A stretch of DNA of 64,000 nt from Granulicella sp. (GTDB lineage Bacteria; Acidobacteriota; Terriglobia; Terriglobales; Acidobacteriaceae). Of the stretch, positions 1 through 64,000 are shown one piece after another. Position numbers and translations under genes: made by a program. Position 1 is the stretch's first letter. The number at the start of each line of letters is the position of its first letter. The notes under the pieces were generated by a model. That model searched no databases. It was not told the DNA's origin and was given only the letters and a program-made list of their open reading frames with translations. The stretch lies in contig JBEPUY010000005.1 in the NCBI GenBank assembly GCA_041691255.1, positions 22,114-86,113 on the forward strand, written 5' to 3'.

Positions 1-97
1 TTTCACTCAGCAAAAAACAGTTGAAGCTCCGAAACTGGAAAAGGAGAACAGTAATTTCTTTCGACGAATAAGAAGCTTGTCATGACAGAGCCATTTG

Positions 98-1213
98 CTA
101 TTTCTTCGCAGCTCTCAGCGCTTCTCTATACGTTTCAAGATAATTCGTGGTCATACGTTGAGCAGAAAACTCACGTTCTACTCTCTTTCTAGCGGCAGCA
201 CCGTAGCTCGCCCTCAAGTCCGCACTCTGGAGCAATTGAACAATCCCCCCCGCAAGCAGATCTACGTTCTCAGGGGGAACTACAATTCCGGTGCTGCCAT
301 CCAAAACCACCACAGGCACATCCCCTACAGCAGTGACGACCATAGGAAGCGCACTCGCCATACCTTCCAGAATTGCCATCGGTAATCCTTCCTGCCGCGA
401 TGAAGATACCATAACGTCTACCGATGCATAGACAGAAGGCATGTCACCTCTGCGGCCCATAAACAATACGTTCTCCTTTATTTTCAACTCGTTTGCCAAA
501 GCATGGAGCATGGCAATCTCAGGACCATCGCCTATGACGAGAAACCTTGTCTGTGGGCATTGAATAAGAACCTGTGCGGCAGCTCGCAGAAAGATATCGG
601 CGCCCTTTTCAGGGGAGAGCCTGCCTATCCACCCTACGGTCAGAGTCATTGCAGGAGCAGGGTCAGGAGTAAGCGCCGCAGTCGCTTTTATAAAGGGCCG
701 CAGGTCTATTCCATTACTAATGGAGTAAACCTTATCTTTCCGGACTCCAGCCGAGAGCAGCCGCGACTTGACTTCGTCCGATACAGCAATTACCGCTGCG
801 TAGCTCCTCAGCACATAGCGATCTACAGTACCGTAAAAATAGACTACCGGGTCGCCTTTGAGCCAGTTGTGACAGGTCGAAACAAATGGTGTCCCACTTC
901 TGCGCAATGCAAAGTAGACATAAACGTCTGCCTTATAGCCGTGAGCATGGACAATGTCAGCCCTTGTTTGCGCCGCTAACCTTCGGATATTCGCAACCAC
1001 TGCACGGTCAATCTGACCATTGCATGGAATTATGTGCGACTCAATTCCTTCACTGACTGCGGCCTCGTGAAGCTGGAGGTTGGGATTCGAAGAGTTTGAA
1101 AAAACACCCAAAATACTAGAATGAGAACTTTCGTTCAATGTCCGCGAAAGGTTCAGAATTACAGTCTCGGCCCCGTACATACCGCCGCTACTAATGATGT
1201 GTAGAATTTTCAT
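98..1213 (-). CDS. Glycosyltransferase family 4 (GT-B)
   Basis: From track ORF 98..1240. The N-terminus MKILHIISSGGMYGAE and the C-terminal 'SSRQEGLPMAILEGMASALPMVVTAVGD' block are typical of GT4. I prefer the ATG at 1213 (MKIL) over 1240. It overlaps the stop of the upstream deacetylase gene, which suggests an operon. Confidence 0.85.
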   Translation of the reverse strand: MKILHIISSGGMYGAETVILNLSRTLNESSHSSILGVFSNSSNPNLQLHEAAVSEGIESHIIPCNGQIDRAVVANIRRLAAQTRADIVHAHGYKADVYVYFALRRSGTPFVSTCHNWLKGDPVVYFYGTVDRYVLRSYAAVIAVSDEVKSRLLSAGVRKDKVYSISNGIDLRPFIKATAALTPDPAPAMTLTVGWIGRLSPEKGADIFLRAAAQVLIQCPQTRFLVIGDGPEIAMLHALANELKIKENVLFMGRRGDMPSVYASVDVMVSSSRQEGLPMAILEGMASALPMVVTAVGDVPVVVLDGSTGIVVPPENVDLLAGGIVQLLQSADLRASYGAAARKRVEREFSAQRMTTNYLETYREALRAAKK

Positions 1214-1994
1214 TCGCTTTGGCCTCGGCGCCGTCTGCATCCGGTTCTTTTCGATTCAGAAGCGCCCATGTCGTTTCGTAGAGCCGATCTCCCATTAAAG
1301 ACTTAACAGCTTCCTTGACCTTATATTGCCTGCCAAGACTGGCCAGCGTCCGGCTCTTGGGCGCAAGAAGCTCCGCAACCCACTCAGGCGTCATACCGCT
1401 GCGGATATTTAACCGGCCGATGAATGGTCCTGACGATGCTGGCTCGGATCTTGGGATCGAGGTGTATACCTGCGTATACCCGGCCTCCGCGCATGCAGTG
1501 AGAACACGGCGATTGTAACGCCCACCCGGGAGAGACATGGTCTGGATGGGAACAGCTAGCTTATCTTCCAATGTTTTTCGCGCATTGACCAACTCGGTCT
1601 GCAGTTCTTTTGCATTGCAATGAGTAAGAAGAGCGTGGCTCCATCCGTGAGCGCCTATTGACTGACCGGCTTCGAGCAGCATCCGCAGTTCGCTCCACCC
1701 CATATAACCGTGCTTCTGTCCAATCCAACCGACTGTAATAAAAAACTGCGCGCTCAATCCTCGCGATTGTAAGAGGGGCAATGCGTATTCGAAATTCGAG
1801 ATATGGCCATCGTCAAACGTTATTTCAGGCCATAAACCGCCCGCGTCGGTTTTCCTTATGCGAGAGTAAATCTTGAGGTGTTCCTCGAATGCTTCCTTTC
1901 CCATCACATAGGAGTATTTACTCCCACCCGGCCTCAATTCGTGATAAAGAAGATGTAGCGTGCGTCGAGAAGGTAACTCTTGTTCTATTGACAT
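1191..1994 (-). CDS. Polysaccharide deacetylase (CE4/NodB-homology domain)
   Basis: 267 aa. It has 'ITFDDGHISNFEYALPLLQSRGLSAQFFI' and 'GAHGWSH' motifs, as in NodB-type deacetylases. Confidence 0.8.
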   Translation of the reverse strand: MSIEQELPSRRTLHLLYHELRPGGSKYSYVMGKEAFEEHLKIYSRIRKTDAGGLWPEITFDDGHISNFEYALPLLQSRGLSAQFFITVGWIGQKHGYMGWSELRMLLEAGQSIGAHGWSHALLTHCNAKELQTELVNARKTLEDKLAVPIQTMSLPGGRYNRRVLTACAEAGYTQVYTSIPRSEPASSGPFIGRLNIRSGMTPEWVAELLAPKSRTLASLGRQYKVKEAVKSLMGDRLYETTWALLNRKEPDADGAEAKANENSTHH

Positions 1995-2042
1995 ATTGTC
2001 TAAGCACTCAAAGTTGGCTCTTTTTCAAGCGGCATTCGCCGA

Positions 2043-3095
2043 TTGCAGAATCAGAATACTAGACGAGGCCGCAATCAGTATCAACGCAACGAAAGGTTAA
2101 ATCGCTTGAATCTGGAAAACCAGGACTCCCCGAGCAATCAGCCCACCGATCTGGTGAGTGTCATCATCCCAGCATATAATGCGGTGCCATATATCAAAGA
2201 GACTCTCGAATCCGTCTTCAGCCAGACATATCGATCTTTTCAGGTCATAGTTGTCAATGACGGCTCTCCTGATACACCAAGTCTGGAAGAGTTGTTGCTG
2301 CCTTATCGCGAACGCATTATTTATATTAAGCAGGAAAATCGTGGGCTAAGCGGGGCTCGCAACACCGGGCTTCGTGCGGCGAATGGCAGCATGGTGGCGC
2401 TCCTTGATGCAGATGACATCTGGACGCCGGATTACCTGGAAGAACAGACGAAGTATCTCCGAGAACATCCTGAATTCGACTTAGTCTACTGCAACGCGCG
2501 CTTTTTCGGGCAATCGATCTACGATGGCAGAGAATATATGGACGTCTGCCCCTCCGATGGCGAAGCAACGTCAGTCGCCATTATCTCCCGGCGCTGCCAC
2601 GTGTTCGTGTCAGTCACCGCACGTGCAGAGGTGCTTAAGAGCTTCGGATTCGACGAATCGCTTCGATCCTGTGAAGATTTCGATTGCTGGCTTCGCCTCA
2701 CAGCCGCCGGACACAAGATCGGCTACCAACGCAAAATCCTTGTCCATTATAGAAAGCACGCTGCCAGCCTCTCCGCAAATCCAACGTGGATGGCCGACTA
2801 CAATATTCGAGTATTAACGAATGCGCTCGCGCTGTGGCCCCAAAACTCTGAAGAGACAAAACTGCTGCTTCAGGCTCGGGCAATCAAAACCGCGGAGTTA
2901 GATACGATTCGGGGAAAGATCGCGCTAAGAGATCAGGATATCCCCGCTGCTATCGCTCATCTCCAGGCCGCAAACGAATACTATAAGAGCACGAAGGTTT
3001 CTGCGACCATCTCCATGCTCAGACTGATGCCCAGACTGGTATTGGCAACTTTCAGACTGCGTGGACTACTCTTTAGAGCACACCGCGAGAACTGA
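2043..3095 (+). CDS. Glycosyltransferase family 2
   Basis: 'VSVIIPAYNAVPYIKETLESVFSQTYRSFQVIVVNDGSPD' and 'LDADD' are GT-A signatures. The start is uncertain: TTG at 2043 or TTG at 2106, which follows a GAAAGG. Confidence 0.85.
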   Translation: MQNQNTRRGRNQYQRNERLNRLNLENQDSPSNQPTDLVSVIIPAYNAVPYIKETLESVFSQTYRSFQVIVVNDGSPDTPSLEELLLPYRERIIYIKQENRGLSGARNTGLRAANGSMVALLDADDIWTPDYLEEQTKYLREHPEFDLVYCNARFFGQSIYDGREYMDVCPSDGEATSVAIISRRCHVFVSVTARAEVLKSFGFDESLRSCEDFDCWLRLTAAGHKIGYQRKILVHYRKHAASLSANPTWMADYNIRVLTNALALWPQNSEETKLLLQARAIKTAELDTIRGKIALRDQDIPAAIAHLQAANEYYKSTKVSATISMLRLMPRLVLATFRLRGLLFRAHREN

Positions 3096-3123
3096 AATGA
3101 CTTTCAACCAAAAAGGAATCTAA

Positions 3124-3714
3124 TTGGCTTCTAAGCTTTGGCAAACCTTGCAAGCTGACCTTTATCGTTACCGCGGTAAGGCTGATTTGCGCTCATTTGT
3201 TTCTGCCTATCTTCGTGATCCAGGCTTTCGCTTCACCTACTATCTAAGAAAAACGGCCTTCTATAGTAGAAAAAAGAGATCCATCGGAATCTTCGGTTAC
3301 ATCTATAACCGCATCCTGCTGCATCATTACACTTTCAAGTACGGTTTTGACATTTCTCCCACTACAAGCATCGGCCCAGGTCTATACCTTGGCCACTTTG
3401 GAGGAATTGTGATCAGTCCCTATGCAGTCATAGGTGCCAACGTTAACATCACAAAGGGAGCGACAATCGGTGCAACCAGTCGAGGATCACGCCTGGGAGC
3501 ACCTACGCTTGAGGATCGCGTCTGGGTTGGCGCCAATGCGACCATCGTTGGAAAGATTACGATTGGCTGCGAAGCTCTCATTGCACCAGGTGCTTATGTC
3601 AACTTTGACGTACCCAGCAAAGCAGTGATTCTTGGAAATCCAGGAAAAATTGTTGCTACCTCCGGCTCCCAAGGATATGTCAACAATACGATGAATTTTA
3701 CTTCAACAGTCTGA
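3124..3714 (+). CDS. Hexapeptide-repeat O-acetyltransferase (serine acetyltransferase/WcaB-like)
   Basis: The left-handed beta-helix repeats 'IGPGLYLGHFGGIVISPYAVIGANVNITKGATIG...VWVGANATIVGKITIG' identify the family. The TTG start is preceded by AAGGA at 3113-3117. Confidence 0.8.
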   Translation: MASKLWQTLQADLYRYRGKADLRSFVSAYLRDPGFRFTYYLRKTAFYSRKKRSIGIFGYIYNRILLHHYTFKYGFDISPTTSIGPGLYLGHFGGIVISPYAVIGANVNITKGATIGATSRGSRLGAPTLEDRVWVGANATIVGKITIGCEALIAPGAYVNFDVPSKAVILGNPGKIVATSGSQGYVNNTMNFTSTV

Positions 3715-3797
3715 CCTGCCAAACTGCCGGTCATCGGAAAGGCAAAGACCGAATCGCAGGCAGGAGGCCGGACATCAGGATGAACTAAAATTTCCGT

Positions 3798-5459
3798 TTA
3801 TAATTGATTTTTTGAAATCTTCGCCGCGAAATTACCGTCGATCACTTCAAAATTATTTGTTCTCGAATAGGTATGCGTACCTAGATTATTCGGGACCCAC
3901 TCTGGCCCGATTCGTCCTATTGGCCTTTCGAGATACTCCATTTCATTCAAAAGCAATACTTCTAAAAAACACAAGGCATACCCGTAAGCTTTTGCACAAT
4001 CCTGCGAGGGTCGGATAAGCTTGCCATCTTCATAAAATAAAGGACCGGCAGGCCGAGATCTTCGTACATCCGATACTACTGGATTATTACGATGGGGCGT
4101 CCATGGCCCAAAGAGTGAGTCGGCATAGAATAATCCAAGTTCGTCGCAATTAGAGTATCTGCCGTTCGACAAACCTACGAACATCCAGAATTTCCCATCG
4201 ACTTCATGTATTGTGGCGTCGACTGCGAAGATATCTTTCAACAGCACAGCAGCAAGTGACCAACGTGCTGGAAATTCATCAGCGCGATAAAGCTCCACGG
4301 TACGATTCTCTTTTGTCTCAGGAATCATGTACATCTGCCCATCCTGCTCAAATAAGAACGGATAGGAAAGATGATAGGGCCGACGAAGGACCTCTACTGG
4401 ATCAGTAAGTGAGCCATCCGAGTTTACTTCCGAACAACAAATGAGAGCTCGCCCCTCGCTATATCGATAATCTTCAAAAAATAAATAATTCTTGTCATTC
4501 TTTTTGACCAGGAAAGGGTCAGCATAGAAGCGATCCTGCGGTGGCTGAACGATATGGTATTCCGAAGGATTGTCGAATTTGAGACTAGGCAATCGCTTTC
4601 TGGTCGCTAAAAACCACTGGGTATATCCACCATGCAATCTCGATGATATTTTAGCCCTGATTGCTCGTTGCAGTAGACGACCAAGGAATACCATCATTTG
4701 CAGCGTATTAGGTGTTTTATAAATTCTTCTCTTGTATGTGTTTGTTTCGTTGTAGGTTGGCAGAGATTGGATGTAACCCCAACCCTTAGAATTTAGATCG
4801 CGCAATCTGCGCATTGCGTATTCTGCTGTTTTCCAATAGATGGGATTACGACTTCGATAAAGCGATGTGCGATCCGTCTTAGAGTGGCCTCTATAGATGA
4901 CATGTCCGCCATCGAGGGAGTTGGTTAATATCTGGAGGATAGTGCCAGACACAGGATTTTGCTCATATATCTCCCAAAAAAGGGGAGGGCCGCCTCGATA
5001 CTCCAGATTGTCATCATGGTGAAATGACCATACCCCATATTTCGCCGCATCCAGAATTTCGCCACGAATGATGCGAAAGCCAAATCTAAATATCACATCC
5101 AGATTGGCTGCTTTAATCTGAGCAAGGTTTTCCTCGCTGAAACGATCCGTAAAACCTTTGCGAATAGGCTCGACCGTGATCTTGGACACCTCTCCGAGGA
5201 ACATGGATAGATCACGAGGAGCCTTTGCATCTGCGGCACCCTTATATTTCTCGTAATCCCACTGCTCATAGCGATGGTAAAGAGTTAGGTTCCAATGATT
5301 CTTCAGCCGCTTTCGAAGTGATGGCTTTTGCTTTGGTGCCGGCGTGTTCAGGATGACCAATGCTACCTGGGCAAAATCCGAGTCCTGAATGTCTTCGATA
5401 ACTTTGGCGACCCAAGCGCTGGTCGTCAGCGAATCCAGCATTATACCGATGCGCAACAT
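3798..5459 (-). CDS. Fusion protein: N-terminal formyltransferase-like domain plus C-terminal beta-propeller-like domain (glucosamine inositolphosphorylceramide transferase N-domain-like)
   Basis: The N-terminal half contains 'DVIFRFGFRIIRGEIL..GVWSFHHDDNLEYRGGPPLFWEIYEQNPVSGTILQIL', which resembles the Fmt/PurN core. The C-terminal half, 'FYADPFLVKKNDKNYLFFEDYRY...MIPE...WMFV', resembles GH43-like/GINT1_N family proteins. That family call is from memory, not from a search. Confidence 0.6.
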   Translation of the reverse strand: MLRIGIMLDSLTTSAWVAKVIEDIQDSDFAQVALVILNTPAPKQKPSLRKRLKNHWNLTLYHRYEQWDYEKYKGAADAKAPRDLSMFLGEVSKITVEPIRKGFTDRFSEENLAQIKAANLDVIFRFGFRIIRGEILDAAKYGVWSFHHDDNLEYRGGPPLFWEIYEQNPVSGTILQILTNSLDGGHVIYRGHSKTDRTSLYRSRNPIYWKTAEYAMRRLRDLNSKGWGYIQSLPTYNETNTYKRRIYKTPNTLQMMVFLGRLLQRAIRAKISSRLHGGYTQWFLATRKRLPSLKFDNPSEYHIVQPPQDRFYADPFLVKKNDKNYLFFEDYRYSEGRALICCSEVNSDGSLTDPVEVLRRPYHLSYPFLFEQDGQMYMIPETKENRTVELYRADEFPARWSLAAVLLKDIFAVDATIHEVDGKFWMFVGLSNGRYSNCDELGLFYADSLFGPWTPHRNNPVVSDVRRSRPAGPLFYEDGKLIRPSQDCAKAYGYALCFLEVLLLNEMEYLERPIGRIGPEWVPNNLGTHTYSRTNNFEVIDGNFAAKISKNQL

Positions 5460-5579
5460 GACCTCTCATCAATTACCCCGACCAGCGGGCCACACCAAAG
5501 ATTATTTGAGCAAGTATAGCAGCGAGCCTTAGACGGGAGCTTCTCGCAACCTCACGATAGCGCTATTTCAGTTGGGGTC

Positions 5580-7301
5580 TTAAGGATGATATTGAAATGC
5601 CCCTATATCATCCACAGAGTTGGGGCCTCGTTCAACCCCCTCGTAATCTTTCAGCAACTCTGGCACTGCAACCCCCGCACCTCGTGCCGGACTTCCGCTT
5701 GTCAAATGAAAATTGATTCCGTCGAGACTCGCTTCTCCGCTCCATCTCGGCATATTGGCGATCTTCGGATTTGTACAGTGCTCCGTCAAACCGAAAGGGC
5801 AAGTCCTCATGTTGTAGAAAATATTGTGATCCTTTGCAATAAATGGATTACGAGGCAAGCCGGTCGTGTAGAAAATAGCTGGAAGCTCTCCACCTACGGG
5901 ATCTTTATAACCAATATGTAGATTGTTCTGGAAGATGAGATTGGCTTTGGTGCAACTACCTGAACAACTAATGTCATAGCTCACCGCCCCGTAGCCAGCA
6001 AAGCTGTTGTTCTGGAAAATATATGTCCCTCCATCATTCACTGAAAATGCGATGCCGTCTCCGGCAGCCCGACAGAAGAGAGAGAGATACCTGTGATAAT
6101 TATCCGGGGCTCCCGCCATGGGTGCTGACATTCGCCTACAGTTATGCACTGTCACGTTATTTTGAAATACAACGCGACGCATAGCTCCCATCTTCCACTG
6201 TTGTCCCATGTTGCCGTATGAACTCGAATCGGTGATTGAAATTAAACTTCCACTGACATGAAGCAGATCGAGGCCGTCCTGAGTGTTGTAGCGGAAAGTG
6301 CAGTGATGACAAGTAAAGTTCAAAGGCGTACCCGGCGTTCCAACGCCGTCTCCGTAGCCGCCGTTTTCCTGATCAAAGCACCTGAAGATCGGCACCGCAT
6401 GTGTAATCGGATACTCCTCATTGCATCCATTCCACTCGACCATGAGATACGATGCATTAACAGTCGCGTCAGGAGCATTTTTCGTTCCTCTCCCGTTGTC
6501 GAAGTTCCATCCAGCCCCACCATTGCCTGCAATACGGACATGATCGACCGTTATAGTTCCTCCAATTGGTCCGAAGATCCCCTGGGTGGTCAGCCCGTGG
6601 ATATCAAGATTTTTTAGAAGAACGTTTGCGGTTTCATTGTTCATACTGATGCCCGTACCTGCATAGTCCGACAGAGGATAGCCCGTGTAACATGCCTCTG
6701 ATTTCGGGAATACTGCACCAACTCGCGTGCATTGACCATGATCTGTTAGTTCAAGGCATTCAACATCCACGTTCTTTGATCCTGACAAATTTAGAATAGT
6801 GCTTAACCCATACCCCCCAAACAATTGCGTCTTCTTATTGCAGCTCTTGTAATTTTCCCCAAGTAGCCGGGTTGGGTGATCGGGTGTCCCCGAAGGCAAA
6901 GGAGGCATTGAGCAGCCGTAAGGATCACCTGGGCAGTTTCCCCAATAATTCTTTGAATCCGGGCCTTTATACCCCATCCGGTATGGGCCGCCTCGAATAA
7001 TGATCGTGTCTCCACCTTCAAGCAAAGAATCTTTATTGCCGTAGGCGCCATTTGTGATCAGATGGTACGGATGATTAAAGGCGCAAGGCTGTCTTGTTCC
7101 TTTGCCGCGATAGGCCGCATCCACTGTTCCTGTACACTGCTTGCGATCGCCACCATCCGGGCGAATAAACCAGGTGCGCGATCCCGGAGAAACAGAGACG
7201 TCCGTAGGCTTGTGTTCCTTCCCGCTATATCCCAACAGTATGAGTGGAAATAGAAGCAGAAAGCAGAAGATACCCGCAAATCCAAACCAGCGATTTAGCA
7301 T
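5580..7301 (-). CDS. Membrane-anchored, Cys-rich right-handed parallel beta-helix protein
   Basis: It has an N-terminal hydrophobic anchor (FAGIFCFLLLFPLILLG). Repetitive 'NN/ GN / FQNN' turns (VFQNNVTVHN, YIFQNNSF, LIFQNNLHIG) are typical of pectate-lyase-fold repeats. There are many Cys residues. Confidence 0.6.
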   Translation of the reverse strand: MLNRWFGFAGIFCFLLLFPLILLGYSGKEHKPTDVSVSPGSRTWFIRPDGGDRKQCTGTVDAAYRGKGTRQPCAFNHPYHLITNGAYGNKDSLLEGGDTIIIRGGPYRMGYKGPDSKNYWGNCPGDPYGCSMPPLPSGTPDHPTRLLGENYKSCNKKTQLFGGYGLSTILNLSGSKNVDVECLELTDHGQCTRVGAVFPKSEACYTGYPLSDYAGTGISMNNETANVLLKNLDIHGLTTQGIFGPIGGTITVDHVRIAGNGGAGWNFDNGRGTKNAPDATVNASYLMVEWNGCNEEYPITHAVPIFRCFDQENGGYGDGVGTPGTPLNFTCHHCTFRYNTQDGLDLLHVSGSLISITDSSSYGNMGQQWKMGAMRRVVFQNNVTVHNCRRMSAPMAGAPDNYHRYLSLFCRAAGDGIAFSVNDGGTYIFQNNSFAGYGAVSYDISCSGSCTKANLIFQNNLHIGYKDPVGGELPAIFYTTGLPRNPFIAKDHNIFYNMRTCPFGLTEHCTNPKIANMPRWSGEASLDGINFHLTSGSPARGAGVAVPELLKDYEGVERGPNSVDDIGAFQYHP

Positions 7302-7420
7302 AAAACTCCGATCTCACCCTATGGATACCCAACAACCGCTACCCAATGAGTACAGTTTTGGCGCATTGCCATCAATGCCACTGTCTGAATCTATACATGG
7401 ATAGAAGAGACATGTAAGCA

Positions 7421-8647
7421 CTATTTGTGCATCACATCCGAATAAGCCTTCGAAATCTCATCGATAAACCCCTGCAGCGAGAAGTTTTGCCTGACGTGCT
7501 CCGCTCCCGCCACCCCGAAGCGCTTCGCCTTTTCAGGGTCTTCGATCAACGTCATGATTGCGTCCGCGAGCTCTTTGCTGTTGCCGTGTTCGTGCAGATA
7601 TCCGGTGACACCAGGTTGAATAATCTCTGGGATCCCCCCTACGGCAGTGGCTATCACTGGCTTTCGCATCGCCATCGTTTCCAAAATACTCAAAGGAAAG
7701 CCTTCTCGGTGTGTGCTTAGAACACATATGTCCATAGCCGCAATCAGACGAGGAACATCGGTACGGTGGCCGGTAAAGATGAAGCTGTCAGCAATTCCTA
7801 ATTCTTCAAGCTTCTTGGCCACCTCTTCGTAGTGGCTTCGATTTAGATCGACGAGGGAATTATCTCCCACAATCAGGAAGCGCGTATTGGGATGCTTCGT
7901 CAAGATCACTACAGCAGAATCAGCCAGAGTGAAGTAGTCTTTCTGCCGGGAAACACGCGCAACAACTCCGACCACCGGACATCCGTCTGGGATTCCCAAT
8001 TCGTGCCGTACGGCTGCAGTGCCCTCCGACATGTCATCTGTCGGAACTTCTATCGCGTCATAAACGACACGAGCCTTATTCTCAGGAAGAGAGATAGCAA
8101 AGGTCTGCTTCGCTTCTTTTGATACGAAGATAAAACTCTGAATCGGCAAAAGGCAAAGCCTCTCACGCAAACTCAAACTCGGATAGCTAACTCTGAGATG
8201 GCATACTCTGCGAGAGCGTGCAAGCAGAGCAGCAAGGCTATTATGGATCGCTGCCTTTTCATCAGAAAAATGGACCACATCCACTCCCACCCGCCGAAGC
8301 TGGCGTGCCACAGCCAGAGATTCTTTATAAAATTTGGGAGCATGTCTCAAGCTAGGCTGGGGAGGATCGTAGATAACCGTCTCGATCCCCAATTCCTTGA
8401 AGGCATCGATCAACGATGTTGCGTCATGCAAGCAAAATGCGACGTGTCGGAACTTATTCCGTGTTGCCGCTGTCAAACGAAGCGTAGCAATCTCGACCCC
8501 GCCCATACCACTCCAGGGCATGAAATGAGCGACGGTTAGCTTCTGGCCATCCCCCTTCGCTTCCCTAATATTCTCCAAACTTCCCTCCCCGTCCGCCCCA
8601 CGAAACCAAGCCAGACTCATCATAGCGTGTGCAAAATTCCAACGCAC
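7421..8647 (-). CDS. Glycosyltransferase family 4
   Basis: 'TVAHFMPWSGMGGVEIATLRL' at the N-terminus and 'STHREGFPLSILETMAMRKPVIATAVGGIPEII' (E-x7-E region) identify GT4. The start may be an internal Met. Confidence 0.8.
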   Translation of the reverse strand: MRWNFAHAMMSLAWFRGADGEGSLENIREAKGDGQKLTVAHFMPWSGMGGVEIATLRLTAATRNKFRHVAFCLHDATSLIDAFKELGIETVIYDPPQPSLRHAPKFYKESLAVARQLRRVGVDVVHFSDEKAAIHNSLAALLARSRRVCHLRVSYPSLSLRERLCLLPIQSFIFVSKEAKQTFAISLPENKARVVYDAIEVPTDDMSEGTAAVRHELGIPDGCPVVGVVARVSRQKDYFTLADSAVVILTKHPNTRFLIVGDNSLVDLNRSHYEEVAKKLEELGIADSFIFTGHRTDVPRLIAAMDICVLSTHREGFPLSILETMAMRKPVIATAVGGIPEIIQPGVTGYLHEHGNSKELADAIMTLIEDPEKAKRFGVAGAEHVRQNFSLQGFIDEISKAYSDVMHK

Positions 8648-8674
8648 AATGGCTTTAGATGCTTTGGCTGCGGC

Positions 8675-10264
8675 CTATGACGCCATCCTATCTACTTTGT
8701 ATCTCCCCAAAAACAATTTGATCCTGGGTAGAATCTGGCGCTTCACATTATCTCGGAACATCAGGCCAACTGTAAGGATAAAAATGGGCAACAGAGCCAT
8801 GGTCTGCATAAAAAATGTTGTCTTATTATGCACAGGGAAGTGCACATCAACAGCGTAAGAGGCAACGGCAAATGGAACTGTCGACAGAAAAACCGGAGCC
8901 ACTACCTTCCATATCACGTCAAAAGCGCGGATACCCACCAATTCAGAGATATATCGTGGCCAAAGGACAAGCTGCACAACTAAGCTTGGGATCAGAGTTC
9001 CAATTGCGACTCCATAGATTCCGTACACATGAGCCAGAATAATGCTGAGCGTCAGGTTCGAGATGGCTTCACCGATTGCCCATTTGGCAAGCGTCTTATG
9101 TTTTCCAACTCCAAAAGCTATTGATCCTGCCGTCACGTTCTGAAGAGAAAATAGAAGCGCCGTCGCTAAAATTGCCAACACGGTTCCCGATGACTTGGAA
9201 TACTGTGGCCCCATCCATACCCCGATAAAGCTGTCACCGCGAATGATCAAGGTAAGAGCGATCGGCAAGGAGATGGCCATCGTCGCCCGCGTGCCATTAA
9301 TGTAGAGCGACCGCAGACTGGATGTATTCCCCTCGGCTTCATACATGCTGGCGGCCGGTGTAAAGGTCTTGGTCATCGCACTAACAATCTGGCTCGTGTA
9401 ACGACACAAGGAATTTCCGATGGAGTAGAAGGTCACCGCGGAGGCCGTAATGAACGCGCCGACCACTAGATTGTCTGACTGATATACCAACTGGACCGCC
9501 ACCGTATCCAGAAAAGCGTAGAAGCTATACGACCAGATCTTACGAAGAACTTCCTTTTTCGGTTTCGTCAGACGGATTGTTAGTTCCGGATAGATTCTCC
9601 GAACGATATATACCAGCAGGCCATTGCCAACCAATGCAGAGAGAAGCTCGCAGAATGCGATGGCGACGATGCCGTGGCCGGCAAGCAGCACGTACACAAC
9701 CCCGATGACGCGGATTGCTAACTGGACCAGCGTTACATAGCTTCGCAGATCATACCGATTCAAAGCAGAGAGCGTAGAGCTGAACACCCCGAACGACATG
9801 GAAATTGTCGAGGTGATGCCAATGACAAGGATGGCCTCACGAGCGTCAACGGCCAATGACGGAGGAACCTTGAAAATCAGCGGAAATATCGCCGCGAGCA
9901 CACCGCTCAGAACGAGCAGCAGAACGCTGATCTGTAACCGGACCCAAAGCACCGCCGACAGAACTTCAGAAGCCCCTTCGTGATCCTGAGTGGCATGTCC
10001 TTTGGAGACGAACCGGACGACCGAACTGGCCATTCCCATATCGAGAATTGCCAGATAGTTGACGGTAGAGACCGCCAAAACCCAAACGCCATACGCAACA
10101 TCCCCCAACCGATGGACGACGAACGGAGCCAGGAAAAACCCGACCGACAAAGTGGCCGCTGTGGCAAACCAATTGGATAGGACGCTTCTGGCAATCTGCC
10201 ATACACGCGACTGCAAGCTAAAACTCCTTTGCGCCGATCTCAGACCATGACGAAACCGTCTCAA
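8675..10264 (-). CDS. Oligosaccharide/polysaccharide flippase (MOP superfamily, Wzx-type)
   Basis: 529 aa, with roughly 12-14 hydrophobic helices along its whole length. It lies between GT genes in the polysaccharide locus. Confidence 0.8.
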   Translation of the reverse strand: MRRFRHGLRSAQRSFSLQSRVWQIARSVLSNWFATAATLSVGFFLAPFVVHRLGDVAYGVWVLAVSTVNYLAILDMGMASSVVRFVSKGHATQDHEGASEVLSAVLWVRLQISVLLLVLSGVLAAIFPLIFKVPPSLAVDAREAILVIGITSTISMSFGVFSSTLSALNRYDLRSYVTLVQLAIRVIGVVYVLLAGHGIVAIAFCELLSALVGNGLLVYIVRRIYPELTIRLTKPKKEVLRKIWSYSFYAFLDTVAVQLVYQSDNLVVGAFITASAVTFYSIGNSLCRYTSQIVSAMTKTFTPAASMYEAEGNTSSLRSLYINGTRATMAISLPIALTLIIRGDSFIGVWMGPQYSKSSGTVLAILATALLFSLQNVTAGSIAFGVGKHKTLAKWAIGEAISNLTLSIILAHVYGIYGVAIGTLIPSLVVQLVLWPRYISELVGIRAFDVIWKVVAPVFLSTVPFAVASYAVDVHFPVHNKTTFFMQTMALLPIFILTVGLMFRDNVKRQILPRIKLFLGRYKVDRMAS

Positions 10265-10689
10265 ATCTATTGGATTAAAAATGCATTAGCAGTCTAGATT
10301 TTGTACGCGCAAAGCGATGGTAACAGCGTCGAGCCAATGCCGCACACACCGACATGACGGATTATTGACTTTTGCTGCAAAAGATTTCCCTCAAGAGTCT
10401 CCCCGTTCGTCCCGCAGCAATCCTGGGTGGCGAAATGAAAATTCTGCCCGCTGGACAATAGCCCCCACGAAAAAATTACAGCCCCAAACCAATGGCGATA
10501 TCAAGGCCTCACGACTACGATTTCCCCTCTGCGAATACCAACCTAAAATCAAGAAAAAAAGCTACTTAGAGCGACCCGCAGACAAGAAGACAAGCTCTAT
10601 CCCTATTGCCGAGCCAGCTATTCTTCACGTAGTATTTCAGGCGCTGTATAAAAACAATCCCACGATAGTTGTAGCTGGAAGGACTCAGC

Positions 10690-11910
10690 ATGCGAGTGAC
10701 CGCCCTTGTCCCTACCTTCAATCGAAGCGGCTTTCTGAAAGAGGCTCTCTCGAGTCTCTTAAGGCAAACACTGCCGCCGGATGAGATCATCGTCATCGAT
10801 GATGGATCGACTGACGATACCGCTCAGGTCGTTGTGCCATTCGCGTCCGCCATAAAATACATATACAAACCAAACGGCGGAAAGTCTTCGGCTCTTAATC
10901 TCGGCTTAGATCAGGCGTCGGGTGAATTGATTTACATCCTCGACGATGACGATATCGCTGCCGACGACGCCATTGAACGCATGTCTGAAGCACTAGCCAA
11001 TAACCCGGAATATGGTTTTGTCTATGGCGAATTTAATTCCTTCAGGGTGTCCGATTCAGGGGTCATCTCCTGGGAGGCACGCGCTCAGCCGCCTGCGGAC
11101 AATGAACTTTATCTGTCCTTACTGCACCATAATCGGATCGTGCCGCCCAGCATGCTGGTTCGTAAATCATGCTACGAACACGTTGGGCCATTTAATGAAG
11201 ACTTTATAAGGTCTCAGGATTACGAGATGCTTCTGCGTCTGGTCAGAGAGTTCAAAGGAAAGCGTCTGAATTGTGTTCTTTCTCACATCCGGCAACATAC
11301 CGGGATGCGCGGTTCCGCCGCAGTTCCGGTAGCTGCAAAAGATAGCTATACGGCGTGGAGAGATTTTGACGCAAAGGCTATCTCCGCGGTTTACCATTCC
11401 TATGAGATTGAAGAGTTCTTACCGCAGCCCGTTACCATGCTGAGCAATCAGGATCGTTTTACGGCACTGTTGCAGAGATGTGTCATCGTCGGGCGCAAGA
11501 AGCTTTGGGATCTCGCGACAAACGATCTCCGGGAAGCCTGTGCTCTGGCCTCGCAACTTGATATTCATGACCTTACCCTGTCGCAGTCGTTTATCCTGCG
11601 AAGGCTGTTCGACACCTCGAGTCATGCTCTTCACGATCTTGCCGCTGCAGACGATTTTCGAGCAGTACTGCTCAGCATAAGCGACCCAACGTTAGCGAAT
11701 CAGATTCGCGCAGCTCTAATCTCTCCTATCCTGGAGCAGGTACAAGATTCCCTGCGACTCAGGGCGGCCAGGACTTCCCTTTATTTGATAGCGTGCCTCT
11801 TATTTCTATCCCCCTTAGGACTAGGTATCAACCATTTGGGCGATAGGGCATTAAAAAAGATCGACCAGACACGCTCTGCCAGACTAAAAAGCGAACAAAG
11901 AGCGGCGTAA
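10690..11910 (+). CDS. Glycosyltransferase family 2 with extended C-terminal domain
   Basis: 'VTALVPTFNRSGFLKEALSSLLRQTLPPDEIIVIDDGSTDDT' and 'ILDDDD' are GT2 signatures. Confidence 0.8.
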   Translation: MRVTALVPTFNRSGFLKEALSSLLRQTLPPDEIIVIDDGSTDDTAQVVVPFASAIKYIYKPNGGKSSALNLGLDQASGELIYILDDDDIAADDAIERMSEALANNPEYGFVYGEFNSFRVSDSGVISWEARAQPPADNELYLSLLHHNRIVPPSMLVRKSCYEHVGPFNEDFIRSQDYEMLLRLVREFKGKRLNCVLSHIRQHTGMRGSAAVPVAAKDSYTAWRDFDAKAISAVYHSYEIEEFLPQPVTMLSNQDRFTALLQRCVIVGRKKLWDLATNDLREACALASQLDIHDLTLSQSFILRRLFDTSSHALHDLAAADDFRAVLLSISDPTLANQIRAALISPILEQVQDSLRLRAARTSLYLIACLLFLSPLGLGINHLGDRALKKIDQTRSARLKSEQRAA

Positions 11911-12070
11911 GATATCATCAGAAAGAAAGCGTCCCGGGTTGAAGCCCTCCGTCACGCCCATACGGGCTGATGGAGAGGCAACGGAGCGGATAACTGTGAA
12001 GAGAGCTACCGACAAGACAGCACATGGCCCTATGGAGCAACCGGCTGCGAATTAGTCGCTACAGCAAGCG

Positions 12071-13240
12071 TTGGCACTCGAACCATTGTTTCCACCCCAG
12101 CACGGTAATCTCACATGGAGACCGGCCGTGAAGCTGCTTTTTTGGTTCTGCTTTGTTCTCACAGCATACGCATATTTTGGTTACACCCTATGGCTTTGGA
12201 TATACGTTCGCCTGCATAGACTTCCCACCCTGCAAAGCCCCATCACCCCGGCCATATCTATTATCATCGCCGCACGAAACGAAGAGGCCAATCTTCCGGC
12301 CAAGCTGGAGAACCTTCGCCTTCTGGACTACCCGCAGAATCGCATCCAGATTGTCGTCGCCTCTGATGGATCGACGGATCGGACCGCGAGCATCCTATCG
12401 GAGCAATCGCCCCAACTCACTTCCGTCATTCTCAGCGAGTCGAACGGAAAGGCATACGCACTGAATGAAGCCGTCAAACGTGCCACTGGGGAAATTCTCG
12501 TATTTTTAGATGTACGTCAATTTGTCGAGCTAAACGCAGTTTCTGAGCTAGTCTCTTGCTTTGCCGATCCATCCGTCGGTGCAGTAAGCGGAGAGTTGCT
12601 GCTCGAAAACGCCTCGGGCACACCGTCTCCCGATGCTCTTGGCATCTACTGGAAGATTGAAAAAGTTGTGCGCCGACTCGAATCCTCCTCTGGCTCGGTT
12701 GTAGGAGTGACCGGAGCGATTTACGCGATCCGTCGCGAACTCTATACCGAGATTCCCACCGGAACCCTCCTCGATGACGTCTTTGTTCCTATGAACGTGG
12801 CTCGACTCGGCAAGCGCGTCCTCTTTCAACCATCCGCCATCGCCCGCGACCGTCTTTTTAGTGCCAAGGGCAAGGAATTTTCGCGCAAAGTTCGTACACT
12901 GACCGGCAATTATCAACTGCTGCAGCTTGCGCCCTGGCTGCTCTCATCGGCCAACCCTCTGCTCTTTCGTTTCATCAGCCATAAGCTTTTGAGACTTGCT
13001 GTTCCCCTGTTCCTCGTAGTCATGCTCGTTACCTCTGCCCTGACCGGAGGTTCTTTCTATCAAGCTATCTTCTGGCTCCAGGTCATCTTTTATCTTCTGG
13101 CCGTCTTCGGGATGCTGAATCCCTCCTTCAGAAAGCTCAAACCTGCCGCCATTGCCAGCACTTTCGTTATGCTCAATGCGGCGGCAGCGATGGCGTTCTA
13201 CAATTTCATAGCTGGTAAAAATAAGGTCTGGGTTCCATAA
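12071..13240 (+). CDS. Integral-membrane glycosyltransferase family 2
   Basis: It has an N-terminal TM helix, then 'ISIIIAARNEEANLPAKLENL...VVASDGSTDRT', 'LDVRQ', and C-terminal TM helices. The start codon is non-ATG (TTG 12071 or the GTG near 12128). Confidence 0.8.
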   Translation: MALEPLFPPQHGNLTWRPAVKLLFWFCFVLTAYAYFGYTLWLWIYVRLHRLPTLQSPITPAISIIIAARNEEANLPAKLENLRLLDYPQNRIQIVVASDGSTDRTASILSEQSPQLTSVILSESNGKAYALNEAVKRATGEILVFLDVRQFVELNAVSELVSCFADPSVGAVSGELLLENASGTPSPDALGIYWKIEKVVRRLESSSGSVVGVTGAIYAIRRELYTEIPTGTLLDDVFVPMNVARLGKRVLFQPSAIARDRLFSAKGKEFSRKVRTLTGNYQLLQLAPWLLSSANPLLFRFISHKLLRLAVPLFLVVMLVTSALTGGSFYQAIFWLQVIFYLLAVFGMLNPSFRKLKPAAIASTFVMLNAAAAMAFYNFIAGKNKVWVP

Positions 13241-13292
13241 TTTTTTGAGCTAGCTTACTTATTTTTATTGGCCGCACCAACGAGGCTGTACC

Positions 13293-14630
13293 GTGGGATT
13301 AGGCATTGCACATTACGTACCGCTGGTGATCTATTTAGGCTGCTGGATCGCGATCATCGCATCTCTGGTGGGACGCCCCCTCTGGGCCTTTTACTACATG
13401 CTTCCTTTATTGCCCTATCGCACACTGCGTGATCATTTCCTCGTTTACCCACTTGGGACCAATATTCTTACGATTTTAGTCATTGCGGTCGTTGCGGGAG
13501 CGCTGCTTCATGGAAAACGCCTCCCTAAATCAAAGATCTACCTGACCTGGCTCATCTTTGGCGTTTACATGTATCTTTCCATGTGGTTGGGAACCGCATT
13601 GGGACACGCAAACGCGCCTCTCTGGATCAACGACGTCAATTTCGCGACATGGAAAGACTATATGCTGCTCCCCCTGGTCTTTGTAGCCGCAGGCCTGGTC
13701 GTCGAAGACCGGAAGGCAGTGAGAACCGTTATCCTAATCGCTGGTATAACCCTGCTTTTCATCGACCGAAGCGCATTAATGGATAGCATGTCCAGAACTT
13801 GGAGCACTTTTGACGAAGACAAACGCGATGGGGGGCCACTGGGATGGGCTGGCTCGAATGGCCTCGCGGCATTTCTCGCACAGTTCTCCATGTTTTTCTG
13901 GGGCTTTGGCCAATTTCTTAAACGGAGGAAAGCCAAACTGCTATGTTATGCCTTAGTTGCCACCACTATTTTTGCCACAATGTATACCTTTTCTAGAGCG
14001 TCTTACATTGCAATCGTGGCTGGGGCTCTCCTTCTTGGCATATTAAAAGACCGAAAGATGATCATCGTCGTCGCAGTCTTTCTATTCACGTGGCAAGCCA
14101 TTGTGCCAGTGGCTGTGACCGAGCGTGTGATGATGACCACAAATTCCAGCGGGCAGCTTGAGGCCTCCGCACAGGAGCGCGTCGATCTTTGGGAAAATGC
14201 GAAAAAGGCCTTCTATGATGAACCGCTCTTTGGAATGGGCTATGCCACCTTTCAATACGGAGAGCACACGGATAATCTGAAAGATACTCACAATTGGTAC
14301 GTCAAGGTCCTCATTGAAACCGGGATTCTAGGCGGCATTATCGCTATAGTCCTTCTTTGCCAAATGCTTGCCCTGGCATACCGTCTCTTAAAGCACAGCA
14401 AAGACCCGCTTTACCAAGGGCTTGGGTTTGCACTTCTTCTTTGCATAAGCGCCTGCATCATTCTGAATTGTTTTGGCGATCGATGGACATATCTCGAGAT
14501 AAACGGACTTCTTTGGGCGCTCATAGGCACGGCAACCGTTGCAGTCCATCTCACGGAGCCGGAATCAACCGCACAGGCCGTCCTTCCGGACACAGTCCAT
14601 GCCGTCAATCCCTATATGGCCTATCGCTAG
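13293..14630 (+). CDS. O-antigen ligase / Wzy-type polymerase family membrane protein
   Basis: 445 aa and polytopic. A large loop, 'RASYIAIVAG...', and 'FGMGYATFQY' resemble the Wzy_C domain. Confidence 0.75.
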   Translation: MGLGIAHYVPLVIYLGCWIAIIASLVGRPLWAFYYMLPLLPYRTLRDHFLVYPLGTNILTILVIAVVAGALLHGKRLPKSKIYLTWLIFGVYMYLSMWLGTALGHANAPLWINDVNFATWKDYMLLPLVFVAAGLVVEDRKAVRTVILIAGITLLFIDRSALMDSMSRTWSTFDEDKRDGGPLGWAGSNGLAAFLAQFSMFFWGFGQFLKRRKAKLLCYALVATTIFATMYTFSRASYIAIVAGALLLGILKDRKMIIVVAVFLFTWQAIVPVAVTERVMMTTNSSGQLEASAQERVDLWENAKKAFYDEPLFGMGYATFQYGEHTDNLKDTHNWYVKVLIETGILGGIIAIVLLCQMLALAYRLLKHSKDPLYQGLGFALLLCISACIILNCFGDRWTYLEINGLLWALIGTATVAVHLTEPESTAQAVLPDTVHAVNPYMAYR

Positions 14631-14676
14631 CGCGCGCGAAATTGTCTTTGGCGCAATTGAGTTCCTTATAAACACT

Positions 14677-15840
14677 ATGATTACTTCCCTGCAACGGGCA
14701 TCGAATCTCCACCAGCCAGAAGACGTCGATCTGCCTCATGTCCTGCTTGTCGTCGATCAATTTTCCAAAAATCTTGGCGGCGGCGAACGAATCGCGCTTA
14801 AATTGGCCGCTCTCCTTCCCCAATACGGATTCCGAGCGTCCATCCTGACGTTTTCTGCTGATCCGGCAAACCCTATCTTTGAATCAGCCCCATGCCCGGT
14901 CTATCTGCTTCCTTTGCAGCGCACCTACGATCGAACCGCGTTGATGGGCGCTCTCGCTCTAAGACGTTTTCTCAAGCAGCAAAAAATTCAGATCGTCCAG
15001 ACCTTTTTTGAGAGCTCCGATATCTGGGCGGGCTTTGTCACCAAACTCCTGTCCGACGCAAAGCTGATCTGGAGCCGCCGGGACATGGGAATCCTCAGGA
15101 CCCGCAAACACGAAGTTGCTTATCGCCTGATGGCTGGTCTCCCCGATGCAGTCTTCGCCGTCTCCGAGCTGGTCCGCCAGCATTGCATCGAGCAGGATCA
15201 CGTCGACCCTGATCGTGTCCAAACCGTCTACAACGGCCTCGACCTCGCTGATTGGGACGGCACCTCGCAATCGGCGCCTTCCCGGGACAGGCTTCTCGTC
15301 ACATCCATCGGCAACATCCGCCACGTCAAGGGCCACGATGTCTTCATCAAAGCGGCCGCTGCTATCGCGCCTAAGTTCCCTCATGTCGACTTCAGCATCG
15401 CAGGCGGCGTGCTGGAGCCAGCTTACTTTGAGGAGCTTCAGGGCCTTGTCCGCAAGCTGAATCTTGGAGACCGGTTTCATTTCGCAGGCAGTATCACCGA
15501 TCTTCAGCAGCACCTCTCCGCAGCCGACATCTTTGTCCTGCCCTCGCGCAGCGAAGGCTTCTCCAACGCCATCGTCGAAGCGATGGCTGCATCTCTCCCC
15601 GTCATTGCAACCAACGTCGGAGGTAATGCTGAAGCCGTGCAGGATGGTGTCACCGGCATCGTAGTTCCAGCAGAGGATCCCGAAGCACTCGCCGCTGCCA
15701 TCACACGTCTTCTCGCCGCTCCAGCCCAGGCAAAAGCTATGGGAGTAGCCGGGAAGCAAAGGGTTGCAGAAAGATTCACGACCGAGGCCATGATGCTACA
15801 GACGACTGCAGCCTACAGAAAGCTGCTCAGCCGGCGATAG
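14677..15840 (+). CDS. Glycosyltransferase family 4
   Basis: 'VLLVVDQFSKNLGGGERIALKLA' and 'PSRSEGFSNAIVEAMAASLPVIATNVGGNAEAV' identify GT4. The ATG at 14677 lies after the Wzy stop. The track's 14539 start is an upstream extension into wzy. Confidence 0.85.
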   Translation: MITSLQRASNLHQPEDVDLPHVLLVVDQFSKNLGGGERIALKLAALLPQYGFRASILTFSADPANPIFESAPCPVYLLPLQRTYDRTALMGALALRRFLKQQKIQIVQTFFESSDIWAGFVTKLLSDAKLIWSRRDMGILRTRKHEVAYRLMAGLPDAVFAVSELVRQHCIEQDHVDPDRVQTVYNGLDLADWDGTSQSAPSRDRLLVTSIGNIRHVKGHDVFIKAAAAIAPKFPHVDFSIAGGVLEPAYFEELQGLVRKLNLGDRFHFAGSITDLQQHLSAADIFVLPSRSEGFSNAIVEAMAASLPVIATNVGGNAEAVQDGVTGIVVPAEDPEALAAAITRLLAAPAQAKAMGVAGKQRVAERFTTEAMMLQTTAAYRKLLSRR

Positions 15841-15855
15841 ATCGTCTCCAAAATA

Positions 15856-15890
15856 AAAGAGCGGGAGGGCATTAGCCCTCCCGCTCTTTT
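15856..15890. terminator. Bidirectional intrinsic terminator hairpin
   Basis: AAAAGAGCGGGAGGGC-ATTA-GCCCTCCCGCTCTTTT forms a perfect 16-bp palindrome with A/T tracts on both sides. It sits between convergent genes. Confidence 0.8.
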
Positions 15891-15906
15891 CAATTCAAAC
15901 CCACAT

Positions 15907-17274
15907 CTAGCAACGAACAACCTTGGGAGAGCGAATTCCCTTGGTCGCATTGCGCGAGTCCACCACAAGTTTGGACTGGCTGACGATCTCCTCATAGTTG
16001 TAATCGGAGTGGTCGGTCACGATCAGGACACAGTCGTACTGATCCAGATTCTCCAGCGGCGTGCAGGTCATGTTGAGGTTGTAGTGCCGTCCTCTGCCTA
16101 CGGTCGGGAAGTAAGGATCGTTGTACTGAACGTCAGCCCCTTCCTCGCGCAGCAGTTCGATGATCGTTAGCGACGGAGACTCGCGAAGATCGTCGATATT
16201 CTTCTTGTAAGCCATCCCCAGCATCAGAATCTTTGCGCCGTTGACAGCCTTCTTGTGCTGGTTCAGAGCCTTGCCGACAGCGGTGACCACATGCGCGGGC
16301 ATCGCCTCGTTGACCTCTCCGGCCAACTCGATGAAGCGCGTATTGAAGTCATACTCCTTGGCCTTCCAGCTCAGGTAGAAGGGGTCAATCGGAATGCAGT
16401 GGCCGCCAAGGCCGGGGCCGGGATAGAAGGGGTGAAAGCCGAAAGGCTTCGTCGCCGCGGCATCGATCACTTCCCAGATGTCGACGCCCATCTTGAGCGA
16501 GAGCAGCTTCAACTCATTCACCAACGCAATATTCACGCAGCGGTAGATGTTCTCCAACAGCTTGGTCATCTCGGCCACGCGTGTCGACGAAACCTGCACG
16601 GCACGCGTGAAGATGCCTTCATACAATGTCGCCGCCAGCGTCGTGGCAATCTCTTCGTGGCCGCCAACCACCTTGGGGATGTCGCGGCGCGCCACCGTAT
16701 CGTTGCCCGGATCTTCGCGCTCCGGCGAAAAGGCTACATAGAAGACACCGTGCTCCGCAGCCGCCCCTTCGCTCTGGACCTTCAGCCCCTTGGTGTTGCC
16801 CGCCTCGAGAACCGGAATCATCAACTCTTCCGTCGTTCCCGGATACGTCGTGCTCTCAAGAATTACAAGCTGACCCTCGCGAACCCACGGCGCAGCAGCC
16901 TTCGCCGTATTCTCGACGTAGCTCAGATCCGGTTCGCGATGTTCTGTCAGCGGTGTAGGAACGCACATGATGATGGCGTCCATATCCGACAGTTGAGAAA
17001 AACTCGTAGTAGCAGTGAACCCATGCGCGCGCGCACTCTGGATCTCAGTGGCAGCGATGCGGAAGATGTAGGAACGGCCGGCTTCGAGGTCCGTCACCTT
17101 CTTTTCGTCGATGTCGAAACCCGTTACTTTAAAACCGGCCTCGGCAAGCAACAGCGAAAGTGGCAACCCAACATAGCCGAGTCCAATGACTCCAATTTTG
17201 GCAGTGCGGCTCTTCAGGCGATCGAAGCGCTCCTGGGCAATCTGAGGAAGAACAACGGGGCTCTTGGTCAACAT
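15907..17274 (-). CDS. UDP-N-acetyl-hexosamine 6-dehydrogenase (nucleotide-sugar dehydrogenase, WbpA/TviB type)
   Basis: It has a Rossmann motif 'KIGVIGLGYVGLPLSLLLAEAGFKVTGFDID', then 'CVPTPL..REPDLSYV', and the catalytic Cys region 'GGHCIPIDP'. Confidence 0.9.
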   Translation of the reverse strand: MLTKSPVVLPQIAQERFDRLKSRTAKIGVIGLGYVGLPLSLLLAEAGFKVTGFDIDEKKVTDLEAGRSYIFRIAATEIQSARAHGFTATTSFSQLSDMDAIIMCVPTPLTEHREPDLSYVENTAKAAAPWVREGQLVILESTTYPGTTEELMIPVLEAGNTKGLKVQSEGAAAEHGVFYVAFSPEREDPGNDTVARRDIPKVVGGHEEIATTLAATLYEGIFTRAVQVSSTRVAEMTKLLENIYRCVNIALVNELKLLSLKMGVDIWEVIDAAATKPFGFHPFYPGPGLGGHCIPIDPFYLSWKAKEYDFNTRFIELAGEVNEAMPAHVVTAVGKALNQHKKAVNGAKILMLGMAYKKNIDDLRESPSLTIIELLREEGADVQYNDPYFPTVGRGRHYNLNMTCTPLENLDQYDCVLIVTDHSDYNYEEIVSQSKLVVDSRNATKGIRSPKVVRC

Positions 17275-17650
17275 ATACTGAATTATCGCATTCGCCCCGC
17301 GAAATCCGAATCTTTCCTTCTGCCCTGCCGCGAGCCTCTAATTTTTCGCAAATTTTGATTATTTTTTACCCTTCTCTTACAGAATGGGCCACGCGCTTCA
17401 TCCACTCAAAAACTGAGAGCGCAACATCCATCGCAAAAAATATCAGATAATGGGTTGTTCTTTGGATATGTGCCTGGGGAGGAAACACCGTTTCTTTCCG
17501 CACCTTACAAACAGCACAAAAGTTGCATGGACGCGAGCAAGCGAAATTGAAAAACTAACTGCTCCCGATGGTGGCGCAATGAGTGATTTGCGGATATCGC
17601 CACCCCGATAAACTTTGATTACAGCCAGTGACGCTCCTGGTGGAGGATAG

Positions 17651-18637
17651 ATGGCTCGTTACTTGATTACAGGAATTGCCGGTTTTATTGGTTCAACCTT
17701 GGCCCACGCTCTCGTGGACCAGGGACACGAGGTTCGCGGCATCGACAACCTCTCTACAGGAAACCTTGAAAATCTGGCGGATATCCGGCATCAGATCTCC
17801 TTCCACGAGATGGATCTGCAGGACGTACCCGGCGTCCGATCCGCGTGCGAAGGCGTGGACTTCGTTCTCCATCAGGGTGCGCTCGCTTCGGTTCCGCGTT
17901 CGGTTAAAGATCCCGTCTCTTCGCACGAATCCAACATCAACGGCACCCTCAACCTTCTGGTTGCCGCCCGTGATGCCCGCGTGCGCCGCATCGTCTATGC
18001 TGCTTCTTCCTCAGCTTATGGCGACCAGCCAACGCAGCCCAAGCAGGAGGACATGCTGCCTCGTCCGCTGTCTCCCTATGCCGTTCAGAAGCTCACCTGC
18101 GAGTACTACATTCAGTCCTTCTACCGCTCCTACGGGCTCGAAGGCGTCTGCCTGCGCTACTTCAATATCTTTGGACCACGTCAGGCCGCGGACTCGCCTT
18201 ACTCCGGCGTCATCGCCCAGTTCACCTACAAAATGATGGCCGGGCAGACCCCGACTATCTTCGGCGACGGGCTCACCAGCCGCGACTTCAACTATGTCGA
18301 TAACGCCGTCAGCGCCAACCTGTTGGCCTGCACTGCACCCAGCGAAGTCGCCACCGGACGGGTCTTCAACATCGGTACCGGCAAGAGCCACACCCTCAAC
18401 GAGGTCTACGCCACCATCGCCGAACACCTCGGCTTCACCGCCAAACCCAGCTACGGACCACCCCGCGAAGGCGATATCCAGCACTCGCTGGCAGACATCA
18501 GCCGAGCCACCTCAGAACTGGGCTATATCCCCAAGGCACACTTTCACGAGGGCCTGAAGAAGACGGTCGCATGGTATTTGGAAGAAAAAGAGAAGAACGA
18601 AACCATTACCGTCAAAGGCGGAAATATTTCCGTGTAA
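17651..18637 (+). CDS. NAD-dependent sugar 4-epimerase (extended SDR, WbpP/TviC-like)
   Basis: 'LITGIAGFIGSTLAHAL', 'YAASSSAYGD', the catalytic 'SPYAVQK' (YxxxK) and 'LRYFNIFGPRQ' fit the extended SDR epimerases. Confidence 0.85.
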   Translation: MARYLITGIAGFIGSTLAHALVDQGHEVRGIDNLSTGNLENLADIRHQISFHEMDLQDVPGVRSACEGVDFVLHQGALASVPRSVKDPVSSHESNINGTLNLLVAARDARVRRIVYAASSSAYGDQPTQPKQEDMLPRPLSPYAVQKLTCEYYIQSFYRSYGLEGVCLRYFNIFGPRQAADSPYSGVIAQFTYKMMAGQTPTIFGDGLTSRDFNYVDNAVSANLLACTAPSEVATGRVFNIGTGKSHTLNEVYATIAEHLGFTAKPSYGPPREGDIQHSLADISRATSELGYIPKAHFHEGLKKTVAWYLEEKEKNETITVKGGNISV

Positions 18638-18670
18638 ATTGCTCCACCATCAACCTGTCCAGAAAAGAAA

Positions 18671-18698
18671 ATAGCCGCCAGAGAAATCTGGCGGCTAT
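18671..18698. terminator. Intrinsic terminator hairpin between convergent genes
   Basis: ATAGCCGCCAGA-GAAA-TCTGGCGGCTAT is a perfect 12-bp stem. Confidence 0.65.
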
Positions 18699-18765
18699 GA
18701 ATCTTTGTCTCCTGACTTCATAGAAAGTCGCTCCCGGCAACCTCCTGCAACGCCAGAATCCAAAG

Positions 18766-19422
18766 TTACGAGCGCATCTTGCGCATCAAGGCTCCGGCAG
18801 ATCCGAGCAGGCCGGTTCCAAGAAGAATCAGCGAGTTCGGCTCCGGAACGCTCGAAATGGAACCACTAAAATCCACTCCTTCGGCGCTACCGTTGGTCTG
18901 GTGAACGTCAAACGTCAAGGTGTTCAACCCAGTCAGAAAGTCTCCGTTGGGAAGTGTGACCAGAAGAGGTGTAATGCAATTCGGCTGCAAGGTTTGGCAG
19001 GTGGAGTTCCCTCCGCCGGCGAAATTCTGAACCAGGTTACCGTTGAGATAGACATCGGTGGTATCGTCGGCCAGCACCCAGATCGAACCGGAGTACGAGC
19101 TATCGGCCAAATTGAACGTCGAAGTGAAGGTGTAGGTTCCGGTCGCTTCAACGTTGTTGCCACCGGGATAATTCCCGGTATTCTGGGAAACCCAACTTGA
19201 AAGGTTAGACCCACTGCCTACGGCAGCCGTCCACACCCCTCCATCGCCAATGTTGTATGTGCTGCCACCGGAAATCTGCAACGCGCTGTTTGCATTTCCG
19301 GTCACAGTAATACCATTTGCATTTTGGCCATAGCTTCCCAGTTGCAGGGTGTCAGCCGACGCGAAGGCGGTAGTAAGTATGAGCACCGCCCCCAAAGCAG
19401 AAAATTTCGAGAAAAGCTTCAT
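18766..19422 (-). CDS. PEP-CTERM sorting-domain secreted protein
   Basis: It has a signal peptide (MKLFSKFSALGAVLILTTAFASA) and the C-terminal 'VPEPNSLILLGTGLLGSAGALMRKMRS' (PEP motif + TM + basic tail). The ATG at 19422 is preceded by AGGAGAA. Confidence 0.85.
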   Translation of the reverse strand: MKLFSKFSALGAVLILTTAFASADTLQLGSYGQNANGITVTGNANSALQISGGSTYNIGDGGVWTAAVGSGSNLSSWVSQNTGNYPGGNNVEATGTYTFTSTFNLADSSYSGSIWVLADDTTDVYLNGNLVQNFAGGGNSTCQTLQPNCITPLLVTLPNGDFLTGLNTLTFDVHQTNGSAEGVDFSGSISSVPEPNSLILLGTGLLGSAGALMRKMRS

Positions 19423-19823
19423 GTAGTTCTCCTGATTCAGCAACCTGTTGGGCCCGTTTTATAAGAAGCGCCGCAATAACGGCTCTTCGAGATCACCTGC
19501 AGGCCCTCGACCCCATTCCATCCGTGCCAGGAGTTCTAGTGCAGGTTTCTTAACTTCTTTAAATGCATCTGAACTACCAAATTGAAAACCCATATAAATC
19601 AAGCAGATACCTGGATATGCCAACATTGGATAAGCAAGAGATTGCACAGAAGATAGGAATAAAAGTTGCATCGTGTTCTATCTGCACCATTTACAGCGAT
19701 ATTCCTCCAAATTTTCCTGCCACTTGCTCCAACTCAGGCATCGTCCACTCATCACGCATCTCACATCAGAGCTAGGATCGGGCTGTAGGGCGATTCAATT
19801 CAAGGGATCAGGCAAACCAGAAA

Positions 19824-20705
19824 ATGTCAGTAAACGTTGCGACAAATATCTCAAAGTCTCACTCGACCAGTCCCCGACGCCTCTACCCTCTGGCTCTACT
19901 ACTCCTTCTTTTGGCGATGAGCCCCCTCGCCTCGGCCTTCAGCACTCCGCTCTCAGGCTCCGCGCTCGACGACGGCTACTACGACATGTACAACCTCGAC
20001 TTCCCGGCCGCCCACCAGAGATTTCAGCAGTGGATGTCCGCCCATCCCGAGGACCCCATGGGCCCGGCCTCAGACGCCGCTGCCTGGCTCTTCGGCGAAT
20101 TCGATCGCCTCCACATCATCGACGTCCAGCTCTTCGCCGACCAGAGCCGTTTTGACAACCGGCAACGCCTTACTCCCGATCCCGCCGTTCGCAAGTCCTT
20201 CGACGACCGCGCCGCGCAAGCCGAGCGGCTCGCTGACGCAGCCCTCCAGCGCAATCCCAAAGACACCAACGCGCTCTACGTCAAAACCGTCATCCGCGGC
20301 ATGCAGTCCGACTACGCCCTCATGATCGACAAGCGCGATATCGCCGCCCTGAACCTCAGCAAGCAGGCCAGCGCCTTCTCCCGTCAGGCCCTTGCCATCA
20401 ACCCCACGCTCTACGACGCCTACCTCGCCACCGGGGTCGAAAACTATATGCTCAGCCTCAAGTCAGCGCCCGTCCGCTGGATTCTCAACCTGACCGGCGC
20501 CAACACCGACCGTGAAGAAGGCATTCGGCTGCTTCGCCTTACGGCAGCCAAGGGCCACTACCTGGCTCCCTTCGCCCGCATGATGCTCGCCGTCGCTGCC
20601 CTGCGCGAGAATCACCCGCAAGAGGCCAAGGATATCCTCGTCGCGCTTTCAAAAGAGTTCCCCCGGAACACCCTCTACCAGCGCGAACTGGCAAGAATTC
20701 GCTGA
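19824..20705 (+). CDS. Secreted helical (TPR-like) hypothetical protein
   Basis: It has a signal peptide (LALLLLLLAMSPLASA) and an all-helical repeat-like composition. I recognised no catalytic motif. Confidence 0.5.
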   Translation: MSVNVATNISKSHSTSPRRLYPLALLLLLLAMSPLASAFSTPLSGSALDDGYYDMYNLDFPAAHQRFQQWMSAHPEDPMGPASDAAAWLFGEFDRLHIIDVQLFADQSRFDNRQRLTPDPAVRKSFDDRAAQAERLADAALQRNPKDTNALYVKTVIRGMQSDYALMIDKRDIAALNLSKQASAFSRQALAINPTLYDAYLATGVENYMLSLKSAPVRWILNLTGANTDREEGIRLLRLTAAKGHYLAPFARMMLAVAALRENHPQEAKDILVALSKEFPRNTLYQRELARIR

Positions 20706-20837
20706 TTTCTTAGCCAACCATCGAAATTCGGGACTCAAATCCATCTCTGCGTGTAGGCTGAATGAAACATTTGCATCCAGTCATCACGCAGCGCATCGTT
20801 CACCATCACAGACAACAATAAAAAGGTCCCTATTAGC

Positions 20838-21899
20838 ATGCGTATCTCGTCAGTCGGAACGGCTTACCCTCCCCATCGCTACTCTCAGGCAGCAATTACC
20901 GAAGCGCTCAGAAACCGCTGGCAGGATCGGATGGAAGAACCCCGGCTGATCAACCGTCTCCACGCCAATTGCGGCGTCGAGTTTCGAAACCTCGTCTTTC
21001 CGCTCGACGTCTACGAGAACCTCTCCGGCTTCGGCCCCACCAATAATGCCTGGATCAAGGCTGCCGTCGAGCTGGGCCAGCAGGCTATCACCAAGGCGCT
21101 CGACCGCGTCGGCCTCACCCCCGCCGATATCTCCGCCATCTTCTTCGCCTCGGTGACCGGCATCGCCAGCCCCACCATCGACGCCCGCCTCATTAACCTG
21201 ATGCCCTTCCCCACCAACGTGAAACGCACTCCCATCTTCGGCCTCGGTTGCGTCGCTGGAGCAGCGGGCATCTCGCGCGCCTCCGACTACGTTCGCGCCT
21301 TCCCCGACCAGTACGCCCTGCTGCTCTCAGTCGAGCTTTGCTCCCTCACCTGGCAGGACAACGACCAGTCGATCGCCAACCTCATCTCCACCGGCCTCTT
21401 CGGAGACGGTTCCGCCGCCGTCGTCATCTCAGGCTCTGAGACCGCCCTCGCCAAAGAGGGTTGCGGCCCGCGCATTCTGGACACCCGCTCCACCTTCTAC
21501 CGCAACACCGAACACATCATGGGCTGGGACATCGGCGATCTCGGCTTCAAGATCGTCCTCTCCCCCGACGTCCCCAAAGTAGTCAACGAGCATCTCCGCG
21601 GCAACGTCGAGAGCTTCCTCGCCGACAACAATCTCAAACTGAGCGACATCTCCAGCTATATCTTCCACAGCGGCGGCCCCAAGGTCCTCGAAGCGATGGA
21701 GACCTCTCTGGACCTGCCTCCCAACGCACTCGCCCCCTCCTGGAAGAGCCTCCGCGAAGTAGGCAACCTCTCTGCCGCCTCAGTCCTCGCCGTGATGGAG
21801 GATTACCTGCTCAATACCCCCGGCAAGCCTGGAACTTATAGCATCCTCGCCGCCATGGGCCCCGCCTTCTGTTCCGAACTCGTCCTGCTTCAGTGGTAA
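20838..21899 (+). CDS. Type III polyketide synthase (chalcone/stilbene synthase family)
   Basis: The active-site Cys context is 'FGLGCVAGAAG'. 'FGDGSAAVV', 'FHSGGPKVLEAM', 'GNLSAASVL' and 'AAMGPAFCSELVLLQW' are canonical type III PKS blocks. Length is 353 aa. Confidence 0.9.
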   Translation: MRISSVGTAYPPHRYSQAAITEALRNRWQDRMEEPRLINRLHANCGVEFRNLVFPLDVYENLSGFGPTNNAWIKAAVELGQQAITKALDRVGLTPADISAIFFASVTGIASPTIDARLINLMPFPTNVKRTPIFGLGCVAGAAGISRASDYVRAFPDQYALLLSVELCSLTWQDNDQSIANLISTGLFGDGSAAVVISGSETALAKEGCGPRILDTRSTFYRNTEHIMGWDIGDLGFKIVLSPDVPKVVNEHLRGNVESFLADNNLKLSDISSYIFHSGGPKVLEAMETSLDLPPNALAPSWKSLREVGNLSAASVLAVMEDYLLNTPGKPGTYSILAAMGPAFCSELVLLQW

Positions 21900-21935
21900 T
21901 GGATAAGGTCGCTGCATAGATAGCTCAGCTCCACC

Positions 21936-21970
21936 AAAGCTGCTCACCGAACAGGGCGAGCAGCTTTTCT
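21936..21970 (+). terminator. Putative intrinsic terminator after the type III PKS gene
   Basis: AAAGCTGCTC-(12 nt)-GAGCAGCTTT is followed by TCTT. Confidence 0.5.
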
Positions 21971-22107
21971 TACGATTTCCCACAAAATAATGTTGCATGT
22001 TCTTGCGCTCCCGGTCTTTTCCTCCACACCGCGGCTCAGGCTGCCTTTACACTGACAAAGGCATCCCTGTAAGTTGAACTAGCACCAAGAGGAAGCTAGG
22101 TAGGACT

Positions 22108-22371
22108 ATGGACGACATCGCACAGCGCTGCATTGAGATCATCGCAAAGTCGAAGGGCATTCCTGCGGACTCAATCACCTTGGACAGCACCTTCGACTCC
22201 CTCAATATCGACTCTCTCGATAAGATCAACATCTCTTTCGAGGTCGAAGAAGCCTTTTCCATCGAAATCCCCGACGAAGCTCTCGGTACCATCAAGACGG
22301 TCGGCGACATGGTGCGCGGCGTCAGCGAACTTCGCGTAAGCCATCCCCCCGCTGCTGTTACCACACCCTAG
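22108..22371 (+). CDS. Acyl carrier protein (stand-alone, NodF-like)
   Basis: 87 aa. The phosphopantetheine attachment motif is 'LNIDSLDKINISFEVEEAFSIEIPDE'. Confidence 0.85.
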   Translation: MDDIAQRCIEIIAKSKGIPADSITLDSTFDSLNIDSLDKINISFEVEEAFSIEIPDEALGTIKTVGDMVRGVSELRVSHPPAAVTTP

Positions 22372-22398
22372 CCGCGGCTGCCGCGAGGAAGAGATCAA

Positions 22399-23625
22399 GT
22401 GAATCGCGTTGTAGTTACCGGCCTCGGCTGTGTCACCCCCATCGGAAGCACCGTCGAAGACTTCCGTGCCTCCCTGTTCGCGGGGGCCACCGGCATCGCT
22501 CCCTTCCCCGACTTCCCCGAGGCTCCCGGCGAGACCCAGGGCCTCCGTTTCACCCAGTCGGCCCGCGTCAAGGACTTCGATCCCCGCCAGCACCTCGAAT
22601 CAGGCGTCGTCGTCTCCACCGACCGCACCACCCAGTTCGCCATCGTCGCCGCCCGCCAGGCCGCCAAGCACAGCAATCTCCTCCAGCACCATGCTCCCGA
22701 TAACTTCGCCATCATCGTAGGCTGCGCCTGCGGAGGCCGTCAGGCCGAAGAGACCGAGACCGCCAAGCTCTACACCCGCGATGCCCGCGTCCATCCGCTC
22801 ACCGTCACCCGCACCATGGCCTCAGCCGGAGCCAGCCACATCTCCATCGACCTCGGCATCACCGGGCCGGTTCTCAATATCTCCACCGCCTGCTCCTCTG
22901 GAACCCACGCCATCGGCCTCGCCTTCCAAATGGTTCGTGCAGGCATGGTCTCGGCAGCCATCACCGGAGGCCACGAAGCCCCCCTCACCTTCGGCTTCCT
23001 GCGTGCGTGGGACTCCATGCGCGTCGTCTCCCCCACGCAGTGCCGGCCCTTCTCCGCCGACCGCGACGGCATGACCCTCGGCGAAGGCAGCGCCATGCTC
23101 GTCCTCGAATCGCTCGAATCGGCACAGGCCCGCAACGCCCCTATCTACGCCGAAATCGTCGGCTTTGGCAGCTCCGCCGACGCCCACCACATTACCCAGC
23201 CAGCCCCCGAAGGCGCAGCCGCAGCCATGCGAAAGGCCCTGAGCGACGCCAACGCCTCACCCGACGAGGTCGACTATATTAACGCTCACGGCACCGGAAC
23301 CCAGGCCAACGACACCACCGAAGCCGCCGCCATCCACCAGCTCTTCGGCGACCGCGCTCCAAAGATCCCCATCAGCTCCACCAAGGCCCTACACGGCCAC
23401 TCCATCGGAGCCACCGGAGCCATCGAAGCGCTGGCCACGATCCTCGCGCTCCACCACGGCAAGCTTCCCGCCAACGCCGGAGTCACCGAGATCGATCCAT
23501 CCATCAACCTCGATGTCATCCTCAACACGCCCCGCGAAACCAGCGCCCAATTGGCGCTCTCCAACTCCCTGGCCTTCGGCGGCCTCAACGCCGTTCTAGC
23601 GATCCGCCGCGCAATCGAACCCTAA
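22399..23625 (+). CDS. Beta-ketoacyl-ACP synthase II-type condensing enzyme (FabF/NodE-like)
   Basis: The Cys-His-His triad contexts are 'STACSSGTHAIG', 'INAHGTGTQAND' and 'KALHGHSIGATG'. The GTG start follows GAGGAAGAG, 27 nt after the ACP stop. Confidence 0.9.
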   Translation: MNRVVVTGLGCVTPIGSTVEDFRASLFAGATGIAPFPDFPEAPGETQGLRFTQSARVKDFDPRQHLESGVVVSTDRTTQFAIVAARQAAKHSNLLQHHAPDNFAIIVGCACGGRQAEETETAKLYTRDARVHPLTVTRTMASAGASHISIDLGITGPVLNISTACSSGTHAIGLAFQMVRAGMVSAAITGGHEAPLTFGFLRAWDSMRVVSPTQCRPFSADRDGMTLGEGSAMLVLESLESAQARNAPIYAEIVGFGSSADAHHITQPAPEGAAAAMRKALSDANASPDEVDYINAHGTGTQANDTTEAAAIHQLFGDRAPKIPISSTKALHGHSIGATGAIEALATILALHHGKLPANAGVTEIDPSINLDVILNTPRETSAQLALSNSLAFGGLNAVLAIRRAIEP

Positions 23626-23631
23626 ATATCA

Positions 23632-24282
23632 ATGAGACCCCTTAGCCGATATTGGGCACATCGCATAAGCCGCCATCTGGCGCTGGCAGCATTCGCCGCA
23701 GTCGGAACCGCTCTCCTCTATCTCGCCACCGCCCCACCAGACTTCCGCCACCGTCTCAGCATGGCGACAGCCTACTGCAGCCTGCTTTTCCTTGCTGCCA
23801 CTCTACTGCTTGGCCCGTGGAATACCCTTCGCCATCGCCCCAATCCCGTAAGTTTCGACCTTCGCCGCGACATCGGAATCTGGGCTGCCCTGCTCGCTAT
23901 CCTGCACACAGCCGTCGGCCTGACCGTTCATCTTCGCGGGCGCATGTGGATGTACTTCCTCAAACAGCGCCATCCGCTAAAGCTCCAGACCGGCCTATTC
24001 GGTTCAGCCAACGATGTCGGCCTGCTCTCAGCCCTGCTCTTCCTGATGCTCCTCGCTATCTCGAACGATATTTCGATCCGCAGACTGGGCCTGCAACGAT
24101 GGAAGTCGCTTCAACGCTGGACCTATATCGCAGTCGGCTTAGCCATCCTTCACGGAATCCTCTTCCAACTCGTAGAAAAGCGACACCTGCCCTGGGTGAT
24201 TTTCTTCGCCACACTCTCTGCTCTCGTCGTTGTTATCCAGCTGGTAGGGGTCATCTATGCCCGAGCCAGCCGTCAGACATAA
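23632..24282 (+). CDS. Ferric-reductase-like transmembrane (YedZ/MsrQ-like, heme b) protein
   Basis: 216 aa, about 6 TM helices, with conserved-looking His residues in the helices ('LLAILHTAVGL', 'LAILHGILFQL'). It starts 6 nt after the KS stop. Confidence 0.65.
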   Translation: MRPLSRYWAHRISRHLALAAFAAVGTALLYLATAPPDFRHRLSMATAYCSLLFLAATLLLGPWNTLRHRPNPVSFDLRRDIGIWAALLAILHTAVGLTVHLRGRMWMYFLKQRHPLKLQTGLFGSANDVGLLSALLFLMLLAISNDISIRRLGLQRWKSLQRWTYIAVGLAILHGILFQLVEKRHLPWVIFFATLSALVVVIQLVGVIYARASRQT

Positions 24283-24452
24283 GAGCCAACCCGCAAGTAG
24301 CCGTAATCTAAAAATGAAAATATTGGCAGGAAAGGAGTTGACCTTATATTTCCTGCGTCTTCCATCGAACTGCGACAATAGCCAAAGCATTCCAGCTGGC
24401 TGAAACACCACAAGTATCAAGACCTCGGCAACTCCCCATCAAGGAAACCTCT

Positions 24453-25271
24453 TTGATCTCAGTACTCATCCTCACCCGCAACGAAGAGCACGACCTTCCC
24501 GGCTGCCTCGCCTCTGTCGGCTGGTCCGACGACGTCCACGTCTTCGACTCCTTCTCGACCGACGACACCGTCTCCATCGCTCAGTCTGCCGGGGCCCACG
24601 TCCAGCAGCGCACCTTCGACGACTACGCCACCCACCGCAACGCCGCCCTCGCCACCGTCTCCTTCAAGCATCCCTGGGTCTTCCTGCTCGACGCCGACGA
24701 ACGTCCCACCACGGAACTCTCTCACGAGATGCAGCAGATCGTCCTGGCCACTCCCACCGAAATATCAGGCTTCCGCCTCAGCCGTCGTGACTTCCTCTTC
24801 GGCACCTGGCTCAAACACGCACAGATCTCGCCCTTTTACATCCGCCTCGTGCGTCCCGAGCGCAGCCGCTACACCCGCGCCATCAACGAAGTCATCGAGG
24901 TCGAGGGCACTATCGCCGACCTCAGCTATCCGCTCGACCACTATCCATTTTCCAAAGGCATTGCCCACTGGCTCAACAAGCACAACCTCTACTCCACCAT
25001 GGAGGCTGAGCTCATCCACCGCCAGCAAGGGCTGCAGAATCCATCTTTAAAGACCGCCCTCAGCGGCCCCGACTTCCACACCCGCCGCCTGCACCAGAAA
25101 GCGATCTTCTACCGCCTGCCCGGCCGCCCCATCATTAAATGGCTCTACATGATGTTCCTGCGCGGAGCTATCCTCGATGGCCCAGCCGGTCTCACCTACG
25201 CCACTCTGCAATCCATCTACGAGTACTTCATCGTGCTCAAGACACGGGAACTGCAACGCGGCGGAGCCTGA
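24453..25271 (+). CDS. Glycosyltransferase family 2 (WaaE/KdtX-like)
   Basis: 'ISVLILTRNEEHDLPGCLASVGWSDDVHVFDSFSTDDT' and 'LLDADERPT' are GT2 signatures. The start is a TTG. Confidence 0.8.
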   Translation: MISVLILTRNEEHDLPGCLASVGWSDDVHVFDSFSTDDTVSIAQSAGAHVQQRTFDDYATHRNAALATVSFKHPWVFLLDADERPTTELSHEMQQIVLATPTEISGFRLSRRDFLFGTWLKHAQISPFYIRLVRPERSRYTRAINEVIEVEGTIADLSYPLDHYPFSKGIAHWLNKHNLYSTMEAELIHRQQGLQNPSLKTALSGPDFHTRRLHQKAIFYRLPGRPIIKWLYMMFLRGAILDGPAGLTYATLQSIYEYFIVLKTRELQRGGA

Positions 25272-25306
25272 TCCTCTCTCCGCCGCCGCAATGCAATCAC
25301 AAAGCC

Positions 25307-25645
25307 CTACAGCAGTTTGATCGAATCAACCTTCAGGGTGTCGCCATCGACATCGCCCTTGACGTTCACGCGAAGGTGATCGGTCTCCTTCGAATTCTTC
25401 AACTGCTTGAGAATCTTGGCGTTGCCATCCGCATCGAACTTCAGAAACTGTTTGTCCTCGGTGACAATGCCGAAACCGCTCTTCTCGCACTTCAAAGCGC
25501 AGTCGCGTGTGTGCGCATCAGCATTATCGGCGACCTTGCTCGAGCAGCTCACATCGACAACCGAAACATCCTTGAACGACTTCGGAGCGGCCAACGCCGG
25601 CGTTGCGAGCAGGCCCGCCGCGAGCAGGGATATAAGTACTTTCAT
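25307..25645 (-). CDS. Small secreted hypothetical protein (3 Cys)
   Basis: It has a signal peptide MKVLISLLAAGLLATPALA. The ATG at 25645 is preceded by GGAGAA. Confidence 0.5.
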   Translation of the reverse strand: MKVLISLLAAGLLATPALAAPKSFKDVSVVDVSCSSKVADNADAHTRDCALKCEKSGFGIVTEDKQFLKFDADGNAKILKQLKNSKETDHLRVNVKGDVDGDTLKVDSIKLL

Positions 25646-25714
25646 GGGGTTCTCCATTCATGTTGAGTTTCATTTATGACGCATTGCAGCAAACTCTGGC
25701 ACTGCAACGATACT

Positions 25715-26119
25715 CTAGTTCACTGCCACCTGCCCATAGGCTTCGCGCACGGTCGAAAGCTGCGAGAGCGCAAATGCGCCGACGGCAATCTCAAGGTCAC
25801 GAACGGCAATGTCATAGAACATCCCCGTCGTCAGCAGGTTCAGCGCAATGCAAATCAGCCACACCATAACAAGGTAGCTGCCGATCTTCGTCCAGCGGCT
25901 CAGCACGAGCACGCCTGCGACAATCTCCACCACACCAACGACATGCATGAAGGTTGGCGCACTCACGGGAACGATCTTCGTCACCAGAGGGCTGAGATAC
26001 ATTCCCCAGTCCGTCAATTTGTTGAAATATTTATCAATTCCGGAAATGATAGGCACCACACCCAGCGCAATCCGCAGCGCCCACCAACTGGCATTAAGGC
26101 GTTTATTGAACGTAGTCAT
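25715..26119 (-). CDS. DoxX-like small membrane protein
   Basis: 134 aa, 4 predicted TM helices, and a 'GIDKYF...VVGVVEIVAGVLVL' pattern as in DoxX/MauE-like proteins. Confidence 0.55.
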   Translation of the reverse strand: MTTFNKRLNASWWALRIALGVVPIISGIDKYFNKLTDWGMYLSPLVTKIVPVSAPTFMHVVGVVEIVAGVLVLSRWTKIGSYLVMVWLICIALNLLTTGMFYDIAVRDLEIAVGAFALSQLSTVREAYGQVAVN

Positions 26120-26223
26120 CTTCTACCTCTTACTCAAAAGACTTCAAGGCGCACCATTCGGTTACAGAGAAAAAGCGTTGTAACCCTTTTGGGTCTGGCG
26201 CACTCTCTTAGGAAGAGCAGGCT

Positions 26224-26913
26224 ATGGAAACGACCGCAATCCTCGAACAATCGAAGCAATTGACGGACGAAGAGGTGGTAGCTCGCGTCCGTGCAGGAGA
26301 CCTCGCCATGTATGAGGTCATCATGCGCCGCTACAACCAACGCCTCTATCGCATCGCCCGCGCCATTCTGCACGATGATGTAGAAGCCGAAGACGTCATG
26401 CAGGACGCCTACGTTCGCGCCTACACGCACCTTGAACAATTTGCAGGCCGGTCAGCATTTTCCACATGGCTGACCCGCATCACCGTCCACGAGGCGTTGA
26501 CTCGTCTTCGCTCACGCAACCGGCATCCACAGGTAGATGTCACCGAATATGACGGAGAGATCTCGATGAAGACGCCCAGCAACTTACTCGACCCGGAAAA
26601 GAATGCCTCGACCGGCCAGCTACGAGAGTTTTTGGAAGAGGCCGTTCTGAACCTTCCGGAGAACTATCGAACCGTCGTCATGCTGCGCGATATCGAAGAG
26701 TTGAGCACAGCCGAAACCGCCGAAGCGCTCGACCTGACCGAAGACAACGTCAAGATACGCCTGCATCGCGGCCACGGCATGATCCGCAACTGGCTCTTCG
26801 AGCGCATCGGGCCAGGCGCAAAGGAGGCCTTTCCCTTCATGGGTATCCGTTGCGACCGCGTCGTGCAGAACGTCTTCGAGCGCCTGACGAAACTCGCCGA
26901 CGCCCACCCATAA
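26224..26913 (+). CDS. ECF-type RNA polymerase sigma-70 family factor
   Basis: Region 2 is 'RYNQRLYRIARAILHDDVEAEDVMQDAYVRAY'. Region 4 is 'LPENYRTVVMLRDIEELSTAETAEALDLTEDNVKIRLHRG'. A C-terminal extension of about 40 aa follows. Confidence 0.85.
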   Translation: METTAILEQSKQLTDEEVVARVRAGDLAMYEVIMRRYNQRLYRIARAILHDDVEAEDVMQDAYVRAYTHLEQFAGRSAFSTWLTRITVHEALTRLRSRNRHPQVDVTEYDGEISMKTPSNLLDPEKNASTGQLREFLEEAVLNLPENYRTVVMLRDIEELSTAETAEALDLTEDNVKIRLHRGHGMIRNWLFERIGPGAKEAFPFMGIRCDRVVQNVFERLTKLADAHP

Positions 26914-26917
26914 ATTC

Positions 26918-28741
26918 CTAAGCCTTCGACTCCGAAGAGAGCGCCGCCTTCTCGTCCGTCTTGTGCAGAAGGCTGATTACCGACTGATACAAGCGGTTCC
27001 TCATCTCAAACCGGTCGCCCGCGCGCGTCACATAACGGACCAGAATATCGATACCCGATCCTGCCGGACGCATCTCTACCGATGGAGTCGCGGAGAAGAG
27101 GCTCAGGTTCGTCTGCTTCGTCGACCGCTGCCACTCCTGCTCCGCTTCCTGTCCACCTTGTCTGGTCTCCTTGAGCACCACCTCGTGAATCGCATCGATC
27201 ATCTTGAACGCATCTTCGCCTGCTGGCACATTCAAGCTGATCTCATCCCACATCCACTGTCCTGTCGTCGAGAAGTTAAGAAACTGCCCCGAGATGGCAT
27301 ATTTATTGAGGAACGTAACACGACGGCCCGTCGGATGCCCCTTGTCGCTCCAATTTCCCGTCTCCAGCAGCGAAGTTCGGAAGACTCCAATCTCAATGAC
27401 CTCACCGGCCACGCCATTAATCTCCACCCAGTCGCCCAGGCGAATCCCATTCTTCCCCATCAACACAAACCAACCGAAGAAGGCGAGAATGAAGTCCTGA
27501 AACACCACTGTCAACCCCGCCGTGGCCAGTCCGAGGATCGTCGGCGTCTGACTCGGCGTTCCAAAGATCACCAACAGCACCAGCACCAGCGTCACAAACT
27601 GAATCCCCAGATGCGCAATCGTCCGTAGCGTGTGCAGGCTGCGCTGCTCCATCTTCGACCGGTCCAGCATCATCCGTACCAACGCGCCCAGCAGCGCAGC
27701 GCACAGCAGTAGAAAGGCAATCAGCGCAAACGACTGAAAGAGCAGGTGAGTGATGATCCTGTGCTGCAACTCCACCTGCGCCAGCCACTGGTCATAGACC
27801 CCCGAAAGCTGCTGCTGCGTCTGAAGCCTGTCATCCAGGATGGAATGAACCTGTGCGATCGCATGCATCTTTCCCATCCGCGCAACGCGTCCCCTTATAG
27901 CGTTAGCGTCCGCCAATGTGCCCGCATCACTCGCCGCAGAACCTACGCCTGCTTCCGCCGCACTGGCCTTCTTCTCGATCTCCGCGTGCTGCGCCATCAG
28001 CGCCACGACATCGGCATCCGCCTCCGCCTTTGCCTGACGGATCAGGTCCATCCGGCTGCGCTGATCGAACCACGACTTCGCCCGTGCATACAACGTTCCA
28101 TGCCGCTTCGCCGAAGCCACCGCCGTCGGCGCGCCGCCGCTATCCATCTCTTCGTCGAACTTCTTCATCGACGCTTCCCGCGCCGTCAACTCCTGCTGAA
28201 TAGCTCCCCGCTTGTCGCCGCTAACCCTGGCGAGATCGTCCGTGGCATCGCCCAATTCGTCGTTGTCCAGCGTCAACTGCGCCTTCGCCGCATCCAGTTC
28301 GTCCGACTGCACCGTGCCATCGTAAGCCTTGGGCAGCTTCGCCGTTGCCGCAGTCACGCGATCCACCGTCGCCTGATCTTCCTTCACCGTCTCCTTCAAC
28401 ACGGCAATCTTCTGCGAAAGCGCTAGCGCATCACCCTTCAGCACCGGAGGCTGCAACGCCGCCATCCGCAGCGCCTGCGCAAAGGCCTGATCGACCTCAT
28501 GGTCTGCCAGCCGCTCGGCGTTCCGGGCAAGCCGTTTCTCTTCCACCGACACCGCCATCGGAGCCAGCGCCTGCGCCGTCTGCCACGGCCGCTGATCCAC
28601 CAGCGTCTCCGCCGCAGCCCCGCGCTGCCCCCGCAGGAACGGGAGATTCGCCATCGAGCCCCGGGTCAAATAGCTCGCCACTAAAAGCACAACTAATGCC
28701 GCTGCCGGCACCGCAATCAGAATTTTTCGCATATCCTTCAT
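26918..28741 (-). CDS. Mechanosensitive ion channel (MscS family) with long N-terminal coiled-coil periplasmic domain
   Basis: The MscS core is '[33 protein letters not shown]', preceded by TM helices. The start is uncertain (28741, 28732 or 28783). Confidence 0.8.
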
Positions 28742-28831
28742 CTCTACCAGCCTATAGGTTCTGCGCCCTCCCACAAAAGTCACACAAATTCATCTGGCAC
28801 AAAATCACCCCTGACCATCTACACTCAGTTC

Positions 28832-30784
28832 ATGTGCGGAATTGTTGGTTATATCGGTCCCCAGCCCGTCGTCCCCGTCATCATTGAAGGCCTGCGCCGT
28901 CTCGAATATCGCGGCTACGACTCCGCCGGCATCGCCGTAGCGGGCAATTCCAGCGGTCTCGAACTTCGCCGCGCTCCAGGCAAGCTGCGCAACCTCGAAG
29001 CCGTCATCGCCGAGCATCCCCTCCACGGCACCTTCGGCATCGGCCACACTCGCTGGGCCACCCACGGCCGCCCGACTGAAGAGAACGCGCACCCCCACCG
29101 CGACTGCACCGGAACCCTCGTCGTCGTCCACAACGGCATCGTCGAGAACTATCTCGCTCTAAAAAAAGAGCTTACCGCCTCCGGCCACAAGTTCGTCACC
29201 GAGACCGACACCGAGATCATCGCCCACCTGATCGAAGAAGAGATCAAGCAGGCCCCCGGCATCGTCCTCGAAGAGGCCGTCCGCCGCACCGTCCACCGCC
29301 TCACCGGAGCCTTCGCCATCGGCGTCCTCTCCGCCAACGAGCCCAACAAGCTCGTCGCCGCCCGCATGGGCCCGCCCGCCGTCATCGGCATCGGCGAAGG
29401 CGAATACTTCCTCGCCTCCGACGTCCCCGGCATCCTCCACCACACCCGCAACATCCACTTCCTGCAGGATGGAGAGATCGCCGTCCTCACCCCCACCGGC
29501 GTCACCCTCACCGACTTCGAAGCCAAGCCTCTGCCCTTAAAAGTCCAGCGCATCGCCTGGGATCCCATCCAGGCCGAAAAGGCTGGCTACAAGCACTTCA
29601 TGCTCAAAGAAATCAACGAGCAGCCCCGCGCCATCCGCGACACCACCCTCGGCCGCGTCTCGCTCGACACCGGCAAGGTCTTCCTCAGCGAGATGCAGAT
29701 CACCGACGAGGACTTCCGCACCGCCAGCCAGATCACCATCGCCGCCTGCGGGACGTCATGGCATGCGGGGCTCGCCGGAAAATTCATGATCGAGCGCCTC
29801 GCCCGCCTCCCCGTCGATGTCGACTACGCCAGCGAGTATCGCTACCGCGATCCCATCGCCGACCCGCACGCCATCGGCCTGCTCATCACCCAGTCCGGCG
29901 AAACCGCCGACACCATCGCCGCCCAGCGCGAGTTGATCTCGAAGGGCAGCAAAACCCTCGCCATCTGCAACGTCGTCGGAGCAGCGGTCACCCGCGAGGC
30001 ACAGGGAACCATCACCACCAACGCAGGCCCCGAGATCGGCGTCGCCTCCACCAAGGCCTTCACCGCCCAGCTCACCGCGCTCTTTATCCTCGCGCTGCGC
30101 CTCGCCCAGGTCCGCGGCACCATCACCGATGCCGAATCCCTCCACCTGGTCACCGAGCTCTCTCGAATCCCCGGCAAGCTCGACCACATGCTCAACCTCA
30201 CCGGAGCCACCGGCACCTCCGAGGGCGTCGCCGCTCCCAAGCCGGTTCCCGTTCCCGACCGCCGCACCCAGTCTCGCCTGCCTCTCACCCAGCAGTGCGA
30301 AGAGCTGGCCAAGATCTTCCACACCGCCAATGACTTCCTCTTCCTCGGCCGCGGCATCCACTACCCCATCGCCCTCGAAGGCGCGCTCAAGCTCAAGGAG
30401 ATCTCCTACATCCACGCCGAAGGCTACCCTGCGGGCGAGATGAAGCACGGCCCGAACGCTCTCATTGACGAGTCGCTCCCGGTCGTCTGCATCGCGACCA
30501 AAGACTCCAACGATCCTTCTAGCGTCCTGAAGTACGAAAAGACCCTGAGCAACATTCAGGAGGTCACCGCCCGCAGCGGCCGCGTCATCGCCATCGCCAC
30601 CGAAGGCGACACCGAGATCGGCCAGTTGGTCGAGCACACCATCTACATCCCCCAGGCCCCCGAACTCCTCCTCCCCCTGCTAGAAGTAGTCCCCCTCCAA
30701 CTCCTCGCCTACCACATCGCCGTAAGAAGAGGCTGCGACGTAGACCAACCCAGAAACTTGGCTAAATCTGTAACCGTCGAGTAG
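28832..30784 (+). CDS. glmS: Glutamine--fructose-6-phosphate aminotransferase (isomerizing)
   Basis: The N-terminus 'MCGIVGYIG' (Ntn Cys), two SIS domains, and the C-terminus '[15 protein letters not shown]' identify glmS. It is 650 aa because of an internal low-complexity insertion. Confidence 0.95.
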
Positions 30785-30787
30785 CTT

Positions 30788-30829
30788 ATATCCCACCCTT
30801 CGCAGAGGCGCGAAGGATGGGGCACCCGG
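30788..30829 (+). repeat. REP-type palindromic element, copy 1
   Basis: The sequence is TATCCCACCCTTCGCagaggcGCGAAGGATGGGGCACCCGG. The same imperfect palindrome occurs at 31490, 32079 and 59568. Confidence 0.85.
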
Positions 30830-30913
30830 CAAAGAGTGTAACGGTGGAATAGCCAGCTTTATCAATCATTTATAGTGCAGTAACTTAAAGTTGTAACTAG
30901 AATTGCGTCTATT

Positions 30914-31438
30914 GTGTTAATTGATGAGGTTGGAATGTGGTTTCGAGAGTTAGCCACCTTTGTTATAGCGATATATGGTGCCATAGTGTCAACCATCGCG
31001 CTTAGGTCAAATATAAAAAAAGAACGTCAAAATGTCGGGAAACTGACATTATGTGCCAGCATTGCGTGTGTTGAACCCGCTATTGAGGGCGCACGAACGA
31101 CTACCTCATTCATCTTGGCTCAAAGCTCTATACCGTTGCTTCCTGAAGGAGATCGCCAGTTCGTCATCAGATGCACCAATATTGGCACAAGACCATTAAC
31201 TTTAGTCAATTGGGCACTCATTTCTCGGTCTCAAGACGGGGGTGTCTTCCGTGCTGCGACCACATTTGTCCATCGACTGGAAGAGAGTGAATCAGCATCA
31301 TTCATAATAAGCGACTTCAATAAGCTGAGAAGCAAGGTTACGGGACTGTGCGTGGAAGATACACACGGCAGATACTGGAATTTACCTGACACGGAGTTCA
31401 TAAAAATGAAAGAGGTAATGCTAGAGTACCGACTTTGA
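30914..31438 (+). CDS. Hypothetical membrane-anchored protein (low-GC orphan)
   Basis: 174 aa. It has one N-terminal TM helix (FVIAIYGAIVSTIAL) and a beta-rich C-terminal part. The surrounding DNA is markedly AT-rich. The start is uncertain (GTG 30914 or ATG 30935). Confidence 0.45.
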   Translation: MLIDEVGMWFRELATFVIAIYGAIVSTIALRSNIKKERQNVGKLTLCASIACVEPAIEGARTTTSFILAQSSIPLLPEGDRQFVIRCTNIGTRPLTLVNWALISRSQDGGVFRAATTFVHRLEESESASFIISDFNKLRSKVTGLCVEDTHGRYWNLPDTEFIKMKEVMLEYRL

Positions 31439-31449
31439 AGGCGGGTGGC

Positions 31450-31466
31450 CGGGTGCCCCATCCTAT
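31450..31466 (-). repeat. Half REP (truncated copy)
   Basis: GGGTGCCCCATCCTATA matches the outer arm of the REP only. Confidence 0.6.
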
Positions 31467-31489
31467 AACTCCAACCAACCACAAAACCT

Positions 31490-31530
31490 CGGGTGCCCCA
31501 TCCTTCGCGCTTTTGCGAAGGGTGGGATGT
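31490..31530 (-). repeat. REP-type palindromic element, copy 2 (inverted orientation)
   Basis: The sequence is CGGGTGCCCCATCCTTCGCGCTTTTGCGAAGGGTGGGATGT. It lies 18 bp upstream of the RAYT start. Confidence 0.85.
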
Positions 31531-31547
31531 AAAATTCTCCCACCCCC

Positions 31548-32057
31548 ATGCCCACCGGCCTCAGACGCTACCAAGAGACACAGAACTTCCACTTCATCAC
31601 CTTCAGTTGTTACCGCCGCCAACCCTTCCTCAAAACGGACACCGCAAAAGACACCCTCCAACACATCCTCGAACAGACCCGTCAACGACAGAGACTCTGC
31701 ATTGCGGCCTACGTCCTTATGCCCGAGCACATCCATCTCCTCACCGACGAACCCGACCTCGGAACCCTCGCAACCTTTCTCCAGATCTTCAAACAACTCA
31801 CCTCCCGCCAACTAAAATCCCCCGACCAGAAACAGTTCTGGCAACGCCGCTACTACGACTTCAACGTCCACTCTGAAGAAAAGCGCGTCGAAAAAGTCCG
31901 TTACATCCACCGCAACCCGGTCACTCGCGGCCTCGTCCTCCACCCCGAAGACTATCGCTGGAGTAGCTTCAACCACTACGCCACCGGCGAACCCGGTCCC
32001 GTCGAGATAGAGTCAGAATGGACCGCCCGCCTCCGCGAACGTCAGCTTCAGACATAG
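31548..32057 (+). CDS. REP-associated tyrosine transposase (RAYT; IS200/IS605-like Y1 HUH transposase)
   Basis: 169 aa. It has 'YVLMPEHIHLL' (HUH), 'FWQRRYYDF', and 'YIHRNPVTRGLV..PEDYRWSS'. It is flanked by inverted REPs. Confidence 0.9.
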   Translation: MPTGLRRYQETQNFHFITFSCYRRQPFLKTDTAKDTLQHILEQTRQRQRLCIAAYVLMPEHIHLLTDEPDLGTLATFLQIFKQLTSRQLKSPDQKQFWQRRYYDFNVHSEEKRVEKVRYIHRNPVTRGLVLHPEDYRWSSFNHYATGEPGPVEIESEWTARLRERQLQT

Positions 32058-32078
32058 AGATAGACGAACCAGCGGCTT

Positions 32079-32120
32079 ACATCCCACCCTTCGCAAAAGC
32101 GCGAAGGGATGGGGCACCCG
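32079..32120 (+). repeat. REP-type palindromic element, copy 3
   Basis: The sequence is ACATCCCACCCTTCGCAAAAGCGCGAAGGGATGGGGCACCCG. It lies 21 bp after the RAYT stop, inverted relative to copy 2. Confidence 0.85.
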
Positions 32121-32155
32121 AACTTTCACGATGACCTCACCGGCTGCGTAACAAC

Positions 32156-32248
32156 CAAGTGGCCACAAGTCCCCAACCTTGACAAACCCCCGCCCCAGAA
32201 GCACCCCCTCTACACGGACACCCCCACCCAGGTCATACTTCAAGTCCA
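32156..32248 (+). repeat. Left part of a ~145-bp repeat (R145) interrupted by the IS1-family element
   Basis: It aligns by eye with 36725..36812 (CCAACCTTGACAAA...CCAGAAGCACC...TCTACAC.GACACCC...CCCAGGTCATACTTCAAGTCCA). Confidence 0.75.
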
Positions 32249-33279
32249 GGTAGTGTCCTAATTTGGATTTCGGCTTTATGTTGCGCTGTTATGTTCGGGG
32301 TGGGGACACTTTTTCCAGCCTTGCATACTGGAAACGGGGGAAATAGGCAGATAATCGAGCCCGTCGCGCTTGATGATATCCCCAAATTTATAAATTCTGA
32401 AAATGTATTGAAAACTAAGCGAATGGGATCGCTGAAAATGTCCTCGTAGAGAATTACGCCCCACAAATGGGCGTAAAGATTTCTTCCTCCGGCTATAACT
32501 TTGTCTTTCCACATTTGTTCCGAAATTGTAATGTCCAAGGGCACTTTAATGGCATCTCCGCTTGGACGAATAATTTCGATTACGGCAGTACTAAATTCTG
32601 TGCGTTCCGGTTCGGCATCGGAAGCCGTTATTTCGCATTCATGTCGAATCAAAACATTAACCGCGTCCGTTTGACCGAAATTTCCGACCGCAATTTCAAT
32701 ATCTTGCCATGGGAAATCAATCGAAATTTCAGTCAGTGGCAACGGGTTGAATGTAATTCGTGCGCGCTCTTTGGTTTTCATCATCTTGATCTGGTCGTTC
32801 GCAGCTCTCGCGCTGTCTTTGGCAGCCGCAACGGAGTCTTTAAGAATGCCAGTTTGCTCGCCCATGTGTCCGGCTTGGGTTTTCACCAAATCGGATTGTT
32901 GCCTCATGGCATTGAGCGTGTTGTGCATGATGATGCGCTGCAAGCGCATTTCTTTGGCTTGCGCGTGGATGCGAAGAAGAGTAACGACGGCAACTACGAT
33001 GCCAGCGATTCCGACAAGAACCAACGCGAAAGTTTCCCAAAACGCAGCTTTGTCGTATCTATCCTTGGCTGGGGTAGAAATGACCCTTACATCGGTATAA
33101 CTGTCCTTCTTGGCTTCGGGCTGGAGGCTTGGGCTGTTGGTTTGCTGTGGCGCAACAAGCGAAGTTTGGGCGGTTGGCTTATTGCTATCGGTGCTCTGCT
33201 TTGTTTTATACGTTTGGGCGTGAGTCTGCATCGAGAAGACCGTGATCGACAGCAGGAATATCACCAAACATTTCAGCAT
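32233..33279 (-). CDS. Hypothetical type-I membrane protein (signal peptide, TM, coiled coil, beta-rich C-domain); IS passenger
   Basis: 348 aa. It has a signal peptide MLKCLVIFLLSITVFSMQTHA, a TM helix FALVLVGIAGIVVAVVTLL and a coiled-coil stretch. The coding region is low in GC. The ORF runs through IRL and its stop lies 16 bp outside the element, so the true C-terminus is uncertain. Confidence 0.45.
   Translation of the reverse strand: MLKCLVIFLLSITVFSMQTHAQTYKTKQSTDSNKPTAQTSLVAPQQTNSPSLQPEAKKDSYTDVRVISTPAKDRYDKAAFWETFALVLVGIAGIVVAVVTLLRIHAQAKEMRLQRIIMHNTLNAMRQQSDLVKTQAGHMGEQTGILKDSVAAAKDSARAANDQIKMMKTKERARITFNPLPLTEISIDFPWQDIEIAVGNFGQTDAVNVLIRHECEITASDAEPERTEFSTAVIEIIRPSGDAIKVPLDITISEQMWKDKVIAGGRNLYAHLWGVILYEDIFSDPIRLVFNTFSEFINLGISSSATGSIICLFPPFPVCKAGKSVPTPNITAQHKAEIQIRTLPGLEV
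32241..32248. repeat. Target-site duplication, left (CAAGTCCA)
   Basis: It is identical to 35514..35521. The uninterrupted sequence CTTCAAGTCCAGACTTAAC is present in the intact repeat copy near 36802-36820. Confidence 0.75.
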
Positions 33280-33326
33280 GATGGAGAAAATGTATCACAG
33301 AAATATATAGACATCCCTGATATCCG

Positions 33327-34136
33327 GTGGGACGATTGGGCATGGGTTCAGCGCTCGAATTTTTATGGACGGCCTTCCGTGACTACTGGAAGGTATGGGT
33401 TACAGGGACTGGCACAGTCGGATTCTTCCTTTTTGGTCTCGGACTTTTCGAGAGACACAGGGGGAAGTCTTTGAACTGGAAAATATATACGGCAATACTA
33501 TTCTGTACTTTTTGGTTTTTAGGGACTTTCTCAGCTTGGCACGATTCCCAGAAAAATCTACGACTAGTAATTCAGCAGCGCGAGCATGACACCAGTTCAC
33601 TGGGGAGTTGTACATCTAATTTGCGTTTGCAGACGGCACTGAAAGAATCTTGGCAGGAACGCTTTGCCGATCAGCAAAAGACAATTAATGCTTTGCAAGG
33701 ACCGGAGTTACAACAGCAGGCAACCATTAATAGTTGTGTTGTGTCTCTAGGTAAAACAAATCCATTTATTAGTACAAAAACAAGTGTTGTCGCGTTTGAT
33801 GTGGCTTCATCAATAAAACCCTCCGCATTCAAATTGGGTTCTCCCACGGTGACTTATTTTATAGCCATTGTTATCTCAACCAACAGACGGACCAACTTTT
33901 CAGGAAGGCTGAATTGCTCTTATCCTTTCAAGATCGATAGTTCTCCTCAAGTAAGCGCGAGGGAATCGAATTCCGGAATGTATGGAACCGGCTCATTCAC
34001 TGTTGTATCCGACAAAGAATACGTCTTAGCAAATGCAGATACTGGCGGCCTATGGGACGCAGCAGATCCTGTTTATCTCACAGGCGAAAGCAATACAAAA
34101 GTCATCGGCCCTTGCACTTTTAATCTCTCTCAATAA
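33327..34136 (+). CDS. Hypothetical 2-TM membrane protein with coiled coil and beta-rich C-domain; IS passenger
   Basis: 269 aa. The TM helices are VGFFLFGLGLF and AILFCTFWFLGTF. The DNA is low in GC. It is divergent from the 348-aa gene. An alternative ATG is at 33342. Confidence 0.45.
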   Translation: MGRLGMGSALEFLWTAFRDYWKVWVTGTGTVGFFLFGLGLFERHRGKSLNWKIYTAILFCTFWFLGTFSAWHDSQKNLRLVIQQREHDTSSLGSCTSNLRLQTALKESWQERFADQQKTINALQGPELQQQATINSCVVSLGKTNPFISTKTSVVAFDVASSIKPSAFKLGSPTVTYFIAIVISTNRRTNFSGRLNCSYPFKIDSSPQVSARESNSGMYGTGSFTVVSDKEYVLANADTGGLWDAADPVYLTGESNTKVIGPCTFNLSQ

Positions 34137-34194
34137 AAGCGTAAAGTTTGACAGTATGGGATAAATGTAATACAGTAATTGCAGTGAGGTTGTT

Positions 34195-35016
34195 ATGGCC
34201 AACGTACTCAGCATCGACAAGAAAATCGCGGTAATTGGAGCATTAGCAGAGGGTTCCAGTATTCGTTCCATCGAGCGGATTACCGGAGTCCACCGCGATA
34301 CGATCATGCGCCTTGGTGTAAAGGTCGGCGATGGTTGCACCGCTTTGATGGATGCGAGGATGCGGAACTTGCCCTGCAACCGTTTGGAGATGGATGAGAT
34401 TTGGGGCTTTGTCGGCAAGAAGGAACGCAACGTCAAAATGGGCGACGGAACGGAAGTCGGAAGCGTCTGGACGTGGTGCGCTATCGATGCAGAAACAAAG
34501 CTGGTTCCTTCATTTATGGTCGGAGCGCGGGACAAAGCCACTGCACACGCCTTTGTAGCTGATGTAGCAAGCCGTATGGCAAACCGAGTACAAATCTCCA
34601 CCGATGGCTTCCACGCTTATGCAGCCGCGATGCAGAAGTCTTTCGGAAATGATGTGGATTATGGGCAGATCGTTAAGGTCTATGGAACCTATGCGTTTGG
34701 GGAGCGCCGCTACAGTACATCGGGAGTTCTGTCTGCTGAGAAGAAGGTATTCACTGGCCGTCCTGATGTTGACCTGATCTCTACCAGCTATATCGAACGG
34801 TTGAACGCTACCACCCGCACCCATATGCGTCGCCTCACTCGCCTTACGCTGGCCTTTAGCAAAAAGCGTGAGAATTTCGTTGCAGCGGTCGGACTTCACT
34901 TTGCCTATTACAACTTCGTTAAACGCCACAACACACTTCGCTGCACTCCTGCTATGGCAGCGGGTGTGACTGGTTCTATGTGGAGCGTTGGAGATTTAGT
35001 AGAGGCGGCAGAATGA
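34195..35016 (+). CDS. IS1-family DDE transposase (single-ORF type with N-terminal HTH)
   Basis: 'LEMDEIWGFVGKK' corresponds to IS1 InsB 'DEMWGYVG'. 'ISTDGFHAYAAA' corresponds to 'TDGWPLY'. 'YIERLNATTRTHMRRLTRLTLAFSKK' corresponds to '[25 protein letters not shown]'. Confidence 0.85.
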   Translation: MANVLSIDKKIAVIGALAEGSSIRSIERITGVHRDTIMRLGVKVGDGCTALMDARMRNLPCNRLEMDEIWGFVGKKERNVKMGDGTEVGSVWTWCAIDAETKLVPSFMVGARDKATAHAFVADVASRMANRVQISTDGFHAYAAAMQKSFGNDVDYGQIVKVYGTYAFGERRYSTSGVLSAEKKVFTGRPDVDLISTSYIERLNATTRTHMRRLTRLTLAFSKKRENFVAAVGLHFAYYNFVKRHNTLRCTPAMAAGVTGSMWSVGDLVEAAE

Positions 35017-35324
35017 ATAACATAGAAGAACTTAGGGACGTGATTCGCAAGCTACACGGCGTGGACGCTACGCACCGTGAAAGCGTTCCTGTTCACGAGA
35101 TATTTCAGGGCAAAACGATATGGCAAGGCTTTGTAGAGGTTTTCGACCTAAAAGGTCATCCCGAAACCAATACAGCCTATGCCTGGTCGCACGATACGGA
35201 CGACCCCGACAATCCGCGTCGGCACGTTACCGTGCTCCACATTGATCCAGCCCTATCCCCACTCAACGCCGTTAGAACGGCCATCATGCAGGAGTTCTAC
35301 AGCAATGCCAGCCCAGAAGCCTAA
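35013..35324 (+). CDS. Hypothetical protein, translationally coupled to the transposase
   Basis: An ATGA overlap joins it to the transposase stop (35013-35016). It is 103 aa, 'MNNIEELRDVIRKLHG...'. I recognised no motif. Confidence 0.5.
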   Translation: MNNIEELRDVIRKLHGVDATHRESVPVHEIFQGKTIWQGFVEVFDLKGHPETNTAYAWSHDTDDPDNPRRHVTVLHIDPALSPLNAVRTAIMQEFYSNASPEA

Positions 35325-35490
35325 GAAGGTCGGTCGTCCCAAACTTGCCAAAGGGGAAGCAAAAGGCAAGATCGTGCCTATCCGGTTCAATGCGGAAGAC
35401 ATTAAGAAAGTTACTGCGGCAGCGAAGGCGAATAAACAGACAGTGTCCGAATGGGTTAGGAGCACTTTGTATGCCAGACTCGAAGCCTAA
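35305..35490 (+). CDS. Small ribbon-helix-helix-like (CopG/antitoxin-like) DNA-binding protein
   Basis: 61 aa. It has a basic N-terminus, then 'KIVPIRFNAEDIKKVTAAAKANKQTVSEWVRSTLYARL' (beta-strand then two helices). It overlaps the preceding ORF by 20 nt. Its stop lies at the inner edge of IRR. Confidence 0.5.
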   Translation: MPAQKPKKVGRPKLAKGEAKGKIVPIRFNAEDIKKVTAAAKANKQTVSEWVRSTLYARLEA

Positions 35491-35513
35491 AGAATTCAAA
35501 TTAGGACACTACC

Positions 35514-35521
35514 CAAGTCCA
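35514..35521. repeat. Target-site duplication, right (CAAGTCCA)
   Basis: See the left copy. An 8-9 bp duplication is what IS1-family elements generate. Confidence 0.75.
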
Positions 35522-35583
35522 GACTTAACTCCCCTGTTTCGAAGACTTTGGGTACTTAAGTACGGGGGAGGGGGTACCTTCTC
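35514..35583 (+). repeat. Right part of the interrupted R145 repeat
   Basis: CAAGTCCAGACTTAACTCCCCTGTTTCGAAGACTTTGGGTACTTAAGTACGGGGGAGGGGGTACC aligns with 36806..36868. Confidence 0.75.
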
Positions 35584-35706
35584 TCCGAGGCAGCCAGACC
35601 ACCCTAAACTCAACATTCCGGAGGCCAACCAGAGTTCCTTAATTTGCCGATCCGAAACAAGTTATGCCATAAGGGCCGCCCCTTATCGAATTCCCAAAAG
35701 AGGAAA

Positions 35707-36711
35707 ATGAATATGCGCCTCCGAATTGGTCTCCTTGTCGTAGCCGCCTTCGCAACCTCCTGCAACCTGGCTCTTGCCTCCCCCATTTTGCCGGGTCAAG
35801 TCACTCAGATCGTCGGCTTCGGCGACAGCCTCTCCGATGCTGGCAACGCCTCCATCGCTACCTTCGGAGCCGCGCCCGGCCCGGGTTACGCAACCCGAAG
35901 CGTCCCCGGCGTTCCCTTCCCCGTGGGATATTTCACCAACCCGGCGACAGCAACCGGCCCCGCCGGCCTCTGGATCGACCAGTTCGCCGCTAAGGTTGGA
36001 GTTGCCGATCCCTCGCCCGCGCTTGCGCCTCTCGGAGGGTCGAACTACGCAGTGGGCAGCGCTATGACCGGCAGCGCAAATCCTGCCGACATGCAGAATC
36101 AGGTGAACCTCTTTCTGGCTACCCATCCGGGCAGCGCTTCCTCCTCCGCCCTGTACACCTTTTGGGGTGGCGCTGAGGACATCTTAGGAGCCCAGAATCC
36201 AATCACCGCAGCCGACAATATCGCGGCACAGATCACACAGGTGGCCGCCGATGGCGGACACAATTTTCTCTGGCTGAACCAGCCAGGTCTCGGCGGGATT
36301 CCCGCACTTAGCGGTGATCCCGTCGCAACCGCCGAGGCAAACTTCGCCTCCATGGAATTCAATCAGGAATGGGCATTGCAGGTGAGCAATCTGGACAGCC
36401 TGGGGATTAACGTGATCGGCGTGGACATCGACACGCTGTATAACAACATTCTGGCCAACCCGGGAGCTTACGGGTTCAACGATGTGGCCGATGCTTGCAA
36501 CGCGACCATTGGATGCAATCCCGATACGTTTCTTTACTGGGATAGTTTGCACCCGACAACCTCCGCCGATTCGCTGGTCGCCGACCTCGCCTTTCAGGAC
36601 GCCTTCGGCACCACCGTCACACCAGAACCTCCAACTGTCACGCTCTTCGCTCTGGGCGGGGCAGGCCTGCTCCTGCTCTGGAGATCAAAGCGGCAGGCGG
36701 CCCGCGCATAA
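35707..36711 (+). CDS. SGNH/GDSL-family lipase/esterase with C-terminal PEP-CTERM anchor
   Basis: It has a signal peptide, block I 'VGFGDSLSDAGN', block V 'YWDSLHPT', and the C-terminus 'TPEPPTVTLFALGGAGLLLLWRSKRQAARA'. The ATG at 35707 follows AGAGGAAA. Confidence 0.85.
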   Translation: MNMRLRIGLLVVAAFATSCNLALASPILPGQVTQIVGFGDSLSDAGNASIATFGAAPGPGYATRSVPGVPFPVGYFTNPATATGPAGLWIDQFAAKVGVADPSPALAPLGGSNYAVGSAMTGSANPADMQNQVNLFLATHPGSASSSALYTFWGGAEDILGAQNPITAADNIAAQITQVAADGGHNFLWLNQPGLGGIPALSGDPVATAEANFASMEFNQEWALQVSNLDSLGINVIGVDIDTLYNNILANPGAYGFNDVADACNATIGCNPDTFLYWDSLHPTTSADSLVADLAFQDAFGTTVTPEPPTVTLFALGGAGLLLLWRSKRQAARA

Positions 36712-36724
36712 GCCCAACAATCCG

Positions 36725-36868
36725 AGTGGCGGGTGCCCAACCTTGACAAAACCCAGGGCCAGAAGCACCTCATCTACACAGACACCCTCTCCCAGGTCAT
36801 ACTTCAAGTCCAGACTTAACCCCAATGTTTCGAAGACTTTGGATACTTAAGTACAGGGGAGGGGTACC
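36725..36868 (+). repeat. Intact copy of the ~145-bp R145 repeat
   Basis: It is contiguous with both halves found at 32156-32248 and 35514-35583. It contains the palindrome GTACTTAAGTAC. Confidence 0.75.
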
Positions 36869-36955
36869 TCACGTCCGGGGCTTACCTGCCTGCCAGCCCC
36901 TTCTCCGATTTCACGAATCTCCTGAGAGGTAAATCGAAATGATAGGCTTTTCTCC

Positions 36956-37135
36956 ATGAGCGGCCCAACCCTTCAGCAACGACTCGACATCCTTCTCGAC
37001 CATCTCGCCGAGGCCGAACGCGAATACGCTGCCGGAATTCCCTATCCGGACCCGACTGCCGGCAACTGGCCCGGAAAGATCGCCGGAATCAAGCAGCACA
37101 TCGCGACCCTGCGCGAGATCATCGCCAACGAATAA
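36956..37135 (+). CDS. Small hypothetical protein (59 aa; below the ORF-track cutoff)
   Basis: I translated it by hand: MSGPTLQQRLDILLDHLAEAEREYAAGIPYPDPTAGNWPGKIAGIKQHIATLREIIANE*. Third-position G/C bias is strong, as in neighbouring genes. It competes with the minus-strand ORF 36911..37099. Confidence 0.4.
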   Translation: MSGPTLQQRLDILLDHLAEAEREYAAGIPYPDPTAGNWPGKIAGIKQHIATLREIIANE

Positions 37136-37247
37136 CGCTCCGGCCGCCAGACAGCCTCAAGCGGCCTTTTGGCCCTCATCGCCATCAAACCAGCATATCG
37201 ACTCGCTGGCCGCTAGCCATGCAATCGAATGAGGAGCCTCAAACCGC

Positions 37248-37739
37248 ATGGCCAAAGACTGGATCGCAGCTCTCGCACAGGACATTCAGCAGAAAAACCA
37301 CGAAGCCGCAGAAGATTACGGCAGGCAGCAGCACAAGGCAGGCATCACCGCCAACCTCGGCATGCCCTTTTTTACCACCCTCGTCTCCTGTCTCGAACAG
37401 GACGTAGCCGAAATCAGGCGCGAACTGCAAGGCGACCTCACCTCTGCTGACACAACCGTCCAGATCGTTAACATCAACGCCGTCAAGCTCACCCGCGACC
37501 GCTTCCCTTGGTTCGACGCGCACCTTATCCATCACGACGACAACATCGTTCTCGAGTACGCCAAAGACCGCGGCATCGCCGGAGATCCCAATCTCGACCG
37601 TAAGACGGTCCACTTCACCTTCGAGGTCGCCGCAGACGACACCTTCTCCGTGCAGCAGTCCTTCAGCGAGACGCCGCGCAGCTTCCAATCTCCCGAAGAG
37701 CTGTCACGTTACATCGTCGAACTACTCTTCCAGCATTAG
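37248..37739 (+). CDS. Hypothetical protein
   Basis: 163 aa. Codon bias resembles the host genes. I recognised no motif. Confidence 0.5.
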   Translation: MAKDWIAALAQDIQQKNHEAAEDYGRQQHKAGITANLGMPFFTTLVSCLEQDVAEIRRELQGDLTSADTTVQIVNINAVKLTRDRFPWFDAHLIHHDDNIVLEYAKDRGIAGDPNLDRKTVHFTFEVAADDTFSVQQSFSETPRSFQSPEELSRYIVELLFQH

Positions 37740-39022
37740 AAAAAAGTCTGCACCACGTCAATGACCTCGTATTCGCCATTCAGCACCGGCAGAGCACGCC
37801 ACTTGTCGAAGGTCAGGCACGGATGCGAGATATCGAACCCGATCATGTCGCCCACACGAATGTCGTCTCCGTTGGCAATCTGAAGATAGGCGTGCTGGTC
37901 CATCATCTTCGTAAGCTGCCACCCTGACGGAACCGCGACCGGCACGGAAGTTCCCGGCCGATAGCGCAGAACCGGCGTGGGAAGGCCTGCATCAAAGGCG
38001 GCATCGCGCTTTCCAAGCCCCACAATCGCGCGCTCTTTTTCTGGAACAGATTGAACGTAAGCCCAAAGTTGCAGCGCTGGCTGCAGGCTCGAGTGCATCT
38101 CCCGGGCAATGGGATTGCGCTTGAGAATCTCCTGCTGCGCCTCGCGATAGATACCGACGTCATGGGTCAGATAGCATCCGGGCCGCAGCACCACATCGAC
38201 AGAGTCTCCCAGCGCTGCCTTCGAAAAGACATCGGCGACCACGTCGTACCAGGCAGAGCCCGCGCCCGTAAGCAAAATGCGCTGGCTGCCAAATCGTTTT
38301 TCCAGCGCAAGTTTGCGCGTGATATCGACTGCGCGTTGCAGGAAGCCGCGAATCGCAGCCTCATCCTTCAGCACGCCTTCATAGACCTCTATTCCGCAGA
38401 GAACCAGAAGTTCGCGCCACGCATCAAGAGCAGTCAAAACCGATTGCAGCTGCTCCGCATCACGAACGCCTGTTCGGCCGCCCTCCACACCCAGCTCAAT
38501 CAGCACCTGCAGCCGCTGTCCTTTTTCGCGATAGAACTTACCGAGCTGCTCCACCTGCTCTGCCGAATCGACCAGGCAATAAAAATCGAACCCTTCGTCT
38601 TCGAGCAGCCTCGATATGATCGTCATATTCTGCTTGCCCACCAGTTGATTCGCCATCAGGACGCGCCGCACACCATGGTGATAAGCAACCGATACCTGCT
38701 GCGCAGTCGCCAATGTGATTCCCCACGCCCCGCCTTTCAACTGCAGATCAAACAGCTTCGGAGCCATGGTCGTCTTTCCATGCGGCGCCAGCTTCACTCC
38801 ATAGGCGGTGATGAATTGCTGCATCCAATTCAGGTTGTGCAGCAGCTTCTCCTGATACAGCACAGCCGTCGGCAAGCTAAGGTCTTCGCTCAGCAAATTC
38901 CATCCCCGCTGCGCAATCTCCTGCGGCTCCAGCGGATGCTCAAAGGAGCCCAGACCTTTATTAAGGGGGGCAATTCGCGAATCGGGCATAGAAATCTCAG
39001 CCACAACTTTTCTCTCTGTCAT
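37736..39022 (-). CDS. PLP-dependent amino-acid deaminase/aldolase, alanine-racemase-fold (DSD1 / D-threonine aldolase-like)
   Basis: 'VKLAPHGKTTMAPKL' is the PLP-Lys context. A C-terminal beta domain contains 'GFDISHPCLTFDKW'. The ATG at 39022 has a GAGG upstream, whereas the track start at 39055 is a TTG. Confidence 0.75.
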   Translation of the reverse strand: MTERKVVAEISMPDSRIAPLNKGLGSFEHPLEPQEIAQRGWNLLSEDLSLPTAVLYQEKLLHNLNWMQQFITAYGVKLAPHGKTTMAPKLFDLQLKGGAWGITLATAQQVSVAYHHGVRRVLMANQLVGKQNMTIISRLLEDEGFDFYCLVDSAEQVEQLGKFYREKGQRLQVLIELGVEGGRTGVRDAEQLQSVLTALDAWRELLVLCGIEVYEGVLKDEAAIRGFLQRAVDITRKLALEKRFGSQRILLTGAGSAWYDVVADVFSKAALGDSVDVVLRPGCYLTHDVGIYREAQQEILKRNPIAREMHSSLQPALQLWAYVQSVPEKERAIVGLGKRDAAFDAGLPTPVLRYRPGTSVPVAVPSGWQLTKMMDQHAYLQIANGDDIRVGDMIGFDISHPCLTFDKWRALPVLNGEYEVIDVVQTFF

Positions 39023-39111
39023 CAAGCAAACCTCAAGGAGATCATAGGATAGCAACGGTTGCGAGCCAGGTATTCTGTCGCGCCGCTGAATGTTTCCTGT
39101 AAAAAGATAGT

Positions 39112-40560
39112 ATGCCTCTCTGCGATACGCTAATCCGCAACGCGCACATCATGGACGGGAGCGGCGGTGAGCCAACCGTCGGCGACGTCGCCATCGACGG
39201 AGGACATATATGTGCCGTCGGGCAAATCTCCGACTACAACGCGCAGCAGGTCATCGACGGCAGCGGCCACATTCTCGCTCCCGGCTTCATCGACGTTCAC
39301 ACGCACGATGATACAAACGTGATCCGCACTCCGGATATGCTGCCGAAGCTATCGCAAGGTGTCACGACAGTGATCGTCGGCAACTGCGGCATCAGCGCTG
39401 CGCCTGTGCAACTCGCTGGCGCGCCTCCTGACCCGATGAACCTACTAGGCACTGCTGACGTCTTCCGTTATCCAACATTCAATTCTTATGTTGCAGCAAT
39501 CCACGAGGCGCAGCCCTCGGTCAACGTAGCAGCCTTGGTAGGCCACACGTCCCTGCGCAACAATCACATGGACCGCCTCGACCGCGCCGCCACCGCAGCA
39601 GAGATCGAGCAGATGCAGACGCAGTTGAGCGAAGCGCTGCACGCCGGAGCGTTGGGGCTCAGCTCCGGTCTGGCCTACTTGTCCGCCAATTCTGCACCCA
39701 CCGAAGAGGTCGTGGCATTGGCAGGTATGCTTGCGGCGGCCGGTGCGATTTACACCACGCATATGCGCACCGAGACCGAAGGAATTCTCGATGCGATGAA
39801 CGAGGCGTTTTACATCGGACGGCAAAGCTCCGTTCCTGTCGTTATCTCCCATCTGAAGTGCGCGGGCATCGCCAACTGGGGTCGCAGCGGAGAAGTTCTG
39901 CAAGCATTAGACAAAGCCCGCGCCACTCAGCCCGTAGGCTGCGATTGCTATCCCTACGCCGCGGGCTCCAGCACGCTCGATCTACGCCAGGTCGATGAGC
40001 GCGTCGAGATCATGATCACGTGGTGCGAACCGCATCCGGAGATGGCCGGCAAGACGCTCGCGCAGATCGCCGCAAGCTGGAATGTTGATCAGATGGAGGC
40101 CGCGCGCCGCCTGCAGCCAGCGGGAGCCATCTATCACAGCATCTCGGAAGATGACATGCGGCGCATCCTCGCGCACCCTGCAACCATGATTGGCTCCGAC
40201 GGCCTGCCCAATGATCCCCTGCCTCATCCGCGCCTCTGGGGAACCTTCCCTCGCGTACTAGGCCGCTACAGCCGCGAGCTGAAGCTATTCCCCATGACGA
40301 CAGCCGTCCATAAAATGACAGGCATGCCCGCCGCGCGATTTGGGCTGGCCGATCGCGGATTAATCAAGCAAGGCTACTGCGCTGATCTCGTGCTCTTCAA
40401 TCCAGAGACAGTACGAGACACCGCAACATTTATCAGCCCCATCAGCCCCGCGGAAGGGATCGCCGCCGTCTGGGTCAATGGTGTGTTGTCCTATCGAGAG
40501 GGCGTTTCGACCGGTCAGCGCGGCGGAAGATTTTTGCCACGTCAGTCATCACAGATCTGA
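39112..40560 (+). CDS. N-acyl-D-amino-acid deacylase family amidohydrolase (D-aminoacylase-like)
   Basis: 'IRNAHIMDGSGGEP..GDVAIDGGHICAVG...APGFIDVHTHDD' is the amidohydrolase metal site. Length is 482 aa. Confidence 0.85.
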   Translation: MPLCDTLIRNAHIMDGSGGEPTVGDVAIDGGHICAVGQISDYNAQQVIDGSGHILAPGFIDVHTHDDTNVIRTPDMLPKLSQGVTTVIVGNCGISAAPVQLAGAPPDPMNLLGTADVFRYPTFNSYVAAIHEAQPSVNVAALVGHTSLRNNHMDRLDRAATAAEIEQMQTQLSEALHAGALGLSSGLAYLSANSAPTEEVVALAGMLAAAGAIYTTHMRTETEGILDAMNEAFYIGRQSSVPVVISHLKCAGIANWGRSGEVLQALDKARATQPVGCDCYPYAAGSSTLDLRQVDERVEIMITWCEPHPEMAGKTLAQIAASWNVDQMEAARRLQPAGAIYHSISEDDMRRILAHPATMIGSDGLPNDPLPHPRLWGTFPRVLGRYSRELKLFPMTTAVHKMTGMPAARFGLADRGLIKQGYCADLVLFNPETVRDTATFISPISPAEGIAAVWVNGVLSYREGVSTGQRGGRFLPRQSSQI

Positions 40561-40596
40561 ACATCAACTTAATCAGCAGAAGCAAAGGAGCAGACA

Positions 40597-40989
40597 ATGA
40601 GCATCAAGCGGTATGGCGTAGAGGGCGGCAAAGGAACCGGTGGACAGCATCTGCCATTTTCCCGGGCCGTCGAGGCGAATGGATGGCTGTACGTCTCCGG
40701 CCAGGTTCCCATGGTCAACGGCGAGGTCGTTGTCGGAAACATCATCGTCCAGTCGCATCAGGCCATTCGCAATGTCCTGGCGATATTGCAGGAGGCAGGC
40801 TACGGGCCGGAGCACATCGTCCGCTGCGGCGTATGGCTCGACGACGCTCGCGACTTTCAATCCTTCAACGGAGTCTTCCGCGAATACTTCGGAGAGAATC
40901 CGCCTGCACGCGCCTGTGTCGTTTCGAGCATGGTGGTCGATTGCAAGGTGGAGGTCGATTGCGTCGCCTACAAGCAACCGACCGCCTGA
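40597..40989 (+). CDS. RidA/YjgF-family reactive-intermediate (enamine/imine) deaminase
   Basis: 130 aa, with 'AVEANGWLYVSGQVP' and 'PARACVVSSMVVDCKVEVDCVA'. Confidence 0.9.
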   Translation: MSIKRYGVEGGKGTGGQHLPFSRAVEANGWLYVSGQVPMVNGEVVVGNIIVQSHQAIRNVLAILQEAGYGPEHIVRCGVWLDDARDFQSFNGVFREYFGENPPARACVVSSMVVDCKVEVDCVAYKQPTA

Positions 40990-41049
40990 CGCTTATCTAC
41001 CGCTCGTGAGACTTACTTTGATCCAAGGAAATTTGATGGCTCCCACTCT

Positions 41050-42399
41050 ATGATCGACCACCATGCGATCTTTCTGCTGACCTCGGCATCGGTAGCGGTC
41101 ATCTCGCTCATCGTTCTGATTGCTGTCTGCAAGCTGAATCCGTTCATCGTCCTGTTCCTGACGTCGCTTGCCCTGGCGATGGCCACCGGCATGCCGATGC
41201 ATACGATTGTCCACTCCTTTGAAGCTGGACTCAGCGGCACCATGGGCCATATCGCGATCGTGGTTGCGCTCGGCACCATGCTCGGAAAGATGATGGCGGA
41301 ATCTGGCGGCGCCGACCGCATCGCCTACACGCTGATTCGGCTCTTCGGCGAAAAACGCATTCACTGGGCCATGATGGTGATCGGCTTTGTGGTCGGTCTG
41401 CCGGTCTTCTTTGAAGTCGGCTTCGTCCTTCTCATTCCTATCGTGTTCACCGTGGCTCGGCGCACTCGCACCTCGCTGATTCTGGTTGGCCTCCCCCTCG
41501 TCGCCGGCCTCTCCGTGGTCCACGGGCTGGTGCCGCCGCATCCGGCAGCGCTGGTTGCGGTAGCCATCTACAACGCCGACATGGGCCGCACCATCTTCTA
41601 TGCCCTGCTGGTCGCTATTCCTACCGTAGTGATGGCAGGGCCGCTCTACGCGAAGTTCATCGCCCCTCACGTTCACCTCGATCCCGATAACCCCATGGCC
41701 GCGGAGTTCGTCGATCACGGCGAAGAGCGCAGTCTGCCCAGCTTCGGCCTTACACTCGCGACGATCTTACTTCCCGTCGCATTGATGTTGGTAGGCAGTT
41801 GGGCCGACACTCTATCAACTCCCAAGAGCACATTGAACGGCGCCCTGCATCTGCTGGGCAACGCCGACATTTCCCTGCTCGTCGGAGTGTTGGTAAGCTT
41901 CATCACGCTCGGCAAGATGCGCGGCTTTGACCGCGAGTCGATCCTTAAGTTCTCCAACGAATGTCTCGCGCCCACGGCCACCATCACCTTGCTGGTCGGC
42001 GCTGGTGGAGGCTTCGGGCGCATCCTCGAGGACAGCGGCGTCTCTCAGGCCATCGTTGAGGTCGCGCTCCACGCACACGTACCGATTCTCATCCTCGCCT
42101 GGACGGTCGCCGCCCTGATTCGCCTGTCCACCGGCTCTGCCACCGTGGCCATGACCACAGCCGCCAGCATCGTGGCTCCCATCGCCATGCACACTCCCGG
42201 CGCACGGCCCGAGCTATTGGCAATCGCAACCGGCGCGGGTTCGCTCTTCTTCTCTCACGTCAACGACGGCGGCTTCTGGCTCGTCAAGGAGTACTTCAAC
42301 ATGAGCGTCGCCGACACCATCAAAACCTGGTCCGTCTGCGAGACTCTCATCTCGGTCATTGCGTTGCTGCTGACGCTGGCACTCTCAGTAGCAACCTGA
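41050..42399 (+). CDS. GntP-family gluconate/aldonate:H+ symporter
   Basis: 449 aa and polytopic. 'LLIPIVF', 'GLVPPHPA' and 'FFSHVNDGGFWLVKEYF' are typical of the GntP family. Confidence 0.9.
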   Translation: MIDHHAIFLLTSASVAVISLIVLIAVCKLNPFIVLFLTSLALAMATGMPMHTIVHSFEAGLSGTMGHIAIVVALGTMLGKMMAESGGADRIAYTLIRLFGEKRIHWAMMVIGFVVGLPVFFEVGFVLLIPIVFTVARRTRTSLILVGLPLVAGLSVVHGLVPPHPAALVAVAIYNADMGRTIFYALLVAIPTVVMAGPLYAKFIAPHVHLDPDNPMAAEFVDHGEERSLPSFGLTLATILLPVALMLVGSWADTLSTPKSTLNGALHLLGNADISLLVGVLVSFITLGKMRGFDRESILKFSNECLAPTATITLLVGAGGGFGRILEDSGVSQAIVEVALHAHVPILILAWTVAALIRLSTGSATVAMTTAASIVAPIAMHTPGARPELLAIATGAGSLFFSHVNDGGFWLVKEYFNMSVADTIKTWSVCETLISVIALLLTLALSVAT

Positions 42400-42443
42400 T
42401 CTGCGCAAAATAGATTTGATCCAACAACAGAGGAGGGAAATAA

Positions 42444-43688
42444 GTGACACCCGAAGATTTGGCAAAACAGGTCAGCATGAACGAAGCCCTCTCGCGGCGC
42501 GGATTCCTGAAGGGCGCTGCGGCCCTTTCGATAGCCTCCTCTGTCCCCGCAATCGCGCAAAGCTCTCGCAGCGGTAGAACGTTAGCCTACGTCGGCAGCT
42601 ATACCGATGCCCCCGGCGATGGCAGCAACGGAAAAGGCATCTACCTCTTCGAGATGGATCAGCAGACGGGAGCGTTGACGATGCTCAAACTCGCGACCAA
42701 AACAGCCAGCCCTTCCTGGCTCTCTCTCCATCCCTCTGGCCGCTACCTCTACGCAGCCAACGAAGTTACAAACTTTAACGGCGTCAATGGATCGGTCAGC
42801 GCCTACGCTATCGACCGCACCAGCGGCGACCTGCGCTTCCTCAACACGGTTAGCTCCGAAGGCGGCGGCCCCGCTTACATCTCGACCGACGCCGATGGAA
42901 AGTATGTCTTCGTCGCCAACTACGTCGGCGGAAGCATCGCAGTATTTCCCATCCATCCCGCCGGCTCTCTTGCCCGCGCCAGTGATGTTCAACGTGACAG
43001 CGGATCGGTGGGAAGCACCAAGCCAACCAACGCTGCGCCCGGCAGCTTTGCATGGAGCGGCCACGACGCTCCCCACGCACACATGATTGAGGCCGACCCG
43101 AACAACCGCTTTGTCCTGCACACCGATCTCGGACAGGATCGAATCTACGTGCATCGCTTCGACCAGAGCAACGGCAAGCTCACCCCTGCCGCCACGCCTT
43201 TCGTCTCGTTGCCGACCGGCGATGGTCCTCGTCACTTCGCGTTTCATCCCAATGGCCGCTGGATCTATTCCATTCAGGAAGAGGCCTCCACGCTGGCCTT
43301 TTTCCACTACGATGCCTCCACTGGCTCGCTTACCTCGCAGCAGACGATCTCGACCCTGCCGCCGGGCTTTACCGGCACCAGCTTCGCCTCCGGCGTCAGA
43401 ATCTCGGCGGACGGACGCTATCTCTACGCCGCCAACCGGCTGCACGATACCATCGCCATCTTTTCCATCGAGAGCGACGGCAGGCTCAAGCGTGTCGGTG
43501 AAGTCTCCACCATGGGCGACTACCCAAGCCAGTTCCACATCGATCCCAGCGGAAAGTTTTTATACGCATGCAACCGCAAAAGCGACGTCATCACCTCGTT
43601 CTCGATCAACCGCGAGACAGGTCTGCTCGCCTTCACCGGCCACTACACTCCTGTTGGAAGCGCGAGCTGCATCATCTTCCTCGCATAA
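42444..43688 (+). CDS. Tat-exported lactonase, 7-bladed beta-propeller (6-phosphogluconolactonase-like family)
   Basis: The twin-arginine leader is 'SRRGFLKGAAALSIASSVPAIAQS'. Repeated 'P..L.lHP.GryLY.aNe' blade motifs follow. The GTG start comes after GAGGAGGG. Confidence 0.8.
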   Translation: MTPEDLAKQVSMNEALSRRGFLKGAAALSIASSVPAIAQSSRSGRTLAYVGSYTDAPGDGSNGKGIYLFEMDQQTGALTMLKLATKTASPSWLSLHPSGRYLYAANEVTNFNGVNGSVSAYAIDRTSGDLRFLNTVSSEGGGPAYISTDADGKYVFVANYVGGSIAVFPIHPAGSLARASDVQRDSGSVGSTKPTNAAPGSFAWSGHDAPHAHMIEADPNNRFVLHTDLGQDRIYVHRFDQSNGKLTPAATPFVSLPTGDGPRHFAFHPNGRWIYSIQEEASTLAFFHYDASTGSLTSQQTISTLPPGFTGTSFASGVRISADGRYLYAANRLHDTIAIFSIESDGRLKRVGEVSTMGDYPSQFHIDPSGKFLYACNRKSDVITSFSINRETGLLAFTGHYTPVGSASCIIFLA

Positions 43689-43733
43689 GCTGATTGATTT
43701 TCGCCTTGCTCCATCGCTCACCCGGAGGTCGCT

Positions 43734-45053
43734 GTGACTTGCAGACTGCATCTTCTCCTTGCCTGCCTTCTTGGCGTCGCATCTTTCATTCCCAAGGCTG
43801 CTTTCGCCCAGGCCGACGAGCTGCGCATGGTGATCGTTGTGAGCCGCCACGGCGTGCGTGCTCCCATCGAGAGCGAGACTCGCTCCAGCCAATACAACAC
43901 GCAGCCGTGGCCCATATGGCCAGTCGCTCCGGGAGTGCTCACGCCAAACGGCGCAATCCTCATGAGCAATATGGGTAGCTTCTACCGGCAGCGTTACGCC
44001 GATCTCTTTCGCGGCCAGCAAGATTGTTCAACGTCGATCTTCGCCGCGGCGAATCGCACCGAGCGCACCGTCAGCTCCGCTCAGGCAGTCCTCAAAGGGC
44101 TTGCGCCGCATTGCTCGATCAAGGTCCATGTGCACGACGCCAGCAGCCTCGATCCACTCTTTGAAGCTGCCGCATTCTCCGGCGTCGCCAACCATGAAGA
44201 GTTGGCAGCCGCTATCCGAGGAAGACTCGGTGGCGATCCGCAGTGGTGGCCGTCTGCCTATCAGCGTCCTCTCGAAGACCTGCAGCAAATTCTTTTGAAC
44301 TGCGGCACAAGTTCGCCCTGCAACAATTCTTCGACGAAAAAGAAACTGCTGAATGATGCTTCCGTGGTGAAGGCCGCAAACATCTCCGACATGGTAGTAA
44401 TCGACGGCCCCGTCAGCAAAGGTGCCGACTTCGCAGAGAACTTCCTTCTGCAATATACCGAAGGCCTGCCGATGGCTCAGGTTGGCTGGGGGCGCGTCTC
44501 GCGTTCAGAGCTGAATGGGTTGATGACGATGAACACCAGCTATCACGACTATGTTCTGCGAACGCCCTACTTCGCGGAGATCGGTGCCTCAGACCTCGCC
44601 AGCCACATCGGCGCAACGCTCCAGCAGGCCGCTGAAGGAAAAAGTGTGAGTGGAGCAATCGGCAGCCCGAACACCCGCTTCCTTCTCCAGCTCGGCCACG
44701 ACTCCAACCTCACCTGGCTCGGCGGGCTGCTGCATCTGAACTGGCTGTTGCCCAATCAACCGCTGAATGCGACGCCGCCAGGAAGCGCTCTGGTCTTCGA
44801 GCTGCACCGCGATGTAACCACCAATCGCTTTTATCTAAAGGTCTATATGATGAGCCAGACGCTGGACCAGATGCGCTACAAAACCCCGCTCACCACCGCA
44901 CACGGTCCATCCATCGCAACGATCTTCGTGCCCAACTGCAGCACCGACGCAACCAATCGCTGCCCGCTCGACCAGTTCCAGAAGCTGATTCAGTCCACAG
45001 TCAACCAGTCTTTTGTTGAGCCCACTTCAAGCACAGTCTCTCCTCACGAATAG
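43734..45053 (+). CDS. Secreted histidine acid phosphatase (branch 2; phytase/glucose-1-phosphatase-like)
   Basis: It has a signal peptide, the catalytic 'SRHGVRAP' (RHGxRxP), and 'GHDSNL' (HD motif). Confidence 0.8.
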   Translation: MTCRLHLLLACLLGVASFIPKAAFAQADELRMVIVVSRHGVRAPIESETRSSQYNTQPWPIWPVAPGVLTPNGAILMSNMGSFYRQRYADLFRGQQDCSTSIFAAANRTERTVSSAQAVLKGLAPHCSIKVHVHDASSLDPLFEAAAFSGVANHEELAAAIRGRLGGDPQWWPSAYQRPLEDLQQILLNCGTSSPCNNSSTKKKLLNDASVVKAANISDMVVIDGPVSKGADFAENFLLQYTEGLPMAQVGWGRVSRSELNGLMTMNTSYHDYVLRTPYFAEIGASDLASHIGATLQQAAEGKSVSGAIGSPNTRFLLQLGHDSNLTWLGGLLHLNWLLPNQPLNATPPGSALVFELHRDVTTNRFYLKVYMMSQTLDQMRYKTPLTTAHGPSIATIFVPNCSTDATNRCPLDQFQKLIQSTVNQSFVEPTSSTVSPHE

Positions 45054-45064
45054 CCTCGGCAGTC

Positions 45065-45328
45065 CTATTCCCACTGCGTCTTATGCCGCTCCAACCACCA
45101 GCACGCAGCATTTCCATTCTGGGGAAAGATGGACCGGCTGCAATTTACCGGCACCACGCCCATGAAGTCATACTCCATCTTGTTCCCCTTCAGCGGCGTG
45201 GCCAGCAGCTGGTTCACCTGCACTACCCCAACCGGCCCCTTGCGAACGCGAAATACCATCCAGTCCCCGACATAGAGCAACGCCGCCAACAAAACTCGCA
45301 AAGTCCATCGCTTCATCCAGCCCTCCAA
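45065..45328 (-). CDS. Small hypothetical membrane protein
   Basis: 87 aa with one hydrophobic helix (LRVLLAALLYVGDW). Support is weak. Confidence 0.35.
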   Translation of the reverse strand: MEGWMKRWTLRVLLAALLYVGDWMVFRVRKGPVGVVQVNQLLATPLKGNKMEYDFMGVVPVNCSRSIFPQNGNAACWWLERHKTQWE

Positions 45329-45424
45329 TAAAAGAACAGCAGTGCGGTAGTTTTCCCTTGCACGATCCTAACTCTTCCACCATAGTTGCTTCTTGACTCG
45401 CTTCTCTTGAGGAGATGCACCGCG

Positions 45425-46387
45425 ATGACGATTCCGCGTCGGCTTCATATTCACCGAAAGACGTTTCTCTCACTCCTGGTCCTGCTCTTTCTGATGGGCT
45501 GCGTTCCCGATCAGGACTATACCCCCGTCATCACCCAGTTTCAGCAGTCTGCCGACACCCTCTCCCATGCCTTCCAAAGATTGCTGACCAACGCGAATTT
45601 AGTCGAGTACGACCACTACATCGACAGCCAGGCCTTCGATCACGCTTCGCTCAGCCCGTCCGAGATCGACAGCCGCGCCGTCATCACCCCCGCAGAACTC
45701 AAGCTCCGCTCCGACGCCATCCGCGCCCTCGCGCAATACACGTCAGCCCTCGCCACGCTCGCACAGGGCAAGGAGGAAGCGCAGATTGTAGCGGATGCCA
45801 CCACCGCCAGCACCAGCTTTTCGACTCTCGCCACCGATGCCCAAACAGCAGCCGCGGGCCACCACCTCATCCCCACCACAGCGGATTACGCCGGTCCCAT
45901 CTCCAGTGCCGCCTCCGCCGCTGGCATCATTCTCGGCCTCATCGAGCGCCACCGCACCCACGAGGAGATTCGCCAAAGCATCGAGAAGAACGATCCCGCG
46001 CTCTCCGCCCTCTTCGACATGCTGGGCACCGAATCGCAGGCCATCTACGAGCGGCAGAAGAGCACCCAACGCGCTCAGGGCGTTCTCCTCTTCACCGACT
46101 ACAACCGCGAGATCACCCAGGCCACTCCGGATAAAGACTATCTCCTCCAGCTCAGCGACCGCATCAAGCAGTTCCGCCGCAACCAGGCCCTCGTCGCCCA
46201 GGCAGACCCCACTGCAGCCATCGCGGCCTTCAAGAAATCCCACGACGCCCTGGTCGCCGTCATCCTCGCGCCCAAAGACGCCAAATCTCGCACCCTCGCG
46301 GCGCTCGTCACCACAGTAAAATCCTTTGCCGCCGAGGTCGAACCCCTGGCAGACGGCGTTCAGTCAACCAGCAGTAAAAAGAACTAA
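45425..46387 (+). CDS. Hypothetical lipoprotein (all-helical)
   Basis: The lipobox is 'LLVLLFLMGC'. ATG at 45425. Confidence 0.55.
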   Translation: MTIPRRLHIHRKTFLSLLVLLFLMGCVPDQDYTPVITQFQQSADTLSHAFQRLLTNANLVEYDHYIDSQAFDHASLSPSEIDSRAVITPAELKLRSDAIRALAQYTSALATLAQGKEEAQIVADATTASTSFSTLATDAQTAAAGHHLIPTTADYAGPISSAASAAGIILGLIERHRTHEEIRQSIEKNDPALSALFDMLGTESQAIYERQKSTQRAQGVLLFTDYNREITQATPDKDYLLQLSDRIKQFRRNQALVAQADPTAAIAAFKKSHDALVAVILAPKDAKSRTLAALVTTVKSFAAEVEPLADGVQSTSSKKN

Positions 46388-46405
46388 CGAAAGGTGGCAG
46401 ACCTT

Positions 46406-46732
46406 ATGACCCAGGCTGAACTCGTGACCGCCATCGGCAACACCCTCACCCAGATGGACGACACCCTGATGGACCCAACCCTCATCAACCAGCCTGCAAA
46501 GTGGCAGCAGGTCTACGCCATGCGCAAGCATCTCGACGACCAGCAACGTACGCTCGTTGCCGCCACCATTCAGGCCGACGACGCCAGCTTCCAGACGCTC
46601 ACCGGCCAGATTCAGCAAGCCATCAAGCAACTCCAGCAGGTCATCGACAATCTCAAGGAGATTGATAGCATTATCAACACCATCGCGCAGATCTCCGCAG
46701 ATCTTGATGAGATTCTCAAAGCCGCAAGCTAA
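46406..46732 (+). CDS. Hypothetical small helical protein
   Basis: It begins 19 nt after the lipoprotein stop. AAAGGTGG lies upstream of the ATG at 46406. The composition is coiled-coil-like. Confidence 0.5.
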   Translation: MTQAELVTAIGNTLTQMDDTLMDPTLINQPAKWQQVYAMRKHLDDQQRTLVAATIQADDASFQTLTGQIQQAIKQLQQVIDNLKEIDSIINTIAQISADLDEILKAAS

Positions 46733-46808
46733 ACCGCTGGACTCGGCCCCCCTTAGGCAGTATCTTTTTTCCGAACCGCAAAACTTCATCTGCTACGGGA
46801 GAGAAATA

Positions 46809-47456
46809 ATGGCACGTTCGAAATTTCTAACAATTGCAGCCGCCGCTTTAGTCAGCTTCACCGTCTCCGCCGCTCCGGTTCTCGCTCAGGGCGCCCAGCC
46901 CAACTCCACCTGGTCGCAGAACGACACCGTCCGCATCATTAAAGATGTCCAAAAGCAGCTCGGCGGTCTCACCAACTACGCCGTCTTCGATTGGATCACC
47001 TTCGGCATCCACGGCAAAACCCTCGTCCTCAACGGCTACGCCTCCCGCCCAACGCTCAAGGAGGATGCTGGCCGCGCCGTCAAAGGCATCCCCGGCATCG
47101 CCTCGGTCGAGAACAATATCGAAGTTCTGCCCAACTCGCCGAACGATGACCGTGTCCGCGCCGCCGTCTACAACCGCATCTACACCGCGCCGAGCCTTCG
47201 CCGCTACAACGCCAACGCCGGACGGCTCGGCCGCGGTCTCAGCGTAGCCCGCATGGCTGGCGGCATCACCGTCGATCCGCCGCTCGGCTATCACGCCATC
47301 CACATCATCGTGAAGAACGGCAACGTCATCCTCTACGGCGTCGTCTCGAACCAAAGCGATTCCGCAATCGCTGGAATGCAGGCCAACTCCGCCCCCGGTA
47401 GCTTCAGCATCACCAACGACATCGTCGTCGAAGGCGCACCGGCCAAAGGCAAGTAG
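46809..47456 (+). CDS. BON-domain periplasmic protein (two BON domains)
   Basis: It has a signal peptide MARSKFLTIAAAALVSFTVSAAPVLAQG. The two BON-like modules are 'ITFGIHGKTLVLNGYASRPTLKEDAGRAVKGIPGIASVENNIEV' and 'IHIIVKNGNVILYGVVSNQSDSAIAG'. Confidence 0.8.
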   Translation: MARSKFLTIAAAALVSFTVSAAPVLAQGAQPNSTWSQNDTVRIIKDVQKQLGGLTNYAVFDWITFGIHGKTLVLNGYASRPTLKEDAGRAVKGIPGIASVENNIEVLPNSPNDDRVRAAVYNRIYTAPSLRRYNANAGRLGRGLSVARMAGGITVDPPLGYHAIHIIVKNGNVILYGVVSNQSDSAIAGMQANSAPGSFSITNDIVVEGAPAKGK

Positions 47457-47474
47457 TCCCGCACCAAATCCCGA

Positions 47475-47505
47475 ACGGAGTGACGGCCAGCTCCCGTCAC
47501 TCCGT
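47475..47505 (+). terminator. Hairpin downstream of the BON gene
   Basis: ACGGAGTGACGG-CCAGCTC-CCGTCACTCCGT is a 12-bp stem. There is no clear T-tract. Confidence 0.4.
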
Positions 47506-47668
47506 CGTCCCATGCTTTAAATTGGCATTCGCAAATCGCTGTCGTCGGCGCTGCTGGTCGTCCTCCCAACCGAACCAGCAGAAAGCACGTCATCTCGACC
47601 GGAGCGAAGCGCAGTGGAGAGACCCCTGTATTTTGCTTTTGCTGTTGCCTGTACTTTCCATCAACCCA

Positions 47669-48457
47669 CTACAGATTGAACAACTCCCGCAGCCGTTTCG
47701 TCTGCGCCCGGCTCACCGGAATCTCCGTCTTCTTCGGATCATCCATCCGAAGCTGGTAGCTCGACTTGAACCACGGCACCACCTCGCGGATGTGCTGGAT
47801 GTTCACCACAAACGAGCGGTGCGCCCGCCAGAACGTCTCCGGGTCGAGTTGGTCCATCAGCTCCTCCAGCGTTCGGCAGTTCGAGTGCCCCTCCACTGTA
47901 GAGGTCACCACCGTAATCGTGCCCTCTTCAATCGAGGCAAAGCAGATCTCTCTCTGGTTCACCAGCAGCAGTCTGCTCTGCGCCCGCACAATCACCTTGC
48001 CCGTATGCGCCTTCCCGCCCTGCGACTGCTCTTCCATCAGCCGCAGCAGCGCGTCCAGCTTGGCCTCGCTGCCCGACTCCGTGGGTGTGGCCAGCCGCGC
48101 CGCAGCCTTCTCAATCGTCTGCATCACCCGCTTCTGGTCAAAGGGCTTCAGCAGGTAGTCCACCGCATTCACCTCAAACGCACGCACAGCATATTGGTTG
48201 AAAGCCGTCGCGAATACCACCTGCGGCATCGGCACCTTGCGGTCCAGCAGCTTCTTCAACACTGCAAACCCATCCAGCCCCGGCATCTGCACGTCGAGAA
48301 ACACCACATCCGGCTTATGTGTCTGGATCAGGTCCACCGCCTCGATCCCATTGGTTCCGTGCGCCAGCACCTCGACGCCGCCACCCCGCTCCAGCAGATA
48401 CTGAAGCTCCTGCCGCGCCAGCGGTTCGTCATCGATGATGAGCGCGGTCAATGCCAT
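47669..48457 (-). CDS. LytTR/AlgR-family response regulator
   Basis: The receiver is 'ALIIDDEPLARQEL...PDVVFLDVQMPGLDGF'. The LytTR DNA-binding domain is 'FWRAHRSFVVNIQHIREV'. Confidence 0.9.
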   Translation of the reverse strand: MALTALIIDDEPLARQELQYLLERGGGVEVLAHGTNGIEAVDLIQTHKPDVVFLDVQMPGLDGFAVLKKLLDRKVPMPQVVFATAFNQYAVRAFEVNAVDYLLKPFDQKRVMQTIEKAAARLATPTESGSEAKLDALLRLMEEQSQGGKAHTGKVIVRAQSRLLLVNQREICFASIEEGTITVVTSTVEGHSNCRTLEELMDQLDPETFWRAHRSFVVNIQHIREVVPWFKSSYQLRMDDPKKTEIPVSRAQTKRLRELFNL

Positions 48458-48482
48458 ACAACAATACTAGTCGTTAGAATTC

Positions 48483-49031
48483 TTAGTCGCTATAGACGCG
48501 CAGCCGCGCCGGGGCCTGATCTTCGGCAAGGTCATGGCCGCACTGCGTGCAATAGACATCCGTGATCTGCACGCCGCGAAAGCAGCGCCCGCACACCGGA
48601 GCCACCTGGAACTGGCACTGCGGACAGAAGTGAATCCCCGACGTGATCTCTGTACTGCAATGCGGGCAACGCGAGAGAATAGGCTGCCGCAGCAGGAAGT
48701 AGACCACCGCCCCAATGCCGCCCGGCATAACGATGACCACTAGCATCCACAGTCCGGGGGACATATTGCGGCGCTTCACATCGCGGCTGACATACCCGAT
48801 CAGCAGAACATAGGTCGCAAGCGCCGTACCCCACGAGTAGCCCATCAAGATCCGCATCGGCAGCATTTCGTGCCGGCGATGCGGCATGACTACCTGAAAC
48901 AGATACTGAATCGCAATGAAGACGATGACCGCCAGAATCACAGACCACGCCGGAATCAGGCTAAGCTGGTCTTCGTCCGTCGCCGCCGCCTCCTGCGCCC
49001 GCTCCGATTTGTGGCTCCACGGCATCGTCAT
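48483..49031 (-). CDS. Membrane protein with PLD-nuclease-N-like TM segment and C-terminal double zinc ribbon
   Basis: It has 4 TM helices, 'WMLVVIVMPGGIGAVVYFLL', and 'CPHCSTEI..FCPQCQFQVAPVCGRCFRGV..YCTQCGHDL' (4 CxxC pairs). Confidence 0.65.
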   Translation of the reverse strand: MTMPWSHKSERAQEAAATDEDQLSLIPAWSVILAVIVFIAIQYLFQVVMPHRRHEMLPMRILMGYSWGTALATYVLLIGYVSRDVKRRNMSPGLWMLVVIVMPGGIGAVVYFLLRQPILSRCPHCSTEITSGIHFCPQCQFQVAPVCGRCFRGVQITDVYCTQCGHDLAEDQAPARLRVYSD

Positions 49032-49423
49032 CGCATCCTCTCTCCGTCAGAGCGCTTACGCATCCGCCGAAACCATATCGTTACCAGCAGGGCCATCGAA
49101 ACGGGGAAGAACCACAGAGCCAGCACTAGGAACTGATCGCTCGAATCGGGAACGCCAATCGGAATCAGCTCATAGCCATCCAGCACCGTCCATACCGCCG
49201 TGCAGATCAGCACCAGAAACATCGAACTGACCGCCAGCGGAATCCACAGGCTGCGGATACGGCTGCGTCGCGCCTCCAGCATCTTCGCCCGCTCCCGCAC
49301 CACCCGGTGCGTCCGGTTCACCAGCGAAGCCTTCGCCGCAACATTAATCTTTGGCAGCCCCTGGCCACCATGTGCACGGCCCGTCTCCATCACCAGAGAG
49401 TGCTCATCGAGAATGTTCTTCAT
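49028..49423 (-). CDS. Putative membrane anti-sigma factor
   Basis: 131 aa with 2 TM helices. ATGA overlaps join it to the sigma gene upstream and to the zinc-ribbon gene downstream. Confidence 0.5.
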   Translation of the reverse strand: MKNILDEHSLVMETGRAHGGQGLPKINVAAKASLVNRTHRVVRERAKMLEARRSRIRSLWIPLAVSSMFLVLICTAVWTVLDGYELIPIGVPDSSDQFLVLALWFFPVSMALLVTIWFRRMRKRSDGERMR

Positions 49424-50112
49424 ACGACCGCCTCCCCCACAGGACGGGATGCACGAATCCGTTCCATCTCCGGCTTCAAAGCCGCCAGTCCGCGATAGAG
49501 CCGGGACTTCACCGTAGACAAAGGAGCACGGGTCACCCCGGCGATCTCTTCGAGCGAAAGCTCCTCGTAGAACCGCAGCACCAGCACCTCGCGGTAGTTC
49601 GGTTCGAGCTTCAGCAGCACCTCGCCCACCTCGGCGCAGTTCTCCCGCTCCTCGAACTGCTCCAGCGGAGAAGGTCCGGACATCGCAACCTCAAACGGCC
49701 GGTCGTCTTCCTTGCTGTCGCTCATCTCATCGAGGCTCGCCATGGTTCGCTTCCGCGACAGGTCGATCACCAGGTTGCGTGCAATCGTAAACAGCCAGGT
49801 ATCGAAGCGAGCCTTGCCGTTATACTGCGCACCCCGCAGCAGAACGCGCATCCATGTCTCTTGAAACAGATCTTCGGCGACCTCGCGCTTGCCCGTCAAA
49901 AACAGCAGGTAGCGCATCAGCCGATGTTGATAAAGCTCAATCAGTTGGTCGAGAAGTTCGGGGTCCTGCCGCTTCAGCCCCTGGGCAATGGCCGCGTTCT
50001 CGCTCTGGGCCTGAACGGCCGCCGCAGTTGCCAGCGAAATTGCTCCACCTTGCACACTCTCTCTGACGCGAGCGCGCTGAAAAAAGACTCGGTTGGGGCT
50101 GAATTTATCCAT
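49420..50112 (-). CDS. ECF-type RNA polymerase sigma factor
   Basis: Region 2 is 'LIELYQHRLMRYLLFLTGKREVAEDLFQETWMRV'. Region 4 is 'LEPNYREVLVLRFYEELSLEEIAGVTRAPLSTVKSRLYRG'. Confidence 0.85.
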   Translation of the reverse strand: MDKFSPNRVFFQRARVRESVQGGAISLATAAAVQAQSENAAIAQGLKRQDPELLDQLIELYQHRLMRYLLFLTGKREVAEDLFQETWMRVLLRGAQYNGKARFDTWLFTIARNLVIDLSRKRTMASLDEMSDSKEDDRPFEVAMSGPSPLEQFEERENCAEVGEVLLKLEPNYREVLVLRFYEELSLEEIAGVTRAPLSTVKSRLYRGLAALKPEMERIRASRPVGEAVV

Positions 50113-50641
50113 GCAAAATCAAGAATCCCCTCGCTCAGGCAGCGCCGCGTCGCAGCGCTTCCGGCTGATTCATTCTAAATTGCCCATCGCAACAATGACT
50201 CCTCGCCACCTGCGCCGTAAACGCATTTGCCACTCTCATCCACTTCATACTCAAGCAGATCGAAAACCGGCAATCTGGGAGAGTCCCTATCCAACTGATT
50301 CTATGGCTATTACAAATTTATTATCAGAAAACAAAGGCAAAAATGCTTGTCAAGCCCAAAGACCATCTAACTAAAACAAAATAAAGCAAATAGAGGTTGC
50401 AAATGAGTTTGATCCAATTAGCTACACTAAAAGAGTAGAGAAATAATTCAGAACTTTCAGTCCACAGGCTGGGACTTAACTCCTTTAGAAGCAATATTTT
50501 ACCGATAAACCATTAGGAATGAAGGCTTTGCGGGACTAAACTTCTGCAAACACATAAAAATAAATGACTTATGGTAAAAGTACCCCCGGGGGGTGGGGGT
50601 AGCATTCGAGACCATAACCGGGCTGCACGATAGACTGAGTC

Positions 50642-51427
50642 ATGGAAGTTCTGTACGGTCTTCACCCGGTCGAGGAGGCCATCCGGTCCGGTTCGCGCCA
50701 GCTTGACCACGTAAGCGTCGCCCGCGAGCGCCGCGACGAACGCCTCGAGCGTCTCATCCAGCTCTGCCGCACCGCAGGCATCCGCGTTGCACTCGAGCCT
50801 CGCGACCAGCTCACTCGCCTCGCCCACACCGACGCCCACCAGGGCGTGCTGGCAGTCGTCAAAGAGCGCCAGTTTCTCGGCGTCGAAGATCTTCTCGCGG
50901 CCAAAGAAGAAGGACAGCACCGCTTCTTCCTCGCCCTCGACGGCGTCGAAGATCCTCACAATCTCGGTGCCCTGCTTCGCACCGCCGACGGCGCCGGAGT
51001 CGACGGAGTCATCCTGCCCGAGCGGCGCTCCGCTCCGGTCACGGCAACGGTTGCCAAGACCTCAGCCGGAGCCTCCGAGCACGTTCGCATCGCTCGCGTC
51101 ACCAACCTCGTCCGCGCCCTCGAACAGATGAAGCAAAAGCACATCTGGGTTCTCGGGCTCGACGAGCGCGGCACACCGGATTACACCGAGTTCGACTTCA
51201 ACACCGATTGCGTCCTTGTACTCGGGCGCGAAGGTGCCGGGCTGCACGACCTGGTAAAGAAGACCTGCGACCATCTGCTGCGCATCCCGATGGCCGGCCA
51301 GGTCTCATCCCTGAACGTCTCCGTAGCCGGCGCGGTGGTGATGTACGAAGCCATGCGCCAACGGCGGCCGCCAGCAAAAAAACCTGCAAAAAAGCCAGAG
51401 AAACCCCGCAAGGGACTAGGATCCTGA
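50642..51427 (+). CDS. rlmB: 23S rRNA (guanosine-2'-O)-methyltransferase, SpoU/TrmH family (RlmB-like)
   Basis: 'LYGLHPVEEAI', 'LDGVEDPHNLGALLRTA' and 'IPMAGQVSSLNVSVAGAVVMYE' identify the family. The C-terminal tail is Lys/Pro-rich. Confidence 0.8.
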   Translation: MEVLYGLHPVEEAIRSGSRQLDHVSVARERRDERLERLIQLCRTAGIRVALEPRDQLTRLAHTDAHQGVLAVVKERQFLGVEDLLAAKEEGQHRFFLALDGVEDPHNLGALLRTADGAGVDGVILPERRSAPVTATVAKTSAGASEHVRIARVTNLVRALEQMKQKHIWVLGLDERGTPDYTEFDFNTDCVLVLGREGAGLHDLVKKTCDHLLRIPMAGQVSSLNVSVAGAVVMYEAMRQRRPPAKKPAKKPEKPRKGLGS

Positions 51428-51438
51428 ATTTGAAGCTG

Positions 51439-53325
51439 ATGTCCGTTCTTCCGCCCTACCGCCTGTGGCTGCTCGCCGCCGTCCTCCCGCTCAGCTCGCT
51501 GGCAGTCGCTCAGGTCAAGCAGTCTGCACCCAGCCAGCGCGATAAGGTTCTCTTCAGCAGCGACCAGCCTCCTGCGCAGCCCGCGACCAAAGCAGCAAAG
51601 TCCATCGATACCGTAAGCAACGCCGAGCGCAGCTCTCTCACCTTCACCGCCTACGATCTCGACGTACATCTGATCCCCGCTAAATCGCAGCTATCGGTGC
51701 GAGCAAAACTGACCGTACGAAACACGGGAACCGAGCCGCTGACGGATCTGGCCTTCCAGCTTTCCTCCTCGCTGACGTGGGACAGCTTCGCGATGTGCAG
51801 CGGCGAGCGCATCGTTCCACTCACCTTCGCGCAGCACCTCGTCGACACCGACACCGACCACACCGGACAGGCGAAGGAAGCCATCGTAACTCTGCCTCAG
51901 CCGCTGGCTCCTAACGCAACGGTCGAGCTGACCACGTTCTACTCCGGCGAGATACAGCAATCGGCCAAGCGGCTGGAGCGCATCGGAGCGCCAGCCGATC
52001 AGGCTGCTGAAGCCGATTGGGACAAGATCGCCCCCGACAGCACCGCACTCCGAGGCTTCGGCAACGTGTTGTGGTATCCCACAGCATCCGCGCCTGCGCT
52101 GCTCGGCGATGGAGCCAAGCTCTTCCAGCTCGTAGGCAAAACCCGCCTGCAGCAAGCCGATGCGACCATCCACCTGCGCCTCGCCGTCGAGTACACCGGC
52201 AACCCGCCCGACGCAGCCTTCTTCTGCGGCCAGCGTCAGCCGATGGCCGCGGTCAACGAGAATGTAGACGCGGCCTCAGCAGCGAATCAGCCCGGAGTCG
52301 CCACGGCAGATTTTCCTACCCGTCCGCTGGGCTTCCGCTCGCCCAGCCTGTTTATCACCGCCGGAGCGCCCACGACCACGGACAGCAACCAGATCGCCGC
52401 TGTCACCGAGCACTACGACACCGTCCCCATGTACGCTGCAGCCGCTATCAAGGTGCAGCCTATGCTGAACGATTGGCTCGGCACCGCTCCGCTGACGCCG
52501 CTCAATATCATCGACCATCACGGCCAGCCGTTTGAAGACGATGCTCTGCTGGTCGCTCCGATGCGCGCCATCGATCCGGACGCTCTCGCACCCTCGCTGA
52601 TTCACTCGCTCACTCACGCGTGGTTCCGCTCCTCCCATGTGTGGCTCGACGAAGGCGTGCCGCAGTTCATGTCGCTGCTATGGCTCGAACACACGCAGGG
52701 CCGCGACGCCGCGCTGCAACAACTGCAAGATCAGGTCAACACGTTGGCCCTGGCCGAACCCACCATCTCTGAGAGCGCCGACCCGACGCTGGTGGGACAG
52801 AGTCTGATCCGCGCAAGCGACGAGATCTACTATCGGACGAAAGCAGCGGACGTGCTGTGGATGCTGCGGTCCATCGTCGGCAACGATGCGCTCAAGCAAG
52901 CGCTGCAGAATTATCGTCAAAGCGCCAGCCGCGACGATGATTCCAAAGAATTTCAACGCGTGCTGGAGCAGGCCTCGCACAAAGATCTCAACTGGTTTTT
53001 CAACGATTGGGTCTATCACGACCACGGCTTGCCCGATCTGACCATCGCCAACGTAACCCCGCGCCAGATCCCCGTACAAGGTCAAAAGGCCGCGAGCTGG
53101 CTGGTGGCAATCGAGGTACGCAACAATGGCGACGCTGCCGCCGAGGTTCCGGTCACGGTCCGTTCAGGCTCGCTGACCACGACCGAACGCCTTCGCATCA
53201 TGGGACAATCGAGCGCTTCGACCCGCATCGTCTTCCAGGGCACTCCCGACGAGGTCATCGTAAACGATGGCAGCGTGCCGGAGATTGGTGCCAGCACACA
53301 TACCAAGCAGATTGTGATGCATTGA
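51439..53325 (+). CDS. Secreted M1-peptidase-like protein with degenerate zinc motif
   Basis: It has a signal peptide MSVLPPYRLWLLAAVLPLSSLAVAQ. 'LIHSLTHAWF....WLDEGVPQF' aligns by eye with M1 'HELAHQWF...WLNEGFA', but the HEXXH Glu is a Ser and the spacer is shorter. Confidence 0.65.
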   Translation: MSVLPPYRLWLLAAVLPLSSLAVAQVKQSAPSQRDKVLFSSDQPPAQPATKAAKSIDTVSNAERSSLTFTAYDLDVHLIPAKSQLSVRAKLTVRNTGTEPLTDLAFQLSSSLTWDSFAMCSGERIVPLTFAQHLVDTDTDHTGQAKEAIVTLPQPLAPNATVELTTFYSGEIQQSAKRLERIGAPADQAAEADWDKIAPDSTALRGFGNVLWYPTASAPALLGDGAKLFQLVGKTRLQQADATIHLRLAVEYTGNPPDAAFFCGQRQPMAAVNENVDAASAANQPGVATADFPTRPLGFRSPSLFITAGAPTTTDSNQIAAVTEHYDTVPMYAAAAIKVQPMLNDWLGTAPLTPLNIIDHHGQPFEDDALLVAPMRAIDPDALAPSLIHSLTHAWFRSSHVWLDEGVPQFMSLLWLEHTQGRDAALQQLQDQVNTLALAEPTISESADPTLVGQSLIRASDEIYYRTKAADVLWMLRSIVGNDALKQALQNYRQSASRDDDSKEFQRVLEQASHKDLNWFFNDWVYHDHGLPDLTIANVTPRQIPVQGQKAASWLVAIEVRNNGDAAAEVPVTVRSGSLTTTERLRIMGQSSASTRIVFQGTPDEVIVNDGSVPEIGASTHTKQIVMH

Positions 53326-53328
53326 TCT

Positions 53329-55023
53329 TTATCGACGTCCATGGCGGGAATGGTGAACGGCAGGATGCGCGGAGTTTGCTGTCCAGACCTGCTCGCCTTT
53401 CCATGGACGAACGGCCGTCAGATCAACGGGAGAAGGTGTAGTGACATGGCTGGCCGGCTGTACCTTCGCCAAGCCATCTCCCAACTCCGGCAACGCGTTC
53501 GCCAGCGCGAGCAGGCGTGAGGATGTTGCCATCCCGGTAAGGTGCAGCGTATATCCGGTTGCGTCGAAATGTCCTTCGAGCGTGGCCGGTTCCTTGCCAC
53601 CAAGCGCCAGCGCCGTGGGAGCCAGAACAAAACTGCTCCCTGTTGCCGGTGGCGCAGCGTGCTTCGTGCGCGCATTTGCCTTGGTTTCGGTCTGCTCGAC
53701 CGAACGGAGGGCAATGTTACCCGAGACCAGCGAAGATGCTCCAGTATTCGCGCTCATCAGCCTGGCGCGCGTCAGGAACATCGCCCCCTGCCACGATGGC
53801 GCAGCAGGCGACGCCCTGGGATGATGAGAGATCGTTCCCGTCAGCGTTCCGCCCATGGTGACGTCGGCAGGAATGCGCTCGTTGACGACATGCAGCCAAT
53901 CCACAAGCGTGTCCGCCGGAATGCCGGGAATGGAAACATCAAGGGTCGCCGAACGGAGATCATGGATGTCCGGCAACGATCCCGAGAGCATCAGCACCTG
54001 AGTATCGGATGAGCCGGATGGAGGCCAACTGCAACGAACTTTATCGAAGGAATGAAACAGATTCGTGGCGTTGCCAAGACACTCCATCTCAATATTCAAA
54101 GGGTGATTGGGAACGAAGTCGGCACGGCGAGCGTTCTCGGCGCTCAATTTTGCTTCCACCGAGCTGGCTCCCACCGTTCCCTGAATGTTTGCCGAAAGCG
54201 TCATGTTGCCGCGCCAGCCAGCGTCACGGCCCAATAAAACCCGGCTCGCTCCGCCGAGCGGCGCATCGCGCCACTCCCCCTGTAGATGAATGGGCACCTG
54301 CCGCAGAGAGGAGGCGCGTCCAAGAGTGCCTTCAATCTGAATCGTGCCTGCGCCTGCGACCACGGTATCGGTGCGGGCTGGATCGGCCTTCAGGCGAAGA
54401 TGCCATTGCTCCGGGCTGGGGAGCCAAAGGGCGAATTCAGCGTCGGTAAACGAAAGCGGAATCTTTTCATGGCCGAGTTTGATATTCAGCCGCGCCCCGG
54501 TCGCTTCGATATACGGGAAGCGCGGCGTTGAGCCAGCCTTCTTCTGTGCGGTCGGAGCCGCTTCGATATGCGACGCCTGCAGAAGAATGCTTTCAAGGTT
54601 CCACTTGCCGTTGGCCAGATGCACCAGATTGACGCTTGGATCGGTGAAGCTGATGGTGGAGAACTCGACGCGCCTGGTCCACAGCGAGCTAAAGCGAAGG
54701 GTAACTCGTACCGAGTTGGCCCGGATGATCGGCTCGGAGCCGAAGGCCGGGTCTTCGTCGACGACCAGATTGTTCAGCGTAAATCCCGGCAGCGGCAGCA
54801 GGTTCAGCGTCACCTGGTCCAGATGGACCGGACGGCCGAGGCTCTGGCTGATGCTGGTGGCGATACGGTGCTGCAGGCGGTTGACGGTAATCAGCGGCGG
54901 AACAATCGCCAGCAGAAGCAGCGCCGCCAGGGCCAGCCATAGCAGGAGATAGCGGCGGAAGAAGCCGCCGGGTCGAGGCGACTCCTGGTCGCTTTGTTCG
55001 TGAGTTGAATCGGTTTCCTGCAT
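53329..55023 (-). CDS. AsmA-family outer-membrane biogenesis protein
   Basis: The N-terminal anchor plus 'LITVNRLQHRIATSISQSLGRPVHLDQVTLNLLPLPGFTLNNLVV' is typical of an AsmA N-domain. Confidence 0.75.
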   Translation of the reverse strand: MQETDSTHEQSDQESPRPGGFFRRYLLLWLALAALLLLAIVPPLITVNRLQHRIATSISQSLGRPVHLDQVTLNLLPLPGFTLNNLVVDEDPAFGSEPIIRANSVRVTLRFSSLWTRRVEFSTISFTDPSVNLVHLANGKWNLESILLQASHIEAAPTAQKKAGSTPRFPYIEATGARLNIKLGHEKIPLSFTDAEFALWLPSPEQWHLRLKADPARTDTVVAGAGTIQIEGTLGRASSLRQVPIHLQGEWRDAPLGGASRVLLGRDAGWRGNMTLSANIQGTVGASSVEAKLSAENARRADFVPNHPLNIEMECLGNATNLFHSFDKVRCSWPPSGSSDTQVLMLSGSLPDIHDLRSATLDVSIPGIPADTLVDWLHVVNERIPADVTMGGTLTGTISHHPRASPAAPSWQGAMFLTRARLMSANTGASSLVSGNIALRSVEQTETKANARTKHAAPPATGSSFVLAPTALALGGKEPATLEGHFDATGYTLHLTGMATSSRLLALANALPELGDGLAKVQPASHVTTPSPVDLTAVRPWKGEQVWTANSAHPAVHHSRHGRR

Positions 55024-55067
55024 GAATCCATTGTTCCGCGTGGAACACTCACACGCGGCTTCTGCCT

Positions 55068-55883
55068 CTATCGAATGATGTGAAATGTGCGACGCCAGCG
55101 AGTCTCGTCGAAGAAATGAACGAGAATGTGGCCCATGAAGCTGAGGCGGTCGCCGAGGCTTGTCTTATACATCTGGTCGGCAGGCGTCTCGAACGACCAG
55201 TAGACGAACAGCGGCCGGCCGACGATGTTCTGGCGGGGAACGAAGCCCCAGTAACGGCCATCGAGGCTTTCGGTACGGTTGTCGCCCATGGCGAAGACCA
55301 TACCCGGCGGCACCACCAGATCGCCGTTCTGGACATGGTTGGGAAGATCGAGCGCCCAGCTTGAGGTGATGCCACCCGTGCCAATCTGCATCGGGTTCGG
55401 TGGAACATCCGGGAAGTCGTCGCGATAGCCGTCAAAGGCGTGCTCTGGGTTGCCATCTTCGGTTGGCATGATCGCATGTGGCTCATTCTGCGCAACGCCG
55501 TTGAGAAAGACGACTCCGTTAACGAGGTGAATGCGGTCGCCGGGGATGCCGATGGCGCGCTTGACAAGGAAGAGATCGGGGGTCTCCGGGTTGGGCTTGT
55601 AGAAGACAATGACGTCGCCACGGTGGATATCGCGGTAGTGAACGAAAGGAGCCCATTTCGTCGGCGGCGCGAACGAAGTGCGGTCTACCAGAACATGGTC
55701 GCCGATGAGCAGGGTCTTCTCCATGGAGCCGGAGGGAATCTCGTAGTTCTGGAAGATGAACGTCATGACGAACAAGCCGATCGCAAGGACGGTGCAGATG
55801 GAGGCCAAAGATTCCAAAGGAGTTTCGGTTTGATCTACCTGTTTGGCGGTCGTCTCTTCCGGTTCGGATGCCATAGTGCTCAT
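55068..55883 (-). CDS. lepB: Signal peptidase I (copy 1 of a tandem pair)
   Basis: 'IPSGSMEKTLLIGDHVLV' holds the catalytic Ser, 'VKRAIGIPGD' the catalytic Lys, and 'VFAMGDNRTESLDGRYWGFV' follows. Confidence 0.9.
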   Translation of the reverse strand: MSTMASEPEETTAKQVDQTETPLESLASICTVLAIGLFVMTFIFQNYEIPSGSMEKTLLIGDHVLVDRTSFAPPTKWAPFVHYRDIHRGDVIVFYKPNPETPDLFLVKRAIGIPGDRIHLVNGVVFLNGVAQNEPHAIMPTEDGNPEHAFDGYRDDFPDVPPNPMQIGTGGITSSWALDLPNHVQNGDLVVPPGMVFAMGDNRTESLDGRYWGFVPRQNIVGRPLFVYWSFETPADQMYKTSLGDRLSFMGHILVHFFDETRWRRTFHIIR

Positions 55884-55960
55884 TTAGTGCTTGTCTCCAC
55901 AGATGCAAGTGTCAGTGTATCGCCGATTTGCGGTCTCGACGCGGCGGAATGTGGGGTGAA

Positions 55961-56006
55961 GGTGGTGGCAACCCGCCGCTGCAGGCGATTGACGATGATC
56001 AGAGGC
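55961..56006 (-). pseudogene. Decayed fragment of the asmA 5' coding region (duplication scar)
   Basis: The minus-strand translation PLIIVNRLQRRVATT compares with the AsmA N-terminus PPLITVNRLQHRIATS (54855-54897). There is no start codon and no continuing ORF. Confidence 0.6.
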
Positions 56007-56038
56007 CCGCGTACGACACCTGAACGAGTCTTCAACCT

Positions 56039-56854
56039 TTATCGAATGACATGAAATGTGCGACGCCAGCGAGTCTCGTCGAAGAAATGAACGAGAATGT
56101 GCCCCATGAAGCTCAGGCGGTCGCCGAGGCTTGTCTTATTCATCTGGTCGGCTGGGGTCTCGAACGACCAGTAGACAAACAGAGGACGACCGATGATGTT
56201 CTCCCGGGGAACGAAACCCCAGTAGCGGCCGTCTGCACTTTCTGTACGATTGTCGCCCATGGCAAAGACCATTCCTGGCGGGACAACGAGATCGCCGTTC
56301 TGAATATGGTTGGGAAGATCAAGCGCCCAGCTTGCCGTGATGCCGAGTGGCTGGATCTCATCCGGCGGAGGAGGAACCGATGGAAAATCGTCACGGTAGG
56401 GGTTATAGGCGTGGTACGGGTCACCATCAGCGGAGGGCTTACCGGCCTCGGGTTCATCCTGCTTCACACCGTTCAGGTAGACGATTCCGTTGTGGAGGTG
56501 AATGCGGTCGCCGGGGATGCCGATGGTGCGCTTTACCAGAAAGAGGTCCGGGGTCTCCGGATTGGGCTTGTAGAAGACGATGACGTCGCCGCGTTGGATA
56601 TCGCGATAGTGAATGAAAGGAGCCCATTTCGTGGGTGGCGCAAAGGAGGTCCGGTCTACCAGGACATGGTCACCAATGAGCAGGGTCTTCTCCATGGAAC
56701 CGGAGGGTATCTTGTAGTTCTGGAAGATGAACGTCATGACGAACAAGCCGATCGCAAGGACGGTGCAGATGGAGGCCAAAGATTCCAAAAGAGTTTCGGT
56801 TTGATCTACCTGCTTGGCCGTCGTCTCTTCCGGTTCGGATGCCATTGTGCTCAT
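56039..56854 (-). CDS. lepB: Signal peptidase I (copy 2 of a tandem pair)
   Basis: It carries the same motifs as copy 1. The first ~120 and last ~90 residues are nearly identical to copy 1. ATG at 56854; the track's 57055 start is an upstream extension. Confidence 0.9.
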   Translation of the reverse strand: MSTMASEPEETTAKQVDQTETLLESLASICTVLAIGLFVMTFIFQNYKIPSGSMEKTLLIGDHVLVDRTSFAPPTKWAPFIHYRDIQRGDVIVFYKPNPETPDLFLVKRTIGIPGDRIHLHNGIVYLNGVKQDEPEAGKPSADGDPYHAYNPYRDDFPSVPPPPDEIQPLGITASWALDLPNHIQNGDLVVPPGMVFAMGDNRTESADGRYWGFVPRENIIGRPLFVYWSFETPADQMNKTSLGDRLSFMGHILVHFFDETRWRRTFHVIR

Positions 56855-56927
56855 AATGCTTGTCTCCACAGATGCAAGTGCCAGTGTATGGCCGATTTGC
56901 GGTCTTGACGCGCAGTTTGTGGTCGAT

Positions 56928-58055
56928 CTACTCCTGAACCACTGCTTTGACCAGGTTGCGGGGGTTGTCCACGTCGATGTTGCGGCCGATCGCCATAAAG
57001 TAGGCAAGCAATTGCAACGGAACGACTTCGTAGAGAGGGGCGATGTATTCGGCACACCGCGGGATAGTGATGGTGTGGGTGCTGAGTTCGGCGATGCGGG
57101 TGTCGCCCTGGTTGACTATGGAGAGCACAACGGCTCCCTGCTTGCGCATATCGCGGAGGAGGTTGACCGTCTTTTCGTAGCGCAGGAGAGAGTCGGGCGC
57201 CTGAGGATCGCTGGTGGCGAGCACAACGAGCGGAGTGTTCGCGTCGATCAGGGCGTTGGGGCCGTGCTTCAGCTCGCCCGTCGGATAGCCCTCGGCCTGG
57301 ATGTAGGAGGACTCTTTGAGCTTCAGCGCTCCTTCGCGGGCGATGGGATAGTGGACGCCGCGACCAAGGAAGAGAAAGGATTCGGCTGATTGAATCTTGG
57401 GGGAGAGTTCGCCGATCTGCGACTCCCACTCGGGCAGGATGGCCTGCATGGCTGCGGGCACGGCTTGTATCTCTTCGAGGTGCGACTCGACGACGGCGCG
57501 GGTCATGCGGCCACGAATGCGGGCGGCGAAGAGCGAGAGCAGCGAGAGGACGGTGAGCTGGGTGGTAAAGCTCTTGGTGGCGGGAACGGCGCGCTCGATG
57601 CCGGCCATGGTGGGCAGAGAGCAGCTCGCCAGCTTGGCCATGGTGGACTCGGGCTTGTTGGTGATGGCGATGGTCGAGGTGCCACGGGCGATGGCCTCGC
57701 GCAGGGCTTCGGAGGTATCGGCGGTCTCGCCGGACTGCGAGATGGCGAGGAAGCAGGGATTTTTGAGGGTGTGGGTGGAGCGGTAGATGTACTCGCTGGC
57801 GTATTCGACGTCGACGGCGATTCCGGCGAGGTCTTCAAAGAGTATCTCGCCGAAGAGCCCGGCGTGGCGGCTGGAACCGCTGGCGGAGATGAGCAGGCTC
57901 TCTTTGCCGACGAGCGCCTGCAGCGCGGGGCGGAAGGTATCTTCGCGGAGGCAGTTGGCCTCGGTGTAGGCGGCGAGGGTTTCGGCGATGGCATTGGGCT
58001 GCTCGAAGATCTCGCGGAGCATGGCGTGCGGGAAGGTTTTGTTGGGCGGAAGCAT
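56928..58055 (-). CDS. SIS-domain sugar-phosphate isomerase/deaminase (GlmS isomerase-domain-only paralog; NagB-II/FrlB-like)
   Basis: It has two SIS modules ('ISASGSSRHAG', '[10 protein letters not shown]', '[27 protein letters not shown]') and the C-terminus 'DVDNPRNLVKAVVQE', but no glutaminase domain. Confidence 0.85.
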   Translation of the reverse strand: MLPPNKTFPHAMLREIFEQPNAIAETLAAYTEANCLREDTFRPALQALVGKESLLISASGSSRHAGLFGEILFEDLAGIAVDVEYASEYIYRSTHTLKNPCFLAISQSGETADTSEALREAIARGTSTIAITNKPESTMAKLASCSLPTMAGIERAVPATKSFTTQLTVLSLLSLFAARIRGRMTRAVVESHLEEIQAVPAAMQAILPEWESQIGELSPKIQSAESFLFLGRGVHYPIAREGALKLKESSYIQAEGYPTGELKHGPNALIDANTPLVVLATSDPQAPDSLLRYEKTVNLLRDMRKQGAVVLSIVNQGDTRIAELSTHTITIPRCAEYIAPLYEVVPLQLLAYFMAIGRNIDVDNPRNLVKAVVQE

Positions 58056-58091
58056 GGCGGAATAGTCCCCTTCTGTATCTTCTAGTTATAA

Positions 58092-59513
58092 ATGAGTGCG
58101 ATGAAGCGAGTAGTTAGTCCAAAGCCGTTGGAGCTCGAGCGCGGCCTGTCTACCAGCTCGGCGCTGGGGCTGAACGTCATCGACATGGTGGGCGTGGGGC
58201 CGTTTATTACCCTGCCGCTGATCGTGGGCGTGATGGGCGGACCGCAGGCGATGCTGGGCTGGGTGCTGGGCGCTCTGCTGTCGCTGTGCGATGGGCTGAT
58301 ATGGAGCGAGTTGGGGACGGCTTATCCCGAGGCGGGGGGCTCGTATGCGTACCTGAAGCATCTTTATGGCGAGCGCGGACTGGGACGCGGGTTCTCGTTT
58401 CTCTATGCGTGGCAGTTGCTGTTCAGCGCTCCGCTCTCAATTGCCTCGGGGTGCATCGGATTTTCACAGTATGTCTCGTTCTTCGCTCCGAATGCCGGGC
58501 ATCCGTTCTTTTCGGCACCGTGGCTGGGAGTCCCTATTGTGCTGAGCGGGCAGACGCTGATTGCCATGGCGGCGTGCCTGATCGCGGTGGTGGTGCTCTA
58601 TCGCAGCATCGTGAAGATAGACCGCATTGTGCGCTGGCTTGGAGTGGTAGTGGTGCTGACGCTGCTGCTGATTATTGTGGCGGGGTTTCTGCACTTCGAC
58701 GCGCATCGTGCGTTTGACTTTCCCGCAGGCGCGTTTCATCTGAACAGCGCTTTCTTTGTGGGGCTGGGCGCGGGGATGCTGATCTCGGCCTATGACTATT
58801 GGGGCTACTACAACGTGTGCTTTGTGGCGGGAGAGGTGCGCGACCCGCAGCGGACGATTCCGCGCGCGGTGCTGGGAGCGATTGGGATTGTAGGCACGCT
58901 CTATCTGCTGATGAACGTGAGCGTGCTAGGCGTGCTGCCGTGGCGAGAACTGGCCGCCGACACCGACAGCCATGCGCGAATGTTCACCATGGCCGTGTTC
59001 ATGGAGCGCCTGTATGGGCATACTGCCGCAGGAATTGTCGTGGTGCTGATTGCGGTGGCGGCGCTGGCCTCGGTGCTGGCTCTGCTGCTGGGGTATTCGC
59101 GGATCCCCTTTGCGGCGGCGCGGGATGGAAACTTTCCGGCATGGTTTGGAGCGGTGCACGAGAAGCACAGGATTCCGCAGCACTCGCTGCTGACGCTGGG
59201 CGCGATGACGATGGCCTGCTGCGTGTTTCGGCTGCAGGAGGTGATCACCACGCTGGTGGTGATTCGCATCCTGTTCCAGTTTCTACTGCAAGGGTTGGCT
59301 GTGCTGCTGCCGCAGCATCGACGCGAGCGGAAGCTGCGCGGGTTCAGGATGCCGCTGTATCCGCTGCCGGTTTTGCTGGCGCTGGGGGGATTTCTGTTCA
59401 TCCTGTTTTCGCGGCCTCACTTTGTGCGGGAGATGCGTACGGCTGGATTGATCCTGGTCGCGGGTGCCGTGGTTTATGGCGTGCGCTATGTTGCGGGGCG
59501 CGGCGAAGGTTGA
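58092..59513 (+). CDS. APC-superfamily amino-acid/polyamine permease
   Basis: 473 aa with about 12 TM helices. It has 'GVGPFITLPL' and 'WSELGTAYPEAGGSYAYL'. Confidence 0.85.
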   Translation: MSAMKRVVSPKPLELERGLSTSSALGLNVIDMVGVGPFITLPLIVGVMGGPQAMLGWVLGALLSLCDGLIWSELGTAYPEAGGSYAYLKHLYGERGLGRGFSFLYAWQLLFSAPLSIASGCIGFSQYVSFFAPNAGHPFFSAPWLGVPIVLSGQTLIAMAACLIAVVVLYRSIVKIDRIVRWLGVVVVLTLLLIIVAGFLHFDAHRAFDFPAGAFHLNSAFFVGLGAGMLISAYDYWGYYNVCFVAGEVRDPQRTIPRAVLGAIGIVGTLYLLMNVSVLGVLPWRELAADTDSHARMFTMAVFMERLYGHTAAGIVVVLIAVAALASVLALLLGYSRIPFAAARDGNFPAWFGAVHEKHRIPQHSLLTLGAMTMACCVFRLQEVITTLVVIRILFQFLLQGLAVLLPQHRRERKLRGFRMPLYPLPVLLALGGFLFILFSRPHFVREMRTAGLILVAGAVVYGVRYVAGRGEG

Positions 59514-59567
59514 TTCGGTGGGCTGGTTGCGGAGATGAAGCGGCGGCTGGCTGGGTTGAGATTTACT

Positions 59568-59607
59568 CTCCCACCCTTCGCAAAAGCGCGAAGGATGGGG
59601 CACCCGG
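59568..59607 (+). repeat. REP-type palindromic element, copy 4
   Basis: The sequence is CTCCCACCCTTCGCAAAAGCGCGAAGGATGGGGCACCCGG. It lies in the intergenic region after the permease gene. Confidence 0.85.
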
Positions 59608-59735
59608 GCTTTTGCGCAGAGGCGATGAAGCAGAGCTAGTTTTAACGATTTACTTATGGCTTTATTGCGTTTCTTGGTTACGACCAGCTAAATTGACAAG
59701 GTAGATCGATTCCCTTTGAAAGCTGGTGCGAAACT

Positions 59736-62375
59736 ATGTCGCGAAAGATGCTGCCCCTGTATGCGGGCTTGATTGCAACCGTCTCGGTCATGATGGGAGT
59801 GCCTGCAGCAATCGCTCAGACCAAGCCTGTTTATATGGATTCTTCGCAGCCTGTTGCCAAGCGCGTGGACGACCTGGTGGGTCGGATGACTCTGGAAGAG
59901 AAGGTCTCGCAGATGCAGAACCATGCGACGGCGATTCCGCGCCTGGATGTTCCGGCGTACGACTGGTGGAGCGAGGGTCTCCATGGAATTGCGCGGTCGG
60001 GTTATGCGACCGTGTTTCCGCAGGCGATTGGGCTGGCGGCGATGTGGGACACACCCCTGATGCATGAGGTGGCGACGACCATTTCGACCGAGGCCAGGGC
60101 GAAGAACGCAGAGGCTCTACGTCATGGCAATCACAACATCTACTTCGGGCTGGATGTATGGTCGCCGAACATCAATATCTTCCGCGATCCGCGATGGGGA
60201 CGAGGGCAGGAGACGTATGGCGAAGATCCTTTTCTGACCTCGCGGATGGGAGTGGCGTTTGTTGAGGGCTTGCAGGGAGACGATCCGCACTACTACAAGA
60301 CGATTGCTACGCCAAAGCACTATGTTGTGCACTCTGGGCCGGAGAGCACGCGGCATACGGCAAATGTGGATGTTTCGCCGCATGACCTGGAGGACACGTA
60401 CCTGCCAGCGTTTCGCGCCACGGTGAAAGAGGCCAAGGCCGGAAGCATCATGTGTGCGTACAACGCGATTGATGGCGAACCAGCCTGCGCGAATACATTT
60501 CTGTTGTCGGACGTACTACGGAAGGCCTGGGGTTTCAAGGGATATGTGACCTCCGACTGCGGAGCGATCACGGACGTGGCCGAGGGGCACAAATTTGCTC
60601 CGGACATCGAGCACGCTTCGGCAGTGTCGGTGAAGGCGGGAACGGATACGAGTTGCGGCGATGAGTATCCCAGCCTGACCAAGGCGGTGAAGGATGGGCT
60701 GATCTCGGAGGCAGAGATCGACCAGTCGGTGAAGCGGCTGTTTACGGCACGTTTCGAGCTTGGCCTGTTTGATCCGGCGTCGAAGGTGGCTTATGCGCGC
60801 ATCCCTTTCTCAGAAGATGACTCGGTGGCGCACCGCGAACTGGCGCTGCGCGTGGCCGAGAAGTCGATGGTGCTGCTGAAGAACGATGGCATCCTGCCGC
60901 TGAAGAAGAGCGTGAAGACGATTGCGGTGATTGGGCCGAACGCGGCTGCGCTGTCTGCTATCGAGGGAAACTATAACGCGATACCATCGCATCCGATCCT
61001 GCCGCTGGCTGGGATGGAGGCAAAGTTTGGCGGACAGGCGAAGGTGCTCTATGCGCAGGGATCGCCTTATGTGACAGAGCTGACGGTTCCGGTGCCGCGA
61101 ACGATCTTGCATCCGGCGAAGGGCAGCGCGGCGTTTGGGCTCAAGGGAGAGTACTTCGACAACATCGGGTTCACCGGCAAGCCGGTGGTGACACGGGTGG
61201 ACCAGCAGGTGGACTTCGACTGGGACGCGGCTGCTCCCGTACCCGGCGTGAAGGCTACGGCGTTTGGCGTGCGCTGGACGGGAACGATTACTCCTCCAGT
61301 AGCGGGCAAGTATGAGTTCAGCTTTCGCAGAGAGGCTAAAGGGGTGCGCGTCTTCCTCGATGGCAAGCCAGTGACGCAGGAGCAGGCGCAGAAGCACAAG
61401 GCCGAGCCGTTTGTTCTGGATTTGAGCGATGGACGGGCGCATGATCTTCGCATCGAATACACCCATCACACTCCGCTGTTCGATGCAGGAATCTCGTTCG
61501 ACTGGAAGCCTCCGGTGGAGGCTGAGCGCGAAGAGGCAGTGAACGTGGCCAAGCAGGCAGATGTCGTGGTCGCGTTTGTGGGGCTTTCGCCGAACCTCGA
61601 AGGCGAGGAGATGCCGGTGCATGTCGACGGCTTTGACGGCGGCGACCGCACCGAGATCGAACTGCCTGCCGTGCAGAAGCAGATGCTCGAGGCAGTGGCT
61701 GCGACGGGCAAGCCGGTGATCGTGGTGCTGATGAATGGCAGCGCGTTGGCCGTGAAGTGGGCCAAGGAAAATGCAGCGGCAGTGTTGGAAGCTTGGTATC
61801 CGGGCGAAGAGGGCGGAGCTGCAATTGCCAATACGCTGGCGGGAGACAACAATCCAGCGGGACGGCTGCCGATTACGTTTTATACGGGAACGAAGGAGCT
61901 GCCACCGTTTGACGATTACTCGATGGCGGACCGGACTTATCGCTACTTCAAAGGCACGACGCTTTGGGGCTTTGGATATGGACTCAGCTACTCGAAGTTC
62001 AAGTGGAGCGATGTAAAGCTGTCGTCGGAGAAGCTGACGGCGGGCGAGCCGCTGACGCTGGATGCCGAGGTTGAAAATACCGGCTCGGCGAAGGGCGATG
62101 CGGTGTCGGAGATTTATCTCAAGGCTCCAGCTTCATCCACGGCTCCGATTCATTCGCTGGTGGGATTTGTACGGACCTCGCTCGATGGCCATGCGCGGCA
62201 GCATGTGCATGTGGTGATCGATCCTCGCAACCTGAGCACGGTGGCCGCAGATGGAAAGCGCAGCATTGAGGCTGGGGAGTACACGCTGTTTGTTGGCGGA
62301 GCGCAGCCCGGAGCGGATGAGGATGGTGTAACGAAACAGTTCACTATCGTTGGTTCGAAGCAGTTGCCCCGGTAG
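59736..62375 (+). CDS. Glycoside hydrolase family 3 beta-glucosidase/xylosidase with inserted PA14 domain
   Basis: It has a signal peptide, 'WSEGLHG', 'GYVTSDCGA' (the nucleophile Asp context), a PA14-like block 'LKGEYFDNIGFTGKPVVTRVDQQVDFDW..FGVRWTG', and a C-terminal Fn3-like domain. Confidence 0.9.
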   Translation: MSRKMLPLYAGLIATVSVMMGVPAAIAQTKPVYMDSSQPVAKRVDDLVGRMTLEEKVSQMQNHATAIPRLDVPAYDWWSEGLHGIARSGYATVFPQAIGLAAMWDTPLMHEVATTISTEARAKNAEALRHGNHNIYFGLDVWSPNINIFRDPRWGRGQETYGEDPFLTSRMGVAFVEGLQGDDPHYYKTIATPKHYVVHSGPESTRHTANVDVSPHDLEDTYLPAFRATVKEAKAGSIMCAYNAIDGEPACANTFLLSDVLRKAWGFKGYVTSDCGAITDVAEGHKFAPDIEHASAVSVKAGTDTSCGDEYPSLTKAVKDGLISEAEIDQSVKRLFTARFELGLFDPASKVAYARIPFSEDDSVAHRELALRVAEKSMVLLKNDGILPLKKSVKTIAVIGPNAAALSAIEGNYNAIPSHPILPLAGMEAKFGGQAKVLYAQGSPYVTELTVPVPRTILHPAKGSAAFGLKGEYFDNIGFTGKPVVTRVDQQVDFDWDAAAPVPGVKATAFGVRWTGTITPPVAGKYEFSFRREAKGVRVFLDGKPVTQEQAQKHKAEPFVLDLSDGRAHDLRIEYTHHTPLFDAGISFDWKPPVEAEREEAVNVAKQADVVVAFVGLSPNLEGEEMPVHVDGFDGGDRTEIELPAVQKQMLEAVAATGKPVIVVLMNGSALAVKWAKENAAAVLEAWYPGEEGGAAIANTLAGDNNPAGRLPITFYTGTKELPPFDDYSMADRTYRYFKGTTLWGFGYGLSYSKFKWSDVKLSSEKLTAGEPLTLDAEVENTGSAKGDAVSEIYLKAPASSTAPIHSLVGFVRTSLDGHARQHVHVVIDPRNLSTVAADGKRSIEAGEYTLFVGGAQPGADEDGVTKQFTIVGSKQLPR

Positions 62376-62401
62376 ATTAAGCCTCGCTGCAAAGTGGTAC
62401 C

Positions 62402-62446
62402 GCCCTTGTCTTCCATGATTCCGATGGAAGACAAGGGCCTTTTTGT
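62402..62446 (+). terminator. Intrinsic terminator after the GH3 gene
   Basis: GCCCTTGTCTTCCAT-GATTCCG-ATGGAAGACAAGGGC is a perfect 15-bp stem followed by CTTTTTG. Confidence 0.85.
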
Positions 62447-62601
62447 TGATCCACAGCACAAGGGAAACACCCCTTCAGATAGTTGCTTTTGATTCGTATG
62501 GGTTGCGGGTAGAATCCTCTACTGGAATAGCGCAGCGCTGGCGGCGGTTGCGAATTTATTGAGAGTTACCGGTAACGATTGCCGGTTGAGGTAGCTGGCT
62601 C

Positions 62602-64000
62602 ATGGAAAAGCGATATATTCTCGCGCTCGATCAGGGGACGACGAGTTCGCGGGCGATGGTGATCGATGATGCGGGCAATGTGGTGTCGATCCGGCAGCGG
62701 CCTTTCAAGCAGATCTTTCCCAAGCCCGGCTGGGTAGAGCACTCTCCTACGGAGATATGGTCGTCGCAGAGCGGCGTAGCCACCGAGGCGCTGGCGGCAG
62801 CCGACCTGACGGAACGAGATATTGCGGCCATCGGAATTACGAACCAGCGCGAGACGACCGTGCTGTGGGATCGCGAGACCGGCGAACCGGTGCACAACGC
62901 AATTGTTTGGCAAGACAGGCGGACGGCGGAGTTCTGCGATAGCCTGCGAAGCCATGGCCATGCTCCGATGATTCAGGCCAAGACTGGCTTGTTGCCGGAT
63001 GCTTATTTTTCCGGGAGCAAGTTGAACTGGCTCCTGAACAACGTTCCCGGAGCACGGGAGCGGGCAGAGGCGGGCAAGCTGGCGTTCGGCACCGTCGATA
63101 GCTGGCTGATATGGAAGCTGACGCAGGGCGAGAGGCACGTCACCGATGCGACGAACGCGTCGAGGACGATGCTCTTCAATATTCATACGCTGGAGTGGGA
63201 CGAAGAGCTTCTGAAGCTGCTGGATATTCCGTGGTCGGTGCTACCGGAGGTGGTGGCATCGAGCGGGCATTGCGGGACGACAAAGGGAATACTGCATGGC
63301 ATCTCCATCGCAGGAATTGCGGGAGACCAGCAAGCAGCGCTGTTTGGGCAGATGTGCACCGAACCGGGGATGGCGAAGTGCACCTTCGGCACGGGCAGCT
63401 TCATGCTGATGAATACCGGCACCAAGCCTATGACTTCGCAGAACAAGCTGCTGACCACGATTGCGTGGAAGATCGGCGACAGGGTGGAGTATGCGCTGGA
63501 AGGAAGCATGCTAATGGCCGGCGCAGTGGTGCAGTGGCTGCGCGATGAGTTGCAGATGATTCGGAGTTCGGCGGAGATTGAGTCGTTGGCGGCTTCGGTA
63601 TCCAGTACGAATGGAGTGGTGCTGGTGCCGGCGTTTGCGGGGCTGGGCGCTCCGCACTGGGACCAGTATGCGCGAGGCGCGCTGCTGGGAATGACGCGAG
63701 GAACGTCGCGGGCGCATATCGCAAGAGCGGCGCTGGAGGGGATTGCGTTGCAGGCCATGGATGTTCTGGAGGCGATGCAGACGGACTCGGGTTTGCCGCT
63801 GGCACAGTTGCGAGTGGATGGTGGGGCATCGGCAAATAATCTGCTGATGCAGATGCAGGCAGACGTGCTGGGGATCGACGTTGTTCGTCCGAAGAATGCA
63901 GAGGCTACCGTGCTGGGTGCGGCATATCTTGCGGGACTTGCCGTGGGATATTGGCCGGATAAAGAGACGATCGCGAGACAGTGGCAGATGGATCGAGTCT
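62602..64000 (+). CDS. glpK: Glycerol kinase (5' ~466 codons; continues beyond the window end)
   Basis: I translated it by hand from the ATG at 62602: [26 protein letters not shown]...[11 protein letters not shown]...[31 protein letters not shown]. It is not in the ORF track because there is no in-window stop. Confidence 0.9.

Follow-up and report, generated by a model that had tools for sequence, protein, structure and literature searches.

The window, by which we mean the whole 64-kb stretch of DNA analysed here, is confirmed to contain a real, cleanly bounded 3.27-kb mobile element. Its ends are marked by the 17-mer GGTAGTGTCCTAATTTG, which matches at exactly two places, 32249–32265 on the plus strand and 35497–35513 on the minus strand, against a mean of 0.06 matches in the shuffled window, with none of 100 shuffles reaching two. 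As the initial annotation had claimed, the two 17-mers form terminal inverted repeats (IRs) without a mismatch, and over 21 nt the repeats are still 95% identical (left repeat, IRL, 32249–32269, plus strand; right repeat, IRR, 35493–35513, minus strand). The flanking octamer CAAGTCCA is identical at 32241–32248 and 35514–35521 and constitutes the target-site duplication (TSD); the annotated length of 8–9 bp is thus confirmed for 8 bp, whereas the ninth base, a G, can be assigned either to the duplication or to the IR. The insertion is intergenic and splits a 137-nt dispersed repeat, an uninterrupted paralogue of which lies at 36733–36869 (plus strand) with the target CAAGTCCA at 36805–36812. 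The joined flanks align to this paralogue across the junction with 83.6% identity over 146 nt, and CTTCAAGTCCAGACTTAAC is unbroken at 36802–36820, so that the window does hold its own empty site, as first proposed. GC content is 0.41–0.53 within the element versus 0.56–0.66 outside. A gene for a REP-associated tyrosine transposase adjoins the element.

A single plus-strand open reading frame (ORF) at 34195–35016, tnp, encodes a 273-aa transposase with an N-terminal helix-turn-helix and an IS1-type catalytic domain. It matches Pfam DDE_Tnp_IS1 (PF03400) with 41.6 bits against a cut-off of 24.1, and D67, D137 and E201, invariant in the family, are present, all family-invariant acidic residues being kept; its earlier description as an IS1-type DDE enzyme filling about 25% of the element is therefore sound. 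Together with the GGnnnTG ends and the 8-bp duplication, the Pfam match upholds the assignment to the IS1 family, and the score against the NCBIfam IS1 equivalog, 71.9 bits where the cut-off is 100, makes this clade a distant branch of that family. The transposase has more than 7,800 homologues, several of them labelled 'IS1 family transposase' in the source databases; its exact sequence was found on one contig only, and the window holds one copy of the element.

The same IRs were found in 80 genome loci, and the 17-mer, with 0–2 mismatches, bounds 72 relatives, almost all in Acidobacteriota genomes, which together with the window copy form a set of 73 elements. These elements have common ancestry, and some family counts are inflated by kinship. 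An 8-bp duplication flanks 67 of the 72 relatives, and hence 68 of the 73 elements with the window copy included. Most of the insertions are intergenic. Element lengths range from 2191 to 4603 bp; the cargo-less version of about 1.2 kb that the initial annotation had envisaged was not found among the 72 bounded relatives, the shortest of which is the 2191-bp element.

Two small genes follow tnp on the plus strand. The first, orf104 (35013–35324; 103 aa), has a start codon that overlaps the tnp stop (ATGA), and the second, rhh61 (35305–35490; 61 aa), overlaps orf104 by 20 nt and encodes a predicted DNA-binding ribbon-helix-helix (RHH) protein with an N-terminal, AT-hook-like GRPK tail. Across 81 loci, a count that includes the window locus (L001), orf104 adjoins tnp in all and rhh61 is present in 79, which makes them core genes rather than passengers; tnp, orf104 and rhh61 are thus predicted to be a conserved core operon. 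In the left arm, a divergent memA-like gene (32233–33279, minus strand) is matched by a hypervariable counterpart in about 60 of the 72 relatives. The earlier count of four passenger ORFs was accordingly wrong, and only memB remains as a lineage-specific passenger.

The memB cassette (33318–34166, plus strand; coding sequence 33342–34136) encodes a 264-aa protein with N-terminal hydrophobic segments. Neither the 72 bounded relatives nor the closest relative, L083 (95% transposase identity), carry memB, and it is the sole lineage-specific passenger of the window element. Searches gave 142 representative homologues of the protein and assigned it to no Pfam family; its homologues in L082 and L088–L090 are stand-alone genes outside any such insertion sequence (IS). 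The cassette sits in the divergent promoter region, between the left arm of the operator and the −35 box of tnp, and may derive from a host gene that was acquired at this site in the window lineage only.

The promoter and ribosome-binding site of tnp occupy 34148–34189 (plus strand), with a −35 box TTGACA (34148–34153), a 17-nt spacer, a −10 box TACAGT (34171–34176) and the motif GAGG (34186–34189), and the pattern TTGAC(A/T)-17-TACAnT is kept in 71 of 73 elements. The left half of the divergent promoter/operator (33281–33317), comprising the arm TGTATCACAGAA and the memA promoter region, is 89% identical to positions 918–953 of L083. Both arms of the operator could be recognized in 54 of 73 elements, and they co-vary in several lineages. 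The tnp–orf104–rhh61 promoter is a conserved, putatively sigma-70-type promoter within a predicted palindromic operator, the two arms of which would bear the −10 boxes of tnp and of the divergent gene. The RHH protein, perhaps with the orf104 product, may bind this operator and control both promoters.

The memA-like product combines a signal peptide or transmembrane helix, a linker, a transmembrane helix, a long helix and an Ig-like β-sandwich. Motifs in common between its homologues (P0122–P0134) and the left-arm genes of other elements, the fold of the AF2 model (pLDDT 75–89 in the β-domain) and substitutions that are most frequent at the genes' own third codon positions establish a real protein family, a fast-evolving predicted membrane protein with a β-sandwich domain. 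Foldseek returned only generic Ig-like matches for the model (E of about 0.01). Across the family the gene usually ends at the left IR or within about 100 nt of it, in some cases at a TAG inside the IR. The window ORF (348 aa, 33279→32233), by contrast, has a 3′ part that is frameshifted with respect to the normal C terminus, and it therefore continues across the left IR and ends 16 nt beyond the element; the frameshift lies near the 3′ end, at about 32417–32446, and the family-type C terminus, ending in GWKKCPHPEHNSAT, is in a different frame and terminates at 32276.

Whether the window copy is still mobile is uncertain. Its perfect IRs and duplication suggest that it inserted recently, but memA is frameshifted and the operator is split. 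It is possible, though on balance doubtful, that the copy is an immobile relic, inserted recently and since crippled by the memA frameshift and the memB insertion: the family-type C terminus of memA is out of frame, and residues 302–348 are modelled with a pLDDT below 50; plus-strand stops occur at 32447–32449 and 33472–33474; memB separates the operator arms, leaving the left one about 850 bp from the −35 box, and breaks the plus-strand frame of the left arm; and a single copy is known. Set against this damage are perfect IRs, an identical duplication, intact tnp, orf104 and rhh61 genes with all invariant residues, and an intact tnp promoter and Shine-Dalgarno motif.

The two core accessory genes could instead be read as an addiction module of the type II toxin–antitoxin kind that stabilizes the element, rather than as regulators or cofactors of transposition. 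Both are small and overlapping, and the downstream RHH partner has matches to the RelB antitoxin and DUF6290, as well as to NikA-like proteins and a PHROG 'transcriptional repressor'; every one of these, however, falls below the curated cut-off. The product of orf104 has 3093 homologues and belongs to no Pfam family; its invariant His, Glu, Asp and Tyr residues would be compatible with an enzyme, and other family members carry toxin-like cargo (RelA_SpoT and HNH domains). Its AF2 model (pLDDT 82.6) has an α-β4-α fold for which the PDB offered no match (best E 0.43), nor was there a toxin-family match in Pfam, NCBIfam, PADLOC or PHROGs; indeed, the searches run returned no database support for a function of orf104, rhh61 or the memA-like gene. 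Furthermore, translation of the pair is coupled to that of tnp, and a palindromic operator lies nearby, an arrangement that autoregulation would explain equally well; we consider an addiction module unlikely.

The strand opposite memA carries a further feature. A stop-free plus-strand frame antisense to memA spans 32249–33474, split in the window into 32249–32449 (IRL frame 0) and 32467–33474 by the same indel that frameshifts memA. Across the family, memA-like genes contain 55 TTA, CTA or TCA codons where 270 are expected, and 57 of 71 genes have none (2.2 expected); the depletion is specific to these codons, since others ending in A are enriched. In host ORFs of at least 250 aa, these three codons make up 1.1% of the total and only 6% of the ORFs lack them. 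Of two memA-like genes that are not accompanied by an intact IS, one has 2 antisense stops and the other 4, whereas four further intact elements have none. At four-fold degenerate sites the memA-like genes (divergence 0.49) are nearly as diverged as tnp (0.57), which indicates that the plus-frame product is not conserved in sequence and that only openness is kept.

In 50 of 70 elements, this antisense frame is open from nucleotides 1–3 of the element onwards, through the left IR. The phase of the frame with respect to that IR departs from random (P = 2.7e-6, among family members related by descent), and where frame 2 is used, the IR is of a variant form that lacks the in-frame TAG (P = 9e-4, again among related members). 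We simulated the junction of joined ends as right IR–spacer–left IR, varying the spacer length around a reference of 8 bp. Every one of the 50 open frames extends across the right IR when the spacer is 2, 5 or 8 bp long, and 47 then acquire an in-frame start; at 11 bp, 48 frames cross and 46 have a start, and at the remaining lengths only 2–5 frames do. A Shine-Dalgarno-like motif precedes the start in 34 of the 47, and in 19 of the 47 the composite ORF runs in frame into tnp. One relative, L058, contains a natural IRR–8 bp–IRL junction with a continuous ORF. In the window, the outward-reading start at the right end (35459–35513, plus strand; GGAG at 35459–35462, ATG at 35471) reads MPDSKPKEFKLGHYP through the right IR and is in phase with IRL frame 0 given an 8-bp spacer.

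These patterns suggest that frames across the family are aligned so that one long ORF forms only in circular or tandem intermediates. The left-arm plus strand would be kept translatable and in phase with the right-end start codon, the long ORF would be assembled across the joined ends of a circle or tandem intermediate, and the assembled ORF might then feed translation into the transposase or fuse with it. As tnp has its own conserved promoter, left-arm translation would not be required for basal expression.

Alternatively, openness of the plus strand might serve the integrated element, by letting ribosomes from a host gene or on read-in transcripts prevent Rho-dependent polarity, while the outward start at the right end resumes translation of the disrupted host gene in the phase it had before insertion. 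With an 8-bp duplication, this gives the same phase as the joined-ends model, the arithmetic being identical; in addition, ORFs cover nearly all of the window element's plus strand, and the left-arm frame runs open through the left IR and out of the element. However, only 22 of 62 insertions lie within an open frame of at least 150 codons, just 3 of those 22 have a compatible orientation and phase (3.7 expected by chance), most insertions are intergenic, including that of the window copy in its dispersed repeat, and the plus frame seldom reaches far into the flank. We regard a role in the integrated element as quite improbable.

That 32249 is the true left end, as initially annotated, is borne out by about 70 relatives in which the same IR precedes tnp by 820–2000 bp, the distance in L083 being 943 bp. 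A short IS starting at about 34.1 kb, with the 32249 match due to chance or a composite, is extremely improbable and was rejected: no evidence supports it, GGTAGTGTCCTAATTTG is not found at any third place in the window, the left IR lies at least 492 nt and mostly 820–2000 nt upstream of tnp in 72 of 72 bounded relatives, with matching 8-bp duplications, and the empty-site paralogue fits the element ends exactly. Overall, 32249–35513 is very probably an intact-ended, passenger-carrying IS ('tIS') of a very large, apparently uncharacterized IS1-family clade of soil Acidobacteriota, with conserved 17-bp IRs that would be recognized by the single-ORF DDE transposase and 8 bp of target duplicated on insertion.

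Classical IS1 is 768 bp long, joins insA and insB′ by a −1 frameshift and has its promoter in the left IR. The window element shares with E. coli IS1A and its relatives the IS1-type DDE domain (PF03400), the GGnnnTG ends, a target duplication of 8–9 bp and a compact layout with coding sequence up to the IRs. It differs in its single 273-aa transposase ORF, which has no zinc-finger region, in the promoter immediately upstream of tnp, and in its two conserved downstream accessory genes and divergent gene; the extra genes make it longer than classical IS1, with family lengths of 2.2–4.6 kb. Long IS1-family members with extra genes are also known in the single-ORF ISMhu11 subgroup, whose length range of 900–4600 bp agrees with the 2191–4603 bp found here, a comparison by length only; no mention of ISMhu11 was found in the literature searched. 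The element likewise resembles the passenger-carrying IS covered by the tIS concept, as set out in PMC7986276. Unlike in both of these, the extra genes here are mostly conserved parts of the element and not occasional passengers.

REP-targeting insertion sequences such as ISPpu9 (PMC12288879) offer another parallel, as the three closest relatives (L002, L004 and L083) share with the window element an insertion at one and the same position of homologous dispersed repeats, and a REP-associated tyrosine transposase gene adjoins the window element. Here, however, the transposase is of the DDE and not the IS110 type, and most family members show varied sites with a weak CAAnnTCG-like consensus. Antisense overlapping genes have precedents in ano and laoB of E. 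coli, short ORFs (186 bp for ano) at single loci, embedded antisense in an annotated gene (PMC5960689, PMC5810103). The antisense frame described here, by contrast, is about 300 codons long and stays open in the majority of a mobile-element family, and its amino-acid sequence is not conserved.

In IS911/IS3, IS30, IS21, IS256 and IS110/IS492 elements, the right and left ends must abut, in a circle or tandem dimer, to create a signal that raises transposase expression, and this signal is a promoter with its −35 box in one end and its −10 box in the other. Circular transposition intermediates are stated for IS1 in a passage of a preprint (10.1101/2023.06.07.543989) that cites Turlan & Chandler 1995 and Sekine et al. 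1997. What distinguishes the present family from circle-junction promoters is that the pattern points to an assembled reading frame, which would take its Shine-Dalgarno motif and start codon from the right end and contain no stop across the two IRs and roughly 900 nt of the left arm, where it lies antisense to another gene.

The element spans 3,265 bp (32249-35513), and both of its boundaries can be placed exactly. The 17-mer GGTAGTGTCCTAATTTG occurs in the whole window only at 32249-32265 on the forward strand and at 35497-35513 on the reverse (in 100 shuffles it turned up 0.06 times on average and never twice), and this terminal inverted repeat (IR) can be extended to 21 nt at 95% identity. 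Both ends begin with GGTAGTG, an instance of the GGnnnTG consensus of IS1-family ends in the IS classification tables, which is kept in about 70 relatives. The element is flanked on either side by CAAGTCCA, an 8-bp target duplication (TSD), and joining the flanks without the element and one TSD copy gives a sequence that aligns to 36733-36869 with 83.6% identity over 146 nt, across the junction, with CTTCAAGTCCAGACTTAAC standing uninterrupted at 36802-36820. The perfect 17-bp repeats, the duplication and the window's own empty site reported in the initial annotation are thus borne out. GC content is 0.41-0.53 within the element versus 0.56-0.66 outside, and a Logan contig from an independent assembly of the same locus (L001) is 100% identical to 32272-35566.

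The target is a 137-nt dispersed repeat with two copies in the window, one split by the element (32169-32248 and 35514-35579) and one intact (36733-36869). Relatives in three other loci (L002, L004 and L083, the last being the closest relative and in opposite orientation) are inserted at the same position of homologous repeats, which suggests that the repeat is a lineage-specific insertion hot spot; a hairpin at the target repeat was not significant (z = -0.56). The window copy probably inserted recently, and the dispersed repeat that it hit is also the target of its closest relatives. Directly to its left lies an IS200-like Y1 transposase gene (31548-32057, forward strand; Pfam Y1_Tnp, 50 bits), which looks like a REP-associated tyrosine transposase, given a repeat of about 45 nt found around it and elsewhere in the window in four copies with 91-98% identity (30784-30828, 31489-31532 on the reverse strand, about 32077-32126, and 59569-59612). 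Further left, 30650-31500 forms a second low-GC island (0.44-0.50 versus 0.62-0.67 upstream) with a 174-aa ORF at 30914-31438, and the right-hand neighbour of the element (35644-36711, forward strand) is a gene for a GDSL-type lipase/acylhydrolase that bears a PEP-CTERM sorting signal.

The transposase gene tnp (34195-35016) is a single ORF of 273 aa that scores 41.6 bits with Pfam PF03400 (DDE_Tnp_IS1; cut-off 24.1). Its best NCBIfam model is IS1 with 71.9 bits (IS6 35, IS1595 22), below the equivalog cut-off of 100 bits, which places it in a distant clade within the IS1 family. More than 7,800 homologues are found, often named 'IS1 family transposase' at source, as are alphaproteobacterial-plasmid homologues in RefSeq at 45-47% identity; D67, D137, E201 and an ERxN..T.R block are invariant in 75 transposases including that of the window. 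Scanning species-representative genomes yielded 80 loci with 73-87% identity, nearly all from Acidobacteriaceae or Terriglobales MAGs, and for 72 of these, hereafter the bounded relatives, the left and right IRs were both identified. Each ends in the same 17-bp IR with 0-2 mismatches, and an identical 8-bp TSD flanks 67 of the 72 (68 of 73 counting the window); the match reaches 9 bp in 5 elements, by chance, and the TSD consensus is weak (CAAnnTCG). The relatives are 2,191-4,603 bp long, apart from one 6.3-kb case that looks nested.

The initial annotation had named the case that would speak against its own reading, namely a fortuitous or composite end at 32249 with the true left end near tnp, at about 34.1 kb. 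Among the bounded relatives the left IR is never near tnp, lying usually 820-2,000 nt and at least 492 nt away; together with the TSDs and the 17-mer count in the window, this rules out such an end and confirms 32249 as the true one. A cargo-less version of about 1.2 kb, which the initial annotation proposed to look for, does not occur among these 72 elements. With a Pfam score above cut-off, IS1-type ends and an 8-bp TSD, the proposed family membership holds, and the element belongs genuinely to a large IS1-family clade that is distant and single-ORF.

Four genes accompany tnp, all of which had been taken for passengers; only memB keeps that status, and memA-like, orf104 and rhh61 are family genes by their presence in relatives. 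By tblastn, orf104 sits beside tnp in all 81 loci and the ribbon-helix-helix (RHH) gene rhh61 in 79 of the 81, both counts including the window locus, so these two small ORFs are core genes rather than passengers. The orf104 start overlaps the tnp stop (ATGA), and rhh61 and orf104 overlap by 20 nt, so that tnp, orf104 and rhh61 make up a single translationally coupled operon. For orf104 there are 3,093 homologues, among which numerous His, Glu, Asp, Tyr and Trp positions are invariant; it matches nothing in Pfam, NCBIfam, PADLOC or PHROG, and its confident AF2 model (pLDDT 82.6, alpha-beta4-alpha) finds neither a sequence nor a Foldseek fold match in the PDB. The matches of rhh61 are all of RHH type and below threshold (DUF6290, 24.3 bits against a cut-off of 27; RelB_antitoxin, 23.7 against 50; NikA-like; a PHROG repressor), short of a curated antitoxin assignment, and orf104, considered as the partner in a type II toxin-antitoxin pair, is unrecognizable as a toxin by family or fold. 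Compared with defence-system and phage protein families, the accessory genes gave only weak repressor and transposase matches. A 20-nt direct repeat with 85% identity (35305-35324, ATGCCAGCCCAGAAGCCTAA, and 35471-35490, ATGCCAGACTCGAAGCCTAA) gives the rhh61 start and the start of an outward ORF at the right end sequence in common; the latter ORF (ATG at 35471) extends to 35710 and overlaps the start of the GDSL gene.

The memA-like ORF (33279 to 32233, reverse strand) belongs to a gene family that fills the left arm in about 60 of the 72 bounded relatives. Its members share a signal-peptide-like N-terminus starting MLK, a low-complexity linker, a transmembrane (TM) helix, a long helix and a β-domain with the motifs ERA..NxGxxPA..GxxxYxDxF..TRF, and they are hyper-divergent, most pairs being less than 35% identical, against 72-94% identity for the corresponding transposases. 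The AF2 model comprises the TM helix, the long helix and an Ig-like β-sandwich, for which Foldseek returns only generic Ig-like matches (ApaG, the Kir cytoplasmic domain) at E of about 0.01; no Pfam, PADLOC or PHROG family was found, and Pfam gave nothing recurrent across 65 memA-like proteins. The stop codon in the family is usually a TAG within the left IR, or falls up to about 100 nt short of it. The window copy has its family-type C-terminus (..GWKKCPHPEHNSAT and stop, ending at 32276) in a different frame, and the ORF crosses the IR to 32233; this points to a probable indel near 32417-32446, and residues 302-348 have an AF2 confidence below 50. Elsewhere, at L091 (2133-3113), a memA-like gene is joined to a solo IS end (..KPN and stop, then GACACTACC) lacking a transposase, a relic with ArdC-like, PIN and IS21-type genes as neighbours.

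The remaining gene, memB (33342-34136; 142 representative homologues, no Pfam family), is missing from the 72 bounded relatives and from L083, whose 2,262-bp element has the standard four genes and 95% transposase identity. Alignment with L083 places the memB cassette at about 33318-34166, within the divergent promoter region, and homologues in four other loci (L082, L088-L090) stand alone, away from any IS ends; in L082 a repeat related to the 137-nt repeat also lies beside the homologue. memB is thus a true passenger, probably a captured gene, and makes this a passenger-carrying IS (tIS). The family has three cargo slots: 12 relatives hold extra genes between memA-like and tnp, 33 elements between tnp and orf104, and 12 elements after rhh61. 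Cargo in other members includes DUF2513, 8xMP, HNH, RelA_SpoT, DUF2299, DUF4177 and zinc-ribbon proteins. Two families of small proteins recur in the tnp/orf104 slot (for example, in L003, L005, L039, L042, L052, L071, L072 and L077, and in L004, L006, L037, L038 and L058), one of about 130 aa with the motifs ..ELNWVEKRAACS..GRC.L.L..ELEQWQFRKKALE.LFFG and one of about 100 aa that is zinc-ribbon-like (CxxC...CPxCG), both without a clear Pfam assignment. At L042 (about 8000-11461) we also observed a 6.3-kb version of the L044 element, with an extra segment ahead of the right IR; one gene of this segment has a RelA/SpoT domain and may encode a toxin of the small-alarmone-synthetase type.

Regulatory signals are conserved too. 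TTGAC(A/T)-17 nt-TACAnT stands directly upstream of tnp in 71 of 73 elements (in the window, -35 at 34148-34153, -10 at 34171-34176 and GAGG at 34186-34189). The -10 box typically ends about 17-22 nt from the ATG, with a Shine-Dalgarno sequence in between (leaders span 17-28 nt over all elements of this group, most of them with such a motif); in 16 elements the distance is shorter (L014, L017, L034, L037, L047, L048, L051, L054, L061, L065, L067, L073, L074, L076, L080 and L081), only 6-9 nt, which implies a leaderless tnp mRNA. Around the -35 box lies a palindrome, TGTA-NNNN-CAAAA ... TTNTG-NNNN-TACA, whose right arm holds the tnp -10 and whose left arm, on the opposite strand, supplies a TACAAT that lies about 9 nt away from the ATG of the memA-like gene. 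Its 4-nt cores co-vary in several lineages (CCCC/GGGG, CTCC/GGAG, CAAC/GTTG, ATAC/GTAT). This looks like an operator governing both the tnp and the memA-like promoters, which we infer the RHH protein would bind; in the window, the arms of this putative operator are about 850 bp apart, split by the memB cassette. Known RNA families were not found in 31000-37500.

An unexpected property of the clade concerns the left arm, where nearly every element has long ORFs on both strands, with a codon-aligned antisense frame in 61 of 64. TTA, CTA and TCA make up 55 of 20,564 codons in memA-like genes versus 270 expected when tnp codon usage is applied to the Leu and Ser content of these genes, and 57 of 71 genes have none (2.2 expected). 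Other A-ending codons are about twofold enriched, so the depletion is specific, and 319 host ORFs of at least 250 aa flanking the same elements contain 1.1% such codons (2.8% at comparable GC), with 6% having none; together these observations rule out codon bias or GC as the cause. Primary coding lies on the minus strand: its codon positions 1, 2 and 3 show 0.46, 0.36 and 0.59 substitutions per site, and this third-position peak, the minus-frame motifs and the confident β-domain model exclude the plus strand, whose translations look non-protein-like, from that role. Conventional dual coding with a conserved plus-strand protein is likewise unsupported: four-fold sites of memA-like genes are nearly saturated (0.49 diverged versus 0.57 for tnp), which argues for selection on the openness of the plus frame and not on its sequence. 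Antisense stops number 4 in the gene at the solo end in L091 and 2 in L092, outside any IS, and 0 in each of four further intact elements (L083-L085 and L093).

This open frame is coupled in phase to the ends of the element. In 50 of 70 elements no stop interrupts it between nt 1-3, at the element's tip, and the start codon of the memA-like gene, the left IR included, and its phase relative to the IR is compatible in 39 of 52 versus 22.3 expected (p = 2.7e-6); frame-2 elements carry the IR variant GGTGGTG, which eliminates an in-frame TAG (p = 9e-4). By our own count, the plus frame equals the tnp frame in 29 of 50 elements. IS1 circles have a spacer of about 6-9 bp. When the two ends of every element were joined to each other, right to left, in a simulation with variable spacer, we found that spacers of 2, 5 or 8 bp leave all 50 frames open over the right IR, 47 of them with an in-frame ATG, GTG or TTG in the right end; 11 bp leaves 48 open and 46 with a start, and the remaining lengths just 2-5 with a start. 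Most often the start is a GTG located 25 nt from the tip, in the context GGAG..TAAGCCT-GTG-GATTTCAAATTAGGACACTACC; GGAG, GAGG or AGGA precedes 34 of the 47 starts, and in 4 of 5 frame-2 elements the start is shifted to the matching phase. Nineteen of the 47 composite ORFs enter tnp in frame (580-690 aa), and most of the other 28 end 10-60 nt before its ATG. The window belongs to a class with the start 43 nt from the tip (GGAG 35459-35462, ATG 35471); its composite frame stops at 32447-32449, probably because of the memA indel, and the memB cassette interrupts it further on.

Coupling at spacers of 2 mod 3, including the 8-bp length of the TSD, makes translation across the junction the best-fitting reading, and we consider it quite possible, if still short of probable, that the long reading frame exists only when the ends are joined by an 8-bp spacer, as they would be in a circle or a tandem dimer. 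Transcription from either the tnp promoter or the junction would run round the circle or dimer, and translation from the right-end Shine-Dalgarno sequence and ATG or GTG would cross both IRs and some 300 codons antisense to the memA-like gene, whose codons would be selected to avoid antisense stops. Ribosomes would thereby reach tnp, as an in-frame fusion in the 19 elements or otherwise mostly stopping a few tens of nt before its start. Circular intermediates of IS1, presumably in a copy-out-paste-in pathway, are described in a preprint (10.1101/2023.06.07.543989). A natural IRR-8 bp-IRL junction is present in L058, where a tnp-less element of 1,463 bp (1426-2888) stands head-to-tail with a full element (2897-5528), a single 8-bp TSD, CAAGCTGG, is present three times, and a 326-codon ORF from an ATG in the upstream element's right end crosses the junction. 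The 1,463-bp element shares the family IRs but is otherwise dissimilar to the full element beside it, and may be a non-autonomous derivative or reflect repeated use of one target site.

The phase could instead keep the frame continuous with a host ORF that the element interrupts, a reading with the same expected phase as junction translation; however, long open frames hold 22 of 62 insertions, of which only 3 have a compatible orientation and phase, with 3.7 expected, so that without any enrichment this explanation is not supported. A tnp promoter in the left IR, needing a translated leader, is unsupported given the conserved promoter directly upstream of tnp. What would surprise a specialist is a stop-free antisense frame that is found family-wide and is in phase with a start codon at the right end, the element itself being otherwise of a known type. 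If junction translation is real, it would give a transposon a new means to sense its own excised state, and selection for antisense translatability across a family, without a conserved antisense protein, would offer a clean natural study system.

More broadly, the element represents a clade that numbers thousands in soil Acidobacteriota, as judged from the transposase homologues, and that carries a fixed and unstudied accessory set, comprising a small α/β protein without a known fold relative, an RHH protein and a hypervariable membrane protein reaching the element tip, while its cargo slots spread genes of unknown function alongside DUF2513, 8xMP, HNH and RelA/SpoT-domain genes. As for the window copy, which had been described as recently inserted and probably still mobile, recent insertion remains the likely reading, and its present-day mobility is uncertain given the damage to the left arm by the probable memA indel and memB.

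A literature search returned no paper on ISMhu11, which gives its name to a subgroup of the IS1 family, or on the architecture described here. Classical IS1, at about 0.77 kb, expresses insA and insB' through a programmed -1 frameshift, whereas the window element is 3,265 bp long and encodes its transposase in one ORF, with no insA upstream. In other insertion sequences, joining of the ends creates junction promoters; the junction frame of the present clade, if real, would be their counterpart at the level of translation.
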